From positions 3,744,001 to 3,808,000 of the forward strand of contig OY759353.1 of assembly GCA_963662315.1 (NCBI GenBank): DNA of 64,000 bases. The letters are read 5' to 3'. Positions 1 through 64,000 of this stretch are shown piece after piece. The stretch comes from Geopsychrobacteraceae bacterium. GTDB lineage: Bacteria; Desulfobacterota; Desulfuromonadia; Desulfuromonadales; Geopsychrobacteraceae. Each line of letters begins with the position of its first letter. Position 1 is the stretch's first letter. A program made the translations under genes and the position numbers. The notes under the pieces were generated by a model that was given only the letters and a program-made list of their open reading frames with translations, ran no database searches and was not told where the DNA came from.

Positions 1-35
1 ATCGCAGCTTCAAGATTTTGAGATTTCGTATTCAT
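1..35 (-). CDS. 5' end of a gene running off the window (MNTKSQNLEAA...), product unknown
   Basis: ATG at 35-33 on the minus strand with AGGAAAGG (48-41) upstream; frame stays open to the window edge. Confidence 0.45.
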   Translation of the reverse strand, partial: MNTKSQNLEAA

Positions 36-686
36 ACGATCCTTTCCTAGCGAGAGTGACTTGATGTCATTTGTATACACTAGTGACTTTTAATCGTCAA
101 GTGTCTTTCCAATATGGATGTAACTTTTTATGCGATTGATAATTACTGTTAGCTCAAATGAGGGTACTCATGGACGGTGTATATACAGATCAGGCAGGAA
201 TTTTTCACGCGTCTTAATTGAGAAAGCAGAACTCATCTCTAGTCGGCAGGTTTGGCTTCAAGTTTCAACAACGCTATTTAGTTTTCATCCGGAAACGGCC
301 CTTTTCCGCTGTGGCGGTGTCAATCTGCGGGTTTTCTTGTGCGGCGTAAAAGTACTACGCCTCCGCACAACCCCTTGATTTTCTTTCCATAACGAAAAAT
401 TGCTCGTTTCCAATCTGAAAACTTAGCCGTTGCCCTTCGGAGTTTCCGGATGGCAACTATTTAGGGTTCGAGGAACTTTTTCTGCTGCAGGGTTCTTAGC
501 TTACCTCTTCCTCGGCAATTCTAAGACCTCCCGTACTAAAGCCTAAGCCGTCGGTTTGCGACTTATATCTTTATTTGCAGCTTTCACACAAGAGCAACGA
601 CCTCAGCTTACCTTCCAAGGATCTATTAATCATAGACACATTAAGTCTCAACCCTCACTTCTGGCTTCAGTAAAAATATACCCCCC

Positions 687-714
687 TTGACAGCACAAGG
701 TCATCGGCTATCCT
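687..714 (+). promoter_or_regulatory. Putative sigma70 promoter of the helicase gene
   Basis: TTGACA-N16-TATCCT; GGAGG RBS before ATG 746. Confidence 0.4.
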
Positions 715-745
715 TTCATACTATGTCATCAATCGGAGGAGTGTA

Positions 746-2677
746 ATGTCTACAGAGTATCTATATCTCCCTATCAGTGGCACTACCCTTTCAAAAGTTG
801 TTGCGGAGACAACATGTCTTGTCGAATGTGATACGGATACGTTAATCGCTTTGCTCGCTCTGTCTTTATTACCAAATCTGCCTCCAGACACACTCAATCA
901 GCAGATTGAACAGATCTTAAACGATTTGTTCGCCAGTAAAGAGCAGGATGCCGTGGCCCTAAGATCGACACTCCTGAATCAGTTGACGATAAATATGGTG
1001 CTATCTGGAATTGAGCGAATGAAAGCATTTAAACTACGCTTGATTAGCCATGAAGCAGAGGAGAGGAAATTATACACACTTGATGGACTGTGGAACTTTT
1101 CATTTCGCAAAACCTATTCTCAGCTTCTTCGTGCTGCAGACCATTATGGCTTAGATATAGGAGTTACCGATGGACAACTCAAAACTCTGAGCTTCTTCAG
1201 AGCAGGAATGCAGTCTTTTGATGAGAAAATTGAAGGCGAAACAGATCTTGTATACCACATGAGGGACGGCCTCGAAGACCCTCTGCATGTAGAGGCTTAT
1301 GCCGGTAGTGGAAAGACCTTCCTAGTGAACCGAATACCGGAAATTGCCACTTCAATTGGGATAAAGCCAAGCCAAGTCTTGGTGCTGACCAGAACCGTGG
1401 AACAAAGGAACTCTTTACCGTCAAATCTCCTCCAGAGTTGCGCCTGCTATTCATATGGTGGACTGATCTTCACTATGATGCCTGGAGGGCGTAAACTCGA
1501 AAGGAATGCAGCAAACAGGCCGTTCCCTTACCAACAGGTGATTACCCGTTTAGGAATACAGCCACTTGGCGGCTACACTGTACAGGTTCTGTTGGACGCA
1601 GCTATATCAACGCTCGCCAAGTATTGCTATAGTTCTAATGACGAAATTGGCTCAGATGATGTTCCGGTTTGGATTATCGAGAACAAGAAAGGTGCTGATC
1701 AACAGAGCTTTGTCATCAACTATATTCTTGGGATTGCAAGGAATATCTGGAATCTGATACTTCACCCTGTCGCAGACATAGAAATCCCGGTTCGCATCTA
1801 TCATCAAACCAAACTCGTAGCGCTCAGCGGAGAAATCGTTCACCCTCACTATCGATTAATTGTGCTCGATGAGGCTCACCTGCTGGATTCGGTAATGAGC
1901 CAGATTCTTTCTCGATCACCCCAATATATTGTGACCTTCGGTGACCGTTTTCAGAGTGTCTACCGAGAAGCTGCAACACTGGAAGCCAGGCAGGTTCAGA
2001 TGGCCCATAGCTTCCGAAGCCCAGTTGCTTTTGAGCCAGCAATCAACCACATGCTGGACATTCACCGTTACAGCAAGGGTAGGTCGTTTGTTGGAAACCA
2101 GGAACTACCGGCAGATATTCAGTACGCTAAGAATGACCTGATCCCAGTGAAACCGTGTGCTGTTTTTGTATCAGATTTCTGGTCCCTTTGGGCTTGGATG
2201 CACCGCTTTTTTAGGGCAAACCTACCGTTTCAACTGGTTACTCCAGAACATGATATTCGTCAATTTGTGTTAGAATTGTTTGCTTTGCGAAATGGCAACA
2301 CCCGGCCGACTCATAGAACGCTTGTATCATACTGGTCTTATGAGGCTCTGGTGAATGTTTTTTCTGGCAATGAATCCTTCCAGTTTGTTCAGGATGTAAT
2401 CGACGGTGGATATAGCCCTCAGAAGTGGGTTAGTGACTGTAAACGCTACATATCACCATCAGGCAGATATTCGCTTGGACTGACTGCTGATGCTCGGAAT
2501 AGAGAGTTTGATACGATTAAGTTGACTGCTGATGCTGTGGACCTATTATGGCACTCACGCAAAGGCGTTAATTATGACAGCCCATCAGCTCTTTATATTG
2601 CGTTGACTCGTGCGAGATATCAGCTAATCCTCCCGGCGACTATGCGAGAGATAGTAAATCTTGGGCAGAACCTGTAA
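746..2677 (+). CDS. Superfamily 1 (UvrD/Rep-like) helicase/ATPase with an uncharacterised N-terminus
   Basis: Walker A AYAGSGKT, Walker B VLDEAH, motif III GDRFQSVY, IV SFRSP, degenerate V RNREFD, VI LYIALTRAR. Confidence 0.8.
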   Translation: MSTEYLYLPISGTTLSKVVAETTCLVECDTDTLIALLALSLLPNLPPDTLNQQIEQILNDLFASKEQDAVALRSTLLNQLTINMVLSGIERMKAFKLRLISHEAEERKLYTLDGLWNFSFRKTYSQLLRAADHYGLDIGVTDGQLKTLSFFRAGMQSFDEKIEGETDLVYHMRDGLEDPLHVEAYAGSGKTFLVNRIPEIATSIGIKPSQVLVLTRTVEQRNSLPSNLLQSCACYSYGGLIFTMMPGGRKLERNAANRPFPYQQVITRLGIQPLGGYTVQVLLDAAISTLAKYCYSSNDEIGSDDVPVWIIENKKGADQQSFVINYILGIARNIWNLILHPVADIEIPVRIYHQTKLVALSGEIVHPHYRLIVLDEAHLLDSVMSQILSRSPQYIVTFGDRFQSVYREAATLEARQVQMAHSFRSPVAFEPAINHMLDIHRYSKGRSFVGNQELPADIQYAKNDLIPVKPCAVFVSDFWSLWAWMHRFFRANLPFQLVTPEHDIRQFVLELFALRNGNTRPTHRTLVSYWSYEALVNVFSGNESFQFVQDVIDGGYSPQKWVSDCKRYISPSGRYSLGLTADARNREFDTIKLTADAVDLLWHSRKGVNYDSPSALYIALTRARYQLILPATMREIVNLGQNL

Positions 2678-2778
2678 ATAATTTTATGTAAATTGCCCGC
2701 CAGTTAGAATGGTGGCACCCGCTCTTCAGCTTTCGATTGATTGAAGAATTTGAAGAATTCAAGATCCTTAAGGTGGAC

Positions 2779-2798
2779 TGTGAAGTGAAATGTGAAGT
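2779..2798 (+). repeat. Direct repeat TGTGAAGT x2, candidate integrase arm-type sites
   Basis: Copies at 2779-2786 and 2791-2798, about 120 bp inside the att core. Confidence 0.45.
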
Positions 2799-2916
2799 AG
2801 AGAATCCATAAAAAGACGGAATCGTCATAAACAACGATCCCGCCTTCTGGGTGAAATGCTGATAAAACCTAAGTAAACCGACTACAACTTACATTCTTAG
2901 TCCCATCCTGCACGGT

Positions 2917-2961
2917 CTGAAAATCCTCGTGTCGGCAGTTCGATTCTGTCTCTGGGCACCA
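2917..2961 (+). other. 3' half of tRNA-Phe(GAA): att-site duplication, not a functional tRNA
   Basis: CTGAAAATCCTCGTGTCGGCAGTTCGATTCTGTCTCTGGGCACCA has the anticodon loop, T-arm and CCA; the 5' acceptor strand, D-arm and 5' anticodon-stem strand are absent. Confidence 0.9.
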
Positions 2962-2971
2962 TTAAGAAATC

Positions 2972-3004
2972 AAAGGGTTACGTCATTTGGCGTAGCCCTT
3001 TTTT
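2972..3004 (+). terminator. Rho-independent terminator (probably the original tRNA terminator)
   Basis: AAAGGGTTACG...CGTAGCCCTTT hairpin followed by a T run. Confidence 0.8.
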
Positions 3005-3448
3005 CTTTGCCCTGCTATCTCTTTTGCTTTTGGAGCGACGCTAAAAGTGAGCAGGCAACTTAATCCTGCCATAAATCTAATCAATTTTTTGCTGTTTTTT
3101 TACCCGCACAAGACCTTTACACACAATCTGTAATGCTCAAAATATCTAAAGCCATACCTTCACCTCTGAATCAGCTTCATTTTGTGCTAGGGAAAGTACA
3201 TATTTACTAAGCTAACTTGCTACAAGAGCCTCTCATGCCGGGCTAAGGGTGAAGAAGTATGATTAGGCACCGAGATTCACCCCTGCAGATCAAGAGGCGC
3301 GAATCTCGCTATGCAGATGAAATCGTGACGCGGAAAACGGGTTGTCACTAAGGGCTGCGGGAAGAAAAACCGGAACAAGCAGCAGCGCAATGGAGAAAGT
3401 TATGCTATGGTCAAAGCCGTTGTCGTGAACTGCTCGGAGGTCGATTCC

Positions 3449-5515
3449 ATGAAGCCTGTATTGCTTATTATGTTGATATTTATTGGTGCTGTTTTAAGTG
3501 GCTGTGGTGGCAGTGACTCTGATTCTGCCCCTGCGCCCGAAGCCACCACGGTTTTTTCAACGATGGCTGCTCCTGCTTCCGAGCCCGAGGTGCGGGATTG
3601 GCTGAGCAGTCTTTCTGCCAAAGTATCCACTGTCAGCTCAAATATCCTCACCAGTCCAGCTCTGACCTGGGAGAGCAACATTCTGCCATTGTATGACTGT
3701 TTGAAAGAACTGGGTGACGCCGAAGACTATAACGCCCAGCTGATGATACGAAGCCATGATCCGGCTGTGCGCGCGCTGGCAAATGTCGGATATCAGCAGA
3801 TTCCCGATCTTTCGGCCGCTATCAAAGAGGATACAGCCTTAAAGTTAAAAGTGCTTCAAAGCCTCGCCTCCATGATCCCCTCGAACCCAAAGCAGAAAGA
3901 AGCAAAAAGCTATCTGAACAGTTTTTTTGACACGCGATACACCGATGCCGAGTTGCAGGCTATTTCTGCAGCAAATGAGTCCCTGACAGCGGTATCGTTG
4001 CTCTATTACCAGAATGCTGTCACCAAATCAGCCTCTGCTACATTTTCGCCAGCTGAATTTGCCTGTCTGCCCTCCAGTATAAAAAGCCAGATCCCAACAG
4101 ACTCTGACGGTAACTATGTGTTTGACGCCAACAGTTCCTTGTCTTTTACTCTGGCAGAGTCCTGTTTGCCAGAGGCAATAAGAGAGCGGCTCAATGCTGT
4201 GGCTCACTCCAAAGCCGCCTCTGAAAATGCTCCCCTTTGGCCGGTGATTACCGAACGAAGACTCACCTATGCCAAGGCCTTCGGATTTGACAGTTTTGCT
4301 CAGCAGAGACTGTCGGACAACATGTTTCAAACCACAACAGCAGTTCAAGCTTTGTTGGATAATATTGAAACAATTACCCAACCCACATTTGAGCGTCTGA
4401 GGCAGAGATTTGAAACAATTCAAGCCAGTGAACAGGGTTATTTTCCCGCAACATTCCAGCACTGGAACAGAGACAGGTACTACTCTGCGGTTCGTGCTCA
4501 GATTTTAGGCCCGCCGCCTGCAAACCCGAAACTCTTGGTATTTCCGGAAGTCTTTGAGCGCATGCTTTTTCATTTTGGCCGGATTGTGGGGCTGGAATTT
4601 GTCAAATCGAATTCCCCCCAAACCTGGTGGAACAGCAACGTGATCGAGTATCAGGTGTATGACTCAAATACCGGTTTCCCTGCAGGGACATTTCTGCTGG
4701 ACCCTTATCAGATTTCCGGGTTGACGGATTTGGCAAACGCCGGATATTTGAAATCACCAGGGATTCTTGAGTCGGGCCAGATTCAGGTGCCTATTGTGAG
4801 GTTAAATGCCAATCTCGCTGAAAGCCCCAGCGCTGGCATCGCTTTATCGTCTGCTGAATATATTTCATTTGCTCACGAACTGGGCCATGCGATGCATTAT
4901 CTTTTAAAGCCTTCTAATGCGTCCACGGGACCTCTTGAAGATTATATGGAGATTCCCTCCATCACCTTTGAGCGCATTGCCGGAACCCCTTCTTTTTTGA
5001 AAGCTCTTTTGAGCGCGGATCCTCTGTCTCCATTGGCCGCTGTACCGGATGACCTTCTCCACTATCTTCAATACTATGCGCTCAACCCAGTCAGCATAGC
5101 TGAAAATCGACGCTATTATCTGGTTATCAGCTCCGCGGCATTGCATGCCTCTATGTGGACAGGCGGAGTTCAGACAGAGTTGAGTGATCTGTTCAGACAG
5201 GGATATAGTGACTATTATTTTCCCATGTCTGATCTGGCTCAACCCGGGTATTCATATACCCATTTAATCAAGCCGGGAACGGATGTGGCATACTATATGT
5301 ACTTGTTTGCCGAGGTGATTGCTCCAGACATTCTTTCAGTATTTGAAGCTTCTCCGGATTCTGTTTTTGATGAAACTATCGGTCAACGATTTCGCTCCAG
5401 TATTTTGGAGCAAAGTGCCTATAACAGAAACCAGGCTCTTGAGAGCTTTCTGGGGAGGCCCTGGAACTATAATGCCTACAGGGATTGGTTTGAAACTGCA
5501 ACCAGTCAATTGTAG
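3449..5515 (+). CDS. M3 family (oligopeptidase A/thimet-like) zinc metallopeptidase with a lipoprotein signal
   Basis: HELGHAMH (HExxH), DYMEIPS, YYMYLFAEVIA, GQRFR; GGAGG then ATG 3449; lipobox LSGC. Confidence 0.85.
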   Translation: MKPVLLIMLIFIGAVLSGCGGSDSDSAPAPEATTVFSTMAAPASEPEVRDWLSSLSAKVSTVSSNILTSPALTWESNILPLYDCLKELGDAEDYNAQLMIRSHDPAVRALANVGYQQIPDLSAAIKEDTALKLKVLQSLASMIPSNPKQKEAKSYLNSFFDTRYTDAELQAISAANESLTAVSLLYYQNAVTKSASATFSPAEFACLPSSIKSQIPTDSDGNYVFDANSSLSFTLAESCLPEAIRERLNAVAHSKAASENAPLWPVITERRLTYAKAFGFDSFAQQRLSDNMFQTTTAVQALLDNIETITQPTFERLRQRFETIQASEQGYFPATFQHWNRDRYYSAVRAQILGPPPANPKLLVFPEVFERMLFHFGRIVGLEFVKSNSPQTWWNSNVIEYQVYDSNTGFPAGTFLLDPYQISGLTDLANAGYLKSPGILESGQIQVPIVRLNANLAESPSAGIALSSAEYISFAHELGHAMHYLLKPSNASTGPLEDYMEIPSITFERIAGTPSFLKALLSADPLSPLAAVPDDLLHYLQYYALNPVSIAENRRYYLVISSAALHASMWTGGVQTELSDLFRQGYSDYYFPMSDLAQPGYSYTHLIKPGTDVAYYMYLFAEVIAPDILSVFEASPDSVFDETIGQRFRSSILEQSAYNRNQALESFLGRPWNYNAYRDWFETATSQL

Positions 5516-5525
5516 GGAATTTTCT

Positions 5526-6176
5526 ATGACAGCTATGAAATATAATCACTACATATTGTTAAGGGCAATTTTGCTCGTTGCTGGGCTCTTCTTATTGGCC
5601 CTTGGGATCTCTCTTTCGGTAAAGGCTGACCTGGGAGTTTCTCCCATTTCCTGTGTGCCATACATATACAGTCAGGTTATGGCTCTTTCTTTGGGTGAAG
5701 TAACCATTCTCTTCAATGGTTTGTTTATCCTCTTGCAAATGATTGTAATGAAAGGGAAATACGAATATATGCAGCTGTCACAGCTTTTTGTAGTGATTCT
5801 GCTGGGTTATTTTATCGATTTTACACTTTTTCTTATCTCCGGCATTCATCCTGAAGCATATCTCTGGCAGGTCATTGCTTTATTGATCAGTTGCGCCTTG
5901 ATAGCTTTTGGTGTTTTTCTCATTGTAAAGGCAAATTTAATATTCGTACCCGCGGATGGTTTCGTTCTTGTCATGGCCCAGACTTATAAAAGAGAGTTTG
6001 GACAAGTCAAAATCTGTCTTGATAGCTCAATGGTGACAGTGGGAGTGATCAGTTCTATCTTCTTTCTGCACACATTGGCCGGTATAAGAGAAGGAACCCT
6101 GATCTCTGCCCTGATGGTCGGAGTTTTTATTCAAATGTATGGGAAAGCATCACTGGCCATATCCAAATATATTTAA
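5526..6176 (+). CDS. YczE/YyaS/YitT-like membrane protein
   Basis: Hydrophobic repeats, ADLGVSPIS and GIREGTLISA motifs; start moved to the ATG after the peptidase stop. Confidence 0.8.
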   Translation: MTAMKYNHYILLRAILLVAGLFLLALGISLSVKADLGVSPISCVPYIYSQVMALSLGEVTILFNGLFILLQMIVMKGKYEYMQLSQLFVVILLGYFIDFTLFLISGIHPEAYLWQVIALLISCALIAFGVFLIVKANLIFVPADGFVLVMAQTYKREFGQVKICLDSSMVTVGVISSIFFLHTLAGIREGTLISALMVGVFIQMYGKASLAISKYI

Positions 6177-6288
6177 ATGCCGGGAAAATGGTCGCCAGTA
6201 GAATCTCACGCTTTTTACGAGGTCTGCCAACACCTATGAACGCTTCATTTTTATTTGTGCTAATATCCATTGTGGCACATGGGGCCGT

Positions 6289-7116
6289 ATGAAAGAATCA
6301 CTGGTTCAGTATTATATTCCTGAAGCGATAGAGGGCTTAGAGCTATTATCATGCTCTGATGCAAGTTATCATTTCTCGCCACATTTCCATGATTCCTATT
6401 GCATCTGGTTTAACACGCGCAGCGCAGAAGCCTATACCCTCAAAGGCAACTCAGGGCTGTTATCCATTGGAGATATAGGGATTATTGCCCCGGGAGAGGT
6501 TCATTCAAACTGCTCTTTTGATGCAAATGCCCGGCAACTGTTGACCATCTATTTGAATGATTCTTCACTGCGAGCAATGTCTTCCCATATCTTTGGCCAC
6601 TCAGATTCTTCGGTGGAATTTCGCACTGGTTTTTATAGAGACAAAGAAAATTTCACTGAATTGCATTCTTTATGGCATATCCTTCGTCAGTCTAATTCCG
6701 CACTGGAGCGGCAAATATCCCTTTGCACCACTTTTGCTCGTTTGATAAGCCGCTATTCAAAACCGTCATATCAAGTACCGACAGTCGGGCATGAACAAAA
6801 GCGAGTTGCTCAAATTATTGAGCTGTTTCATGAGCGCTTGGCGGATAATATCGGGCTGGACGATTTGGCAAAGCAGATCGATTGCACACCATTCCACCTG
6901 ATTCGCTTCTTTAGAAAGGCAATCGGTTTGACCCCTCACGCCTACCTCATTCAGCTGCGTCTGGAAAAAGCCAAAGATCTCTTGCGGCGTGGGCAAAGTT
7001 TGGTTGACGTATCACTCTCAACTGGGTTTACGGATCAGAGTCACCTGACAAGGCACTTTAAACAGAAATTCGGTGTTACTCCCGGCTACTATCGACATCA
7101 AATCCTGAACAGTTAG
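6289..7116 (+). CDS. AraC family transcriptional regulator
   Basis: N-terminal cupin PHFHDSY; C-terminal double HTH GFTDQSHLTRHFKQKFGVTP. Confidence 0.93.
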   Translation: MKESLVQYYIPEAIEGLELLSCSDASYHFSPHFHDSYCIWFNTRSAEAYTLKGNSGLLSIGDIGIIAPGEVHSNCSFDANARQLLTIYLNDSSLRAMSSHIFGHSDSSVEFRTGFYRDKENFTELHSLWHILRQSNSALERQISLCTTFARLISRYSKPSYQVPTVGHEQKRVAQIIELFHERLADNIGLDDLAKQIDCTPFHLIRFFRKAIGLTPHAYLIQLRLEKAKDLLRRGQSLVDVSLSTGFTDQSHLTRHFKQKFGVTPGYYRHQILNS

Positions 7117-7199
7117 TCCCCTTAGGTCAATTTTGTACAAGATGAAACAATCTTCCCCCTGCTATGACTGCTTATAAATAGTTGTCGTGGGAGGTTGTG

Positions 7200-7295
7200 A
7201 TGTCCTTTTCTTTGCGTCGCCAATTTGCACAATACCTGCAAAATTCTATCATTAGCCGGACACGATTTAATAAGTCAAGACGTCTGAAAGAGTGA
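7200..7295 (+). CDS. Small 31-aa ORF (MSFSLRRQFAQYLQNSIISRTRFNKSRRLKE)
   Basis: GGGAGG RBS; stop overlaps the GTG start of the next gene (GTGA). Confidence 0.35.
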   Translation: MSFSLRRQFAQYLQNSIISRTRFNKSRRLKE

Positions 7296-8209
7296 CAGTA
7301 TCGCTTATGCATAAAGAACATTCTTTTACGGGAATCTGGTACATCCTTGCCGCCGCTTTACTCTGGGGAACAACCGGAACGGCCCAGGCTTTTTCACCAC
7401 ATGGCTTTGATCCCAAGGTGATTGGGGCTCTGCGTCTTCTTATCGGCGGGACGACATTACTTGTTCTTTCGCTATGCAGACGCGAGCTGGGCAAGGCCAT
7501 AGACTGGAACTGGAAGCTCATCTTCTTGTCTGCCGTTTTTACCGCCAGTTATCAGCTGTGCTTTTTTGCTGCCGTTGCCAGGACCGGTGTCGCTGTTGGT
7601 ACGATCATCAGTATCGGCAGCGCTCCTGTTACAGGTGGAATGTTGGGGCGCGTATTTCGCGCAGAACGGTTGAGCATACGTTGGTGCGTAGCGGTTCTGT
7701 TAGCCGTTTGCGGTTGTATCTTTCTCAGCTTGAACAGCGGCGAGGTCAGTTTTGACTTATTTGGTATCCTGTTGGCGGTTGGGGCGGGCGCTTCCTATGC
7801 CATCTATTCTTTGATGATCAAGGGGCTGTTGGAAAAACATTCACCTAATGCGGTAATGGCACTCGTTGTCTGTGGCGGGGCATTAATGCTGTTCCCAATG
7901 CTCATCGATTGTGATGTCAATTGGCTGCTGCAGCCCCGAGCAATCGCTGTGGTTCTTCACCTGGGGATTGCCACAATGGCACTTTCTTACTGGCTGTTTG
8001 CGCGTGGCCTGAAAACCGTGCAACTGTCCACTGCTGTGACGTTATCACTGGCGGAACCAATGACCGCTGCGACCTTAGGAATCATCGTTCTTGGTGAGCA
8101 ACTTAACAGACAAGCTCTGAGCGGCATCAGTCTGATTTTCATAGGTCTGATCGTTTTGATCATACGGTTGCCATTGCGTCCTGAAACCTCGGCAGAGGTT
8201 AAAGGGTAG
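7292..8209 (+). CDS. EamA/DMT family transporter
   Basis: About 10 TM segments, LWGTTGTAQ and TLSLAEP motifs. Confidence 0.9.
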   Translation: MTVSLMHKEHSFTGIWYILAAALLWGTTGTAQAFSPHGFDPKVIGALRLLIGGTTLLVLSLCRRELGKAIDWNWKLIFLSAVFTASYQLCFFAAVARTGVAVGTIISIGSAPVTGGMLGRVFRAERLSIRWCVAVLLAVCGCIFLSLNSGEVSFDLFGILLAVGAGASYAIYSLMIKGLLEKHSPNAVMALVVCGGALMLFPMLIDCDVNWLLQPRAIAVVLHLGIATMALSYWLFARGLKTVQLSTAVTLSLAEPMTAATLGIIVLGEQLNRQALSGISLIFIGLIVLIIRLPLRPETSAEVKG

Positions 8210-8431
8210 AAAGATAATAGAAGAAATAAACATGTAAAACCGTTCATCCCTCTGTTTCTCTTGAAAAATTGTGCAAAGCATCAATCGTTCTGGGGGGGAT
8301 GCAAACGTATAAACGTGAATATCTCAAGAAATATTTGAGTTCTCCTTATTGTTTTCCTAGCATGGAAAGGTGGTATAATTTAAGCCTACCGCGAACGATA
8401 GTCCTTTCAATGTTGAACTGGAGGTCGTGAT

Positions 8432-8767
8432 ATGGCAGAAAAACGGGACCAGCATCGTCATAAAAAACGCTTGCAGACCAGGTTTGGTCGTGAAACCACC
8501 AAAAAAATGGCATTTACTTCGGATTTGTCTACGGGAGGACTGTTTGTTATTACTGGGCAGCCGGAAGCCCCCGGTAGCCGAGTCCTCTTGGAATTAATCC
8601 TTCCTCATCAGGAAACGATTCGGGCCATTGGTCAAGTTCGTTGGGCCAAAAAAGTCCCGGCCAACCTGTTCCACGTGGCCAAAAAAGCCGGAATGGGGAT
8701 CCAGATTAAAAACATTGAAAATGGCCAGGAGGTTTTTCTGGATTATCTTGCCTCACTTAAAGCTTAA
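8432..8767 (+). CDS. Stand-alone PilZ domain (c-di-GMP receptor) protein
   Basis: RxxxR (RDQHR) and DLSTGG motifs, VRW, GMGI. Confidence 0.85.
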   Translation: MAEKRDQHRHKKRLQTRFGRETTKKMAFTSDLSTGGLFVITGQPEAPGSRVLLELILPHQETIRAIGQVRWAKKVPANLFHVAKKAGMGIQIKNIENGQEVFLDYLASLKA

Positions 8768-9618
8768 TGGATAGACGGGCTGGCAAGATTGCCGCTGACC
8801 CTGACTTCAAATTCTCCGTCAGCTTTTTCTTTGGCAGCGAGTTTCAGCAATTCAACCAGACCCGAATCAGCGCTTGCTGTCGGTTTAATGGTCACCCGCA
8901 GACTGACCGTACTGTTTCTGGGCGACGACCCAAGGCGTAGATTTCCACGACCCTCAAGGTTGAAATCGCCATCTTTGGCAGTCAGTTCAGTAATTCTGAA
9001 TGCTTGCCCTTTGCCTTTGGTTTTCAGCTCAATATGGCCAAGTGTGAGCATCGCGTCATCTTTCCCTTCCTCCCGAACACTGACGTTATTCAAGATTAGA
9101 TTCAGCGCGCTTTGGGAGTCTTCCCTAAGTGGGATGAGACTGTCAAAATCCGCCTGTTCGATTTGTCCGGTCAGATTCAGGTTCCAGCCATTGCGAATGG
9201 GTATCTCAATAATCAGTCCTTTGGCGGTGGCAGTGACCTGGCCGTTCTCAAAGACATCGGCAACCAGGGTCCCGGACATAAGCTGGCTGTCAACATGAAA
9301 CCCTCGATTATCAGACAACAGGGAGCCCCATAACGGCGAAATTTTGGCTTTGTCAATGCGTAGCGGCGGAATGTTTTTATCCGGTTGTCCGTCAATCACT
9401 ACATCCTTGGCGGTCAGGTTGACAAAGCCAAAGCTGAAAGATCCTTGACTGATAGCAACCTGGCTCTGTTGTTCGATGCTGTTGATCAGCCGTTGTTCAA
9501 GTATCCCGGTAGGGAAAGAAAGAGCGATTCCAATACAGGCGCCGACAAAAAAGAGAACAACACTGACGATCAGCATTTTCAGCCAGCGCATTTGTAATGA
9601 TAAACTGTTTCTTTTCAT
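8764..9618 (-). CDS. gspN: Type II secretion protein GspN
   Basis: N-terminal anchor, beta-rich body, last gene of the gsp cluster. Confidence 0.75.
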   Translation of the reverse strand: MKRNSLSLQMRWLKMLIVSVVLFFVGACIGIALSFPTGILEQRLINSIEQQSQVAISQGSFSFGFVNLTAKDVVIDGQPDKNIPPLRIDKAKISPLWGSLLSDNRGFHVDSQLMSGTLVADVFENGQVTATAKGLIIEIPIRNGWNLNLTGQIEQADFDSLIPLREDSQSALNLILNNVSVREEGKDDAMLTLGHIELKTKGKGQAFRITELTAKDGDFNLEGRGNLRLGSSPRNSTVSLRVTIKPTASADSGLVELLKLAAKEKADGEFEVRVSGNLASPSIH

Positions 9619-10151
9619 CTGTTTTTCCTGAATACCGATACCGTAAGGGTTGCGTCGGTCAGTGCTTGGTTATCGAAGCGTTGCTTGAGCCTCAGGTTTT
9701 TGATCTGCATCGGAGTTTTTGCCGTATCAATATTCCAGAGCAGCTGCAGAACCTGTTGCAGGGTTAATTTTTCCAGTTTGATATCGAGATTTTCGATATA
9801 GATCTCGCCTTGCGTCTGAGCCGGTTGAGGGCGAATATAGCTCAGATTCTCGCGGCTTCCGACTGTCGAGGCGATGTTTTCAAGCAGGGCCAATGCGGAC
9901 AGGCCACTGCGTTTAGCAAGCTGACCCTCAATATTCTTGGTCATCTCCTGCAGGCTGAAATATTCCGCCTGCAACTGTTGCACCTCAACAATCTGCCGGC
10001 GCTTAGCCGCAATAGCTTTACCTGCACTGGTCAGGGCGTTTTGATAAGGTTCATAGATACCGATATATAGCAGAACCACGATTGCAAATAACGCACCGCA
10101 GCCGAGCATGATCAGCTCACGTTTTTCCAGTTGACTCAGACGTCCTATCAT
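9615..10151 (-). CDS. gspM: Type II secretion protein GspM
   Basis: LEKRE + TM + coiled coil; follows gspL. Confidence 0.85.
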   Translation of the reverse strand: MIGRLSQLEKRELIMLGCGALFAIVVLLYIGIYEPYQNALTSAGKAIAAKRRQIVEVQQLQAEYFSLQEMTKNIEGQLAKRSGLSALALLENIASTVGSRENLSYIRPQPAQTQGEIYIENLDIKLEKLTLQQVLQLLWNIDTAKTPMQIKNLRLKQRFDNQALTDATLTVSVFRKNR

Positions 10152-11536
10152 TGGGCTGACCCTCCCTGCGCGAGGGATAAAATAAGGCGGAAGTTGATCT
10201 TATTACCCCGCAGTGCCATCTGGGCATCAGCAACCTGAACCTTGCTGAACAAGGGGGATGCGCTTAATTGCTCAGACAGCTGATTGACTGCTTCAAACGA
10301 ACTGGTGCTGCCGGATACCCGGACTTCCGGAGGCGCATAATTGAATTCATCAACCTGCATAGCGATCGTCTCAATCTGCTCGGAAAACGCTTTCAGAACT
10401 GTCAAAACATCTGGTCCCATACTGCCGACCATAGAGTTTTTCTCGCGTAATTCATTGATGGCGGACTGCATCTGCAGGGGGACGTCAACTATCGTCGTGG
10501 CGTTGGGAAAGGTATCGCGATAGATTTGTACGATTTGCTGCTGAAGTTTATCGACCTGGTTGAGCTGTGTCTGGTACCTGGTGGCAGCGGAGCTGACCAG
10601 GATCGCAACCGTGGCCAGGCCGAGAATTGCTGTACACCATAGCGATTTTTTTAGCTTTTGCCATTCACCTTTGAGGGCAAAGCTGCCGTGGCGCAGGTTG
10701 AAAGAGCTGAGGTCTTTTGTTTTTCCCGCTCTGAATGCCAAAGAAACAGCCTGCATATATTTCATCGGAATCTGCTCGCCGGCAATTACCATTGTCAGCT
10801 CTTTGACCTGGTAGCCAAGCTCAAACAGGTGGCTTGTCAGGTCAGACGTTATCGCATCCCCGACGCAGTATATGGTTGTTTGCTGATTGGTATTTCTGGC
10901 TGAAAACTGAGTCAGTTCACGGTTTAGCCAGAAGGTATTCTGTTCAGACAACGGTTGGGGGAGCAAGCGGTAGTCTTCAATCTGCCCGTCATGAATGACT
11001 GACAGGGTGGTTTCGTGGGAGTTTGCTGCCAGAAGAATCCCTTGGGATAACTGGTCGCCAAGACCTGACAGCAGTACAAAAGGGGACAAATCCAGGACAT
11101 GCAACGGCATCCCGCAGTTTTCAGTCTGGTCAAGAATTTCCTGAATCCGGTTTTTGGGAACAGCTGCCGCAGTCACTTTGACCGGGCCTTTTCCGCGAGC
11201 TTTTAGTGGCAGTGAAGCGGTAAAGCATTCGTCAATAGGGATTGGAATCTGACTGCTCATGGCAAAGGGGAGAGCCGCCATAATTTTTTTATTGTCACTG
11301 AAGGGGAACTCCAGTTCACGGATATAGGCCGTTTTGGCTGGCAGTGCCGCAGCCAGTCGATCACCGATCTTGAAGTCTCCGGAAAGATTTTCCGTCAACT
11401 CTGCAAGTTGTGCGGCCAGGTCGTGACGATGACTCTCCAGAAGCTGAACCCTCTTCAGTTCGCTGCCTTCGATGTCGAGGACCGCAAGGTACGAGCTGAG
11501 CGGGCCAATATCCAGACCGAAATATCTTTTTGCCAT
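10148..11536 (-). CDS. gspL: Type II secretion protein GspL
   Basis: Actin-like N-terminus GLDIG, RELEFPF, TM, PilN-like C-terminus. Confidence 0.88.
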   Translation of the reverse strand: MAKRYFGLDIGPLSSYLAVLDIEGSELKRVQLLESHRHDLAAQLAELTENLSGDFKIGDRLAAALPAKTAYIRELEFPFSDNKKIMAALPFAMSSQIPIPIDECFTASLPLKARGKGPVKVTAAAVPKNRIQEILDQTENCGMPLHVLDLSPFVLLSGLGDQLSQGILLAANSHETTLSVIHDGQIEDYRLLPQPLSEQNTFWLNRELTQFSARNTNQQTTIYCVGDAITSDLTSHLFELGYQVKELTMVIAGEQIPMKYMQAVSLAFRAGKTKDLSSFNLRHGSFALKGEWQKLKKSLWCTAILGLATVAILVSSAATRYQTQLNQVDKLQQQIVQIYRDTFPNATTIVDVPLQMQSAINELREKNSMVGSMGPDVLTVLKAFSEQIETIAMQVDEFNYAPPEVRVSGSTSSFEAVNQLSEQLSASPLFSKVQVADAQMALRGNKINFRLILSLAQGGSAQ

Positions 11537-11541
11537 ATTCT

Positions 11542-12513
11542 TTATTCCACCCTGATAAATAGCAGTGAGTTGCCGGTTTTATTCACTTCTGCGACCAGTT
11601 TCTGATGTCCGTCGTTAACACTGCCATCAGCTTCAATCCGATAGTACTGACTGGTTGTTCCAAGCAGCTTCTGATTGGCAAGCGTTTTCAGAATACTGTA
11701 GCTTCCTTCTGATAACAAATTTTCCAGACTTTCAATCGACTCGATCGGTTCGTCATTTCTGCGTTCAATAATCAGTTCGGCCGTTGCTTCGTCAATGTTG
11801 CTGTTCAGGGACATCAGCACCTGGGCGCTGGCAGTATTGATGTTGATCATGTCCGAACCATTAACGCTGATGTGTGGCTTTAGTTTTTCGAGTACCTCTT
11901 TGGAAAAGCCTTTAACCAGTAACAGCTCGTCCAGTGTTTCCAGTGCTGCGTTTTTGCAGGTGTAGGAATGACTCAGACTCTGATAGTAGTCAGTCTCCGC
12001 GCCGGAGACCGGAATATCAAGGCCATCGGTCTGAATCAGCTGGTAGGCCTGATCCCCGCTGTCCAGCCAGTCGATCAAGGCGGCTGTCAGTTCGGCAGGA
12101 TCGGCCAGGTGATCGATTTCCAACGACGCGAACAGACGATAAAAGCGATCAACAACGACGGTGCGCGGATTATTGCCGCTAACCAGCGTATTGATAGCCA
12201 GTTTACTGTTCAGATCCTGAATCGTAACAGAAACGGCTCCCTGCCCAACCGGATAGCTGATGATACCAGTGTGCCAGATTTCACTGCTGTGATCATAATT
12301 ATTATCGTCTTCCTGAAGCAGCATGCGGCCGGCCGCGATACCTCCACTTGCCAGGTAGTAGGCCTTGGTTGAATCTCTGAAGGTTTCCGTCAGCCGTTGG
12401 TCAACCAGTGTCGAATAGGCCAGCTCCATGAGTAGCGAGGTCAACAGGGTGATGATCACCAGCACCAGAAGCAGCGCCATCCCCTTGTCATTTGCGATGC
12501 TTGTTTTCGTCAT
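11542..12513 (-). CDS. gspK: Minor pseudopilin GspK
   Basis: KGMALLLVL, ALIDWLD, ELLLVKG, ININTAS. Confidence 0.93.
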   Translation of the reverse strand: MTKTSIANDKGMALLLVLVIITLLTSLLMELAYSTLVDQRLTETFRDSTKAYYLASGGIAAGRMLLQEDDNNYDHSSEIWHTGIISYPVGQGAVSVTIQDLNSKLAINTLVSGNNPRTVVVDRFYRLFASLEIDHLADPAELTAALIDWLDSGDQAYQLIQTDGLDIPVSGAETDYYQSLSHSYTCKNAALETLDELLLVKGFSKEVLEKLKPHISVNGSDMININTASAQVLMSLNSNIDEATAELIIERRNDEPIESIESLENLLSEGSYSILKTLANQKLLGTTSQYYRIEADGSVNDGHQKLVAEVNKTGNSLLFIRVE

Positions 12514-13187
12514 CGGCTCATCTCAGGCAGTCTTATGGCGGATAAAAAAGGAATTTCCTTCCCTCTGGCGTCGTTGATTTTGAGTTCGATTTCAACCAGG
12601 TTCGGCAGTCCTTTAGTGCTGGAGTCCCAACTGTCATACCAGGAACTACCGTCATAAAAGCGCAGATTGAAAGCATTGATACCTGGTGCCAGGCGCATTC
12701 TGCGCAAATTGCTGGTGTCGTCTTTACTCAGTAACGGTTTTTCAGTCCTGAGCAAGACCTTGCTGCCGTCGTCCGCTTCATTGTCTTCCATCACCGTATA
12801 GGTGAGCAGGGCATAACCGGTGCCGGTACTGCTCAGTGGCGATGCCGCCGTAGTACTGAAGGTCAAGGAGACATTGTCGAGAGTATCTTTTTCCCCTTTT
12901 AAGATGCTGTCCTTGTTGGCACTGCTCAGGTACGCCCCGTGCAGCTCACGGCCAAAACGGTCAAAAATGACCCGGGCTTTATGGTACGTCTCACTGTCCT
13001 GCTCAAGTCGGTCCTTGGCGGAACTGACGGAAGAAAAGACACCGTAGACGGTCATCAGGGTGATGGCTACAATACTGATTGAAACCAATATTTCAATCAG
13101 GGTAAAGCCCCTCTGGCGACTCCGCTGGCGAGGAGATCTATCAGAAAATAAAGGAATCAAGCGTGACCGCTTCATTGTCGTTTTCAT
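12510..13187 (-). CDS. gspJ: Minor pseudopilin GspJ
   Basis: Prepilin site RGFTLIE; C-terminal WDS...LP.LVEI; exact start uncertain. Confidence 0.88.
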   Translation of the reverse strand: MKTTMKRSRLIPLFSDRSPRQRSRQRGFTLIEILVSISIVAITLMTVYGVFSSVSSAKDRLEQDSETYHKARVIFDRFGRELHGAYLSSANKDSILKGEKDTLDNVSLTFSTTAASPLSSTGTGYALLTYTVMEDNEADDGSKVLLRTEKPLLSKDDTSNLRRMRLAPGINAFNLRFYDGSSWYDSWDSSTKGLPNLVEIELKINDARGKEIPFLSAIRLPEMSR

Positions 13188-13587
13188 CTCCCCAGCTTAC
13201 GGTAACACTGACCATTCTGATGGATGGCAGTGGTGTGTCCGAATAATCGACGCGCCAGGTAAAAGCATTATTTGGTTCATCAAAAACACCGCTCTCGTCA
13301 GATCCGGTTACCGTCGAGGTAGAAGTCGTTTCCAGCTCACTCATTTTATGCTGGGCCAATAAGGTCGCCTGGGTAATTTTCTGCAACCGGTCATGGACGG
13401 TGATGGTTCTGTTCCCCAGCGACAGCAGAGCCGTCAGGGCAATGCTGATAATCGCCAGGGCGATCATGATTTCAAGTAAAGTGAACCCGGCACTTTTCCG
13501 GCGCTGTGAAAAACGCTGTAACTCCATACGTCTTAACGTCGAAGCTGGGGGTCTTGAGAGGTTGTTTGTATTCTGTATCTGCACCAT
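13141..13587 (-). CDS. gspI: Minor pseudopilin GspI
   Basis: AGFTLLEIMIALAI; start may be at 13527. Confidence 0.88.
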   Translation of the reverse strand: MVQIQNTNNLSRPPASTLRRMELQRFSQRRKSAGFTLLEIMIALAIISIALTALLSLGNRTITVHDRLQKITQATLLAQHKMSELETTSTSTVTGSDESGVFDEPNNAFTWRVDYSDTPLPSIRMVSVTVSWGDENDNEAVTLDSFIF

Positions 13588-13608
13588 GATCCGCCGCCCG
13601 GGTCATTC

Positions 13609-14151
13609 TCAGTTAAGCTGAAACTCCCGATAGCCTGTAAATACTTCACTGCTTCCGGTCAACGGATTGACCCGCAGGGTTAAACTGTTTTTCTTTTCAT
13701 CGCTCAGGTGGATAACCGTCTCTTCCAGCCACCCTGAAGGATGGATTCTGACGCTGACTTCTCCCTTGGTGAAAGAGCCTTCTCCGGCGAGGACAATATC
13801 GGTAAATGCGATCCCGTCTTTTAGCCTGGCGTGAGTCGGGTTCTCTTCCAATTCGCTGATGCTGCCATCTGCATCAACAATCTCTCCGTGATAGCGGTTT
13901 TCATCGAGGTTGAACACCAGCCGGTGTTCCTGCCCACTGAGGGCCGCCTCGTTGAAAAGATACTTCATGGTTCCGGCCAGCCTGCGGGTCGATGCATTCA
14001 GGTCACTTTTCGTGCCGGTACTTAACAGGGGCACACTGATGATAGTAAACAGGCTGATCAGTAGGATGACGATCGCCAGTTCCATCAGCGTGAAACCACG
14101 CTGATAGCCACCATGTGCCCTGTATCGAGGAATGTTCCTCGTTGTTGCCAT
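13609..14151 (-). CDS. gspH: Minor pseudopilin GspH
   Basis: RGFTLMEL; start placed at the ATG just after the gspG stop. Confidence 0.85.
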   Translation of the reverse strand: MATTRNIPRYRAHGGYQRGFTLMELAIVILLISLFTIISVPLLSTGTKSDLNASTRRLAGTMKYLFNEAALSGQEHRLVFNLDENRYHGEIVDADGSISELEENPTHARLKDGIAFTDIVLAGEGSFTKGEVSVRIHPSGWLEETVIHLSDEKKNSLTLRVNPLTGSSEVFTGYREFQLN

Positions 14152-14155
14152 AGAA

Positions 14156-14602
14156 TCAGTCAAGTTCCCAGCTGTTGATGTCGGCGTCATAGCCTTCACC
14201 ACCGGATTCACCATCTGCGCCATAAGAGATCAGATCATAATCTTTGCTGTGCAGGCCGGGGGACAGGTAGATATAATTATTGTTCCAAGGATCAAGGGGC
14301 AGTTTTTTCAGGTAGCCGCTTTCGGCGTATTTTTCCGGAATGCGGCCGGTCTGCGGGATCGAAACCAGAGCTTTAAGCCCCTGATCGGTGGAGGGGAAAA
14401 AACCATTATCCAGCTTGAACATGCCGAGGGCTTCTTCGATCCCTTTCATGTCGACCTGGGCTTTGGTCACTTTTGCCTGATCCGGTCGATCCAGAAAGCG
14501 CGGGACGACAATCGCCGCCAGTATGCCGAGGATAACAACGACAACCATAATTTCAATCAGCGTAAAGCCACGCTTGTTGAGTAGATACTTTTGCATTGCC
14601 AA
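14156..14602 (-). CDS. gspG: Major pseudopilin GspG
   Basis: RGFTLIEIMVVVVILGILA, PSTDQGL, DPWNN, SYGADG. Confidence 0.96.
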   Translation of the reverse strand: MAMQKYLLNKRGFTLIEIMVVVVILGILAAIVVPRFLDRPDQAKVTKAQVDMKGIEEALGMFKLDNGFFPSTDQGLKALVSIPQTGRIPEKYAESGYLKKLPLDPWNNNYIYLSPGLHSKDYDLISYGADGESGGEGYDADINSWELD

Positions 14603-14628
14603 ATAGCTCCTTTATTACCTTGCAGTCG

Positions 14629-15852
14629 TTAAAAACTCTGACTCGCTTCAAAAATGGGCAGCAGGATCGCCAGCACGACGAAGCCGACCACGGTTCCCAT
14701 AATCAGGATTAAAATAGGTTCAAGCAGGGAAAGTAACCCGGTAATCGCCAGTTCGGTCTGACTTTCGTAGGTGTCGGCCAGCCGGAACAGCATCGGTTCA
14801 AGTTGGCCGCTTTTTTCCCCGGCGGCCGTAATCTGTGCCAGCATGGGCGGGAAAGCTGTTGAATTTTTAAGACTTCTCGCCAGCGAACCACCCTCCTGGA
14901 CATCTTTTTGAGCCGTGTCTACGGCTTGGTAAAGGACCCGGTTCTTGAGCAGGGCTTTGGTAATGTCAAGTGCTCGCAGCAGCGGGATACCGCTGTGCAG
15001 CAGGGTTCCGAGCGTGCGTGCAAACCAGGCCGTGGCGATTGTCAGGCTGAGGCGTCCGTAGAGGGGCAGGCGTAAACTGATCTGATCAAGTTTAAGGCGT
15101 CCCTTTTCGGTGTGGGCATAGCGGCGCAGTAGCAACCCGGCGCAAATGATTATCGCAAGCAGCAACCACCACCAGCTGCCGAGCAGATCACTGAGCTCAA
15201 TCAGAAAGCGGGTCGGCCAGGGGAGAGCCTGCCCCATTTCAGTCAGCATTGAGGTGATTTTGGGGACGACAAAGATGAACAGGAAGATCAGCACTCCGAT
15301 GCCAACCACCGTCATCAGAATCGGGTATGCAAGCGCCGCCTGAATGCGTGCCCTGATGCGTGCCTGATCATCCAGAAAGTCAGCCAGACGATGCAGGACT
15401 TGATCCAGGGTGCCACTGCTTTCGCCGACTTGAATCATATTAATAAACAGCTCAGGGAAAACCCGACGCTGATTTTCCAGCGCTTTATGAAACGGTGCTC
15501 CCTCCAGAACTTCTTCACGAATGCTGAGAAAGGTCGTGCTGAGTACGGACTGATCAGTCTGGTCGGCAACGGTCCCCAGAACTTCATCGAGGGGAATTCC
15601 TGCGCCCAGCAGGGTGCCAAGCTGTCGGGTTGCGGCGGCCAGATCTGCCGGAGAAACCCGGTGGCGTAAACTGAATGAGGCTCGCGGACTTTTCTGGCCG
15701 CTTTTGGCGGCAGCAGTGACTTCCTGCAGGCTGGTCAGAAAAATCCCCTGCTGGCTCAGTTTCTGGGTGACCGCCTTGCGGCCACTGCCGTCAATCTTGC
15801 CATGGACCTTGCGCCCCTGACTGTTCAGTCCTGAATACTCAAAAAGAGCCAC
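14629..15852 (-). CDS. gspF: Inner membrane platform protein GspF
   Basis: TRQLGTLLGAG, GESSGTL, AYP, LEP repeats. Confidence 0.95.
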   Translation of the reverse strand: MALFEYSGLNSQGRKVHGKIDGSGRKAVTQKLSQQGIFLTSLQEVTAAAKSGQKSPRASFSLRHRVSPADLAAATRQLGTLLGAGIPLDEVLGTVADQTDQSVLSTTFLSIREEVLEGAPFHKALENQRRVFPELFINMIQVGESSGTLDQVLHRLADFLDDQARIRARIQAALAYPILMTVVGIGVLIFLFIFVVPKITSMLTEMGQALPWPTRFLIELSDLLGSWWWLLLAIIICAGLLLRRYAHTEKGRLKLDQISLRLPLYGRLSLTIATAWFARTLGTLLHSGIPLLRALDITKALLKNRVLYQAVDTAQKDVQEGGSLARSLKNSTAFPPMLAQITAAGEKSGQLEPMLFRLADTYESQTELAITGLLSLLEPILILIMGTVVGFVVLAILLPIFEASQSF

Positions 15853-15854
15853 GA

Positions 15855-17552
15855 TCAGGTCTCCTCTTGAGTGACACGGAGGACCTCTTCAAGGGTCGTT
15901 TCCCCGCGCAACGCTTTTTCCAGCCCAGCTGTACGCAACGGTTTTAAACCATTTGCCATGGCCGCCTTGCGGATGGTCGCGGCGTCTTTGTTTTTGAGGA
16001 GCAGATCTCTGACCTGATCATCAATTTTCAGTAATTCATAAATACCGGTCCGCCCCCAATAACCGATATTCATGCATTTTTCACAACCACGCCCCTGGTA
16101 GAAGACCGGATTGGCCGGTAGCCCTTCCGCGGTCAGCTCATGGAGAAGTTCTGCCGGGGGTTCATATTCTTCACGGCAATGGGGGCAGATGCGGCGCACC
16201 AGGCGTTGGGCCATGATGCCGACGACACTGGAAGCGGCCAGGAACGGCTCGACACCCATTTCAACCAGGCGGGTCAGGGCTCCTGCAGCATCATTGGTAT
16301 GCAAGGTTGAAAAAACCATATGGCCGGTCAGGGCCGACTGAATAACGATTTCAGCTGTCTCCTGGTCACGGATCTCGCCGACCATGATAATATCGGGATC
16401 CTGACGCAGTATGGAACGCAGGCCATTGGCAAAGGTCAGGTCGATTTTGGTATTGACCTGAATCTGACCGACACCGGCGAGCTGATATTCGATAGGGTCT
16501 TCAACCGTGATAATATTTTTTTCACGCTGATTCAGGCGTGTTAATGCCGAATACAGCGTGGTCGTCTTACCGGAACCGGTTGGCCCGGTCACCAGGAACA
16601 CGCCGTGGGTCTTGCTGATCATACTGACGATATCCTGCAGCAGCTGATCTTTAAGACCGATCTGTTCCAGTGACAGGACATTGGACCCCTTATCGAGCAG
16701 ACGTAAAACCACACGTTCGCCAAAAGCGGTAGGCAGGGTTGACACCCGCACATCAACGTCACTGCCGGCAACCTTGACGCGGAAGCGGCCGTCTTGAGGC
16801 AGACGCTTTTCAGCAATGTTGAGTTGCGACATGATCTTGATCCGCGAGACGATTCCGGCATGGGCTTTTAACGGCGGTTGATGGACATCATAGAGAATAC
16901 CGTCAATGCGATAGCGAATCCGTAATTCCCGTTCAAAGGGTTCAATATGGATATCGCTGGCCCGTTCTTTGTACCCTTGCGTGATCAGGCTGTTGACGAA
17001 GCGGATGATCGGTGCTTCATCCGAGGTGTCGAGCAGATCTTCCGGCTCCAGGTTATGGATGAGATCTGTATCTTTGTTGGCTTCAATCTCTTCAATGACT
17101 CCGGAGGTGGCTCCGGCGTTTTTTTCATAACTGCGATTGATAGCTTTGAGGATCTCCTCCGCAGTAGCCAGACACGGCTCCACCGATGCTCCGGTCAGTG
17201 TTCCCAGATCGTTAAGCAGGGCGGTGTCGGTTGGATCTGCCACGGCGACCAGCAGTTGATCGTTCTCATGCTTAAGCGGAAAAAACATCCGCTCTTTAGT
17301 AAAGCCGATAGGGATTTTCAGCAACAGATCGTCACTTCCGCCCTGATCGATCAGTGTCGGGAAAAATTCCAGGGAGAATTGCTTAGCTAATGCTTCAGCC
17401 ACAATCCCCTCGCTGACGACCTTCTTCTTGACGAGAATTTCACCCAGTTGCAAGCCACTTTTTTGTTGCTCCAGCAGGGCCAGGTCGATGTCATTCTGAC
17501 TGACTTCAAACTGGTCGTGAAGGATCTCTCCGATGAGCTGCCACCTCTTCAT
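15855..17552 (-). CDS. gspE: Secretion ATPase GspE
   Basis: GPTGSGKTT, TVEDPIE, LRQDPD, STLHTND, tetracysteine motif. Confidence 0.96.
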   Translation of the reverse strand: MKRWQLIGEILHDQFEVSQNDIDLALLEQQKSGLQLGEILVKKKVVSEGIVAEALAKQFSLEFFPTLIDQGGSDDLLLKIPIGFTKERMFFPLKHENDQLLVAVADPTDTALLNDLGTLTGASVEPCLATAEEILKAINRSYEKNAGATSGVIEEIEANKDTDLIHNLEPEDLLDTSDEAPIIRFVNSLITQGYKERASDIHIEPFERELRIRYRIDGILYDVHQPPLKAHAGIVSRIKIMSQLNIAEKRLPQDGRFRVKVAGSDVDVRVSTLPTAFGERVVLRLLDKGSNVLSLEQIGLKDQLLQDIVSMISKTHGVFLVTGPTGSGKTTTLYSALTRLNQREKNIITVEDPIEYQLAGVGQIQVNTKIDLTFANGLRSILRQDPDIIMVGEIRDQETAEIVIQSALTGHMVFSTLHTNDAAGALTRLVEMGVEPFLAASSVVGIMAQRLVRRICPHCREEYEPPAELLHELTAEGLPANPVFYQGRGCEKCMNIGYWGRTGIYELLKIDDQVRDLLLKNKDAATIRKAAMANGLKPLRTAGLEKALRGETTLEEVLRVTQEET

Positions 17553-17556
17553 ACGT

Positions 17557-19593
17557 CTAATTGGACTCCTGTTGAGGGCGTTCCTGTCTACGTTCTTCGT
17601 CCTGCAGCTGTTTGAAGTCTTCAGGGAGATTGGTGCGCTGCTCTTCAGTCAACATTGTCGCAGCTTTTAAGCGGTTGGCATTGGTCACCTGGGCAATGTC
17701 ATCGGTATCCTTGATAATTGTCGGAGTGATGAAAACGAGCAGATTTTTCTTGTTTGCCGAGGTCGATCTGGTTTTAAACAGCCAGCCAAGCACAGGAATG
17801 TCACCAAGCAGAGGGACCTTGGTTTCTGATTGGGTCGATTGATTATTGATCAGGCCACCCAGGATAAGGGTCTTTTTGCTTTGCGCCAAAACGGTATTAC
17901 GAATCACGCGTTTGGTCAGGGTCGGCCCATTGGTGTTGGAATCGGAGCCTTCCACGACCCCGGTAATTTCCTGGTAGATATTCAACCTGACCAGATTGTC
18001 TTCAATAACCTGGGGGGTAAAGCGCAGTGTCAGAGCGGCATCCTGGCGCTCGACCGAGACGGTTACGTTATCGGTGTTGGTGCTGTCAGTAATTTTTTCG
18101 GTAACGATGGGAACGTTATCACCGACGATGATTTCTGCTTCTTCGTTATCTGATGTAAGCAACCGTGGTGCCGACAACACATTGACATCACTGTCGGTTT
18201 TGGAAAGATTCAGTAATGCCGACAGGGCTGGAACCGTATAGGTTTTTCCATCTCCTGCGGTGACGGTTATCGGGTTAAACATCCCGCCAACCAAAACTCC
18301 ATTGATTGCTGTGCTCAGTAACGAAGTGGATGAGCTTAAGTTGCCAAGGCTGGTCTGCTCCCCAGTTCCGGCGAAAATGACACCATCGTTACCCAGATCA
18401 ATAGCTCCGGACAGAGACGCTCCCAGATCTTTAGTCGCGTCCATGGACAGTTCAATGATCAAGGCCTCGACGTAAACCTGTTTACGCTTGATATCAAGTT
18501 TCTTAATGATGCTTTTAATCGCTGTATAGTCTTTTTGCTGGGCGTTAATGATCAGGGAATTGGTCGGTTTGTCCGCGGTGATCGAGACCTGCTGGGAGAT
18601 AACGGCTGAAGACTGGGTCGGAGCCTGATTTTTATTGGCGGTTGCCGCAGCGGAAGCTGCGGCGGCTTTGACTCCGGTAAGAATCTCATTCAGGGTTGTT
18701 GCCAGGGTTTCCGCATCGGCATTTTCCAGGTAGTAAACATTGATATCCGCTTCTTCTTCACGCGGTTCCTGATCAAGTGTGGCGAGCAAGCCTTTAATTT
18801 TATCCAGATCTTCACTGCTGGAAACGACAATCAGCGAGTTGGTCCTGGGGTAGGCAATGATTTTACTGGTACCTTCTTTGGTTGTGGAAATCTTCTGGTT
18901 GGCACGCCTTTGGGTTGCTCCGGCCTGTTCGGTCACAATCTCCTGACAGATTTTAGCAACTTCTTCAGCATCTGCGTAGCGCAGCGGTAATACCGTCAAC
19001 TCTCCTGAGGAATCGGGCTGATCCAGCTGCTGCATGATTTTGACCATGCGATCGATGGTGGAGGCGGTTTCCGTCAGAATCAGGGTGTTGGTTGGTGGAT
19101 AGGTGATAATGTTTCCGGTGGCCGGCATCAATGGTGCCAGTACCGATGTGGCAACTGTATCGACATCAAGATAATTAAGTCGCACCAGGCGCGTTATGAA
19201 CTGGTCCGAGTCACTGCGCCCCTTAGTGTAGACGGGCAAGCCTTCCTGGCGGGCGGTTTTGGTGGAAACGATTTTATTAACCTTTCCCGAAGGCACCAGG
19301 GTATAGCCCTTGACATTCAAGACCGTCAGAAACAGTTGATAGGTTTCATCAAGGGTCATGGTTTCCGGTGAAACGATCGTGACCTTGCCTTTAATGGAAT
19401 CGTCATAAAGAAAATTCTTGCCGGTCAATTCACTGATTGTGTTGATCAATTCCGTCAACTCGACATCTTTGAAGTCGAGGGTGATCTTTTCATCCGCCGG
19501 TGCCGCCTGGACCGGTTTTGCCAGCGGCGCAGCACTTAGCAGCAAAGCCAGAAATAACCACACCGAAAAACGGAAGAATTTTATATGAGTCAC
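17557..19593 (-). CDS. gspD: Secretin GspD
   Basis: N0-N3 domains, QVYVEALI, KVPLLGDIPVLGWLF, LLVFITPTII. Confidence 0.96.
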   Translation of the reverse strand: MTHIKFFRFSVWLFLALLLSAAPLAKPVQAAPADEKITLDFKDVELTELINTISELTGKNFLYDDSIKGKVTIVSPETMTLDETYQLFLTVLNVKGYTLVPSGKVNKIVSTKTARQEGLPVYTKGRSDSDQFITRLVRLNYLDVDTVATSVLAPLMPATGNIITYPPTNTLILTETASTIDRMVKIMQQLDQPDSSGELTVLPLRYADAEEVAKICQEIVTEQAGATQRRANQKISTTKEGTSKIIAYPRTNSLIVVSSSEDLDKIKGLLATLDQEPREEEADINVYYLENADAETLATTLNEILTGVKAAAASAAATANKNQAPTQSSAVISQQVSITADKPTNSLIINAQQKDYTAIKSIIKKLDIKRKQVYVEALIIELSMDATKDLGASLSGAIDLGNDGVIFAGTGEQTSLGNLSSSTSLLSTAINGVLVGGMFNPITVTAGDGKTYTVPALSALLNLSKTDSDVNVLSAPRLLTSDNEEAEIIVGDNVPIVTEKITDSTNTDNVTVSVERQDAALTLRFTPQVIEDNLVRLNIYQEITGVVEGSDSNTNGPTLTKRVIRNTVLAQSKKTLILGGLINNQSTQSETKVPLLGDIPVLGWLFKTRSTSANKKNLLVFITPTIIKDTDDIAQVTNANRLKAATMLTEEQRTNLPEDFKQLQDEERRQERPQQESN

Positions 19594-19605
19594 TTGATTT
19601 GCCTC

Positions 19606-20523
19606 CTAGTCAAGTTCATAAGTAAAGGTCTGGGCCGCCCCTTTGCGTTCAATGCCGACAGAAATCTGTCGTGCTTCGCGCAATTGCTGGAAAATCTGCA
19701 GTGCCGTCTCGGGGCTGTCAAGGGTCATATTGTTGACCTGCATGATGACGTCGCCACGTTGCAGGCCTAGTTTGGTGAGGATCGAATTGCGCCGTAAGCG
19801 TCTGATCATAAAGCCGTCAGTTTTGCCGTCGGTAATACGTGGCTGTAACTGGGCCAGACGCATTTCCACGGCGAGGTTCGCCCGGGTCTTTTCCGCGGTA
19901 TCACGAGGGACGACCCAGTGCCCGTCGCCGATCTGCTTGATGTCTGCGTCGGAATTTTCGCCCTCATTGCCGATGGCTTGGGCAGTCGCTGCCGGTGTGC
20001 CGGGTTGGTCGTCCTGAATCAGCATCAGCGTGGTCAGCGATTTGTCACGATTGCGGATCTTTACCAGATTACGGGTAATTTCCTCAATGATGCCCCCTCC
20101 GGGGAGTTCATCATTGAGGTGGTAGATTTCAAATTTTTTATCGATCTCTATCAGGGCAAGGGAATCCTCTCCAGCAGCAACGGTTCCCATCAATTTCATA
20201 TTTGTAGGCGCAGGCTGCTGACTGGGTGACTTGGCTGCTCCGGTGTCATTCTGCTCTGTTGACGCATTGACGGGGGTCAGTGTTGCGGTGTCGGAACGGC
20301 TACTCGGATCAAAAATATTGCGTTGCAAAATCAGGTTGAGGTCGTCCTGAGTTGTTTCATGGACGGTTTTTTGAGCGGTCTTTGTTGCGGTGTAGCTCTG
20401 GGCCGGAGCCGGGTCAATATAAGTCCCCAGAAATGAGGTGACGAGAAGGCCGCAAACCAATCCCAGTAGCAGCACCAAAAGCAGATTAAGATAAGTGTGG
20501 TATTTCTGATAGAGCGTCAGCAT
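19606..20523 (-). CDS. gspC: GspC with PDZ domain
   Basis: TM, RNIF, HR domain, PDZ LGLQRGDVIMQVN. Confidence 0.9.
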   Translation of the reverse strand: MLTLYQKYHTYLNLLLVLLLGLVCGLLVTSFLGTYIDPAPAQSYTATKTAQKTVHETTQDDLNLILQRNIFDPSSRSDTATLTPVNASTEQNDTGAAKSPSQQPAPTNMKLMGTVAAGEDSLALIEIDKKFEIYHLNDELPGGGIIEEITRNLVKIRNRDKSLTTLMLIQDDQPGTPAATAQAIGNEGENSDADIKQIGDGHWVVPRDTAEKTRANLAVEMRLAQLQPRITDGKTDGFMIRRLRRNSILTKLGLQRGDVIMQVNNMTLDSPETALQIFQQLREARQISVGIERKGAAQTFTYELD

Positions 20524-20714
20524 GTCAGCCTTATTCAGTTCGTTGTTATCCGGAGTTCCCGGATGACGACCAGTAAACGGAAAAACTGATACTTCAAAGT
20601 CATTGATTAATAAACTCAACGGCCCGCTATCATAGTCGTTAAACAGCTTATAAGCAAGTATGGCGCATCGACTACTGATTTTCTTACAGAAACCTAGCTT
20701 TTGTCACTGATTAT

Positions 20715-21419
20715 TTATTGACCGGGTGCTGGCAGTTCAAAGAGGGTTCCGCGGTAATTAAACAAGGTCGATGTTTCTCTGATCTCGGCAATACTCAGAT
20801 CTGCGGTGATGTTTTCTTTTTCATGGCGTATTGTTCCGTTGATCCTGAGCATGCGCCGGGCCGGGTCAGAGCTGAAAAAATGCAGGGACACCCTAAGAGA
20901 TCCAATATCCCTCTGTAGTGCTGAAGGCAGTTCATCATAAAAGGGAACCTCCTCTGTGGTTGCTGTGCCAGGTGCTGTTGAGGGGATGGAATTCGGCGGC
21001 GACTGAGGGAGAGCTTCTAAAGGAGCGGTTACTTCCTGATGGCGTTGGGGGACAGGTGCGACAATATTCTGGGATTGTTTCTGCACGGGAGTTGGTGCTT
21101 TTGTATTTTTCTGTATGGTCTGGTCTTGTGCCGGTAACTGCTGACGGGTCTGTTTGGCTACCGGTATTGATGGTTGTTTGTCTGCTTTATGAATCTGGTT
21201 GATCGGATCGGAGGCCAGAATTGCAGGCTGCTCCGGCTGACGGCCGATCCACCAGCCACCCATAAGGCTCAACAGCGGAATCAGGATGCAGATAGCGATA
21301 AGAACCCCACGTTTCCGCGCCGGAAAATGGGGAATCAGGATATGTTTGCCCGCTTGCGGTGTCAGGTTGCCACTACGGTTTTCTTCTGATTTTTTAAGAG
21401 CATCAAGAATAAAGGACAT
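20715..21419 (-). CDS. gspB: GspB/ExeB
   Basis: MSFILDALKKSE start, TM, Pro/Gln linker, C-terminal RMLRING. Confidence 0.88.
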   Translation of the reverse strand: MSFILDALKKSEENRSGNLTPQAGKHILIPHFPARKRGVLIAICILIPLLSLMGGWWIGRQPEQPAILASDPINQIHKADKQPSIPVAKQTRQQLPAQDQTIQKNTKAPTPVQKQSQNIVAPVPQRHQEVTAPLEALPQSPPNSIPSTAPGTATTEEVPFYDELPSALQRDIGSLRVSLHFFSSDPARRMLRINGTIRHEKENITADLSIAEIRETSTLFNYRGTLFELPAPGQ

Positions 21420-23065
21420 CAGTTGACCTCAGTATTATCAAGGTGAGGGCCCGGAGCCTGGGTAAGATTGTTCAGATAGATAATTGTTTTGGGGCCAAGC
21501 ACCCCATCCGGGGTTAAGCCGGCTGCAAACTGAAAATGTTTCAGTGCGCCAAGGATCCCGCCAGCCAGGACCGAAGTCGTTTCCTGCCCTGCGTAGTGTC
21601 CGGTTGCCGTAAGTGTTTCTCTGAGCCATGGGATTAATGGGTTTGTTTGTCCCGGATAAACAATACCTGAGTAGTTTTGTGGTGGGTACCACAGGATCCG
21701 GTATTCGCCAAACCAACGGTTCTGCAAGGCTGCAATATTCAGGGTTCTGACATCTCCTGCGGCGCGAAATTCTGCCTTTTCGTTGTGCATGCTGGTGAGC
21801 AGCACAAAAAACTCTTTCCCTGCGTCATCATACAGCGTCAAAAGTGCCGGGCGATTAAGCGCCCGAAGACTGGCGAGGTCTTCCTGGCGGTCATAGCAGC
21901 GTAGACCCGATTCACGTGCGAAGTCACATGGAGTCAGGGATGAATTGCGGTAATTCAGTCCCCACATGGCGGCCAGTTCAGTAAATGCGCTGTCTCGGGT
22001 GTGGCCAAAAGCAAAGTCTGAAGGCCAGGTGAGGATTTCCTGAACCCTCTGCTGAACGGGTTGTGCTTCGCCCGCTTCCTGATCTTTGTTTATGAAGTAT
22101 TTGGCTGGTTCCGATGATTGCTCTGGCGCTGTCTCTACGGTTACTTCAGTGGAGGCCCCTTTTGTAACGGTTGTTGTTAACAGTTGGTAAGATAATCCGG
22201 AAATAATAATAAAGCTGATCAGGGTTGCGAAAATCCAGGGGACGCTTTGTTTACGTCCGGTCCGGTCAAAAATCTCAGCGCACGCCTGACGGACTATGGC
22301 GGGGGTGACCTGGCGTTGCTGCCTGGTGTAGGCCCCTAATAGAGAACGATCGCAAATCAGATTGATCAGGCGCGGAATGCCAAGACTGCGGTTATGAATC
22401 AATCTGATTGCTCGTGGTGTGAAGCAATTTTCATGACTGCCGGCCACCTGAAGGCGGTGAGCTATATAACCCCTGATTTCCTGTTTGTCCAGCGGGCCAA
22501 GGTGATAACGCGCGGTTATCCGTTGGGCCAGTTGCCGCAACTGCGGGCGGTTGATCATGTCACGCAGCTCGGGTTGGCCCAGCAGAATAATCTGCAGTAA
22601 TTTGCGCTTGTCTGTTTCCAGGTTGGTCAACAGCCGCAGTTGCTCCAGAACATCGATGGACAGATTCTGGGCTTCATCGATCAGCAATACCGTTTTACGC
22701 CCTTGGGCATTAGTCTTCAGAAGGTGCTGGTTGATGGTGTCGACCAGGAGCTTGGTCGAATTCGATCCGCTGTGACCGATATGCAACTCATCACAGATGG
22801 TCTGCAGCAGTTCAATAACGCTGATCTTCGGGTTCAGGACAAAAGCCAGGTCGATTTCGGGAGGGATTCTGGTGAACAGGCTTTTACAGATGGTGGTTTT
22901 GCCGGTTCCGACCTCGCCGGTCAGCAGGACAAAGCCGCCATCAGTCTGCAAACCGTAAAGCAAGTGTGCCAGCGCTTCCCGGTGGCTTTCACTCATGTAG
23001 AGAAAACCGGGGTCAGGGGCAATGGAAAAAGGCTTTTCTGTTAGTCCAAAGTAGTCAGTATACAT
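21419..23065 (-). CDS. gspA: GspA/ExeA AAA ATPase with peptidoglycan-binding domain
   Basis: PFSIAPDP, GEVGTGKT, IDEAQ, GQPEL; C-terminal FQ..GL.PDG..GP.T. Confidence 0.93.
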   Translation of the reverse strand: MYTDYFGLTEKPFSIAPDPGFLYMSESHREALAHLLYGLQTDGGFVLLTGEVGTGKTTICKSLFTRIPPEIDLAFVLNPKISVIELLQTICDELHIGHSGSNSTKLLVDTINQHLLKTNAQGRKTVLLIDEAQNLSIDVLEQLRLLTNLETDKRKLLQIILLGQPELRDMINRPQLRQLAQRITARYHLGPLDKQEIRGYIAHRLQVAGSHENCFTPRAIRLIHNRSLGIPRLINLICDRSLLGAYTRQQRQVTPAIVRQACAEIFDRTGRKQSVPWIFATLISFIIISGLSYQLLTTTVTKGASTEVTVETAPEQSSEPAKYFINKDQEAGEAQPVQQRVQEILTWPSDFAFGHTRDSAFTELAAMWGLNYRNSSLTPCDFARESGLRCYDRQEDLASLRALNRPALLTLYDDAGKEFFVLLTSMHNEKAEFRAAGDVRTLNIAALQNRWFGEYRILWYPPQNYSGIVYPGQTNPLIPWLRETLTATGHYAGQETTSVLAGGILGALKHFQFAAGLTPDGVLGPKTIIYLNNLTQAPGPHLDNTEVN

Positions 23066-23526
23066 GGGTCCTTGATTTGTTCTGCCAAATTGGCTGGTTC
23101 TTTCGCTCTACTTCGCCTGAAGTCTATCAAGCATACCTGCCTCGTCACCGAAAAAAAAGCCTGATATTTAAAGATACTGTACGGGTAACCAGATCTCGCA
23201 TAAAACAGCATTCTTATAATGCTTATGATATGTTTTAATTTCTACGTATATATATTGCAATATTTAAAATATAGATATTTGGAATAACTATATAAATAAT
23301 AAATTCAATAGTTTAATTTCTGACTGTTTTGCTCAGGCAAAAATTGTTTGAAAATATCGAAAAAAATCCTTGATCTGTGGCCAGCTGTTCAGTAGTTTTC
23401 CGGTAAATATGTGATAAAAAGAAAGCTCATTCTTAGCATGATTGGCCGTTAGTCTTGCGAGCTTTACAGTACATGTTGTGCGCTGTTGGAGAGGTCTGTA
23501 CATCCTTACTAACCAAAGGAGGTTAT

Positions 23527-24792
23527 ATGTCTCAAAAGCTAAAACGAGGTTATCGAAAGCTGGGTTGGCAGGTTCTGGCCGTATTGGCAATTGCTCTGCT
23601 TCTTTGGGGCTGTGGTGGAGGAGGAGGAAGTAGTTATGATGAGCCGACGTCTACTCAAACGGCAACGCCACTGATTGAAGCCGCAACTTTGATGGACTGG
23701 TCCAAAGACGGGCTGGTGAATGATGATGGTTTTGAAAACGTCAGAATCCTGCAGGTCGGGACGAGTGACGAATATAATGCTGGCCATGTGCCGGGGGCAT
23801 ACCTCTGGAACAGCAGTTCGGAACTGGTTATGGCCAGTCGCTTGGACGGATTGGCTTTTGAGCCCACCAGTACGGTCCCCGAAGGTGCGATTCTGGATGC
23901 CATGCTGCAGCGCAGTGGTGTCGATTGTGACACGACTATTGTTATCAGTTACCCTTCAACCAAGAATATCTATTATGCCGCGCGGGCCTATTTTACCCTT
24001 CGTTACTGGGGTTTTGGCAAAGATAAAATCAAAGTACTCAATGGTGGTAACAACGGCTGGACTGATGCTGGCTATACCCTGACAACCGAAGCGACAGCGG
24101 AAAAGCCATCTGATTTCAGCGTTCGTGAAAATGGCAGCCTGGGAGCGGATCTCCATGTTTCCATGGGTGAGATGATTGCGGCGGTGGATGCCAACAACGC
24201 AAGTATAACTGCATCTAGTGAGCCCCAGATCAACATTATTCAGCAGACAACCGGCGCGCGTGTCATTGCGAACGCTATAGGACGCTCTTACGGATATTTT
24301 GCTGTCGGTGGCGTTACCACAGGCGGTTATTTTGTCACGCCAACAGAAGCCTTAGCCGCCTTGAAAGACAGTGACGGACCAGCCGATAATCTTACTCTTG
24401 GTGAATTTCATGAAGATTTGCCAAGTATTACTCATTGTGTATCCGGGATGAGCTGTACACCAATCTTTTTCGCTCTTGACGGTTTATTAGGGTTGGATGT
24501 CGCGGTGTTTGATGGTTCCGCCGGCGAATGGAATATCTATCGTGGCGATGCTGCAGGCAGTGACTCTTATATCAACGATGCCTGGAACGTTAACCTGAAC
24601 GGACGTTCCAATGACACCAGCACAGTCAACGCAAATCGCGCGACCCAGATTGATCCGCACCTTAATTTCATTTATCGGACCGTAACCGATTCCGATGCCA
24701 ACCAGATCGAAAAAGAAGACAGTGAATACATGGGATCAGGCACGAGTGATGGTCCAACGTCTCCTAACGATGTTGATCCAAGCGGATGCTAA
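23527..24792 (+). CDS. extH: ExtH-like rhodanese (sulfurtransferase) lipoprotein
   Basis: Lipobox LWGC; GHVPGA and LNGG..W rhodanese motifs; catalytic loop HCVSG; C-terminus PSGC-stop; lies before the porin. Confidence 0.8.
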   Translation: MSQKLKRGYRKLGWQVLAVLAIALLLWGCGGGGGSSYDEPTSTQTATPLIEAATLMDWSKDGLVNDDGFENVRILQVGTSDEYNAGHVPGAYLWNSSSELVMASRLDGLAFEPTSTVPEGAILDAMLQRSGVDCDTTIVISYPSTKNIYYAARAYFTLRYWGFGKDKIKVLNGGNNGWTDAGYTLTTEATAEKPSDFSVRENGSLGADLHVSMGEMIAAVDANNASITASSEPQINIIQQTTGARVIANAIGRSYGYFAVGGVTTGGYFVTPTEALAALKDSDGPADNLTLGEFHEDLPSITHCVSGMSCTPIFFALDGLLGLDVAVFDGSAGEWNIYRGDAAGSDSYINDAWNVNLNGRSNDTSTVNANRATQIDPHLNFIYRTVTDSDANQIEKEDSEYMGSGTSDGPTSPNDVDPSGC

Positions 24793-24865
24793 TTGTTTGT
24801 CGACAGGTTGAGTATCGTCTGTGCGTGAAGCCAGATGGAATAGAGAATCTAAGGAGATGACATTT

Positions 24866-25990
24866 ATGAAGAGATATACGATGGCACGTTTGCTACTGGC
24901 AACCGTTGCGGTGTTTTGCCTGCTGGCAGGATCCGCCTTGGCTGGCCCGACCTGGACTTTTGGCCCTGATGATGAGGGACTGCTAAAAATTGATTACAAG
25001 GGGCAGTTTCAGTTGGTCAGTAGCGATGATGGCACTGATGATACGGTTGAATTTAATTTTCGGCGTAACCGCCTTGCTCTGATGGGGGCCTGGGAAGAAT
25101 CTTTCGGACTTTATGTTCAGACCGAGTACACTGAAGATAATGATTACGCAAGCAGCAACGGTGATAAATTTCAGCTGTTGGACGCGGTATTGCGTTTTAA
25201 AATTCATAATGCTGCAAACCTGTGGATGGGTAAATTCAAACATAACCTGACGCGGGAAAATCTGGAAGCGTGTGAAATGCCCCTGACTTTGGATCGCTCA
25301 GTCTGGCTTCGTGGGCCATACACCGCAACCCGCGACAAAGGGATTGCTTTATGGGGTAACCTGTTTAATGACATTTTCCAGTATCGTCTTGATGCCATGA
25401 ATGGCAGTGATGCATCCGATTCTGGACTGCGTTACAGTGCTCGTGTCCATGTTTCGTTACTCGACCCGGAAAACAGCTATGGTTACAAAGGGACTTACCT
25501 GGGCGAGAAAAAGGTTCTGACGATTGGCGCTGCATATCAGGCCGAAGCAGAAGTCGGGACGGTTAATGATGAGGCGTTCGATTACAGCGCCTGGACGGTT
25601 GATCTTTTTGCCGAATATCCCATTGATAATGTTGGTACCTTTACGTTGTCAGCAGCTTATGTTGATTATGACCTGGATGACGCTTATAAAACTGGAGGCG
25701 CAACTGGCGACCTGATCGGCGTCAATGGTCAGAAAAATGGTGGATATGTTAAAGCCGGTTACCTGCTGCCATCCCTCCCTCTGCAACTTTTTGCCCGCAC
25801 TGAAGGCTGGTCCTTTGCCAATCTGAATGGTGTGTACGACCAGGAAATTTCTGTTTTGGGTGTTGGTTTCAATTACTATCTGCGTGGCCAGAACCTGAAG
25901 GTAACGGTTGAGTACAACACCACCGAATACGACAAAGGTGGTGTCGACGACCTCGACAGGCTGGTTGCCCAGATGCAGGTCATTTTTTAA
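24866..25990 (+). CDS. extI: ExtI-like outer-membrane porin (phosphate-selective porin-like)
   Basis: Signal peptide, FNFRRNRL, TRENLEACE.PLTLDRS, GYKGTYLGEKKVLTIG, C-terminal Phe. Confidence 0.85.
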   Translation: MKRYTMARLLLATVAVFCLLAGSALAGPTWTFGPDDEGLLKIDYKGQFQLVSSDDGTDDTVEFNFRRNRLALMGAWEESFGLYVQTEYTEDNDYASSNGDKFQLLDAVLRFKIHNAANLWMGKFKHNLTRENLEACEMPLTLDRSVWLRGPYTATRDKGIALWGNLFNDIFQYRLDAMNGSDASDSGLRYSARVHVSLLDPENSYGYKGTYLGEKKVLTIGAAYQAEAEVGTVNDEAFDYSAWTVDLFAEYPIDNVGTFTLSAAYVDYDLDDAYKTGGATGDLIGVNGQKNGGYVKAGYLLPSLPLQLFARTEGWSFANLNGVYDQEISVLGVGFNYYLRGQNLKVTVEYNTTEYDKGGVDDLDRLVAQMQVIF

Positions 25991-26015
25991 ATCAGATACA
26001 TAAAATTTGCATTAT

Positions 26016-26047
26016 GCCGGGAAGTATGGGGACTTCTCGGCTTTTTT
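26016..26047 (+). terminator. Intra-operon terminator-like hairpin after the porin gene
   Basis: GCCGGGAAGT/ACTTCTCGGC stem plus T run. Confidence 0.65.
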
Positions 26048-26072
26048 ACTCAGTCCTAGACAAGGAGTGGCT

Positions 26073-26303
26073 ATGAAAAAAACAACAAGTCTGATCGCCG
26101 TTCTGGTATTCGCTTTGAGTATTGCCGGTAGCGCTTGTGCAGAAGATTATAAAGGGAAAGTTGAAAAAGTTGACGGTAAGCTGATCACCATCAAGATCAC
26201 CAAAGGGAAAGCTTCTGATTTTGAAGTCGGTGACAAGGTCATGATTGAAACAAAGGATGATAAGCCGAAGAAAAAAGGTGGCGTTACGTTGCAAGGTTGT
26301 TAA
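26073..26303 (+). CDS. extJ: ExtJ-like small periplasmic protein with C-terminal Gly-Cys
   Basis: Signal peptide, small beta-rich core, ends KKKGGVTLQGC-stop; follows the porin. Confidence 0.75.
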   Translation: MKKTTSLIAVLVFALSIAGSACAEDYKGKVEKVDGKLITIKITKGKASDFEVGDKVMIETKDDKPKKKGGVTLQGC

Positions 26304-26341
26304 TGCACATTTTTTAACCCTTTATCTGACGAGTGTTGTCT

Positions 26342-26938
26342 ATGCCTGCTGTCGGTGGGATGCAAAACCAGCAATACTGCACCGCAATGGCTCGGCTGTA
26401 TCGCTTGCTTGCCAAAGCGGTAAACTATCCGGAGCGTACCTGGCTGACCCGGGACTACTGGAAGACGCTTGCCCTGACCTGGGCTGAAATCTCAGCCGGG
26501 CAAATGACTGTTCATCTGCCGGATTACCCGCAGGATGAACAGTCGTTTGAGGCGCTTCAGGTCGAATATACCCGTCTGTTTATTAATGCGATCCCTCATG
26601 TTGTGGCTCCTATGTATGGCTCGGTTTATCTTGAACCCGACGCAGTGCTGTATGGCAGCAGTGCGGAACAGGTCAAGGCTTTTTATCAGCAATGTGATTT
26701 CAGCCTGAACGGGGCAGGTGATATTCCGGATTTTTTGGGGACCGAGTTGAAATTTCTGGCCCTGCTGATGGATGAGGAGCGTGAAGATGATGTCGAACGA
26801 TTTCTGTCTCAGCATTTTCGCCCCTGGTTCAAACTGTTCAAGCAACGCGTCACCACTGCCGCTCAGCATCCATACTTTTTAGTGCTGATTCACCTGATCA
26901 ACTTTTTTACTAAGGAGGAAATGGCTCATGGCAATTAA
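26342..26938 (+). CDS. TorD/DmsD family molybdoenzyme chaperone
   Basis: EYTRLF, APMYGSVYL, PD....EL.FLA.L, HF.PW; start uncertain. Confidence 0.88.
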   Translation: MPAVGGMQNQQYCTAMARLYRLLAKAVNYPERTWLTRDYWKTLALTWAEISAGQMTVHLPDYPQDEQSFEALQVEYTRLFINAIPHVVAPMYGSVYLEPDAVLYGSSAEQVKAFYQQCDFSLNGAGDIPDFLGTELKFLALLMDEEREDDVERFLSQHFRPWFKLFKQRVTTAAQHPYFLVLIHLINFFTKEEMAHGN

Positions 26939-29168
26939 AATGACCCGGCGCAGATTTTTGCAATCCACGACCTGTGCAGCTGCAGTTCTTCCTTTTGCGG
27001 GTCTGGTTCAAGCCGATGATACGTTTGTCAAAGTTCCGTATGCAGCTCCTGGCAGTCTGGCTGGAACCCAAACCGTGACGGGGGGTGTTTGTGAAATGTG
27101 CTTCTGGCGCTGTCAGATCGTTGGCAAGGTCAGAAATGGACGTTTGCTGAAACTTGAAGGAAACCCTAAAAGTATCGACAACGGCAAAAGTATCTGTGCT
27201 CGTGGTAACGCCGGGGTCAAACTGCTGTATGATCCGGATCGTTTGAAGTTCCCGCTGAAAAATGTCGGCAAACGCGGTGCCCCGCAGTGGAAACGGATCT
27301 CCTGGGAGCAGGCTCTCGATGAATGCGCGCAAAAGCTTAAGGGCACTATCGACTCTTATGGTCCCCAGGGCATCGCTATTTTCCCCCACGGGTCATCGGC
27401 CAAGTATCCGATGACATTTTTTGAAGATGTTGTCGGGACGCCGAACAATTCAGAAGCTTCCTTCTTTCAGTGTCGTGGTGCGCGTGATACCGCTTATCTG
27501 GCAACACTGGGAGTTCCGGCGGGTGAACATGTCGACATGTCTAATGCCAAGGTGATCTTTTTACTGGGAAGCCACCTGGGTGAAAATGTTCACGTATCTC
27601 ACCTGAAGCGCTATCTCAAAGGGTTAGAAAACGGTGCCAAGCTGATTGCTGTTGATCCGCGTTTTTCTGCGGCAGCAGCCAAGGCTGACATCTGGGTTCA
27701 GATCAAGCCGGGAACCGATATCGCATTCTTGCTGGCGATCATGAACTATCTGGCGGTGAATGAAAAATACAATGTTGAGTATGTCGATGATAATGGCGAT
27801 GGTTTTGATGATTTCTGTGAAGGGATTGCTCACGCCACTCTCGAATGGGCTGCGGGGATCTGCGATATTCCAGCCAAACAGATCAAGCAGGTTGCTGATC
27901 TGCTTGCTGACAATTCTCCCAACGTCTCAATCCACCCCGGCCGCCACACTAGCTGGTATGGCAACGATTTTCAGCGTGAGCGGGCGATGGCCTGCCTGAC
28001 CGGTATGCTGGGTGCTATCGGCAGTGTCGGTGGTTTCGTGCGTCCGATTGGTCCCAAAACCGGTAAGTTCGGTTGGCCGCATCCGATGAAAGAACACGCC
28101 GAGGAGCATGCCTTGCACCGCATGGCTGGTGTCCATAAGTTCGCTCCCCCGGGGACTCCGACCGATCTGATTCGTAACGCTGCCGTCAGTGGCAAGCCCT
28201 ATCCCATTAAGAGCTGCGTTATCTGGGGACAAAACCCGCTTCAGACTATCCCCAATCAGGCTTTGACCATCAAAATGCTGCAGCATATGGATTTCGTCAT
28301 GGTCTGCGACATCATGCCGACTGATATCACCATGTATGCTGATATCCTGTTGCCCGAGGTTTCCTACCTGGAGCGCTACGATCATATTCAGAAAGGCACG
28401 CAGTGGGACTTTGCCGCTGAACATCAGCAGTATATTGCGCCAAGGATGCCATTGGTGTCACCGACTGCGGCCGATCATGAGCGCAAAGACTCGGTCTGGA
28501 TTACCAACGAGCTGGCCAAGCGTCTCGGGTATGCCGAGCATATCCCGGCACAAAGCGCGGAAGAGATGGTCGATATTATACTTAAAGGGGCTGACTTGTC
28601 CTTGGCCAGCGTTCGCAAGGAGGAGGGCATTCATATCCAGGAGGGTGAAGATCCCTACGATACCGAACTGGATGTTGTCTTTTACAGTGATGCGCTGGAA
28701 GAAGCTGGTTTCCCACCAATTCCGAAATATACTCCGGTTCCGGAACCGCCGCCCGGCTATGCCCGGCTGGTTTATGGGCGTTTACCGACCCATACCTTTA
28801 ACCGTACCCAGAACAATGCCTGGCTCCATAATGAATCACCTCGCAATCCTGTCTGGCTTAACGATAAATGTGCCAGAAAAATGGGCCTCAAAGACGGGGA
28901 TGAGGTGGAGCTGATCAATGCCGAAGGGATAAAGTCACGGACCTCGACCATTGTCAAAGTGACACCCGGTATTCGTGAGGATACGGTCTTTATGGCGCAT
29001 GGGTATGGCACCATGAATTCGGCAATGACCATCGGGTGTGGTGCCGGAGTGGATGATCAGAGTCTGATCAGCACCTTGTCAATTGATCCTGAGACCGGAA
29101 CACATGGTATGCGTAATGACTTTGTCCAGCTGATTAAGAATGGCAAGGTCATACCGGTTAAGGCCTGA
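26928..29168 (+). CDS. Tat-exported Mo/W-bisPGD oxidoreductase catalytic subunit, PsrA/PhsA/SrrA-like
   Basis: TRRRFLQ Tat motif; FS0 CEMCFWRC...CARG; putative Cys ligand in FFQCRG; ADILLP...LER; HTFNRTQN. Confidence 0.9.
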   Translation: MAIKMTRRRFLQSTTCAAAVLPFAGLVQADDTFVKVPYAAPGSLAGTQTVTGGVCEMCFWRCQIVGKVRNGRLLKLEGNPKSIDNGKSICARGNAGVKLLYDPDRLKFPLKNVGKRGAPQWKRISWEQALDECAQKLKGTIDSYGPQGIAIFPHGSSAKYPMTFFEDVVGTPNNSEASFFQCRGARDTAYLATLGVPAGEHVDMSNAKVIFLLGSHLGENVHVSHLKRYLKGLENGAKLIAVDPRFSAAAAKADIWVQIKPGTDIAFLLAIMNYLAVNEKYNVEYVDDNGDGFDDFCEGIAHATLEWAAGICDIPAKQIKQVADLLADNSPNVSIHPGRHTSWYGNDFQRERAMACLTGMLGAIGSVGGFVRPIGPKTGKFGWPHPMKEHAEEHALHRMAGVHKFAPPGTPTDLIRNAAVSGKPYPIKSCVIWGQNPLQTIPNQALTIKMLQHMDFVMVCDIMPTDITMYADILLPEVSYLERYDHIQKGTQWDFAAEHQQYIAPRMPLVSPTAADHERKDSVWITNELAKRLGYAEHIPAQSAEEMVDIILKGADLSLASVRKEEGIHIQEGEDPYDTELDVVFYSDALEEAGFPPIPKYTPVPEPPPGYARLVYGRLPTHTFNRTQNNAWLHNESPRNPVWLNDKCARKMGLKDGDEVELINAEGIKSRTSTIVKVTPGIREDTVFMAHGYGTMNSAMTIGCGAGVDDQSLISTLSIDPETGTHGMRNDFVQLIKNGKVIPVKA

Positions 29169-29209
29169 TAGCGTGCTATTAACACTTTGAAACGACATGG
29201 AGGAATCCA

Positions 29210-30025
29210 GTGAGCCAATATGGAATGATCATCGATCTCAACAAGTGTATCGGCTGCCATGCCTGTTCAATTGCCTGTCGGGCCGAATGGGAGGTACCCA
29301 CCGGCAAAGACTCTGAGGGGCGCCAGCAGCGGCGCAACTGGGTCGAGCGCCTGGGACCGAGCAGCACCCCTCAGGGGCTGGCTTATACCTATTATCCCGG
29401 CTTATGTAATCATTGTGATGAGCCTTCCTGTGTGGACGTCTGTCCGGCCGATACCGTGACCATGACTTTTACAGCCAAGGACGGTACGACCAAAACCATG
29501 GATGTTGCTGCGACCTGGAAGGATCCGTTTGATGGAACGGTGCAGATCGATAAAGAGCGTTGTATCGGTTGTGGTGCCTGTGCTGAAAGCTGCCCTTACA
29601 CTGCGCGCTATCTGAACGAAACGGGGGATGAACCAAAGGCGGACAAATGCTCATTCTGTGTTGAACGAGTCGCCTTGGGAGCCGAGCCTGCCTGTGTCCA
29701 GACCTGTTTGGCAGGAGCCCGAATCTTTGGTGAGGTGAATGATTCCGCATCGCAGGTTGCTGCATATATAAAAAATGGTGCAATCAGGCTGGAGTCGGAA
29801 GCCGTCAAAATTGGTCCTAATGTTCGCTATTTCGGCAGCAAGCGGGATCTCTACCTGCTTGACAAGACCGCAACGCCACAACAACTGGCCCAGGTTAATC
29901 AGCGTCGCCTGCTCATGGCTCAGATAGCGAAAAAAACGACACTCAGTTTTAAAGGTATGGGGCTCATAGGAATGGCCGGATTTCTTTTAGCGGACACTGA
30001 TAAAGATTCTGGTAGTAGAGATTAA
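29210..30025 (+). CDS. 4x[4Fe-4S] electron transfer subunit (PsrB/NrfC-like) with C-terminal extension
   Basis: CIGCHACSIAC, CNHCDEPSCVDVCP, CIGCGACAESCP, KCSFC...PACVQTC. Confidence 0.92.
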   Translation: MSQYGMIIDLNKCIGCHACSIACRAEWEVPTGKDSEGRQQRRNWVERLGPSSTPQGLAYTYYPGLCNHCDEPSCVDVCPADTVTMTFTAKDGTTKTMDVAATWKDPFDGTVQIDKERCIGCGACAESCPYTARYLNETGDEPKADKCSFCVERVALGAEPACVQTCLAGARIFGEVNDSASQVAAYIKNGAIRLESEAVKIGPNVRYFGSKRDLYLLDKTATPQQLAQVNQRRLLMAQIAKKTTLSFKGMGLIGMAGFLLADTDKDSGSRD

Positions 30026-30040
30026 CCTGTTTGTTTTGAT

Positions 30041-30082
30041 GGTCAAAAGTCACTCATCAATAGCAATGGGTGACTTTTGACC
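30041..30082 (+). terminator. Strong hairpin after the Fe-S subunit gene
   Basis: GGTCAAAAGTCAC...GTGACTTTTGACC inverted repeat. Confidence 0.7.
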
Positions 30083-30227
30083 GTTTAATGGACTTACACG
30101 AATTGTCTTTGTTTTGCCCTGCATTATTCCATGCTACACTGTTTTCATTCCTGTCCTCATAATCATGAACCAGTAGCTGCCAATGTGTTTGACCGCTTCT
30201 CTGCCACGGTGAGATGACGATACGCTT

Positions 30228-32069
30228 ATGCGCCATTCAGGGTTAACTCTACTGTTTTTACTCTTGACCTGCCTGCTGGTGGTTGGCTGTCAGGCTCCAG
30301 TTGGTGATGGCTCGTCCTGCGCGCAATGCCATGTCGGTTTGGAAACTGTTTCGGATATTCATGGCCGCTGTGTCGACTGCCATGGCGGAGATCCGCAAGC
30401 TACGGCTGAAAAAGCCTCTCATCGCGGCATGTTCGGGCCGAAAAATCCTGCCGCTCCCGAATCCTGGGAAAAGACCTGTGGTCGTTGCCATCCCTATCAA
30501 CTGGACCGGGTTCGCGCCAATTTAATGTATACCAACACCGGTATCATCAATGGCGCCCAGGCGACCTGGGAGGGTATTGACGGTAACCTGTACGCAACGC
30601 GCCAGGAGGAATTGCCATCAGCAGTGGGGGAGCCTGTGAAGCTGAAACCGGTTGCGGAGTTGGATAACCTGGCTGGGGAACTTTACCGCAAGACCTGTTC
30701 CTTGTGTCATATCGGCAGTGACACCAATATCCTCTGGGCAGCGAGCCACGCATCTGGATGCGGGGCCTGTCATTTCCCTTACAACGACAATGCCACCTAT
30801 CAGGGGGGGGATCAAACCGTTAAAGGGGACTGGCCTCATTCGGCAAGTCATAAAATGGAAAATCTGCCTGATAACAAGGTCTGTGCGCGTTGTCACAGCC
30901 GCAGCGGGCGAATTGCCCTGAGCTATGAAGGGCGTAATGACGGGAATAACAGTCTGGTCCCAACCCGAAACGGGGATATCGGTCCTGACATTGTCAGTGG
31001 CCCACGCAACCTGACTCGTATTTCCGCAGATATCCACCATGACAAGGGCCTTGAATGTATCGATTGCCATACCTCTCGGGATATAATGGGGGATGGCTAT
31101 GCTTATGAACATCTTTATCAGCAGGTTGAAGTTTCCTGCCAAGACTGCCATGGCGCGGCAACCGCGTTTCCTGCAAGCGAAAAAATTGCGCGGGAGAATG
31201 ATGAGGTCTTACGGGAATCGGCATATTACCCGCGCCAGATGCGTCAGGGCGATGCCATGGTTCTGACCGCCAAAGGGCGCAAGTACGCCAATGTGTTTGT
31301 CTCTGAAGAGAAGGTCTGGGTGCAGGGAAAACGTTCTGGTAAGCTGCATGAAAGTAAGGTCATCACTGCAACTCCGGAACATACGATCAAAGGGCATGAG
31401 CGTTTGGAATGCTATACATGTCATTCCCGTTCTGTGGCTCAGTGCTATGGATGCCACACCGAATATGACCAGCGTCAAGAGAGTACCGACTATATTAAAA
31501 ATAAGAAAACTCCGGGTAAGTTCACCGAAACCGAGGATTACCGCACCCTGTATCCGTTTCCGCTGGCGTTAAATCAACGTGGCCGGATTTCACCGGTGAC
31601 ACCAGGCTGTCAGACGTTTGTTTCGGTGATCAACCCACAGGGGGAGAAAGTTGCCGATGAATATGTGGCGGTTTATAAAGGTAAGCCGCAACTGCGCTTT
31701 GCGCCGTTTTTCGGGCATAATGTCGGGGGCAGAGCCATCGGCTGCCGTGAGTGTCATGCAAACCCGGCTTTTCTGGGTTTTGGGCAGCATGTCAGTGCCG
31801 GGAACAATATTGAAGCAACCCTGCTGTGTGAAAAATCTGACAGTAAACCGCTGGATGGCTTTATCACCATGACCGCAGGTCAGGTTAAGGCTTTTTCGGC
31901 CATTACGAGGGATAATTCCAGACCACTGAATACCGCAGAGGTCAGGAAAGTTTTGGCTGTCAATTTGTGTCTTGTTTGTCACGATAACCCTAAAGATCCG
32001 ATTTACCAGAAGGAACTGGATTACGATGTTCTGGATTCTTGTCTTAAGCGCGCTGCTGTCATTCAGTAA
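30228..32069 (+). CDS. extM: ExtM-like 12-heme c-type cytochrome lipoprotein
   Basis: 12 CxxCH motifs counted; lipobox VVGC. Confidence 0.85.
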   Translation: MRHSGLTLLFLLLTCLLVVGCQAPVGDGSSCAQCHVGLETVSDIHGRCVDCHGGDPQATAEKASHRGMFGPKNPAAPESWEKTCGRCHPYQLDRVRANLMYTNTGIINGAQATWEGIDGNLYATRQEELPSAVGEPVKLKPVAELDNLAGELYRKTCSLCHIGSDTNILWAASHASGCGACHFPYNDNATYQGGDQTVKGDWPHSASHKMENLPDNKVCARCHSRSGRIALSYEGRNDGNNSLVPTRNGDIGPDIVSGPRNLTRISADIHHDKGLECIDCHTSRDIMGDGYAYEHLYQQVEVSCQDCHGAATAFPASEKIARENDEVLRESAYYPRQMRQGDAMVLTAKGRKYANVFVSEEKVWVQGKRSGKLHESKVITATPEHTIKGHERLECYTCHSRSVAQCYGCHTEYDQRQESTDYIKNKKTPGKFTETEDYRTLYPFPLALNQRGRISPVTPGCQTFVSVINPQGEKVADEYVAVYKGKPQLRFAPFFGHNVGGRAIGCRECHANPAFLGFGQHVSAGNNIEATLLCEKSDSKPLDGFITMTAGQVKAFSAITRDNSRPLNTAEVRKVLAVNLCLVCHDNPKDPIYQKELDYDVLDSCLKRAAVIQ

Positions 32070-33252
32070 TGCTGCTCTGGCAATTGAGCCTCAGCTGACC
32101 GGTGGACATGCTGGTCTCGCCTGTTCCAGTTGTCATGGTGACGGGGTGGTTGATGGCCGTAACCTGTCTTCTGCCGTGAGCAGGGCCCGGGGGTGTACTT
32201 CGTGCCACCAGGGTTACGATCGAATCTTTGACCAGGTGATGACCACCCGTGACGCGGAAAAACAATTTTGTAAGCGGAGCTTTGGCAAGGTAGACGCTGA
32301 CTTTTTCAGTAATAACTGCAACGCGTGCCATGTCTCTGATTGCCTTGATTGCCACGGCCCCAATGGCCACCAACTGGTAGTGGGGGGGCAGGATAACTGT
32401 CTGGCGTGTCATAAATCATACTTTGTCGGTCATGAGTACCTGGGGCTGGCTCCCCGGGAAGACCATCCCCGTTATCAACGGGGTCCAGAAAGTCATGGTG
32501 ATCACTATCTGAAAATGCGGCCGGATATTCATTATGAAAATGGGCTGGAGTGTCGAGACTGTCATTCCATGCAGAGTTTTTTTGCTGGGCAAGCGTCAGC
32601 AAAAAACTGCCAGGATTGCCATCAGCCTGACATGCGGGTCGTGGAACACCGGATCTCCGCTCATATGGAGAAGCTTGAGTGCTATGCCTGCCACTCCGCC
32701 TGGGGGGCACAGGAATATGGTAGTTTCTTTTTACGCTTTAGCAAAGATAAGCAAGATTCTGCTGTGAAGGATTTCAAGGCGCCTTCTTTAAATGGGCCCT
32801 ATCTGCAGCGGGCCTACTTGCGTCGGCAGGATGCCCCGCCCTTGGGATATAACCAGCGTGGTAAACTCAGCCCGCTTCGCCCGCAATTTATAAGCTATTA
32901 TTCAGACCTGCGCGGTGATGGATTTCCCGTGGATGAAAATCAGTTTATGGTTGCCGAGTGGAAAGCCTTTTTCCCGCATACTGTCCGGCGTGGAAGCGTT
33001 ATGTGTGACAGTTGTCATAACGATGCCCGGCGCTATTTACTTGAAGCCCCTGAAGACAGAATTTATCGTATTGATCTTGACGGTCTTGGTCTGTCGTCGT
33101 TCTGGAACCAGCAGGGGCAGACCCTGATTAATGGATCGTTTGTCAGTTCTGAACAATTTAGCGAACTCACCAAAAAGGATGCGGCCTACACCAGGGCGTA
33201 TGTGGAACGATGGCAGAAACTGATCGGTCACGGCGACGCTTCATCAGAGTGA
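32026..33252 (+). CDS. 9-heme periplasmic c-type cytochrome (ExtN/CbcN-like)
   Basis: Signal peptide; 9 CxxCH motifs counted. Confidence 0.88.
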   Translation: MFWILVLSALLSFSNAALAIEPQLTGGHAGLACSSCHGDGVVDGRNLSSAVSRARGCTSCHQGYDRIFDQVMTTRDAEKQFCKRSFGKVDADFFSNNCNACHVSDCLDCHGPNGHQLVVGGQDNCLACHKSYFVGHEYLGLAPREDHPRYQRGPESHGDHYLKMRPDIHYENGLECRDCHSMQSFFAGQASAKNCQDCHQPDMRVVEHRISAHMEKLECYACHSAWGAQEYGSFFLRFSKDKQDSAVKDFKAPSLNGPYLQRAYLRRQDAPPLGYNQRGKLSPLRPQFISYYSDLRGDGFPVDENQFMVAEWKAFFPHTVRRGSVMCDSCHNDARRYLLEAPEDRIYRIDLDGLGLSSFWNQQGQTLINGSFVSSEQFSELTKKDAAYTRAYVERWQKLIGHGDASSE

Positions 33253-33605
33253 TGGCTCTGATCGGTGCTTCGGGAGTGTTTTTGTGGCGCTTCCTGGTGC
33301 CCCGCCCCAAGGTTCAGGGGCGTGAACTGCTGGAAATTAAGCGTGATGAAGTCCCGCTGCGCGGCGCCTTGGTCTATAAACGTGCCCGTGTGGTTGTGAT
33401 CAGAAGCGAACAGGAGATCTATGCCTTAAGCCTGGTTTGCCCACATCTGGGATGTACCGTCAACGTGACGGCAGAACAATTGGTCTGTCCTTGCCATGGC
33501 AGCGCCTTTGACCGGGAAGGAAATGTCCTGAAAGGACCATCGCCTAAACCACTGCAGCGTCTTGAAGTGAGGGAACGTGGCGATAAACTGGTGGTGCTGG
33601 TATGA
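33210..33605 (+). CDS. Rieske [2Fe-2S] protein with Tat anchor
   Basis: SRRRFI; CPHLGC and CPCHGS. Confidence 0.93.
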   Translation: MAETDRSRRRFIRVMALIGASGVFLWRFLVPRPKVQGRELLEIKRDEVPLRGALVYKRARVVVIRSEQEIYALSLVCPHLGCTVNVTAEQLVCPCHGSAFDREGNVLKGPSPKPLQRLEVRERGDKLVVLV

Positions 33606-34240
33606 AAAGCGAAGATGACTTTGTCAAAGAATTTGTCAAGCACCTGTTCCCGCGGGTGGTGTTGAAGCGCAATCTGACGCTGTCTTATACCTTCTGCCTG
33701 GGAGGTCTTGCTTTTACGGCCATGCTGGTATTAATCGTTTCCGGTATTCTGCTGATGTTCCACTATCAGCCAGATACCGACCGCGCCTTTCTGTCTATTC
33801 TCTATATCGAAAACGACGTGCCAGGGGGGTGGTATATCCGTAACCTGCACCGATTGTCTGCCAACTTTTTCCTGGTTCTGATCTTTCTCCATACACTGCG
33901 GGTGCTGTTGACCGGAGCCTATCGCAAACCGCGTGAGCTGAACTGGGTGATCGGTTTTGGCCTGTTGTGCCTGGCCCTGTTCGAAGGGTATACCGGTTAT
34001 CTGTTACCCATGGATCAACTGGCGCTGTGGGCTACCCAGACGGGCATGAACCTGCTGGCAACGCTTCCATTTGGTGAATTGTTGCGCAGCTTTCTGGTAC
34101 CTGATGATGTCGGCCAGCCCATGTCGCTGATCCGCTTTTACGTGCTGCACATTGCTGTACTTCCGGTGACCATGTTGATCCTGTGCATGCTGCACTTTTA
34201 TCGCATCCGCAAAGACAAAGGAGTTTTGCCATACCTATGA
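33602..34240 (+). CDS. extP: Cytochrome b6-like subunit (ExtP-like)
   Basis: FCLGG, four His ligands, TGYLLP.DQ. Confidence 0.88.
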   Translation: MKSEDDFVKEFVKHLFPRVVLKRNLTLSYTFCLGGLAFTAMLVLIVSGILLMFHYQPDTDRAFLSILYIENDVPGGWYIRNLHRLSANFFLVLIFLHTLRVLLTGAYRKPRELNWVIGFGLLCLALFEGYTGYLLPMDQLALWATQTGMNLLATLPFGELLRSFLVPDDVGQPMSLIRFYVLHIAVLPVTMLILCMLHFYRIRKDKGVLPYL

Positions 34241-34644
34241 ACGACTATGTCAAATCCTCCCCTTATTTTTTCCGGATCATCAAGATTTCCTTTGCCCTGC
34301 TTGTGGTGATTTTGCTGCTGCTGGCCTTTTTCATCGATGCTCCCCTGCAGGGCCCTGCTGATATCAGCCGGGTGCCGAATCCGTCCAAGTCCGCCTGGTT
34401 TTTGATGTGGACCCAGGAGCTGGTCAGCTACTCGAGTCTGATGGTTTATTTGATCCTTGCTATCGGTTTACTGTTTCTCTGCTTGCCCTGGTTGCCTGTG
34501 AGTAAAACGGCAGAGGCGGCCAGCTGGTTTAGCCGGGAGCAGAAAAGTGTCAATATTATTGTCGTACTGACTTTTGTGGCGATTGTGCTGCTGACGGTCA
34601 TCGCAGTTTATTTTCGGGGCGAAAATTGGGCGCTCGTATTCTGA
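34237..34644 (+). CDS. extQ: Cytochrome b subunit IV-like membrane protein (ExtQ-like)
   Basis: APLQGPAD...PNPSKSAWF; three TM helices; ATGA overlap. Confidence 0.8.
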   Translation: MNDYVKSSPYFFRIIKISFALLVVILLLLAFFIDAPLQGPADISRVPNPSKSAWFLMWTQELVSYSSLMVYLILAIGLLFLCLPWLPVSKTAEAASWFSREQKSVNIIVVLTFVAIVLLTVIAVYFRGENWALVF

Positions 34645-35456
34645 TTATAGCGGCTCTCTGGCTTGTTATTGCCGCTACGACAGGCGCACAAGAGCGCAAT
34701 GACTGCCTTGCCTGCCATCCTGTCCATTATGTTGAACAGGGGCGCTGTGTCACCTGCCATCGCGGCTTTGCCGGGACCAGGCGCATCAACATCGCTCATG
34801 AGGGGTTGATTGCCGGGCGCTTTGCCGCTTTTACGCTAGCCGGGAGCGAGGTTGTCGAAGAAGGGACGCAACTGCTGAAACAGTACGCCTGTCGACGCTG
34901 TCACATCAGTCAGGACCTGGGCAATCGTCTGGCTGCAAATCTTGACCTGTCCCAGCAGCAGAGAACCCCTGAAGAGTTGGATGAGAGTATTCGCAATCCG
35001 GTCCTTTTTATGCCGCAGTTTCATTTTTATGCAAAACAGCGCATCGCTCTGGTCAACGCGATACTGTGGGGGGGACGTCAGGTGGAGATTCCCGAACAGG
35101 AGCCGCCCCTGGTGGTTCATTTTGAAGGGGAGACAACAACCCGGGAATTTGCTTTTGAGAAGTATTGCGGCAAATGCCACCGTGCGCTGACCGAAAAATA
35201 CGGTGGTTTGGGTGCAAGCCTGACCGGGCCCAACTTGTCGGGCCTGTTCAGCGAGTTTTATCCGACCAGCTTCGGTGAGGATAACCAACCCTGGACCCCT
35301 GAGAACCTCAAGAAATGGATCAAAAATCCGCGCAGCGTCAACAACTTTGCCCGTATGCCGCCGCTGGTGGTTAATGATGCTGAAATTGACCGCATTACTC
35401 AGGAATTGCAGGTCAAGGCGTCAACTCCTGCGGTGCGGGCCGCTCACCTGCAGTAG
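34626..35456 (+). CDS. Tetraheme c-type cytochrome (ExtS-like)
   Basis: CLACH, CVTCH, CRRCH, CGKCH; GPNL and RMPP class I features. Confidence 0.82.
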   Translation: MGARILIIAALWLVIAATTGAQERNDCLACHPVHYVEQGRCVTCHRGFAGTRRINIAHEGLIAGRFAAFTLAGSEVVEEGTQLLKQYACRRCHISQDLGNRLAANLDLSQQQRTPEELDESIRNPVLFMPQFHFYAKQRIALVNAILWGGRQVEIPEQEPPLVVHFEGETTTREFAFEKYCGKCHRALTEKYGGLGASLTGPNLSGLFSEFYPTSFGEDNQPWTPENLKKWIKNPRSVNNFARMPPLVVNDAEIDRITQELQVKASTPAVRAAHLQ

Positions 35457-35458
35457 CT

Positions 35459-36148
35459 CTATTCTCTGGTCTCTCCTCCCCATGCCTCCAGGCCCCAGGA
35501 TCTGAATCGCGGTAACCATGAAGAAGGAGTCTTTGGTGTCGTGGGTTGTGCAGGTCCTTTTTTGTTCGTTTGTAGCGTTTTTCGTGTGTCCTTTTGCGCA
35601 GGAGGAAATTCGACCGCCTCTGCTGTGGAATCCGTGTTGACTGTTGCTTGCAAAGACGCTTTGGGTTTTTCAGTTGTGGCTGGCAGCGTGGGGCTGTCAT
35701 CAGTACTGATTGGTTCCGAGCAAGTTGTCAATGTTGCAAATATTTCACGGATGGCGAAAGCGGGATCAGGCTTGTCCTCGCCCTGAGGAAACACGTAATC
35801 CACCTGGTTTATGGGGGCGTTTGATCTAGAGGGATAAAAGTCCAGGTGCAGGCGCCGTAATCTTTGGACCCTTTGACTCTCCTGGGTTAAATCTTCTCTC
35901 ACCTCAGGGGTGTAAGTGATAAGCAAGTCCGGCTGAGCAGGGTTTTCTGGACTGGTTATGCCCAGGGAAGTTAATTCCTGACGAATCAGTTCGCCGAAAT
36001 GCCACTGGTCCGGTTGAGTCGTTTTGACTGTAGCAAAACGGACCTTCTGCCAATTGATGTTTTCTGTACGATGGATTGACGTTGCCGAGCAGCCGAGCAG
36101 GGTGATGAGAAATAAACTACAACTGGCCAAGGCAGTCTGTTTCTTCAT
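35459..36148 (-). CDS. Hypothetical lipoprotein
   Basis: Lipobox LLGC; Thr/Pro-rich linker; GGAG RBS. Confidence 0.65.
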   Translation of the reverse strand: MKKQTALASCSLFLITLLGCSATSIHRTENINWQKVRFATVKTTQPDQWHFGELIRQELTSLGITSPENPAQPDLLITYTPEVREDLTQESQRVQRLRRLHLDFYPSRSNAPINQVDYVFPQGEDKPDPAFAIREIFATLTTCSEPISTDDSPTLPATTEKPKASLQATVNTDSTAEAVEFPPAQKDTRKTLQTNKKGPAQPTTPKTPSSWLPRFRSWGLEAWGGETRE

Positions 36149-36373
36149 GGCATCTCCGATTATTCAGAGGGAACAGGAGTCATTCATGGTCAGGAGCAAA
36201 CGCTGTGCCGTGGCACTCACAGCATCATAAATTGATCCGGCGGGGAATGCTATGATTCTGATAGTTTCTCTGTGTTTTTAATCATTTTTTGCTATGATGC
36301 CAACAGTGTAGTCTGTTTTATTGTGGATGGCGAGGAAAACACATTTCTTCTTTTACATGACATGTAAATCTCT

Positions 36374-37804
36374 ATGAATAATTTACCGGATAATAGTATT
36401 CAACATTTGCCAGCTGTCGCTCCGGACCTGTTGCTGGTGCGCTGGGGGAGTGGTGACTGGCAGATCCAGAGAGTCTCCGAGCGTCTTGCTGTCTGGCTGA
36501 AGACAGATCCGCGTGATGCCCGGGGACGCCTGGTGGACGGACTATTTCCTGATGCCGTTCCGGCTTTAAGTGAGTTAGTAAGCGAGGTTATAGCTCAGGG
36601 GCAGGACCTGCTTGGCATCAAGGTCCGCTTAGTGCCTGACCAGCCTGGCTTTGTTGCGGACATCCAGTTTGCCGGGTTGACTGAAGATTATCTGGGACAA
36701 CTGGTGCGCGTCAGTTTGCGTACTGAAACGTTGGCCAGCAAGCAGGAAACCGGTTTCCGTAATCTTATCGGCATCAGCCCTGCCATGCGTGAAGTGTTTC
36801 GCAAAATCAGGCTTTATGCCGCTTCGGATGCGGCCGTCATCATTACCGGTGAAACCGGGGCCGGGAAAGAACTGGTTGCCCAGGCGCTGCATGAAGAAAG
36901 TCCCCGCGCCAATAAACCTTTTGCGGCGCTCAACTGCGCCGCGATCAGTGAACAGTTGCTAGAGTCGGAACTGTTTGGCCACGACAAAGGAGCTTTTACA
37001 GGTGCTTTGCGTGATCACCGGGGTTATTTTGAACGGGCCGACGGCGGCTCATTGTTCCTTGACGAACTGGGCGATATGCCCCTCCATACGCAGACCAAGC
37101 TGCTGCGGGTTCTGGAAGACGGCAAGGTTCAGCGGGTTGGCAGTGAAAGGAGCCACCAGGTTGACGTGCGCTTTATTGGTGCCACCAATGTGCCGCTGGA
37201 GCAGGCGGTAGCTGAAAACCGGTTTCGTGCTGACCTTTATCATCGTCTTGCTGTCCTGCGCATTCATCTGCCCCCTCTGCGCGAACGGCATGAAGACATT
37301 CCGTTGCTGGCCAACATGTTTCTCAAGCGCTTTAATGATCGCTATGGAAAAGGGGCCAAGCGCCTGACCAGCGAAGCGATCCGCCTGTTGCAGTCGTATA
37401 TGTGGCCCGGTAATGTGCGTGAACTGCGTAATGTTATTGAGCGCGTGGTTGTCGAAACCGAAGCCGAGGCCATCAGCGCCAAAGCCTTTACAGAGTGGAT
37501 TCGCGAGCGCCAGCAGTTCGCTACAATGAACAGTCCTCAAACAGGGGCGGCAGATTATCGCAGTCTGCCCGTTGCAATGCCCTACGCAGGGCATGATGCC
37601 GCTCCGGTTTATCATAGTGAAGCGGTCCCTGTGCAGGAGCGCGGAGCCAAGCGGAAATCAGCGTTGAGCGAAGAGACGATTCGCCGCGCTTATGTACAGG
37701 CGGATGGTAATATATCCGAGGCTGCCCGGCTGCTTGGTATCCACCGGGCGACGCTCTATCGTCATCTTCAGCGTCTTAACATTGATCGCACCGACCTCGA
37801 CTGA
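36374..37804 (+). CDS. Sigma54-dependent transcriptional activator (Fis HTH)
   Basis: GETGAGKE, GAFTGA, FLDE, WPGNVREL, AARLLGIHRATLYR; no receiver domain. Confidence 0.95.
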   Translation: MNNLPDNSIQHLPAVAPDLLLVRWGSGDWQIQRVSERLAVWLKTDPRDARGRLVDGLFPDAVPALSELVSEVIAQGQDLLGIKVRLVPDQPGFVADIQFAGLTEDYLGQLVRVSLRTETLASKQETGFRNLIGISPAMREVFRKIRLYAASDAAVIITGETGAGKELVAQALHEESPRANKPFAALNCAAISEQLLESELFGHDKGAFTGALRDHRGYFERADGGSLFLDELGDMPLHTQTKLLRVLEDGKVQRVGSERSHQVDVRFIGATNVPLEQAVAENRFRADLYHRLAVLRIHLPPLRERHEDIPLLANMFLKRFNDRYGKGAKRLTSEAIRLLQSYMWPGNVRELRNVIERVVVETEAEAISAKAFTEWIRERQQFATMNSPQTGAADYRSLPVAMPYAGHDAAPVYHSEAVPVQERGAKRKSALSEETIRRAYVQADGNISEAARLLGIHRATLYRHLQRLNIDRTDLD

Positions 37805-37819
37805 CTGGTACGCCTTTGT

Positions 37820-37875
37820 TGCGACGTTGCAGCTGTCGCAGGACTTAAAAGCTGCGTCACCCTTTGCAACGTCGC
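37820..37875. promoter_or_regulatory. Candidate upstream activator sequences
   Basis: Perfect inverted repeat GCGACGTTGCA (37821-31) / TGCAACGTCGC (37865-75); TGCGAC...GTCGCA palindrome. Confidence 0.55.
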
Positions 37876-37947
37876 TAAGATCATACCCTCCTCTGCCTCA
37901 TCTTCTAACTATCTAAAACTAGGTGTCTTTTGGCCCATCCTGAAAGT

Positions 37948-37963
37948 TGGCATCCCCTTTGAA
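37948..37963 (+). promoter_or_regulatory. Sigma54 -24/-12 promoter of the hsp20 genes
   Basis: TGGCATCCCCTTTGAA: GG-N10-GA variant of TGGCAC-N5-TTGC. Confidence 0.6.
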
Positions 37964-38019
37964 TTATGGTTAAGCCGTAAGCTTGATAAAAAACCAAAAC
38001 CAAAACAGGAGGACATATC

Positions 38020-38448
38020 ATGTTTGGATTCCAATTTGTAAACGATGCTCAGACAATTCAACGCGAGATGGACCAGCTCTTTCGTCATTTCGGTTTTAAC
38101 GAAGCGGTTGCCAAGGCTGCCCCAAGAATTGCCTTTAAGGTGACCGATCAGGGGGAGGCTTTTCAGGTTGAAGCTGTTGCCCCAGGTATTGACGCCGAGA
38201 AACTGAGTATTGACGTGATTGGGCGCAAAATTAAAATCGCTGGTGAATTCAAGGCTGAAGAGCACAAAGAGGATGTGCGCTGGTATCGTAATGAGCGCCG
38301 CAAAGGATCGTTTGAAAAAATATTTGCTCTGCCGGCAGATATTGATATCGAAAAGGTTGAAGCTGAATACAAACTGGGGATTTTGAAAATCAATCTTCCC
38401 AAAGCGCAAAGTGCTTTACCGAAGAAAATCGCGGTCAATGCGGCCTGA
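38020..38448 (+). CDS. Hsp20/alpha-crystallin small heat shock protein
   Basis: APG, ERRKGSF...F.LP, AEYKLGILKINLPK, KIAV tail. Confidence 0.93.
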   Translation: MFGFQFVNDAQTIQREMDQLFRHFGFNEAVAKAAPRIAFKVTDQGEAFQVEAVAPGIDAEKLSIDVIGRKIKIAGEFKAEEHKEDVRWYRNERRKGSFEKIFALPADIDIEKVEAEYKLGILKINLPKAQSALPKKIAVNAA

Positions 38449-38523
38449 TAAGAGCGGTATCACAGTGACGGGTGAACTCTTTTAAACGACAGCAAAATAA
38501 TCATTATTTTGAGGAGATAGACT

Positions 38524-38892
38524 ATGAGCGACAAAGAACTGATGACCCAGAATGTCCAGGATGTTGAACACGTTAACCAGGCTCACCCCCTTCATTGGGC
38601 GACACCGGCTGTCGATATTTACGAAACCGTTGAGGAGCTTGTCATCCAGGCCGATCTGCCGGGCATTCTTGATAACGGTTTGAAGATCGAGGTAAACAAC
38701 GGCATTCTGACTCTGGAAGCGACTCAGGCCGAAGCTGACCAGAATTACGGTTTCTATCGCCAGTTCAAAATTTCTGAACATGTCAACGCGGACGCAGCAG
38801 ATGCTGCTCTGAAAGATGGTGTATTAACCTTGAAGCTCCCAAAGAGTGAGGCGGCCAAACCGAAACGCATAGAAGTAAAGACGCTGCACTAA
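38524..38892 (+). CDS. Hsp20/alpha-crystallin small heat shock protein
   Basis: PAVDIYE, ADLPG, LKDGVLTLKLPK, RIEV tail. Confidence 0.93.
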   Translation: MSDKELMTQNVQDVEHVNQAHPLHWATPAVDIYETVEELVIQADLPGILDNGLKIEVNNGILTLEATQAEADQNYGFYRQFKISEHVNADAADAALKDGVLTLKLPKSEAAKPKRIEVKTLH

Positions 38893-38900
38893 CTTTTGCC

Positions 38901-38929
38901 AGCCAGGGTCTTTAGGCCCTGGCTTTTTT
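38901..38929 (+). terminator. Rho-independent terminator
   Basis: AGCCAGGGTC/GGCCCTGGCT stem plus T run. Confidence 0.8.
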
Positions 38930-39024
38930 GCGCAAGGCGGCAAGAAAGTCGCTATACTAAAGTAGGTTGATTTATAAAAGGAAGCATTTTGCTGTCTCAA
39001 TTCAATCTGTTGATGACGGTCCGA

Positions 39025-39123
39025 ACTTAGAACCTCCCATTTCCAGGGACGCATGAACCCATCCCTGGGGCTTGGCTGTCGCCATCCGGAAGACAGACAC
39101 CCTTCCAATGGGAAATTCTAAGT
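39025..39123. repeat. MITE/REP-like palindromic element
   Basis: 17-bp terminal inverted repeats (15/17 match) enclosing CCAGGGA/TCCCTGG and CTGTC/GACAG stems. Confidence 0.6.
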
Positions 39124-39223
39124 CCGTTCTGAAACTTTGGTGAAGTGAACTGGTTGTCTAGAAGAACTCATAAAGAAAAAACAATTTGCTGATAATAAAT
39201 TGATGTAGCAGGAGTGATAAGTC

Positions 39224-41836
39224 ATGGATATGAATAAAATGACCCAGAAGGTTCAGGATGCATTGCAGGCCGCGCAGGCAGAAGCGTTGCGGTTTGGTCA
39301 TGCTGAAATTGATGGCGAGCACGTGCTGTTGGCGTTATGCGAACAGCAGGATGGCCTGATTCCACGCCTGTTGCAGAAGATGGATGCCAATGTTCAGGAA
39401 CTGACCGCTGCGCTGCGTAAAGATATTGAAGGTCGTCCCCGTGTTGGCGGTCCGGGAGCCAACAGCAGTCAGCTCTATGCCAGCAGGCGCTTAAGTAACC
39501 TGCTGTTGCAGGCCCAGACCGAAGCCGGGCAGTTAAAAGATGAATATATCAGTGTTGAGCACATTCTGTTAGCGGTCGTCAGCGAAGGCGAACGGACCGT
39601 TGCCGGGCGTCTGCTTAATAAGCAACGGGTTAATCGTGACAAGTTACTGCAGGCCCTTAACCAGGTGCGTGGCAGTCAGCGAGTGACCAGTCAGGACCCG
39701 GAAGCAACCTATGAAGCTCTGGAAAAATATGGGCGGGATCTGGTTGAAGCCGTTAAAAAAGGCAAGCTTGATCCGGTTATTGGGCGTGATGAAGAAATTC
39801 GCCGGGTGATCCGGATTCTGTCACGCAAAACCAAAAATAATCCGGTTCTGATCGGTGAACCCGGGGTTGGTAAGACGGCCATTGTCGAAGGTTTGGCCCA
39901 TCGGATCGTGCGGGGTGATGTTCCCGAAGGCTTGAAAGGGAAGACGGTTTATTCCCTCGACATGGGCGCTCTGGTTGCTGGAGCCAAGTATCGCGGTGAG
40001 TTTGAGGAACGTCTGAAAGCTGTGCTGAAAGAGATCCATGACAGCAACGGACGGATCCTCCTTTTTATTGATGAGCTGCATACCATTGTCGGGACCGGGA
40101 AAAGTGAAGGCGCCATCGATGCCGGTAATATGCTCAAGCCGATGCTGGCCCGTGGCGAGCTGCATTGTATCGGTGCGACGACCCTCGATGAATATCGTCA
40201 ATATCTCGAGAAAGATCCGGCTCTGGAGCGACGTTTTCAACCGGTTTTGGTCCAGCAGCCCAATGTTGAAGCGACAATCAGCATTCTGCGGGGTTTGAAG
40301 GAACGCTTCGAGGTTTATCACGGAGTGCGCATTCATGATAACGCTCTGGTGGCGGCAGCTGAGCTGAGTCATCGCTATATTGCCGACCGCTTTTTGCCTG
40401 ATAAAGCGATCGACCTGGTTGATGAGGCCTGTGCAACAATTCGGACTGAGATTGATTCGATGCCGGCGGAACTTGATGCCGCAACCAGACGTCTTGTTCA
40501 GCTGGAAATTGAAGAAGCGGCTCTAAAAAAAGAGACAGACCCGGCCAGCATGGAGCGGCTGGCAACCTTACAGAAGGAGTTGGCGGATTTAAAAACAACA
40601 GAGCAGACGCTGGCGGCCCAATGGCAATTGGAAAAAGGAGGGATCAAGAGTGTTCAGAACTTACGTGAAGAGATTGAACAATTACGCCTCGAAGTGGAAA
40701 AAGCCGAACGTAACTATGATCTCAACCGTGCCGCGGAATTAAAATACGGGCGGCTTCCGGAGCTGGAAAAACAGCTGGCAAGTGAAGAAGGTAAGCTGGA
40801 AAGTACTGACAATCAGGCAAAAATGCTGCGGGAAGAGGTGACAGAAGATGAAATTGCCGAAATTATTTCACGCTGGACCGGTATTCCGATTACCCGTCTG
40901 GTGGAAAGTGAGCGGGATAAACTGCTGCGCCTTGATAAAATACTACATCAGCGGGTGATTGGGCAGGACGAGGCAGTACAACGGGTTGCCGATGCGGTTA
41001 TCCGGGCGCGGGCCGGCATCAAGGATCCGCGGCGGCCGATCGGTTCGTTTATTTTCCTGGGTCCGACCGGGGTTGGTAAAACCGAACTGGCACGCACTCT
41101 GGCTGAAGCCTTGTTCGACAGTGAAGATAACATTATCCGCATCGATATGTCGGAATATATGGAAAAGCACGCCGTCAGTCGTCTGTTGGGCGCGCCTCCC
41201 GGATATGTGGGGTACGAGGAGGGTGGCCAGTTAACGGAAGCGGTCAGACGCCGCCCCTATTCGGTCATTCTTTTTGATGAGATCGAAAAGGCCCATCCGG
41301 ATGTATTTAATGTGCTGCTGCAGATTCTTGATGATGGGCGGGCAACCGATGCCAAAGGGCGTACGGTTAATTTTAAAAATGCCGTTATCATTATGACGTC
41401 GAACATTGCTTCTCAGTATCTTCTTGAAGGCATTAGGGATGGGGAAATTCCCGAGGCGGTTCAGCGGCAGGTTGAGCAGGCTCTGCGGCAGAGTTTCAGG
41501 CCAGAGTTTCTTAATCGGGTCGATGATATTGTGATTTTTAAACCTCTGACGAAAGATGAAATACGTAAAATCGTACTGTTGTTGATCGACGAGTTACGCA
41601 AGCGGATAGCTGAACAGCGTCTGAAGCTTGAGTTGACCGATGCTGCTTGCGATTATATTGCCGAAAGTGCTTATGATCCGGTTTTTGGTGCCCGGCCATT
41701 AAAACGTTTTATTCAGCGCGAGCTGGAAACCAGAGTGGGGCGCGCGCTCATTGCCGGAGATGCTGTTGCTGGCAGCAAAGTCATCGTTGATCGTGACGCG
41801 TCTGGGCTGACCGTGTCTATCGCTGAAAAAGGATAA
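39224..41836 (+). CDS. clpB: ATP-dependent disaggregase ClpB
   Basis: Two AAA+ domains ([16 protein letters not shown]), coiled-coil M domain, [13 protein letters not shown]. Confidence 0.97.
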
Positions 41837-41891
41837 TGAAAATAGATAGATGGTGAGAAAGAAAAAATATTACTAAAATGGTCGAATTTTC

Positions 41892-41919
41892 TTGCCAAGA
41901 CGAATTTTGGCCCTATAAT
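41892..41919 (+). promoter_or_regulatory. Putative sigma70 promoter
   Basis: TTGCCA-N16-TATAAT, overlapped by direct repeat CGAATTTT x2. Confidence 0.5.
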
Positions 41920-41976
41920 TAACTCAAAAGGTAATAATTAGATCTTAAACCTCGATATATCTCGTGGAGGGACACT

Positions 41977-42252
41977 ATGCGTATCGATATTCTCTGTAAG
42001 CCAGGACATCCTGAGAGTTGCCAAAATACCGTTGAAAATGTTCGCGAGGCTCTGACTCAACTTGGGGTCGAAGCAGAAGTTCATCAGTACAGTGACTCCA
42101 GAAAAATGATAGATAACCGAATTTATGTCGTTCCGGCACTGATGATTGATGATCAGGTGCGAATCGCCGGTCGGGTGCCAGGGGTAGAGGAAATCGTGAA
42201 TTTCCTTGTTGAAAGACCCCGTTACCTGAGAGACGTTGCAGAAGTCGCCTGA
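41977..42252 (+). CDS. Small thioredoxin-fold protein (MTH895/thioredoxin_3-like)
   Basis: VPALMIDD...GRVP..EEI; atypical CKPGHPESC. Confidence 0.75.
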   Translation: MRIDILCKPGHPESCQNTVENVREALTQLGVEAEVHQYSDSRKMIDNRIYVVPALMIDDQVRIAGRVPGVEEIVNFLVERPRYLRDVAEVA

Positions 42253-42278
42253 TCTCTAACGTTCATTTGTCAGTAATC

Positions 42279-42322
42279 AAACACAAAACCCCCTGTTCTT
42301 TGTAACAGGGGGTTTTGTGTTT
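42279..42322. terminator. Bidirectional terminator
   Basis: Perfect 19-bp inverted repeat AAACACAAAACCCCCTGTT. Confidence 0.85.
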
Positions 42323-42502
42323 ACAGGAAAATAGTTACACAGCCTTAAGGAACCTTTCTTATCTCCATGATGATTTTATCTTTATCAGCTATAAAAGAAT
42401 AAAAATAACGTAATTTGGTCAAAATGGAGTAAGTTCTATTGACAAACTATTTATATTTTTTAATCTGTAAGGAGAGCACATTTTGTTCATATGGAGATGA
42501 CT

Positions 42503-43873
42503 ATGGCAAAGATTATGCTGGTTGACGATGTTGATCTCTTTTTACAGCTGGAACGGTCTTACCTGGATGGCTGCGGCTATGATCTGGTGACCGCATCCTC
42601 CGGTGAAGAAACTCTGCAGCGACTCGAGCGTATCGCTCCTGATGTATTGCTGCTTGATTACTATATGCCCGGTATTAACGGTGATGATGTCTGTCGGACC
42701 ATCCGTAATAATCCTCTCTGGGAAAAGTTGCCGATCTTGATGGTGACGGCCGCCGGGAAGGCACATGAAATTCAAAGCTGCATTGACGCCGGTTGTGATG
42801 ATTACATCACCAAGCCGGTCAACAAGGAAGAGCTCAGAGACAAAATTGAAAGGTTATTGGGGCAGGTAACCCGGCGTCAGGCAGAGAGGGTCGCGGTTAA
42901 ACTTCCGGTTCAGGTTCAGACCGGTGAAACGATTAATGTGTCACGGGCTGAAGATATTTCAAGGAGTGGCATGTATCTTAAATCGCCAACTCTGCTGAAA
43001 GAGAATTCAGTTGTATCTCTGAAACTGGAAGGGGTTGATGGTGATCTGATTTCCTTATATGGCAAAGTAAAGCGTGCTGACAAGGGGAAGGCTGGTCAGT
43101 ACGGTGTCTATTTCATCTATCCAGATCAGCAGAGTAAAGAGAAGCTTGACCAACTGGTCGTGAGTAAAAAAAACGAAGTTATCGAGAAAACCTGTGGGGC
43201 AGAGTTGGAGTTGGGGCGGCGCTTGCAAGCTCTGGAGCAGGAATGTGCCAAGTTGCGGCATCAGCAGGAGGACTCGCAGCGGCGTATCGGTGAACTCGAG
43301 CAGGAGAATCTCGATTTTGCCAATCAATTGGTTCAGGTTGAAGAGGTCAACAATAATCTGACCAACCTCTACATTGCTTCATCCCGATTGCATTCAACGC
43401 TGGACCGCGAAGAGACTCTTGAAATCATTAAAGAGGTCGTGATCAATTTTGTTGGTGCTGAAAAATTTGCTATTTTCCTGCTTGATGGAACAGGGCATAA
43501 GCTGGCTTTTGAGACCGGCGAAGGTTTTGATGACGATGAGGTGTTTCCTGAAGTTACCCTCAACGAAGGCGTGCTTGGGGAGACTGCGGCAAAAGAAGAA
43601 AACTATTTCTATTCAGGACCGATAAGCGATGGTTCCGATGATGTGCTTTCGCCGATTATCGCCATTCCTCTGCTGATCCAAGGAAAGTTACTGGGGGTCC
43701 TGGCGATTTACCGACTGTTTATCCAAAAAGAACAGTTGGAATCCATCGACTACCAACTGTTCTCCATGCTTGGAGAGCATGCTGCGACCGCCTTGTTTTC
43801 ATCGACTCTTTACAGCCGCTCGGAGCGTAAGCGCCAGACCTATCAGGATGTGGTTGATATATTGCTTAAGTAG
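42503..43873 (+). CDS. Response regulator with REC, PilZ, coiled-coil and GAF domains
   Basis: DD, LLDYYMP, KP receiver; RQAER and DISRSG PilZ motifs; GAF with AIPL...LLGVLAI. Confidence 0.85.
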   Translation: MAKIMLVDDVDLFLQLERSYLDGCGYDLVTASSGEETLQRLERIAPDVLLLDYYMPGINGDDVCRTIRNNPLWEKLPILMVTAAGKAHEIQSCIDAGCDDYITKPVNKEELRDKIERLLGQVTRRQAERVAVKLPVQVQTGETINVSRAEDISRSGMYLKSPTLLKENSVVSLKLEGVDGDLISLYGKVKRADKGKAGQYGVYFIYPDQQSKEKLDQLVVSKKNEVIEKTCGAELELGRRLQALEQECAKLRHQQEDSQRRIGELEQENLDFANQLVQVEEVNNNLTNLYIASSRLHSTLDREETLEIIKEVVINFVGAEKFAIFLLDGTGHKLAFETGEGFDDDEVFPEVTLNEGVLGETAAKEENYFYSGPISDGSDDVLSPIIAIPLLIQGKLLGVLAIYRLFIQKEQLESIDYQLFSMLGEHAATALFSSTLYSRSERKRQTYQDVVDILLK

Positions 43874-43878
43874 ACGTC

Positions 43879-45723
43879 TCAGGCGGGGATCAGCAACCCC
43901 TGAGCTATGGCAAAATCTATTTCCTCCGCGTGCACATGCTTATGCAGACGAAGTAACTCCGCCAGGTTTTTGCTGCCATCGGCTTGCAGCAGCAAGCGCG
44001 CGAAATCATCGTTTAGAGCTTCAATAATCACGTCCTCCTTCTGCCGCAGGAAAATGACATATTCCTTCTCTTTACTCAGCAGTCCCGTTAATTTTTTCAA
44101 TGGTTCACCACCGTAGGTTTCGATATCTTCCAGAGGGTGATAAAAGCGGTGCAGATAGCAGTGTGGGTTGCGTTGCCAGCGCACCGACTTTTGTGATCCT
44201 CGTGGCGATTGTGGCTCACAACTTTGGGCCAGGACGATCTCGGCGCAGTAATAATGGTAATGGATCAGATCTTCAATAAGGTTCAGATAGGCTGACAGCT
44301 GGTTATGTTTCAGCAGTGAGTGGCAAAAGCCTATCTGGTGTGGAAGAATGTCAGCGGGCCACCAGCTTTCAGCACAGTCAATATCCTTTGCTGGGAGGTC
44401 TTTCTGTTTTGTGAGCCAGTCTGAAAACAGACTGAGCACCTGGCTGGGACTCATTTTTACCAGTTGACAGAGTTGGAGAAAAAATCCGACTGCGCGACCA
44501 CGGTTGTAAAAAATGTCGGTTGCCACGGCCAGTTTTCGGCTCAGGAGCAGTTCTGACGCGGGGTAACTCTGGTTGCTGGTAATGCTGTAAGGCGGCTTGG
44601 ACTCGGCGCTCACCCCGAACCGCTCCTGGTGATTAAATATTTCAGTGCCGGGCAGTACCGCGAGGGGAAATATATCCACCTGATTGGGCTGCTGGTTCAG
44701 TGCGAAATCGAGACTGCGCATAAACCCCTGGTGATTATCGTGGGGCAACCCGTAAATAAGATCGAGACCGAACGTCACCCCTGCTTCGGACAGTATTTTC
44801 AGTTTATTGGTCATTTGCGCTTCTTTGAAATTGCGATGCAATGGGCGCAATACTTCAGGATCTGCCGATTGCAGTCCAATCTGAACTGAACAATGCAGCT
44901 GAGCCAGAAGTTCGGCTGTTTCCTGATCGAGAAAATCAGCTTTGGCTTCGATATGGTAATGAATATCCGGAGCGGTAGCCAACAGTAAACGCAGCAGTTG
45001 TTTACCGCGCTCTACAGGTGCGTTGAAGGTTGAATCCAGAACCCAGATCTGGCTGATCTGATGGCGGGCAAAGAGTTCCAGTTCGGCCTTGAGGCGAGCT
45101 TTCGGCAGGGGGCGAACCCCATTGTGCCCTTTGGCATCGAAACAGAAAGCACAGTTGAAGCGGCATCCTCTGGCGACTTCCCATAAAATACCGCCCCCCA
45201 TGGAGGGCTTGAGAGTCCCGCTTAGCCAGGGAGATACCAGTTTGGAAAGATCAGGGACACAGGCTTGTTCTTCTAGCGGGGCTTGACTGCCTGGGAGTAC
45301 CAGTCCGGGAACCTGTTCCCAGTCTTGCTGGTTCTCAATGCATGTCAACAGGCGACTGAAGGCTTCCTCTCCTTCACCACGAATAACAGCGTCGAGTTGT
45401 CCTTCCTCCAGAACTCGCAGGCTGTCGGCACTGGCCTCTGGTCCACCTGCGACAGTGATCAGTTGCTGCTGCAGTTTTTTGAGGTGCTCAGCAACTTTAA
45501 GCAGTTGGCTGCGGTTCCAGACATAAAGAGAAAATGCAACCAGGTCGGGTGCGCATGACAGGATTTGGTCACACATCTGCTGAATGTGTTGTCCCGGATA
45601 GAACTCAATCAGTTTGGTATGCTGGCGCTGCGCTTCGGGCAGTGCTGCTTTAAGATTTCCGGCAGCCAGCGGGATCGCCTGTGCCGAGTCGTTGACATGC
45701 AGAGTGACAAGCAGAATGTTCAT
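43879..45723 (-). CDS. B12-binding domain radical SAM protein
   Basis: AFSLYVWN, GGPE, RGEGE; RGCRFNCAFC (CxxxCxxC); DLIYGLP. Confidence 0.92.
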   Translation of the reverse strand: MNILLVTLHVNDSAQAIPLAAGNLKAALPEAQRQHTKLIEFYPGQHIQQMCDQILSCAPDLVAFSLYVWNRSQLLKVAEHLKKLQQQLITVAGGPEASADSLRVLEEGQLDAVIRGEGEEAFSRLLTCIENQQDWEQVPGLVLPGSQAPLEEQACVPDLSKLVSPWLSGTLKPSMGGGILWEVARGCRFNCAFCFDAKGHNGVRPLPKARLKAELELFARHQISQIWVLDSTFNAPVERGKQLLRLLLATAPDIHYHIEAKADFLDQETAELLAQLHCSVQIGLQSADPEVLRPLHRNFKEAQMTNKLKILSEAGVTFGLDLIYGLPHDNHQGFMRSLDFALNQQPNQVDIFPLAVLPGTEIFNHQERFGVSAESKPPYSITSNQSYPASELLLSRKLAVATDIFYNRGRAVGFFLQLCQLVKMSPSQVLSLFSDWLTKQKDLPAKDIDCAESWWPADILPHQIGFCHSLLKHNQLSAYLNLIEDLIHYHYYCAEIVLAQSCEPQSPRGSQKSVRWQRNPHCYLHRFYHPLEDIETYGGEPLKKLTGLLSKEKEYVIFLRQKEDVIIEALNDDFARLLLQADGSKNLAELLRLHKHVHAEEIDFAIAQGLLIPA

Positions 45724-45732
45724 ATGGGGCAA

Positions 45733-46290
45733 CTATTTCTTCAGACTGACTTTGATACGTGGTTTCCCCTCACTGGTATCGATACTAAACTGAACAGGTT
45801 GGTCACCATAGCGGCTGCGGATTTTTTCCCGTTGTGCGGACAGGAATTCCGCGACTTTTGAGGCGCTGGGGCCTTCACCACTAAGGCCACACTGCTGGCG
45901 TGCTTTATTCAGTGCAGCATGCAACTGGGCTGCTTCCTGATCGCTGTTACTGACGGCGGGAGTCTGTGGGTTAGCTAAGGCAGAACTTGGAGCGGTTAGT
46001 TTGACCAGATGGCGGTGGTATTTTCCTTCGTCCATCAGGCGTAAAATCCGGTCCCAATATTGACCGTAGGTCATAAAGCGGGTGGCCAGATTTTGGTAGC
46101 GGAATTTCAGATCCGTCCAGACGATTTTGCGATTGGTGAATTGGCGTAAGCGGCGTGCCATAAGGGTGCGGCGGTTTTGGGGCTCGCGGCGCTCGAGACC
46201 TGCAAAATACTGTTCATACAATACTTCCAGTTCCTTTAGCTCCTGTTGAATATCATCAAGCTCTTTGGCTAGTTTACGGCGCTCATCCAT
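45733..46290 (-). CDS. Hypothetical protein, MXAN_5187 C-terminal domain-like
   Basis: YEQYFAG.ERREP, FRYQNL..RF..Y...W.R.LR..EG pattern recalled from myxobacterial/deltaproteobacterial proteins. Confidence 0.65.
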   Translation of the reverse strand: MDERRKLAKELDDIQQELKELEVLYEQYFAGLERREPQNRRTLMARRLRQFTNRKIVWTDLKFRYQNLATRFMTYGQYWDRILRLMDEGKYHRHLVKLTAPSSALANPQTPAVSNSDQEAAQLHAALNKARQQCGLSGEGPSASKVAEFLSAQREKIRSRYGDQPVQFSIDTSEGKPRIKVSLKK

Positions 46291-46521
46291 AATTATTTTA
46301 CCACCTCCGGCAGCAGAACTATACGCGAGTCAATGATTGTTGTAAATAATTAGAAAGACTTTACCCAATAAAAGCTGATGTGCTTGACTCTTTGGGTGCA
46401 CATTTGAAATAGTAACCTTTTTGTCAGATAAAGAAGCTACAATGACTTGGAATCATTATTCCTGTATTCTCTTTCTTCAAATAAAGGGCATCGGCCCACA
46501 AAATTCTCTTCGGGGGTATCA

Positions 46522-47901
46522 ATGAGTAAAGGACTTGCTGCAGTTATTCTCGCTGCCGGAAAAGGAACGCGGATGAAATCCGCACTGCCAAAGGTTCTGC
46601 ATCCTCTATGCGGACAGCCGATGCTGGCCTATCCACTGGATGCGGCACGGATGGCCGGTTTTAATCAGCTTAAAGTTGTTACTGGACATGGCTCGGAGCA
46701 GGTGCGCCAGACATTTACCTCTGGTGATATTGAATGGGTGGAGCAGACCGATCAGCTTGGGACTGGTCACGCCCTGATGTGTGCATCTGGTGCCTTGTGC
46801 GGCTATACGGGTGCGTTGCTTCTACTGTGCGGGGACGTGCCCCTTCTGAAGGCGCAAACTATAGAACGTCTCTATGAATATCATTCCGGCCAGGGGGCTG
46901 CGGTTACGGTGTTGACCGCGCAAATGCCGAACCCGACGGGGTATGGGCGTATTATTCGTGACGGTGAACAGGTTCTGCGCATTGTTGAAGAGAAGGATGC
47001 CAGTGAAGCAGAGCGTCAGGTCTCAGAAATCAACACCGGGACCTATATCTTTGATGCGGCGTTTGTTCTTTCGGCATTGAAAGGACTCAACAAAAATAAT
47101 GCTCAAAAAGAGTATTACCTGACCGATGTTGTTGCTGCCGCTGTTAGCCAGGGGTTGAAGACCCGAGCCCTGGCGGTTGAAGACCCGACAGAGGCCATGG
47201 GGATTAATGATCGTTGTCAGCTGGCTGAGGCCGAAGTGCTGATGCGCTGGAAAATTAACGCCGACCTGATGTTTGGCGGTATTTCCATGACCGATCCCAC
47301 CACCGTCTATGTGGATAACGGTGTAGAGATCGGTATGGATACCACGATTCACCCCAATGTGCATTTACGGGGCAAGACCCGGATCGGGAAAAACTGCATC
47401 ATTGAAACGGGTGTTGTCGTGGTTGATTCAACCGTGGCTGACGGTGTGCATCTGAAGGCTGGTTCAGCAATTGAAGAAGCCCAGATCGGTCCCCAGTGTA
47501 AAATCGGCCCTATGGCCCATCTCCGACCGGGGACGGTGCTGACCGGGAATAATAAAATCGGCAATTATGTCGAAACCAAAAAAGCGGTGATCGGCGAAGG
47601 TTCCCAGGCCAGCCATCTGACTTACATTGGTGATGCCGAGGTCGGGAAAAATGTTAATTTTGGCTGTGGGACAATCACCTGTAATTACGATGGTGTCAAC
47701 AAATACAAAACCATTGTCGAAGATGATGTTTTTGTTGGTAGCGATACCCAGTTTATCGCACCGGTAACTATCGGACGCAACAGTCTGATTGCCGCCGGAA
47801 CAACCGTTACCAAAGACGTTCCCGCGGATTCGTTGGCATTATCGCGTACACCTCAGAAGGTGATTGCCGGCTGGAAAACCAGAAAACAGAAAAAGTCTTG
47901 A
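46522..47901 (+). CDS. glmU: Bifunctional UDP-GlcNAc pyrophosphorylase/glucosamine-1-P acetyltransferase
   Basis: ILAAGKGTRMKS, EYYLTD, hexapeptide repeats, NYDG. Confidence 0.97.
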   Translation: MSKGLAAVILAAGKGTRMKSALPKVLHPLCGQPMLAYPLDAARMAGFNQLKVVTGHGSEQVRQTFTSGDIEWVEQTDQLGTGHALMCASGALCGYTGALLLLCGDVPLLKAQTIERLYEYHSGQGAAVTVLTAQMPNPTGYGRIIRDGEQVLRIVEEKDASEAERQVSEINTGTYIFDAAFVLSALKGLNKNNAQKEYYLTDVVAAAVSQGLKTRALAVEDPTEAMGINDRCQLAEAEVLMRWKINADLMFGGISMTDPTTVYVDNGVEIGMDTTIHPNVHLRGKTRIGKNCIIETGVVVVDSTVADGVHLKAGSAIEEAQIGPQCKIGPMAHLRPGTVLTGNNKIGNYVETKKAVIGEGSQASHLTYIGDAEVGKNVNFGCGTITCNYDGVNKYKTIVEDDVFVGSDTQFIAPVTIGRNSLIAAGTTVTKDVPADSLALSRTPQKVIAGWKTRKQKKS

Positions 47902-47915
47902 AGGGATAGATTATT

Positions 47916-49745
47916 ATGTGTGGAATAGTTGGATATATCGGTCAGCAGCAAGCTGCGCCAATCATAATTGAAGGTCTGCGTCGTCTTGAATATCGAGGTT
48001 ATGATTCTGCCGGAATCTGTACCCTGAACGGTGGTGAACCACTGATTCGTCGCGCCGAGGGAAAACTGATAAACCTGGAGCGGATTCTGGCCGAATTGCC
48101 CGCAACCGGATCGCGTGGCATCGGGCATACCCGCTGGGCGACGCACGGCCGGCCATCAGAGGTCAATGCTCATCCGCATCGTTCTAACGGAATTGTTGTT
48201 GTTCATAACGGTATCATAGAAAACTACCTGAAATTAAAAGCGCGCCTGCAGCAGGCCGGTCATCACTTTTCCTCGGAGACTGATACGGAGATCATTGCCC
48301 ATCTGGTTGATGAGCATATGCAGAAGTGTGGTGATTTCGAACAGGCTGTGCGCAATGCCCTGCAGGAGGTTGAAGGAGCCTATGCGGTTGCGATTCTCTG
48401 TGAGCAGGAACCTGACAAGCTGATCGCTGCCAAGCTCGGTTCACCGCTGGTGGTTGGGCAGGGGCAGGGTGAATATTTTGTGGCTTCAGACATTCCCGCC
48501 ATGCTGTCCCATACCCGTGAAATGATTTTTCTGGAAGATGGCGAAATCGTTGTTTTTACTCCTGAAAAAATGTGGGTGACCGACCTTTCCGGTGCTTCAC
48601 TGACCAAGCAGAGCAAGACGATTACCTGGAGCCCATTGATGGCGGAGAAGGGTGGTTACAAACATTTTATGCTTAAGGAAATTTTTGAGCAGCCACGAGC
48701 TATCAGCGATACCCTGGCCGGACGTTTGAGAGCTGACGAAGGAGATATTTTCCTGGATGGCCTTGGCTTAAGCGAAGAGCAGTTAACCGGTATTGATAAG
48801 CTTTTCATCATCGCCTGTGGAACCTCATGGCATTCAGGTCTGGTTGGCAAGTTTTACCTGGAAAAAAATGCCCGGATTCCAGTTGAGATCGATATCGCCA
48901 GTGAGTTTCGCTATCGTGATCCGATCATTGGCGAGAACAGCCTGACGGTACTGATCAGTCAGAGTGGTGAAACGGCGGATACACTGGCCGCCCTGCGGGA
49001 AGCGAAAGGTAAAGGGGGGAAAACCCTGTGCATCTGCAACGTGGTCGATTCTTCCATCGCCCGTGAAAGTGACGGGGTCATTTATACTCATGCCGGACCG
49101 GAGATCGGCGTCGCTTCAACCAAGGCGTTTACCACTCAGCTCGTTGCCCTTTATCTGCTGGCGCTAAAGCTGGGCCGGATTCGTGGAGTTTTGTCGCAAA
49201 AGGAGTGTCAGCAGAAGATAGTTGATCTTCTGACTCTGCCACGCAAAATTGAAGAGACCCTTGAACTTAACGAAACCATTGAGGAGATCAGCAAACAGTA
49301 CATGAATGCGCGCGATTTCCTCTACCTGGGGCGTGGTAACCAATATCCTATTGCTTTGGAAGGCGCTCTCAAGCTCAAAGAGATTTCCTATATTCATGCC
49401 GAAGGATATCCTGCCGGTGAGATGAAGCATGGTCCCATTGCCTTGATCGACGAAAATTTGCCGGTTGTGGTTTTGGTCCCCCGTAATGCAACTTACGAAA
49501 AGGTTGTTTCCAATCTGCAGGAGGTCTGTGCCCGCGGTGGAATCGTTATTGCCATTACCAGTGGCAGTGAAGACGCCTTGAGCGATCAGATTGCAGCGGA
49601 GATTCGAGTACCGGATAGTGATGATGACCTGATGCCGATTCTGACTTCCATCCCGATTCAACTGCTCGCTTATCATGTTGCGGTGCTGAAAGGGACAGAT
49701 GTTGATCAGCCGCGTAATCTGGCCAAGAGTGTTACCGTGGAATAG
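47916..49745 (+). CDS. glmS: Glutamine-fructose-6-phosphate transaminase
   Basis: [35 protein letters not shown]. Confidence 0.98.
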
Positions 49746-49791
49746 TTAGTGGAAGCTTTTGATCTGATTGACTTTTTGCATTGAAGAAAGC

Positions 49792-49824
49792 AAAGCCTCA
49801 GGCTCGCGTGGCCTGAGGCTTTTT
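49792..49824 (+). terminator. glmS terminator
   Basis: AAAGCCTCAGGC/GCCTGAGGCTTT. Confidence 0.85.
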
Positions 49825-49894
49825 GGTGTAAAACTGAAACGGATGCTTTTATTTTTCACTATCCCGGGTAATGTGTTGTCTTCAGGAGATTGCC

Positions 49895-50131
49895 ATGAAT
49901 TCTTATGTTGAGGCGGATGATTTCGAAATATCCCTTTCGGAGGTTGCCAAACGGCTCGGGAAAACCGAACTGGAGGTGCTCATGTATATTCGCTGCGGTT
50001 ATATTGAGGCTGAGGAAAAGAGCGATACCTGGTTCCTGTCAAAAGCGAGCTTAGGCCGATTTTTGGGGGAATCGTCCCACGTCACTTGTGCGACCGGCCG
50101 CAAGTGCAGTGAGTGCCCGGGCTGCCGCTAG
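49895..50131 (+). CDS. Small HTH-like protein with Cys-rich C-terminus
   Basis: AGGAG RBS; SLSEVAKRLG...YIRCG; CATGRKCSECPGC. Confidence 0.6.
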   Translation: MNSYVEADDFEISLSEVAKRLGKTELEVLMYIRCGYIEAEEKSDTWFLSKASLGRFLGESSHVTCATGRKCSECPGCR

Positions 50132-50137
50132 TTTCAG

Positions 50138-50166
50138 GCGGAAATGGCACTTTATTGCATTTCCGC
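50138..50166. terminator. Hairpin between convergent genes
   Basis: GCGGAAATG/CATTTCCGC. Confidence 0.5.
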
Positions 50167-50260
50167 GTCAATCCGCACAAAGTATTGGTTTTCTTGATGA
50201 TGTGATAAATACTTGTCTCCAAATCAGAACCTTCAGGGTTAAGATCGTTTCAGCAAAGGT

Positions 50261-51925
50261 CTAAGTCATTCCACGGACAGAACCATCGTCCATAACGCGC
50301 CAACACTGGGCAGCTGGGTGTTTGGGGAGTCCAGGCATGCGCAGGATATCGCCAGTCAGAACAACCAGGAATCCGGCCCCGGAATTAATCTGAAGACCTC
50401 TGACTGTGATATCAAAATGACGGGGACGACCATACAGATTAGGGTCGTCAGACAGGGACCCCGGAGCCTTTGCGATACAAACCGGCAAGGCTGAATAGCC
50501 CAGAGTATTGACCTGATTCAGGTCCTTAGCTGCCTGTTTGGTAAAGGCGACATCGTCGGCGCCATAGATTTCACGGCAGACGATGCGGATTTTTTCCTCA
50601 ACCGGAAGATCCAAAGGATAAAGCGGTTGCCACTGGTCGTTAGCAGCAGCGGCTTCAAGTACGGTTTCTGCCAATTCAAGCGCTCCGTCACCGCCTTTCT
50701 GAAAGTGGTGACACGCGGCAAATCGTGTGCTTAATTCCTGGCACCGAGCCTTGATCAGATTGATTTCAGCCAGGGTGTCGCTAGCAAAACAGTTCAGCGC
50801 GACCACGGGTTTCAAATTGAATTTACAGACGTTTTCGATGTGCTTGTCGAGGTTGGCGAGTCCTTTACGTAAGGCGCCAAGGTCGGGTTCCTCAAGATGC
50901 TCCTTCGTTTTGCCTCCATGAAATTTCAGAGCCCTGACAGTGGTGACCAACACGACAGCAACAGGGTTCAGGCCCCCTAGACGGCATTTGATATCAAAAA
51001 ACTTTTCTGCTCCCAGATCAAAGCCAAAGCCCGCTTCGGTAATGGCCCAGTCCGCATAGTGACAAGCCATTTGTGTCGCGATCAGACTGTTGCAACCGTG
51101 AGCGATATTGGCAAACGGACCACCGTGAACTAGTGTCGGAACTCCTTCGAGGGTCTGTACCAGGTTCGGATGAATGGCGTCACGCAGCAGAGCAAGGATC
51201 GCATCGGTCACCTGTAATTCCCGGGCGAAAACCGGTCTGCCGTCATATGTAAAAGCCAGCAGAGTCGCTTCGATGTGCTTGCGTAAGTCCTGTAGATTGG
51301 TTGCCAGGCATAGCATGGCCATGATTTCTGAAGCTGCACTGATATCAAAGCCGCCTTCGCGGGGAACGCCCTGCTGTTTACCGCCAAGCCCAAGTACCAG
51401 ATGGCGCAGACTGCGGTCATTCATGTCAATGACCCGCCGCCACAGGATCTGGCGTGGATCAATGTTCAGATCATTGCCGTGGTACATGTGATTATCGAGG
51501 ATTGCAGATAAAAAATTATGTGCGCTGCTGACTGCATGGATATCCCCGGTAAAATGCAGGTTGATGCGATCCGCTGGAATAATCTGACTGAAGCCGCCAC
51601 CGGTCGCGCCACCTTTCATCCCCAGGCAGGGGCCAAGGGATGGTTCACGCAAGGCCAGGCAGGTAGATTTTCCCAGCTTGGCCAGTGCCTGTCCCAAGCC
51701 GATACTGGTTGTGGTTTTCCCTTCTCCTGCAGCTGTTGGGGTCGTGGCTGAGACGAGAATCAGGTTTCCTTGTCTGGTGGTTGGTCGTTGCAGAGCCCGA
51801 ATATCGACTTTGGCCATTTCCCGGCCATGTGGCAGCAGGTCATGGCGTTCGATTTGCATCCGATCTGCAATCCGGGCGATGGGTTCGGGTCGTGCCATAC
51901 GGCAGATTTCAAAGTCACTTAACAT
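50261..51925 (-). CDS. fhs: Formate--tetrahydrofolate ligase
   Basis: TPTAAGEGKTT, KGGATGGG, HGGPFANIAHG, TEAGFG.DLGAEKF. Confidence 0.97.
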   Translation of the reverse strand: MLSDFEICRMARPEPIARIADRMQIERHDLLPHGREMAKVDIRALQRPTTRQGNLILVSATTPTAAGEGKTTTSIGLGQALAKLGKSTCLALREPSLGPCLGMKGGATGGGFSQIIPADRINLHFTGDIHAVSSAHNFLSAILDNHMYHGNDLNIDPRQILWRRVIDMNDRSLRHLVLGLGGKQQGVPREGGFDISAASEIMAMLCLATNLQDLRKHIEATLLAFTYDGRPVFARELQVTDAILALLRDAIHPNLVQTLEGVPTLVHGGPFANIAHGCNSLIATQMACHYADWAITEAGFGFDLGAEKFFDIKCRLGGLNPVAVVLVTTVRALKFHGGKTKEHLEEPDLGALRKGLANLDKHIENVCKFNLKPVVALNCFASDTLAEINLIKARCQELSTRFAACHHFQKGGDGALELAETVLEAAAANDQWQPLYPLDLPVEEKIRIVCREIYGADDVAFTKQAAKDLNQVNTLGYSALPVCIAKAPGSLSDDPNLYGRPRHFDITVRGLQINSGAGFLVVLTGDILRMPGLPKHPAAQCWRVMDDGSVRGMT

Positions 51926-52144
51926 GATAAGGCTCCCTTCTCAAGGTACAGGAGAGGTGTTTCTCCTATTTTACCATGGAGTAGAGTGGCCTTTATGAGG
52001 GCCGTATTCAAGAACTGAAACGATTTGATTTCTCCGCAGTACCGTGTCGTCATAAACCCCGTTGAGCAGGCGCTGTTTCAGTCCCAGAAACAGCACCAAG
52101 GTGTGAGCAGTAAACCCTGGCGCTGTTTGGGTGTGTTGCAATAA

Positions 52145-52735
52145 TTAGAAGTGATAACTGATGCCTAGGCGCAAGGTTATCAGCCCAAGAGTTTTGTTTT
52201 TGTCTCCGGCAATGTCGATCTCCGTACCGGTCGTGGTGATTTCAAGGTTAGTGGATATTTTTTCATTGAATTGGTATGCAGTTCCTCCGCCTAGCAGGGC
52301 CTGGAAGCTTCCGTCATCTTTTTGTTCACCATTCTGGGTGATATCATAGCCCAGGTAGACCGAACCCAAAATTCCATAGACTGACCAGCTATCCCATTCA
52401 TAGCCGAGGTGAACTTTGAGCCCGTATTGAGGGTCCAGTTTTATCCTGTCACCGGAAGAGGATTTTTTACTTGCTGTCGTGTCATGATAAAATATTTCTC
52501 CAGCAGCAAATAATCCTTTGAAAATTCTATGTTTATAGCCGGCATAGACACCGCCGGAAACCTTGGAGTCACCATCCAGTTTTTCCGTGTTGTCCCCGCT
52601 GTCCACAACAAAACCGGAACCGATAACGGCTACTCCCGTATAAAAACCGTTACCAGTGCCGTCGGCGTGCGCTGCCCCTGTCGTGATGGCGACCAGCACG
52701 GCTGCAATCAGTATCTGTTTTATCCCTTTCATCAT
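52145..52735 (-). CDS. Small outer-membrane beta-barrel protein
   Basis: AAGGAG RBS; signal peptide ending AHA; amphipathic strands; C-terminal GISYHF. Confidence 0.85.
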   Translation of the reverse strand: MMKGIKQILIAAVLVAITTGAAHADGTGNGFYTGVAVIGSGFVVDSGDNTEKLDGDSKVSGGVYAGYKHRIFKGLFAAGEIFYHDTTASKKSSSGDRIKLDPQYGLKVHLGYEWDSWSVYGILGSVYLGYDITQNGEQKDDGSFQALLGGGTAYQFNEKISTNLEITTTGTEIDIAGDKNKTLGLITLRLGISYHF

Positions 52736-52835
52736 ATCTCCTTTTACATTGTTAATACTGGTGGTTGTTAGCCTGCGATGACTTCTTTGATGTTCGAACA
52801 TTACCGTAGGCAGCGATTCAGCGCTGTGGAACTTC

Positions 52836-52909
52836 TGTATAGAAATGTGTGTAATTGTAAAATGCTGGCCATTGGGACCGATCCATACAAAAACTGACAA
52901 TCGCTGACA
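52836..52909. promoter_or_regulatory. Two oppositely oriented triplets of 10-bp-periodic NACA boxes (OmpR/RstA-type sites)
   Basis: TGTA/TGTG/TGTA at 52836, 52846, 52856; TACA/GACA/GACA at 52886, 52896, 52906. Confidence 0.55.
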
Positions 52910-53130
52910 AATGTGCAATGGATTTGATGTGTTCCCTGTGTGGTACCATGCGAGCGTCGATGCCAGGGAGAGTTACGGGGCTGTGGCGATAGGCCGGCTA
53001 GTTAAGACACTTTGCATGCTTGCTGGCGGCACTCAGTTTAATTATCATTGCTGGCAAGCAAACTTGTCGCGACAGGATCATATTTCTTCCATACCCTGCA
53101 GCACAATGTAGAGGATGAGACAGAGGCAGC

Positions 53131-53844
53131 ATGGATTTTACAAAACGGATCTTAGTGGTTGAGGATGACCAACGGCTGGGGGACTTGATCAGTTCCTATT
53201 TAAATCAACAGGGTTTCGATGTCGCTCTGGAGCGCCGAGGGGATAACGCCCCGGCACGTATTTTCGGGGAACGGCCAGATCTGGTTATCCTTGATCTGCT
53301 GCTGCCTGGTTTGGATGGCTTGACCATCTGTCAGCAGGTCAGGAGCGAGTATGAAGGGCCGATTCTCATGCTGACCGCTCTTGAAGATGATATGGATCAG
53401 GTTGCCGGCTTGGAAGTGGGGGCAGACGATTATGTTAAAAAACCGGTGTTACCAAGGGTGCTGCTCGCCCGCATCCGGGCTCTGTTGCGACGCTGGGAAA
53501 AAACGGCTGCAGAGAGTGACAGCACGTTGGAACCAATAGCGGAACTGGTTTTTGGCAAATTACGGATTAACCGGGCAGCGCAAAGTGTTCAGCTTGATGG
53601 GCAGCCGGTTATTTTGACGACGAACGAGTTTAACCTGTTGTGGTTGTTAGCCAGTCATGCCGGGCAGATTTTGGATCGTGACACCATTTACCGTAACCTG
53701 CGGGGAATCGAGTATGACGGCTTAGACAGATCTGTGGATTTGACCATTTCGCATCTGCGTAAAAAGTTGGAAGATGATGCCGATCATCCCAAGCGCATCA
53801 AAACGGTTTGGGGGCAAGGATACCTGTTTGCTCTGAACAGTTGA
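53131..53844 (+). CDS. OmpR family response regulator (RstA/ParR-like)
   Basis: VEDD, ILDLLLP, GIEYDGLDRSVD, IKTVWGQGY. Confidence 0.93.
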   Translation: MDFTKRILVVEDDQRLGDLISSYLNQQGFDVALERRGDNAPARIFGERPDLVILDLLLPGLDGLTICQQVRSEYEGPILMLTALEDDMDQVAGLEVGADDYVKKPVLPRVLLARIRALLRRWEKTAAESDSTLEPIAELVFGKLRINRAAQSVQLDGQPVILTTNEFNLLWLLASHAGQILDRDTIYRNLRGIEYDGLDRSVDLTISHLRKKLEDDADHPKRIKTVWGQGYLFALNS

Positions 53845-53854
53845 GGTCGTTTCG

Positions 53855-55144
53855 ATGAAGCGGATATTTTTTTCTTTTTTTCTGTTTATCATGATCAGCA
53901 TGATCGGGTTGCAGTATGCCCAGCCGTTGCTGATCGGTAAGCCTCTGCAGGAATATTATCGACAGGAATATCTTGTTTATTGGCGCAACCTGACACGCGG
54001 AACCCTTCATCTGTTGTTGGAGGAGCTGCAGCCTCTTGCCCCAGCCCAGCGAGAGCTACGTCTGCAGCAACTGCAAAATCATTTTGGCTACCCGATAGAC
54101 CTTGTTGATGTCGATGATCTGACCTTATCGTCAGCGGAGCGTCAGCAGTTGAATCGTCATCTCACCGTTGTCAAAAACAACGGTTCCCTGTTTTACCGAA
54201 TCATTCCGGGAACAGACCGGGCGATAGTCATGGGACCGTTCCAGGATATCGACATATCAACGCTGGTTCATCTTTCGTCCTGGGTCCTGATTACCCTGCT
54301 CTTTGGACTTATGGCCATGCTCTGGGCACGACCGTTTTGGTCGAAATTGAGAAAAATCAGTAATGCGGCTCAAGCTTTCGGGCAGGGAGACTTTAGTGCT
54401 CGAGCTCAATTGCCGCAGCGTTCAGCCCTGGCTCCGCTGGCTGGGACATTTAACGACATGGCCGGGCGCATACAGCAGCTGATCGGATCGCACAAAGAAC
54501 TGACCCGGGCAGTCTCTCACGAACTGCGAACCCCCATTTCGAGGATACGATTTGGCCTGGAAATGGCACAATCCTCGACAACAGAACTGGAATGGCAAAA
54601 ATACATTGTCGATATTGGTCGTGATGTTGATGAGTTGGATGAACTGGTTTCCGAGCTGCTGATTTATGCGCGATTTGACCGGGAGGCGCCAAAACTTCAC
54701 CAGGAACAGTTGGCCCTGGCCCCATGGTTGCTGGAAACCGTCAGAGAAACCGCAACCACACTGACGCGAACGACAGTCACATGCCATATTGCTGAACAGG
54801 CTGAAACGGTCAGCGCGCAGATCGCTCCGCGCTATCTGGCGCGAGCGGTCAGTAACTTAATCATCAACGCCGATAAATATGCAGAGAGCAAAATTGTGGT
54901 CAGGTTAGAAACGCAGGGCCAGCGTTGTCTTATTCATATCGATGATGATGGTCCGGGTATTCCCAGTGCTGACCGCGAACGGATCTTCAAACCTTTTGTC
55001 AGGCTGGATGTCAGCCGGGCTAAAGAGACTGGCGGCCATGGCCTGGGTCTGGCAATTGTCAAGCAGGTCATTACCTTGCACGGTGGAACGGTCTGGACCG
55101 AACCTTCCCCGTTGGGAGGTGCTCGTTTTACCCTGTGTTGGTAG
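53855..55144 (+). CDS. Sensor histidine kinase (RstB/ParS-like)
   Basis: Two TM, HAMP, VSHELRTP, DDGPG, GGHGLGLAIV. Confidence 0.93.
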   Translation: MKRIFFSFFLFIMISMIGLQYAQPLLIGKPLQEYYRQEYLVYWRNLTRGTLHLLLEELQPLAPAQRELRLQQLQNHFGYPIDLVDVDDLTLSSAERQQLNRHLTVVKNNGSLFYRIIPGTDRAIVMGPFQDIDISTLVHLSSWVLITLLFGLMAMLWARPFWSKLRKISNAAQAFGQGDFSARAQLPQRSALAPLAGTFNDMAGRIQQLIGSHKELTRAVSHELRTPISRIRFGLEMAQSSTTELEWQKYIVDIGRDVDELDELVSELLIYARFDREAPKLHQEQLALAPWLLETVRETATTLTRTTVTCHIAEQAETVSAQIAPRYLARAVSNLIINADKYAESKIVVRLETQGQRCLIHIDDDGPGIPSADRERIFKPFVRLDVSRAKETGGHGLGLAIVKQVITLHGGTVWTEPSPLGGARFTLCW

Positions 55145-55287
55145 GGTGTTGCATGTGTCTGTTTTTTGTATGAAAGGGCTCGGCACTCCTTTTGAACCAT
55201 CAGTCTCTTCGCCCGTTTATCTGTTTCGAAGGTCTGCCTTGACTGGAAAACGCTCTGTTAGAAGTAATAATGAAAAATTGTAACGGA

Positions 55288-55983
55288 TCAGTCGTTAGGG
55301 CGGTCACGCCAGTCATAAATGCCATGAAACAGACGCTGATCGAGTTGCAGGCGTGATCCTTCCTTACTGCACAGTCCGGCTTTGATCCACTTGTTCTGGA
55401 TGCGGCTGATAGTGACCCGGCTGGCATTAATGATCATGCCCAGCTCTTCGCTGGTCAGTTTGATAGGCAATTTAACCCAACCCTCTGGTTTCAGCATGCC
55501 ACTGGAAAACAACACGGCTTTATAGAAGGTTCTTAACCGATCTTCGTGGGACAGTGTTGCGTTGGCAATCATTCCCTCTAGGATGCTTTCATGTTTGAAA
55601 ATGCTTTCCTTCAGGACAATCTCGGCAATTTCCTGGTTGCTCCGGATATGGCGGCGGTATAGCTCTGGTGAAATAGAGAGAACTTCGGTTCCTTTTTGGG
55701 CGTAGGTTGTCACATTGACCCGTTTACCAGAGAGGCAGGAGAGGTTGCAGATACTGCGCCCCGGGGGAAGAATCGCCATGACACTGGTTTTTCCCTGCGT
55801 GTAGTTTACATAATACAAACAAAGCCCTTTTACTACGTAAAAGAGCTTGCTGCCGTCACCTCCGGACTTCAGGATGGAGTGTTTGGTAATCTTTTGGCTG
55901 CGCCCGTATTTATCGAACAGATCACGAATCAGCTGATGCTCGGTGGGCGGAACCCAGGGTAAGCCGTTAAAAACCTGACGCAT
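55288..55983 (-). CDS. Crp/Fnr family transcriptional regulator
   Basis: cNMP-like beta roll (LFYVVKG); HTH LTSEELGMIINASRVTISR. Confidence 0.9.
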   Translation of the reverse strand: MRQVFNGLPWVPPTEHQLIRDLFDKYGRSQKITKHSILKSGGDGSKLFYVVKGLCLYYVNYTQGKTSVMAILPPGRSICNLSCLSGKRVNVTTYAQKGTEVLSISPELYRRHIRSNQEIAEIVLKESIFKHESILEGMIANATLSHEDRLRTFYKAVLFSSGMLKPEGWVKLPIKLTSEELGMIINASRVTISRIQNKWIKAGLCSKEGSRLQLDQRLFHGIYDWRDRPND

Positions 55984-56139
55984 ATTGTGAGTCTCTCCTG
56001 CAACGGATTGCTGCGGTTATTACCTACGCCGCGCAGTTCACCGGATAATCAGGGGGAAATCAATCGGTTTTTCAATAATTGGTCTTTTTCTGATGCCAGG
56101 AGGCCATTATTAAAGGTTATTTGTCCTGTAGGGCCAAAG

Positions 56140-56484
56140 CTAAGGGACTTTGACTTCAAAGTGATGACAGTCCGCACAATACAACGTTGATGGCTCATGG
56201 ATGCGGTGGCACAGAGTGCAGCGGAGCTGGCCATCGTGGGAATTATGAATATTGACTTCGCGGGTATTGCCGGCATCGGAATAGGTTTTGACCGTACCGG
56301 GAATTTCGCTGTGACAGCCGATACAGGTTTTGGCTGAGGCGCGTTTTTCAGGGGTTGCGGTGCCATGACAGTCTGCGCAGCTGATGTCATTGTCCAGGTG
56401 TGCTTTATTGACGGTCATATCGGCAGCGCAGATAGAAACCAGTGAAAAGGTCATGAGTATGATAAATGAAACCAGACGGATCAT
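56140..56484 (-). CDS. Small tetraheme cytochrome c (flavocytochrome partner)
   Basis: Signal peptide; CADCH, CIGCH, CTLCH, CADCH. Confidence 0.92.
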   Translation of the reverse strand: MIRLVSFIILMTFSLVSICAADMTVNKAHLDNDISCADCHGTATPEKRASAKTCIGCHSEIPGTVKTYSDAGNTREVNIHNSHDGQLRCTLCHRIHEPSTLYCADCHHFEVKVP

Positions 56485-56507
56485 GGTTGCTATATCTCCT
56501 TAAAAAT

Positions 56508-56537
56508 AGGTCAGGGATATCTTGTTATCCCTGACCT
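56508..56537 (-). terminator. Hairpin between flavoprotein and cytochrome genes
   Basis: AGGTCAGGGATA/TATCCCTGACCT, followed on the minus strand by ATTTTT and then the RBS. Confidence 0.6.
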
Positions 56538-56583
56538 TGTGTTCATAATGAAGAAACGTGTGCAACGGAAATAAAATGAAACT

Positions 56584-58083
56584 TTATTTGACCGTTTTGA
56601 TGTATTCAGCAGCATCTTCTGCTGCCATGCGACCGGTATTGACAGCATATCCCATGGTACTGCCAGCCATCAGCAGATCATAACTATCGCCGTACATGCC
56701 GGCGGCAATATTGCCAACAGCATAAAGCCCAGGGATGATATCGTCTGACTGGTTGAGGACCCTCATCTCTTTAGTGACAGAAACGCCACCCAGAGTACCT
56801 AAGGACGTTGGGTAGGCTTTTACCGCATAAAAAGGCCCTTTTCTAACTGGTTGCAGGTATTTTGGTTCTTTGGCGAACTGGCCGTCATGCTTGCGATCAG
56901 CGAAGGTGTTGTAAAGATCAACGGTCTCTTTGAGGTTGGTGGCAGGAACGCCCATGTTTTTGGCCAGTTCCTCAATAGTATCGCCTTTAAAGGCCAGACC
57001 TTTATTGATACCTCTTTCCAAATCTTGCTCGAGTTTGGTCAGTTTTGTTCTAACTGGAACCATAACACCGACACCAACATCAATCCCTTTTTCCATCATG
57101 TATGCTTTGGTGGCGGAATCATAGACTGCATACATCATGCCACCAACGCGTTCCAGAGCGTTACCGGCGAAAGGCCACTGAAAAATGACCATCTCATCGG
57201 TAAAGCGTTGGCCATGCTTGTCGACCCAAAGATAAGGCTGGCGGGCGGTAGCAACGAGCTGAGAGGTTGTCGATTCGCCAGGAAGACCAGGACGATAGGA
57301 AATAACGACATCCATTGCCTCTGTTGTGGCTCCAGCAGCTTGCATCATCTTGATACCGTCACCGGTTTTACCGACATTGCCGACAGACACGACATCGGGG
57401 GTACGGGTGTATTTTTGCATCATTTCTTTGTTGTTGAGGAAGCCGCCAGTAGCGACAATAACCGCCTTGGCCGCAATGTTGATTTTTTCACCGTCAGCAT
57501 TTTCAGCAACAACTCCTGCGACACGGCCATCTTTAACAATAAGGCTTTTTCCTGGGGTCTCAGTCATGACTTTAATATTCATTTCCGGAAATTTTTTCAT
57601 CAGGGTTTCCAGCATGGTTTTGCCGCGCCCCTTGAAAATGTGCCAGCACTGCAGCCCGCCAGGATAGTTTGAAGTCAGTTCCTCGAACTCGACGCCCTGA
57701 TGTTCGAGCCACTCAACGGTGTCGGCTGACTTGTCGACAAAGGCTCTGACTAAAGGAGCATTAGCCCGCCAGTGGCTGTAATTCATGATCATTTTGAACG
57801 CCTCGTCCTTGGTAAGGACGATATTCCGTTCGAGTTGCATTTTGCTTTCGGCAGCAAACAAACCTTCAGAATATTTGGCCGTACCACCAACTGAGGGTTG
57901 TTTTTCAAGCACGATAACGCTTTTAGCTCCCTGCTGGGCAACTGCGTAGGCAGCAGAGATACCAGAGCCGCCGGCACCGACAACCACAACATCAGCTTCC
58001 AGTTTCTGGTCGGCCACAGCAAGTGTGCTGAAAGCGACCAGAGTGAGCATCAACAGTATGCTCAATAAAACCAATTTTTTCAT
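56584..58083 (-). CDS. Periplasmic FAD-dependent oxidoreductase (flavocytochrome c flavin subunit family)
   Basis: Sec-type signal; VVVGAGGSG, ATGGF, TGDG, TLGG, IPGLYAVG. Confidence 0.9.
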   Translation of the reverse strand: MKKLVLLSILLMLTLVAFSTLAVADQKLEADVVVVGAGGSGISAAYAVAQQGAKSVIVLEKQPSVGGTAKYSEGLFAAESKMQLERNIVLTKDEAFKMIMNYSHWRANAPLVRAFVDKSADTVEWLEHQGVEFEELTSNYPGGLQCWHIFKGRGKTMLETLMKKFPEMNIKVMTETPGKSLIVKDGRVAGVVAENADGEKINIAAKAVIVATGGFLNNKEMMQKYTRTPDVVSVGNVGKTGDGIKMMQAAGATTEAMDVVISYRPGLPGESTTSQLVATARQPYLWVDKHGQRFTDEMVIFQWPFAGNALERVGGMMYAVYDSATKAYMMEKGIDVGVGVMVPVRTKLTKLEQDLERGINKGLAFKGDTIEELAKNMGVPATNLKETVDLYNTFADRKHDGQFAKEPKYLQPVRKGPFYAVKAYPTSLGTLGGVSVTKEMRVLNQSDDIIPGLYAVGNIAAGMYGDSYDLLMAGSTMGYAVNTGRMAAEDAAEYIKTVK

Positions 58084-58162
58084 ACCTTCCTCCATAATGA
58101 TCGATTTTATGAGATCAGTCTCATATCGGTCTGAGATTTTAGCAGGTGCAATGGGGGGGAAA

Positions 58163-58178
58163 TGTATCACCAGTTACA
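58163..58178. promoter_or_regulatory. Candidate Crp-family operator TGTA-N8-TACA
   Basis: TGTATCACCAGTTACA, 80 bp upstream of the flavoprotein ATG. Confidence 0.5.
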
Positions 58179-58294
58179 AAAAGCAGAATTCCCGGAAATA
58201 TTTGATTCACAACCCTTTTTTGTCTGCTAATATGGTAATTCGGAACACCGCTTCTGGCTCGCTTCCTCAGCGGAAAAAATGCGCGGGAGAATTT

Positions 58295-59278
58295 ATGAAA
58301 ATAGCCATACTGGATGATTATCAGAATAGCGTGATCCAGCTTCCCTGTTTTTCACTGCTTGCTGAGCATGAGGTCGTTGTCTTTAACGATACTCCCGCAA
58401 CTGAAGAACAGTTGGTCGCGCGGTTGCATGATGTGGATGCGTTGGTGCTGATTCGTGAACGGACTGCAATTACCGACAGTTTACTGGCCGGGCTGCCCAA
58501 CCTTAAACTGATTAGTCAAACCGGAAAAATCAGCAGTCACCTGGATTTGAAAGCTTGTACTGCCCACGGTGTTGCTGTTGCCGAAGGGGTCGGTTCACCA
58601 GTCTCTACCGCAGAGTTGTGCTGGGCCCTGATCATGGCTGCCAGCCGCCATATTATTCCCTATACGTGCAATCTTAAACAGGGACTCTGGCAGGATTCCG
58701 GAACCTTTGGTTTAGGCCGGACCCTGAACGGTTTGACGCTGGGGATCTGGGGGTACGGGAAAATCGGCAAACGCATCGCCGGTTTTGGTGACGCCTTTGG
58801 GATGCAGGTTCTGGTTTGGGGGCGCGAACCCTCGCGGGAACTTGCGCTTAAAGATGGGTATCTGGCGGCAGCAAGTAAGGACGATTTTTTTGCCACGGCC
58901 GATGTTTTGTCGCTGCATTTACGCTTGAACGATGTCACCAAGGGATGTGTTAGCGCCGCTGACCTTGCGCGCACGAAAGCCGATGCCCTGTTTGTCAATA
59001 CCAGCAGGTCCGCTTTGGTGGAGGAAGGTGCTTTAGTTGCCGCTTTGAAGCAGGGGCATCCCGGATTTGCCGCTGTTGATGTTTATGATCAGGAGCCGGC
59101 GACGACTGACAATGAACCTTTGCTGTCGTTACCCAATGTTCTGTGTTCACCCCATCTCGGGTATGTCGAGCGTAACAGTTATCAGCTCTACTTTAATGCT
59201 GTTTTTGAAAACGTGCTGATGTTTGCTCAGGGAGAACCGCAGAATATTGCCAACCCAGAGGTGCTGATTCCACACTAG
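58295..59278 (+). CDS. D-2-hydroxyacid dehydrogenase family protein
   Basis: MKIAILDDYQ, IRERT, GYGKIG, VNTSR, DVYDQEP, PHLGY. Confidence 0.93.
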   Translation: MKIAILDDYQNSVIQLPCFSLLAEHEVVVFNDTPATEEQLVARLHDVDALVLIRERTAITDSLLAGLPNLKLISQTGKISSHLDLKACTAHGVAVAEGVGSPVSTAELCWALIMAASRHIIPYTCNLKQGLWQDSGTFGLGRTLNGLTLGIWGYGKIGKRIAGFGDAFGMQVLVWGREPSRELALKDGYLAAASKDDFFATADVLSLHLRLNDVTKGCVSAADLARTKADALFVNTSRSALVEEGALVAALKQGHPGFAAVDVYDQEPATTDNEPLLSLPNVLCSPHLGYVERNSYQLYFNAVFENVLMFAQGEPQNIANPEVLIPH

Positions 59279-59284
59279 AATGGC

Positions 59285-59974
59285 TCAGGCCTTGAAATAC
59301 TTTCTTTCCGGTCGGCCAATGGTGCCGTATTCCAGGTTGATCTTCAAAAAGCCGGTTGAAATGAGGTATTCCAGGTATTTGCGAGCGGTGGTACGGCTGG
59401 CACCAATAAAGTGACCGACTTCTTCGGCGCTTTGCCCCTTGTCCGGCCGCATGCTGAAGCTGTCGATGACTTTTTCCAGAGTCAGGGGGTCGATCCCTTT
59501 TGGGACCTCATGCTGAGCGGTATTGTGACTGCTGACCTGGGTATGGCGAAAGAACTGATCAACGCCTTCCTGGTTGACATCTTGGAGGGCTTTGAGTTTA
59601 AGCCAGTGCTGACGATAGTTGCCCAGGGCTTCTTCGAAACGCTGAAAGAAAACCGGCTTTATCATGTAGTCAAAAACACCGCTGCGCAGGGCGTTGTGCA
59701 ACAGCTTCACCTCTTTGGCTGCGGTAATCAGGATGACATCGCAATTGGCATGATTACGGCGTAAGGTGTCCAGAAAATCCATGCCATTGCCATCGGGAAA
59801 ATAAACATCCAGCAGAATCAGGTCCGGCTCTAAGGCGGCCACCATTTCCATTGCGTCGGTCAGCAGATTGACCACTCCGGTTACGGTAAATCCTTCGACC
59901 TTTTCGACAAAGAGCTGATGCGCCTTGGCGACTTTGAGATTATCTTCAATAATCAGAACTTCGATTGTTCTCAT
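59285..59974 (-). CDS. CitB/DcuR family response regulator
   Basis: ILLDVYFPDG, PKGID..TL, SRTTARKYLEYL, YG.IGRP. Confidence 0.92.
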   Translation of the reverse strand: MRTIEVLIIEDNLKVAKAHQLFVEKVEGFTVTGVVNLLTDAMEMVAALEPDLILLDVYFPDGNGMDFLDTLRRNHANCDVILITAAKEVKLLHNALRSGVFDYMIKPVFFQRFEEALGNYRQHWLKLKALQDVNQEGVDQFFRHTQVSSHNTAQHEVPKGIDPLTLEKVIDSFSMRPDKGQSAEEVGHFIGASRTTARKYLEYLISTGFLKINLEYGTIGRPERKYFKA

Positions 59975-61587
59975 CTGTCAGGATTCCTCTTCGGGATTTC
60001 GATTATAAATAGGGCGCCCCCCATTTCGCTCTGCTGCAGACTGATTCCGCCGTTCAAAAATTTCAGAGCATTCGTCACCAGGTGGAGGCCGTAGCCGCGT
60101 TTTTCTCCTTGTTTGGTGGAAACTCCCTTGTGAAAGATAGCGGATTTCATTTCGTCCGCAACCCCGGGGCCACTATCTTCTATCTCAAAAATAAGATCAT
60201 TCCCGTAATCACTCATAAATATTTTAGCTTTTGGGGCACCACGTCCGGTCTGGGCTGCTTCAAAAGCGTTATTGATGAGATTGCCAAGAATGGTGACCAA
60301 TTGATGGCGATCGATATCATCGGGCAGATCAACCATATGACTTTCGGGGTCAATTGTAAAATCAACTTTGAGCTCGAGGGCATGCATGTATTTGCCGATT
60401 AAAAAGGCTGACAGTGCCGGATCGGGAATCGATTCCGTCAACTGGCGAATCAGTTGGCGATGGCCGGTGGTTTCTGCGGCGATAAAATCAAGGACATCGT
60501 CATAGGCTTCCATCTGGATCATTCCGACAATGGCATGAAGGCGATTGGTATATTCATGGGTCTGGGCACGCAGCATGTCGGAGTAGGCCTGAATTTGCGA
60601 CAGTTCGCGGGCCATCAGATCGATCTCATCTTTAGGGCGCAAAGTCATTACGCTGCCCTGTATCTGCGTATCGATGCGGATTGGGACAATGTTAAAGATC
60701 ATATCGATCCCCTGTACCGGAATCTCCTGATTGAGGATTTGCTGCCCAGAAGTAAAAACCCTGGAGAAATCGATGCTGGAAAACTTCTTGAGGACTGATT
60801 GGCCGAGCAGTTCCTTGCCAAACTGGTCGCGAGCGGTCTGATTCAGCAGGGTGATGTAGCCTTGGGCATCGGTCGCTATAATTCCTTCACGGATTGAGGC
60901 GATAATCGCTTCGCGTTCCTGAAACAGACTGGCGATTTCCTGCGGTTCCAGGCCCAGGGTTGCGCGTTTGACCCCCTGTGCGATCAAAATAGCGGCAACC
61001 AGCCCCAGGGTGATGAATAACCAGATATAAAACAGTTCTTTTTCAAGATAGCTTTTCGACAGAATGCGCAGACTTTCGACACGGTAATGTACTGAGACCA
61101 TGCCGATAATATTCAGGTCTTCATCAAATATCGGGGCATTACCGTTAATCATGGCGCCGTGGGTCAGGCGGTTGTTGGACACATAGGGGTGTCCATAGCG
61201 CAATGTCCGGTTAATGTTGGGCAGGTTGTAGGGTTTGCCCACCTGGCTCTGGTCGGTATTGTAAAGCTGAACCGCATCGCGGTTGGTAATCACAATAGCT
61301 GTAGCTTCGGCTTCAAGGCGAATCGCGTTGGCCAGAATTTCCAGGGTGCTGAAGCGGTCGTGGTTACTGACAATCCGCTTCAGTTCGGGAATCAGCGCTA
61401 CGTGCTTGGCCGCCTGCAGCGCACGCTTTTCGGTTTGCTGCTCGACGATTTCGTAGATCATACGCGAAAAAACGATGCCGAGGGAAATCATCTGGAAAAC
61501 CACCAGCACCATGATCACCAGGGCGACCGAATCAAGGAGTTTTTTCGGGATCAGGTTGTTACGGATAAAAGACAGACTTCCCGCCAT
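59971..61587 (-). CDS. CitA/DcuS family sensor kinase
   Basis: GLEPQEIA, PAS, LRAQTHEY.NRLH, GNLINNAFEA, GYGL. Confidence 0.92.
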   Translation of the reverse strand: MAGSLSFIRNNLIPKKLLDSVALVIMVLVVFQMISLGIVFSRMIYEIVEQQTEKRALQAAKHVALIPELKRIVSNHDRFSTLEILANAIRLEAEATAIVITNRDAVQLYNTDQSQVGKPYNLPNINRTLRYGHPYVSNNRLTHGAMINGNAPIFDEDLNIIGMVSVHYRVESLRILSKSYLEKELFYIWLFITLGLVAAILIAQGVKRATLGLEPQEIASLFQEREAIIASIREGIIATDAQGYITLLNQTARDQFGKELLGQSVLKKFSSIDFSRVFTSGQQILNQEIPVQGIDMIFNIVPIRIDTQIQGSVMTLRPKDEIDLMARELSQIQAYSDMLRAQTHEYTNRLHAIVGMIQMEAYDDVLDFIAAETTGHRQLIRQLTESIPDPALSAFLIGKYMHALELKVDFTIDPESHMVDLPDDIDRHQLVTILGNLINNAFEAAQTGRGAPKAKIFMSDYGNDLIFEIEDSGPGVADEMKSAIFHKGVSTKQGEKRGYGLHLVTNALKFLNGGISLQQSEMGGALFIIEIPKRNPDR

Positions 61588-61590
61588 CGC

Positions 61591-63063
61591 TTACGACTCC
61601 TGTCCCTTGCCGGCGTGCCGACGCTTGAATATTCTGGTCAGCACGGTTGGTAGCAGTATTACCAACAGGGTCAGTAGCCACAGGGTCCGGCAGGTCGCAC
61701 TGGTATGGAGAATACTCAGGTTTCCGCCGCTAATGGCCAGAGCACGACGCAGGGTGTTTTCCATCATGGAACCAAGGACGAAGCCAAGCAGTAGCGGAGG
61801 CAGGGGGTAGCGGTAGTGCTCCAGCACATAACCGCAGAGCCCTAAAAACAGCATGATCAGCAGTGACAGCGAACTTTCGTTAATGGAAAAAACGCCGACG
61901 AAGGAGAGTACAATCAGCACGGGGGCGAATGCCCAGCCCGGTATCTCTTTGACTCTGGAGAAGAGACGGGTGATTGGCCAGTAAAGGCAGAGCAGCAGCA
62001 GGTTACCAAAGGCCATGGATAATAGCAGGCCCCAGATCAGTGGGGCGTGCTGGGCAAATAGCCCCGGCCCGGGAGTAATATTGTGCAGCAGCAGTGCGCC
62101 GAGCATGATTGCCGCCGTACCGCTGCCAGGTATTCCCAGGGCAAGGAGCGGAACCATGGCACCGCCGACTGCTGAGCTGTTGGCCGTTTCTTCAGCGACG
62201 ATCGCGCGCAGGCGTCCGCGCAGTTTGTCCTGTCCTGATGTAAAGATATTTTGTTCAATTTTGCGCCCGACCTGGCTGGCCAGAACGGCACCGCCGCCAG
62301 GAAGGATACCAATGATAAAGCCGATGATGGCAGAACGTAGCATGGCCCAGCGGCAGGCCAGCAACGAGATCTTATTAACCCTCAGTTGCTCAATCCTGAT
62401 CGAGGGCGATGAACCTTGGCCGGCTGGAGTAAGCAGTTCAAACAACTTGCTGATGACAAACAGACCAACGACGACAGTGGTAAATTCAATGCCATCGAAA
62501 AACTGTGGAACGCCCATGGTAAAGCGCATGGTTCCAGTGGTTGAATCAATGCCAATGGTGGCCATCATAATACCGATCACCAGGCTGACCACAGTTCGCA
62601 GGGGGGGGTGCCCGGCGCGTATCGATAAGGAGGCGAAGGCAAAAATGACCAAGGCAAAATATTCGGCAGGCCCAAAATTGATAACAATCTGCCTGATTAG
62701 GATAATGGAAATGAACATGCCGATAATGGCTGTTATCCCACCGCAAAATGAACCGATTCCGGCCAGGGTCTGAACCATGACCAGCTGTTTTTGTTCCGCG
62801 GCGTTGCTGGCGTGATAACCGGTTATCCCCTGACGCCCGAATTCAGCGGCGTAATAGGTAGTCAGCAGCAGAATCAGGGTCGATTCAATGGGCAGGGAAA
62901 AGGTGTGCGAGAGGGGCAGGAGCAGGGCCACGCCGTGGATGGCACGCAACCCCGAAATGGTACCAACCAGAGAGCCGAGGAGCACACCGATAATGATCAT
63001 GGCCAGGTTTAAGGCTGAGAATGCCAGTTGCCAGCCATGGCCGATTTCAGACCAGAATTCCAT
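61591..63063 (-). CDS. tctA: Tripartite tricarboxylate transporter permease TctA (divergent)
   Basis: FGPAEYF, G..RFT.G, ETANSS...VPLLALGIPGS, PGP.LF. Confidence 0.88.
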   Translation of the reverse strand: MEFWSEIGHGWQLAFSALNLAMIIIGVLLGSLVGTISGLRAIHGVALLLPLSHTFSLPIESTLILLLTTYYAAEFGRQGITGYHASNAAEQKQLVMVQTLAGIGSFCGGITAIIGMFISIILIRQIVINFGPAEYFALVIFAFASLSIRAGHPPLRTVVSLVIGIMMATIGIDSTTGTMRFTMGVPQFFDGIEFTTVVVGLFVISKLFELLTPAGQGSSPSIRIEQLRVNKISLLACRWAMLRSAIIGFIIGILPGGGAVLASQVGRKIEQNIFTSGQDKLRGRLRAIVAEETANSSAVGGAMVPLLALGIPGSGTAAIMLGALLLHNITPGPGLFAQHAPLIWGLLLSMAFGNLLLLCLYWPITRLFSRVKEIPGWAFAPVLIVLSFVGVFSINESSLSLLIMLFLGLCGYVLEHYRYPLPPLLLGFVLGSMMENTLRRALAISGGNLSILHTSATCRTLWLLTLLVILLPTVLTRIFKRRHAGKGQES

Positions 63064-63066
63064 TGT

Positions 63067-63507
63067 TTAGTTTACCCCGTAGGTAAAAATAGCGCCGAGG
63101 GGCAGAGGGGTGTTCAGCAGGAAGTTGAACAAGCCATAACAGATAACCGATAAAATCAGTGCGGTCATCAGTCCCTGCATCCAGGAGCAGCGGTACAGTC
63201 GTGAAGCCAGGTAGATACTGATGGTGGTCGCCAACAGAAAACCAAGCAGGTTCCAGGTCGCCTGATAAAAAAGCAGGATAATGGTGAGCCAGATCCCTCG
63301 CCCCCAACCCGGAGCCTGGGCCAGTTTGACCTGTTGAGGGTAAATCAGCAAGATCAGGGTGAGAACGATCAGGCTGCCGGCTAAAAACAATGGTACCGGC
63401 TTGGGACCGAGGGGATCATAACTGAACGGAGCGCCATAGTTCTGTGCTGCAGCGCCATAAATCAGGCCGATAATCAATAATAATAATGACAGAATCCGGT
63501 CGCTCAT
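63067..63507 (-). CDS. tctB: TctB small membrane subunit
   Basis: DPLGPK..P, LGFLLAT, LF..LL..PLP.G. Confidence 0.88.
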   Translation of the reverse strand: MSDRILSLLLLIIGLIYGAAAQNYGAPFSYDPLGPKPVPLFLAGSLIVLTLILLIYPQQVKLAQAPGWGRGIWLTIILLFYQATWNLLGFLLATTISIYLASRLYRCSWMQGLMTALILSVICYGLFNFLLNTPLPLGAIFTYGVN

Positions 63508-64000
63508 TGAATCAGTCCGATGCCGACAGCAAGTTCCTTTTGTTTGGCGACGGTTTCTTCAACAAAGTGCGAAAAGTCGGATCCCAGAATGGTGAACGGG
63601 TAAAGGCCAAGCGCATCCCGCTGTTCTTGAAATTCTACGGTCCTGGTCAGACGCTTCAACGTGTTGACCCACCATTGATAGCTTTCGTCGCTCACTTGTG
63701 GCCCCATATAAAACCCACGCCAGATTGTCCAATCAACAAGATAGCCCTGTTCTCTGGCGGTGGGAATGTTGGCATAGATGTCGGGGAGTCGGTGGTCTGC
63801 CAGAACCGCCAAAATTTTAATCTTGCCTTCGGCAAATGCGACTTTAAGTTCCGCGGCATCGCCTGGGAAGATATCAATATAGCCGTTGAGCAAGGCTTCA
63901 GTGGCGTCCTTGGGGCCCTCAAAACCGACATAACGGATGCGCGACGGATCAATACCCCCTTCCTGAACCAATAGGGCTGCTTTCATCCAGTCCTGGCTGC
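63504..64000 (-). CDS. tctC: TctC/Bug substrate-binding protein (5' part off the window)
   Basis: SQDWMK, YVGFEG, IPTAREQG, WRGFY. Confidence 0.88.
   Translation of the reverse strand, partial: SQDWMKAALLVQEGGIDPSRIRYVGFEGPKDATEALLNGYIDIFPGDAAELKVAFAEGKIKILAVLADHRLPDIYANIPTAREQGYLVDWTIWRGFYMGPQVSDESYQWWVNTLKRLTRTVEFQEQRDALGLYPFTILGSDFSHFVEETVAKQKELAVGIGLIQ

Follow-up and report, generated by a model that had tools for sequence, protein, structure and literature searches.

Gene content of the cluster

In the 64,000-nucleotide stretch of DNA that we analyzed (the window), the interval 23527-35456 contains 12 open reading frames, all on the + strand and arranged in the order ExtH, ExtI, ExtJ, TorD-like chaperone, Mo-bisPGD subunit, FeS subunit, ExtM, ExtN, Rieske protein, ExtP, ExtQ, and ExtS (Table 1), and this matched the 12 same-strand genes and the coordinates of a first-pass annotation. 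The ext families were called by NCBIfam HMM bit scores against the curated cut-offs, and the other domains by Pfam. The first-pass assignment of the flanks to the Geobacter ext operon held for ExtH, ExtI, ExtJ, ExtM, ExtN, ExtQ, and ExtS, all of which scored above their cut-offs, while ExtP remained below its cut-off (238.5 versus 290 bits), yet ExtP was the best-scoring family for this protein. The 12-, 9-, and 4-heme cytochromes predicted earlier were recovered by the CXXCH counts of ExtM, ExtN, and ExtS.

TABLE 1 Genes and noncoding features of the cluster
Feature	Description	Position(a)	Strand	Basis
extH	Rhodanese-like outer-membrane lipoprotein, C-terminal Gly-Cys tail	23527..24792	+	NCBIfam ExtH 322 bits (cut-off 200), Pfam Rhodanese
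extI	OprO/P-like outer-membrane porin	24866..25990	+	NCBIfam ExtI 577 bits (cut-off 150), Pfam Porin_O_P
extJ	Small secreted protein: signal peptide, beta-hairpin domain, Lys-rich tail ending Gly-Cys	26073..26303	+	NCBIfam ExtJ 73.5 bits (cut-off 52.5)
molyC	TorD/DmsD-family maturation chaperone	26333..26938	+	Pfam Nitrate_red_del 72 bits
molyA	Tat-exported Mo-bisPGD catalytic subunit, PsrA/PhsA family, MOLY orthogroup	26928..29168	+	Domains, structure match
molyB	Four-cluster FeS subunit, no signal peptide, C-terminal extension with short hydrophobic end	29210..30025	+	Pfam Fer4_11
Hairpin	20-bp perfect hairpin, terminator- or attenuator-like, just 3′ of molyB stop	30038..30085	+	Fold energy
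-10-like box	CCATGCTACACT, 5′ of extM	30129..30140	+	Alignment A3, 8 loci
extM	12-heme c-type cytochrome with lipobox	30228..32069	+	NCBIfam ExtM 1057 bits (cut-off 800), 12 CXXCH
extN	9-heme c-type cytochrome, likely start near 32026	31972..33252	+	NCBIfam ExtN 636 bits (cut-off 200), 9 CXXCH
extO	Rieske [2Fe-2S] protein, twin-arginine leader	33210..33605	+	Pfam Rieske 54 bits
extP	Cytochrome b N-terminal (b6-like) half	33602..34240	+	Pfam Cytochrome_B 144 bits
extQ	Membrane subunit	34237..34644	+	NCBIfam ExtQ 204 bits (cut-off 150)
extS	4-heme c-type cytochrome	34626..35456	+	NCBIfam ExtS 356 bits (cut-off 100), 4 CXXCH

a Gene starts of extI (~24866), extJ (~26073), extN (~32026), and extQ (~34237) were revised from the beginnings of the NCBIfam alignments and the ORF sequences.

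At the 5′ end of the cluster, the extH ATG is preceded by an AGGAGG-like ribosome-binding site. In ExtH, the rhodanese Cys304, E395/D398/Y401, and the terminal Cys421 were invariant in all 21 aligned orthologues, and the lipobox Cys29 was nearly so (at least 90% of the 21; alignment A5). ExtI was the sole match to its family in the genome. ExtH ends in SGC and ExtJ in QGC, the terminal G-C of ExtJ being unchanged across all 37 sequences aligned (alignment A1), and the AlphaFold2 model of ExtJ, of low confidence (pLDDT 64.7), consisted of a hairpin and a disordered tail. Sulfur may be carried on these conserved Gly-Cys tails. At the 3′ end, ExtO (131 amino acids) was called by Pfam only, with boxes CPHLGC and CPCHGS and the leader SRRRFI; ExtQ gave no Pfam match and is probably the second half of a split cytochrome b.

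Gene order and families of ExtH/I/J/M/N, the Rieske protein, and ExtP/Q/S are the same as those described for the Geobacter sulfurreducens extHIJKLMNOPQS cluster (GSU2940-2930; PMC5877670), and the Gly-Cys tails are kept in both. The two differ in that three MOLY genes stand here in place of MccSep, and in that ExtN has nine heme motifs rather than the 10 reported for Geobacter. Furthermore, a LysR gene lies upstream of extHIJKL clusters according to Jimenez Otero et al. (PMC6148476), whereas none does so here, where T2SS-like genes precede extH.

Relationships of the three inserted genes

The first-pass annotation had read the central genes as a TorD chaperone, a Tat-exported Mo-bisPGD enzyme, and a 4x[4Fe-4S] subunit, and the domain searches agreed. 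In addition to its Pfam match, MolyC scored 62 bits with NCBIfam DmsD, under the DmsD cut-off, and a molyC-type gene lies directly 5′ of the A-subunit gene in 72 of 76 loci of relatives, the remaining four being cut by contig ends. MolyA carries Pfam domains Molybdopterin, Molydop_binding, and Molybdop_Fe4S4 behind the twin-arginine leader MTRRRFLQ, while MolyB has 16 Cys in four ferredoxin-type groups. The closest solved relatives of both are subunits of Thermus thermophilus PsrABC (2VPW): PsrA for MolyA (2vpw_A, E = 4e-132, residues 50-737) and PsrB for MolyB (2vpw_B, E = 1.5e-29, residues 1-189 only). MolyA Cys182, His154, and Arg339, invariant in alignment A2, align with PsrA Cys173, His145, and Arg332, whose roles are reported in the PsrA structure paper. 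Relative to PsrB, MolyB has an extra C-terminal part of 80 residues, the hydrophobic tail of which is conserved and borderline for a membrane helix (maximum Kyte-Doolittle value of 1.55 over 17 residues). PsrABC differs from this cluster in its quinol-oxidizing PsrC/NrfD anchor; no NrfD/PsrC-type membrane subunit was detected by Pfam among the 12 proteins, and the electron donor here is presumably the Rieske/cytochrome b proteins together with the multiheme cytochromes.

With Desulfogranum mediterraneum WP_028582912.1, a listed MolyA, the MolyA studied here shares 65% identity, and in our tree the two fell inside the same 74-row clade. Judged by these relationships, the insert corresponds to the published MOLY cluster in the order MolyC-A-B, which is described as functionally uncharacterized and as a candidate marker of sulfur disproportionation (PMC9676032, PMC12998232). 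The MOLY genes of sulfur-disproportionating Desulfobacterota share the C-A-B order, the TorD-family chaperone, the Tat-exported catalytic and FeS subunits, and the lack of an anchor gene. Here, by contrast with the published clusters (Allioux 2022; ISME J 2026), the trio is embedded among rhodanese, porin, ExtJ, and Rieske/cytochrome b/multiheme genes. These surveys (PMC9676032, PMC12998232) list no Desulfuromonadales or Geobacter strains and mention neither porins nor Rieske proteins, and our literature search found no description of a MOLY trio inside an ext cluster.

MOLY replaced mccSep in place

The trio sits in the slot where relatives carry extKL, now identified as mccSep, whose product is a polysulfide reductase required to respire S0 (PMC13510729). 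The slot gene of a genome of the same genus (G003) matched the solved MccSep structures 9wt8/9wt9 with an E value of 4e-198. We surveyed 63 ExtM loci of the order, this locus included, of which 39 had a reductase gene in the slot: mccSep in 31, the MOLY trio in 5, and PsrABC in 3. No slot held two types together. Of the 66 genomes of the order that are ExtM-positive, 55 had MccSep; it was not found anywhere in the eight genomes with an Mo enzyme in the slot (8/8), and in the genome studied here it was neither in the slot nor elsewhere. The five MOLY-in-slot loci are restricted to this genus. In the MOLY-type genomes as well as in MccSep-type G003, the cluster is flanked by AAA/T2SSB genes upstream and by lipoprotein/sigma-54 activator genes downstream. 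Since the cluster has the same chromosomal surroundings in a genome of the genus that retains mccSep, MOLY replaced mccSep in place, without a change of site on the chromosome. The earlier proposal, in which an ext cluster had its catalytic module swapped for a Psr-family molybdoenzyme, is supported by the position of the insert, by synteny, and by its complementarity with MccSep at the genome level.

The MOLY trio could have landed here by chance after mccSep loss and not work with the ext proteins, since its three genes form a self-contained cassette that recurs in many unrelated surroundings (for example, directly after ftsZ in Desulfuromusa kysingii) and a hairpin separates it from extM. 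We consider this most improbable, as the arrangement is kept in five species-level genomes despite divergence (MolyA 81-94% and ExtH 33-79% identical), the extJ-molyC gap is only 30 nt, the slot is independently taken by other Mo reductases in three loci, the trio is joined directly to ExtO-P-Q-S in three further loci (L068, L085, and L087), and the complementarity with MccSep holds class-wide.

The latter was seen in four other families of the class, sampled beyond the order, where 107 ExtM-positive genomes comprised 38 with MccSep only, 66 with Psr-like genes only, 1 with both, and 2 with neither. In all 40 loci fetched (L146-L185), Psr-like genes lay at most 8.3 kb 5′ of extM on the same strand, and no mccSep was present in the locus. 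Psr-type enzymes adjoining extM in MccSep-less genomes are common in neighboring families. These operons resemble the cluster studied here in having a Psr-family enzyme 5′ of extM on the same strand, no detected MccSep, and rhodanese genes and small Gly-Cys-tailed ORFs nearby. They differ in that their enzymes are just 39-43% identical to MolyA and come with an NrfD anchor, and most lack extH-extI-extJ ahead of the enzyme. The one such locus that was scanned (L168) encodes, unlike here, a DUF3373 outer-membrane protein and a triple-rhodanese protein.

Function of the cluster

On gene content and synteny, we think it probable that this is an ext-type cluster for S0/polysulfide respiration, in which mccSep was replaced by an anchorless periplasmic MolyAB with MolyC, and that MOLY is the terminal polysulfide/S0 reductase. 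The slot replacement points both to the function of MOLY and to its electron source. Because ExtKL is MccSep, the polysulfide reductase for S0 respiration (PMC13510729), sulfur is favored over selenium as the main substrate.

MolyC would hold MolyA back until it has received its Mo-bisPGD cofactor, and MolyAB would then be exported via Tat, with MolyB, which lacks a signal peptide of its own, presumably co-carried with MolyA. Menaquinol would be oxidized by the ExtO/ExtP/ExtQ Rieske-cytochrome b complex, and electrons would pass through the heme chains of ExtS, ExtN, and ExtM into MolyB, whose four FeS clusters would hand them over to MolyA. At the Cys-ligated Mo of MolyA, polysulfide or protein-bound sulfane sulfur would be reduced to sulfide. 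Sulfur would cross the outer membrane by way of the rhodanese lipoprotein ExtH and the porin ExtI, and the terminal Cys of ExtJ may serve to carry it to the reductase. A rhodanese gene close to a Psr-family enzyme recalls Wolinella, whose Psr works with the sulfur carrier Sud. Against this reading, 68 of the 76 MOLY trio loci examined lie away from any ext gene. In addition, the potentials of Rieske centers usually lie far above that of the polysulfide/sulfide couple, and downhill transfer along the proposed path is therefore not obvious.

Could the same architecture serve another substrate, MolyAB reducing thiosulfate, tetrathionate, sulfite, or selenite/tellurite for respiration or detoxification? 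The top NCBIfam match of MolyA is the thiosulfate reductase PhsA, at 417 bits, although this is far under the 694-bit cut-off, and an ISME J 2026 tree sets PhsA (OG3) and TtrA (OG9) apart from MolyA (OG1) (PMC12998232). PsrA, PhsA, and SrrA are reported to form one family whose phylogeny does not resolve by substrate, the polysulfide, thiosulfate, and selenite reductases being indistinguishable from sequence (PMC10100899). In addition, a G. sulfurreducens ExtI deletion is impaired in reducing selenite and tellurite (PMC5877670), MccSep can also oxidize methyl viologen in a selenite-dependent manner (PMC13510729), and MolyA levels were higher when Dissulfuribacter was cultured on hydrogen/sulfite (PMC13490349). 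A stand-alone MOLY trio and MccSep coexist in seven genomes of the order (G138 and six of genus g48); thus, the one does not always stand in for the other, and their substrates may differ. Against this, the displaced enzyme is a polysulfide reductase, and the other extM-adjacent enzymes consist of PsrA, NrfD, and FeS subunits accompanied by multi-rhodanese proteins, the classical arrangement for polysulfide. We regard another substrate as possible but unlikely.

The reaction might also run oxidatively, MolyAB turning sulfide into S0/polysulfide and feeding the cytochrome chain, as proposed for Desulfobulbales that oxidize sulfide or disproportionate. The family is commonest in that order, which includes sulfur disproportionators. 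However, the normal electron flow in Rieske/cytochrome b complexes runs from quinol to c-type cytochromes, MOLY replaces a reductase needed for S0 respiration, and DsrA and AprA, needed for a full sulfur-oxidizing or disproportionating route, were not found in any of five tested genomes of the genus, this one included, while a positive control genome had both. Oxidation of sulfide to S0 by the trio was proposed earlier, as cited by Allioux et al. (PMC9676032), and for this cluster we judge it improbable. Reduction of polysulfide or S0 remains the preferred reading.

Hairpin and -10-like box between molyB and extM

The hairpin 3′ of molyB folds at -33.5 kcal/mol (z score of -6.8), and none of 200 shuffles folded as well. 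Hairpins of different sequence occupy the equivalent site 3′ of molyB in a second genome (G004) and 3′ of mccSep in G003. The -10-like box occurs once in the 64-kb window and is kept in MOLY-type and MccSep-type loci alike (alignment A3); it may act as a promoter. Because the hairpin and the promoter-like box lie between them, the molyCAB and extM halves may be regulated separately. The mccSep-type loci of relatives show the same separation of the reductase gene from extM by a hairpin and a -10-like box.

Gene content of the ext cluster

Analysis of the window with ORF calls, Pfam, NCBIfam and haem-motif counts revealed a head-to-tail run of 12 ORFs, and these data bore out every item of the 12-gene description in the first-pass annotation. 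ExtH, ExtI and ExtJ follow the gene order of the NCBIfam "selenite/tellurite reduction operon" set, and all three passed their equivalog models. Overall, seven of the 12 proteins exceeded the curated ext-model cut-offs. The expectation that the flanks would match the ext models thus held for ExtH, ExtI, ExtJ, ExtM, ExtN, ExtQ and ExtS, whereas ExtP fell below its cut-off (with ExtP still the best family) and the Rieske protein, ExtO, matched no ext-specific NCBIfam model. The nine-haem cytochrome scored almost equally with the ExtN model and with NF040968, which is named "iron-sulfur subunit ExtO"; the latter label looks wrong.

Features of the ext cluster and its neighbourhood (window positions)
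Feature	Location	Coordinates	Strand	Evidence
T2SS-associated genes	upstream of ext	19606-23065	-	ExeA-like AAA ATPase, T2SSB, T2SSC
ext cluster		23527-35456	+	12 ORFs
ExtH	slot-upstream flank		+	NCBIfam 322 bits (cut-off 200)
ExtI	slot-upstream flank		+	NCBIfam 577 bits (cut-off 150)
ExtJ	slot-upstream flank		+	NCBIfam 73.5 bits (cut-off 52.5)
MolyC	between extJ and extM		+	TorD/DmsD-family chaperone
MolyA, 746 aa	between extJ and extM		+	Mo-bisPGD subunit; MTRRRFLQ twin-arginine leader
MolyB, 271 aa	between extJ and extM		+	four ferredoxin-type Cys groups; no signal peptide
ExtM	slot-downstream flank		+	NCBIfam 1057 bits (cut-off 800); 12 haem motifs
ExtN, 426 aa	slot-downstream flank	31972-33252	+	NCBIfam NF040967 636 bits (cut-off 200); NF040968 637 bits; 9 haem motifs
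Rieske protein (ExtO), 131 aa	slot-downstream flank	33210-33605	+	Pfam Rieske 54 bits only
ExtP	slot-downstream flank		+	NCBIfam 238.5 bits (cut-off 290); Pfam Cytochrome_B 144 bits
ExtQ	slot-downstream flank		+	NCBIfam 204 bits (cut-off 150)
ExtS	slot-downstream flank		+	NCBIfam 356 bits (cut-off 100); 4 haem motifs
Lipoprotein-like gene, 229 aa	divergent from activator	35459-36148	-
Sigma-54 promoter-like site	lipoprotein-like gene	36195-36210	-	1 mismatch
Sigma-54-dependent activator gene	divergent from lipoprotein-like gene	36374-37804	+

The cluster co-encodes a Rieske protein, a b6f-like split cytochrome b and a c-type cytochrome subunit, and the gene content of ExtO-P-Q-S would agree with a bc1/b6f-type Rieske/cytochrome b complex. 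No NrfD/PsrC-type membrane anchor was found by Pfam among the 12 proteins.

The T2SS-associated genes adjoin ext directly on its upstream side. The sigma-54-dependent activator and lipoprotein-like genes are both syntenic beside ext within the genus. No sigma-54 promoter with ≤2 mismatches was found 5' of extH, and window-wide matches did not exceed the chance frequency; the activator more likely serves the divergent lipoprotein-like gene than extH. Unlike Geobacter extHIJKL, which has a LysR gene upstream according to PMC6148476, the window cluster has no LysR regulator gene upstream.

Identity of the inserted enzyme

Among solved structures, MolyA was closest to Thermus PsrA (2vpw_A, E 4e-132, residues 50-737), with acetylene hydratase as the runner-up (1e-50), and MolyB was closest to PsrB (2vpw_B, E 1.5e-29), which matched residues 1-189 only and left a C-terminal extension of 80 residues outside the match. 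Cys182, His154 and Arg339 of MolyA align with Cys173 (the Mo ligand), His145 and Arg332 of Thermus PsrA, and they are invariant in a four-sequence alignment. The best NCBIfam model for MolyA was the thiosulfate reductase (PhsA) equivalog NF012032, with a score of 417 bits that stays below the 694 cut-off for membership. These results agree with the earlier reading of the insert as a PsrA/Phs-family molybdoenzyme, a placement based on HMM and PDB ranks and one accession-anchored MOLY member.

The window cluster shares PsrA-like (with the aligned Cys) and PsrB-like subunits with the PsrABC polysulfide reductase, whereas the quinol-oxidizing membrane subunit of that enzyme, PsrC (NrfD family), has no NrfD-matching counterpart here. 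In the MOLY cluster, a catalytic and an FeS subunit are likewise accompanied by an adjacent TorD/DmsD-family chaperone and no transmembrane anchor gene. Of the 76 relatives' loci compared, 72 show this chaperone-A-B order and four are cut by contig ends. A 2026 ISME J survey (PMC12998232) separates MolyA from PhsA on phylogenetic grounds and because a chaperone, not an anchor, is encoded alongside, and its Supplementary Table 1 gives WP_028582911, WP_028582912 and WP_028582913 as MolyC, MolyA and MolyB of Desulfogranum mediterraneum. Exact-sequence look-up identified these three proteins as the trio of compared locus L048 from that organism. Window MolyA is 65% identical to WP_028582912, and the two fell into one 74-sequence ingroup (support 100 in a quick LG+G4 tree without bootstraps); the putative link to the published-MolyA orthogroup OG1 is made through a single accession anchor placed in our own tree. 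In 2026 MOLY was put forward as the leading candidate marker for sulfur disproportionation, and the latest proteomic study (PMC13490349) reports that it was unable to work out what the cluster does. MOLY is also treated in PMC9676032, and the term occurs in PMC9948710.

The reductase slot between extJ and extM

The ext cluster was first tied to selenite/tellurite reduction via ExtI (PMC5877670) and was counted among the Geobacter outer-membrane conduits (PMC6148476). Mihara and colleagues (August 2026; PMC13510729) described ExtKL as the single selenoprotein MccSep, which reduces polysulfide and is required for growth on S0 and for sulfide production, and they left open the passage of sulfur across the outer membrane and the electron donors of MccSep. 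In the text of the last of these papers, the string "molybd" occurs once and "gene cluster" does not occur. MccSep also occurs in Desulfobulbales and Nitrospirota.

In the NCBIfam ext set, this five-haem selenoprotein lies between extJ and extM, whereas the window has molyCAB there. A search with a same-genus MccSep (TGA read as U) found no match in the window's genome. In G003, a compared genome of the same genus, the slot gene has one in-frame TGA, contains the published GHSIPDGUPTPNR peptide and matches the solved MccSep structures 9wt8/9wt9 with E 4e-198. In the MOLY-type genomes as well as in MccSep-type G003, ext is bordered on its upstream side by the AAA-ATPase and T2SSB genes and on its downstream side by those for the lipoprotein and the sigma-54 activator; three MccSep-type genomes from outside the genus share the upstream AAA gene at this place. 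The slot position and the common flanks indicated that mccSep was replaced by MOLY in place, in keeping with the swap of the catalytic module proposed in the first-pass annotation. The swap is not accounted for by a lost capacity for selenocysteine, because SelB scored above cut-off in all five genus genomes tested, MOLY-type and MccSep-type.

The junctions are tight, with a gap of ~30 nt between extJ and molyC and an overlap of molyC and molyA. A 20-bp perfect hairpin (z -6.8) lies 3' of molyB and is followed by a -10-like box that mccSep-type loci share. At the equivalent place, G004 (behind molyB) and G003 (behind mccSep) have hairpins whose sequences are unrelated. Since the hairpin and the -10-like box sit between the reductase gene and extM, the locus probably comprises two transcription units, extHIJ with the reductase and extMNOPQS, irrespective of which enzyme fills the slot.

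Quick trees (LG+G4 without bootstraps) of ExtI and ExtM grouped G003 with G004-G006 (support 98 and 97, respectively), the concatenated ExtN-S tree grouped it with the window and G001 (support 100), and the MOLY-type genomes formed a single group in none of the trees. The conflict among these trees of the surrounding genes suggests that recombination took place inside the locus and that the slot enzyme may have been exchanged more than once.

Distribution of slot enzymes

ExtM was present in 66 of the 233 genomes of the order (65 above the model cut-off). The slot survey covered 62 loci and the window, three genomes being excluded for scant upstream DNA.

Arrangement of the extJ-extM slot in 63 loci of the order
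Arrangement	Loci	Occurrence
extH-I-J-mccSep-extM	31	widespread
extH-I-J-molyC-A-B-extM	5	window, G001, G004, G005, G006 (one genus)
extH-extI-ExtJ-like-PsrA-PsrB-NrfD-extM	3	G019, G156, G179 (two families)
extI then extM directly, or extI-extJ-extM	17	family f23 and G050
extM after TetR gene (3/4) or housekeeping genes, no extHI	4	genus g48 of f23
cut by contig end	3

MccSep (E ≤1e-40) was recovered from 55 of the 66 ExtM-positive genomes, and the 11 genomes without it comprise the five MOLY-slot genomes, the three PsrABC-slot genomes, G174 (84% complete, with a Psr-like match), G110 (80% complete) and G050. The first-pass annotation had proposed a check on whether extKL and a TorD-linked molybdoenzyme exclude each other at this position. 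They did so in the slot, as none of the 63 loci contained two reductase kinds, whereas seven genomes (G138 and six of genus g48) carry MccSep together with a stand-alone MOLY trio, which speaks against a simple either/or.

In G050 (L019, G050:C30), extI-extJ run straight into an ExtM whose match is split in two; this may be a decaying cluster. In family f23, an extJ-mccSep pair is unlinked from extH-extI-extM (L140-L145) and is duplicated in G108 and G117-G119, and six genomes of the family additionally have a stand-alone MOLY trio. A genome search flagged one TGA in the Psr-like gene of G156; the aligned ORF has none, so a selenocysteine Psr is not proposed here. At G047:C139:1589-2590, in a genome without ExtM, lies a distant homologue of MccSep (35% identity, E 1.8e-47, one in-frame TGA).

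Across the class, 401 evenly drawn genomes were searched for MolyA-like enzymes (E ≤1e-140), ExtM and MccSep. Outside the order, 107 genomes from four families were ExtM-positive, and by a hand cross-tabulation of these mutually related genomes, on which we make no statistical claim, 38 had MccSep only, 66 a Psr- or MOLY-like enzyme only, one both (G261) and two neither (G373; G425, 78% complete). Forty loci with a Mo enzyme and extM on one contig (≤8.3 kb apart) were examined: in all 40 the Mo enzyme gene preceded extM in the same orientation, mccSep was found in none, and extH-extI lay between the two in eight. The enzyme genes were PsrA-PsrB-NrfD in seven loci and PsrA, a 1.25-kb gene and the FeS subunit in 33. 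In L168, the one locus fully scanned, the order was DUF3373 outer-membrane protein, triple-rhodanese protein, PsrA, NrfD, FeS subunit, chemoreceptor and extM. MOLY-type enzymes (66-68% identity) occur in seven genomes of genus g73, none adjoining extM; in that genus MOLY is joined to ExtOPQS. In L068, L085 and L087, from three named metagenome-assembled genomes, a rhodanese and an ExtJ-like gene precede molyC-A-B, which is followed directly by ExtO-P-Q-S, and L068 and L085 additionally have an ExtI-like porin gene.

The DUF3373 protein (L168 10225-12246, L146 6646-8310; Pfam 467-503 bits) has an aromatic C-terminal residue, as is the case in outer-membrane barrels, and its gene is the first of Psr-type operons beside extM, taking the place of the ExtI porin.

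Proposed function of the locus

In the mechanism we propose, the Rieske-cytochrome b complex formed by ExtO/P/Q would oxidize menaquinol and send the electrons by way of ExtS, ExtN and ExtM to MolyB and on to MolyA, where polysulfide would be reduced, with sulfur supplied by ExtH, ExtI and ExtJ. The weak point of this path is its energetics, as the potential of a Rieske centre generally lies far above that of the polysulfide/sulfide couple; this applies equally to MccSep in Geobacter.

Neither DsrA nor AprA was detected in the five genus genomes searched (99-100% complete) or in Desulfuromusa kysingii, and the same searches recovered both from the positive control, Desulfogranum mediterraneum. 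Therefore, in contrast to the MOLY cluster of disproportionators with a Dsr/Apr/Sat pathway, MOLY occurs here in genomes unable to run the reversed sulfate-reduction branch. This fits a respiratory, reductive role in these bacteria and argues against MOLY as a disproportionation-specific marker.

ExtH, ExtI and molybdopterin were not found together in the non-subscription literature searched, and within that scope the earlier statement that the combination lacks a prior description stands. The searchable text of the ISME J survey (PMC12998232) contains neither "porin" nor "desulfuromonad", porin, rhodanese, Rieske, ExtI and cytochrome b are all missing from the supplements searched, and Desulfuromusa, Desulfuromonas and Geobacter are absent from its table of strains. 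In the searchable literature, no connection was found between the MccSep and MOLY lines of work, both of 2026, and the names ExtM, ExtN, ExtO and ExtP were found in a single paper.

The locus is a natural MccSep/MOLY swap in a gene set that is conserved in its other members; it points to polysulfide/S0 reduction as a specific and testable function for MOLY, and names ExtMNOPQS as the candidate electron supply and ExtH, ExtI and ExtJ as candidate accessory proteins. Together with the class-wide either/or pattern, this locus ties the ExtMNOPQS module to sulfur-reducing enzymes generally. The module may be the one called Cbc6 in Geobacter reviews, which list no known role for it.

Gly-Cys tails of ExtH and ExtJ

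ExtJ consists of a signal peptide, a ~30-residue domain and a Lys-rich linker with a Gly-Cys end, and this final Gly-Cys was invariant in 37 of 37 aligned sequences. In ExtH, the rhodanese Cys, an E-x-E-D-x-E-Y motif and the terminal Cys were kept in all 21 orthologues and the lipobox Cys in at least 90% of them. The structure predicted for ExtJ was of low confidence (pLDDT 64.7), with atlas matches to ExtJ-family clusters at 0.87-0.89 (below the 0.9 lead-only line) and weaker ones to CusF/DUF1344 at 0.76-0.77. The predicted ExtI-ExtH complex scored 0.10 (mark 0.32), which weighs neither for nor against binding.

In f23, where the slot is empty, an ExtJ-like Gly-Cys ORF lies directly 5' of the unlinked mccSep (6/6 examined), and ExtJ-like ORFs also precede the slot PsrABC and slot MOLY enzymes. 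ExtJ is absent from stand-alone MOLY trios; that of Desulfuromusa kysingii, for example, has ftsZ upstream. These data indicated that ExtJ accompanies the reductase, not the porin. As ExtJ is retained next to three enzymes that are unrelated or only distantly related, a role tied to the substrate seems likelier than one in cofactor maturation.

By analogy with SoxY, the flexible Gly-Cys tails of ExtH and ExtJ might act as swinging arms of a protein-borne sulfane-sulfur relay, in which extracellular sulfur admitted by the ExtI porin is passed on to the periplasmic reductase of the given genome, MccSep, MolyAB or PsrABC, with MOLY as the long-sought reductive S0 enzyme, fed by the Rieske/cytochrome b and multihaem chain and not by a PsrC-type anchor, and with the slot as a recombination cassette among relatives. 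We offer this combined reading tentatively and, on balance, hold it to be rather doubtful.

In L003, L004, L006, L008, L010-L012, L102, L107 and L110, ExtH is one ORF of ~820-840 aa with two ExtH-like halves, in which both the lipobox and the final Gly-Cys are preserved. The ExtJ-like proteins encoded beside PsrABC or MOLY-ExtOPQS (L009, L136, L054, L068, L069, L085 and L087) are ~93-100 aa long, have a duplicated N-terminal domain and retain an MQGC/LQGC end. Small Gly-Cys-ended ORFs of 107-121 aa that do not match the ExtJ model (L146 6269-6634, L175 11159-11515, L149 1842-2165) form part of extM-adjacent Psr-type operons in further families of the class. Small proteins with a Gly-Cys tail may thus accompany periplasmic sulfur reductases more widely.
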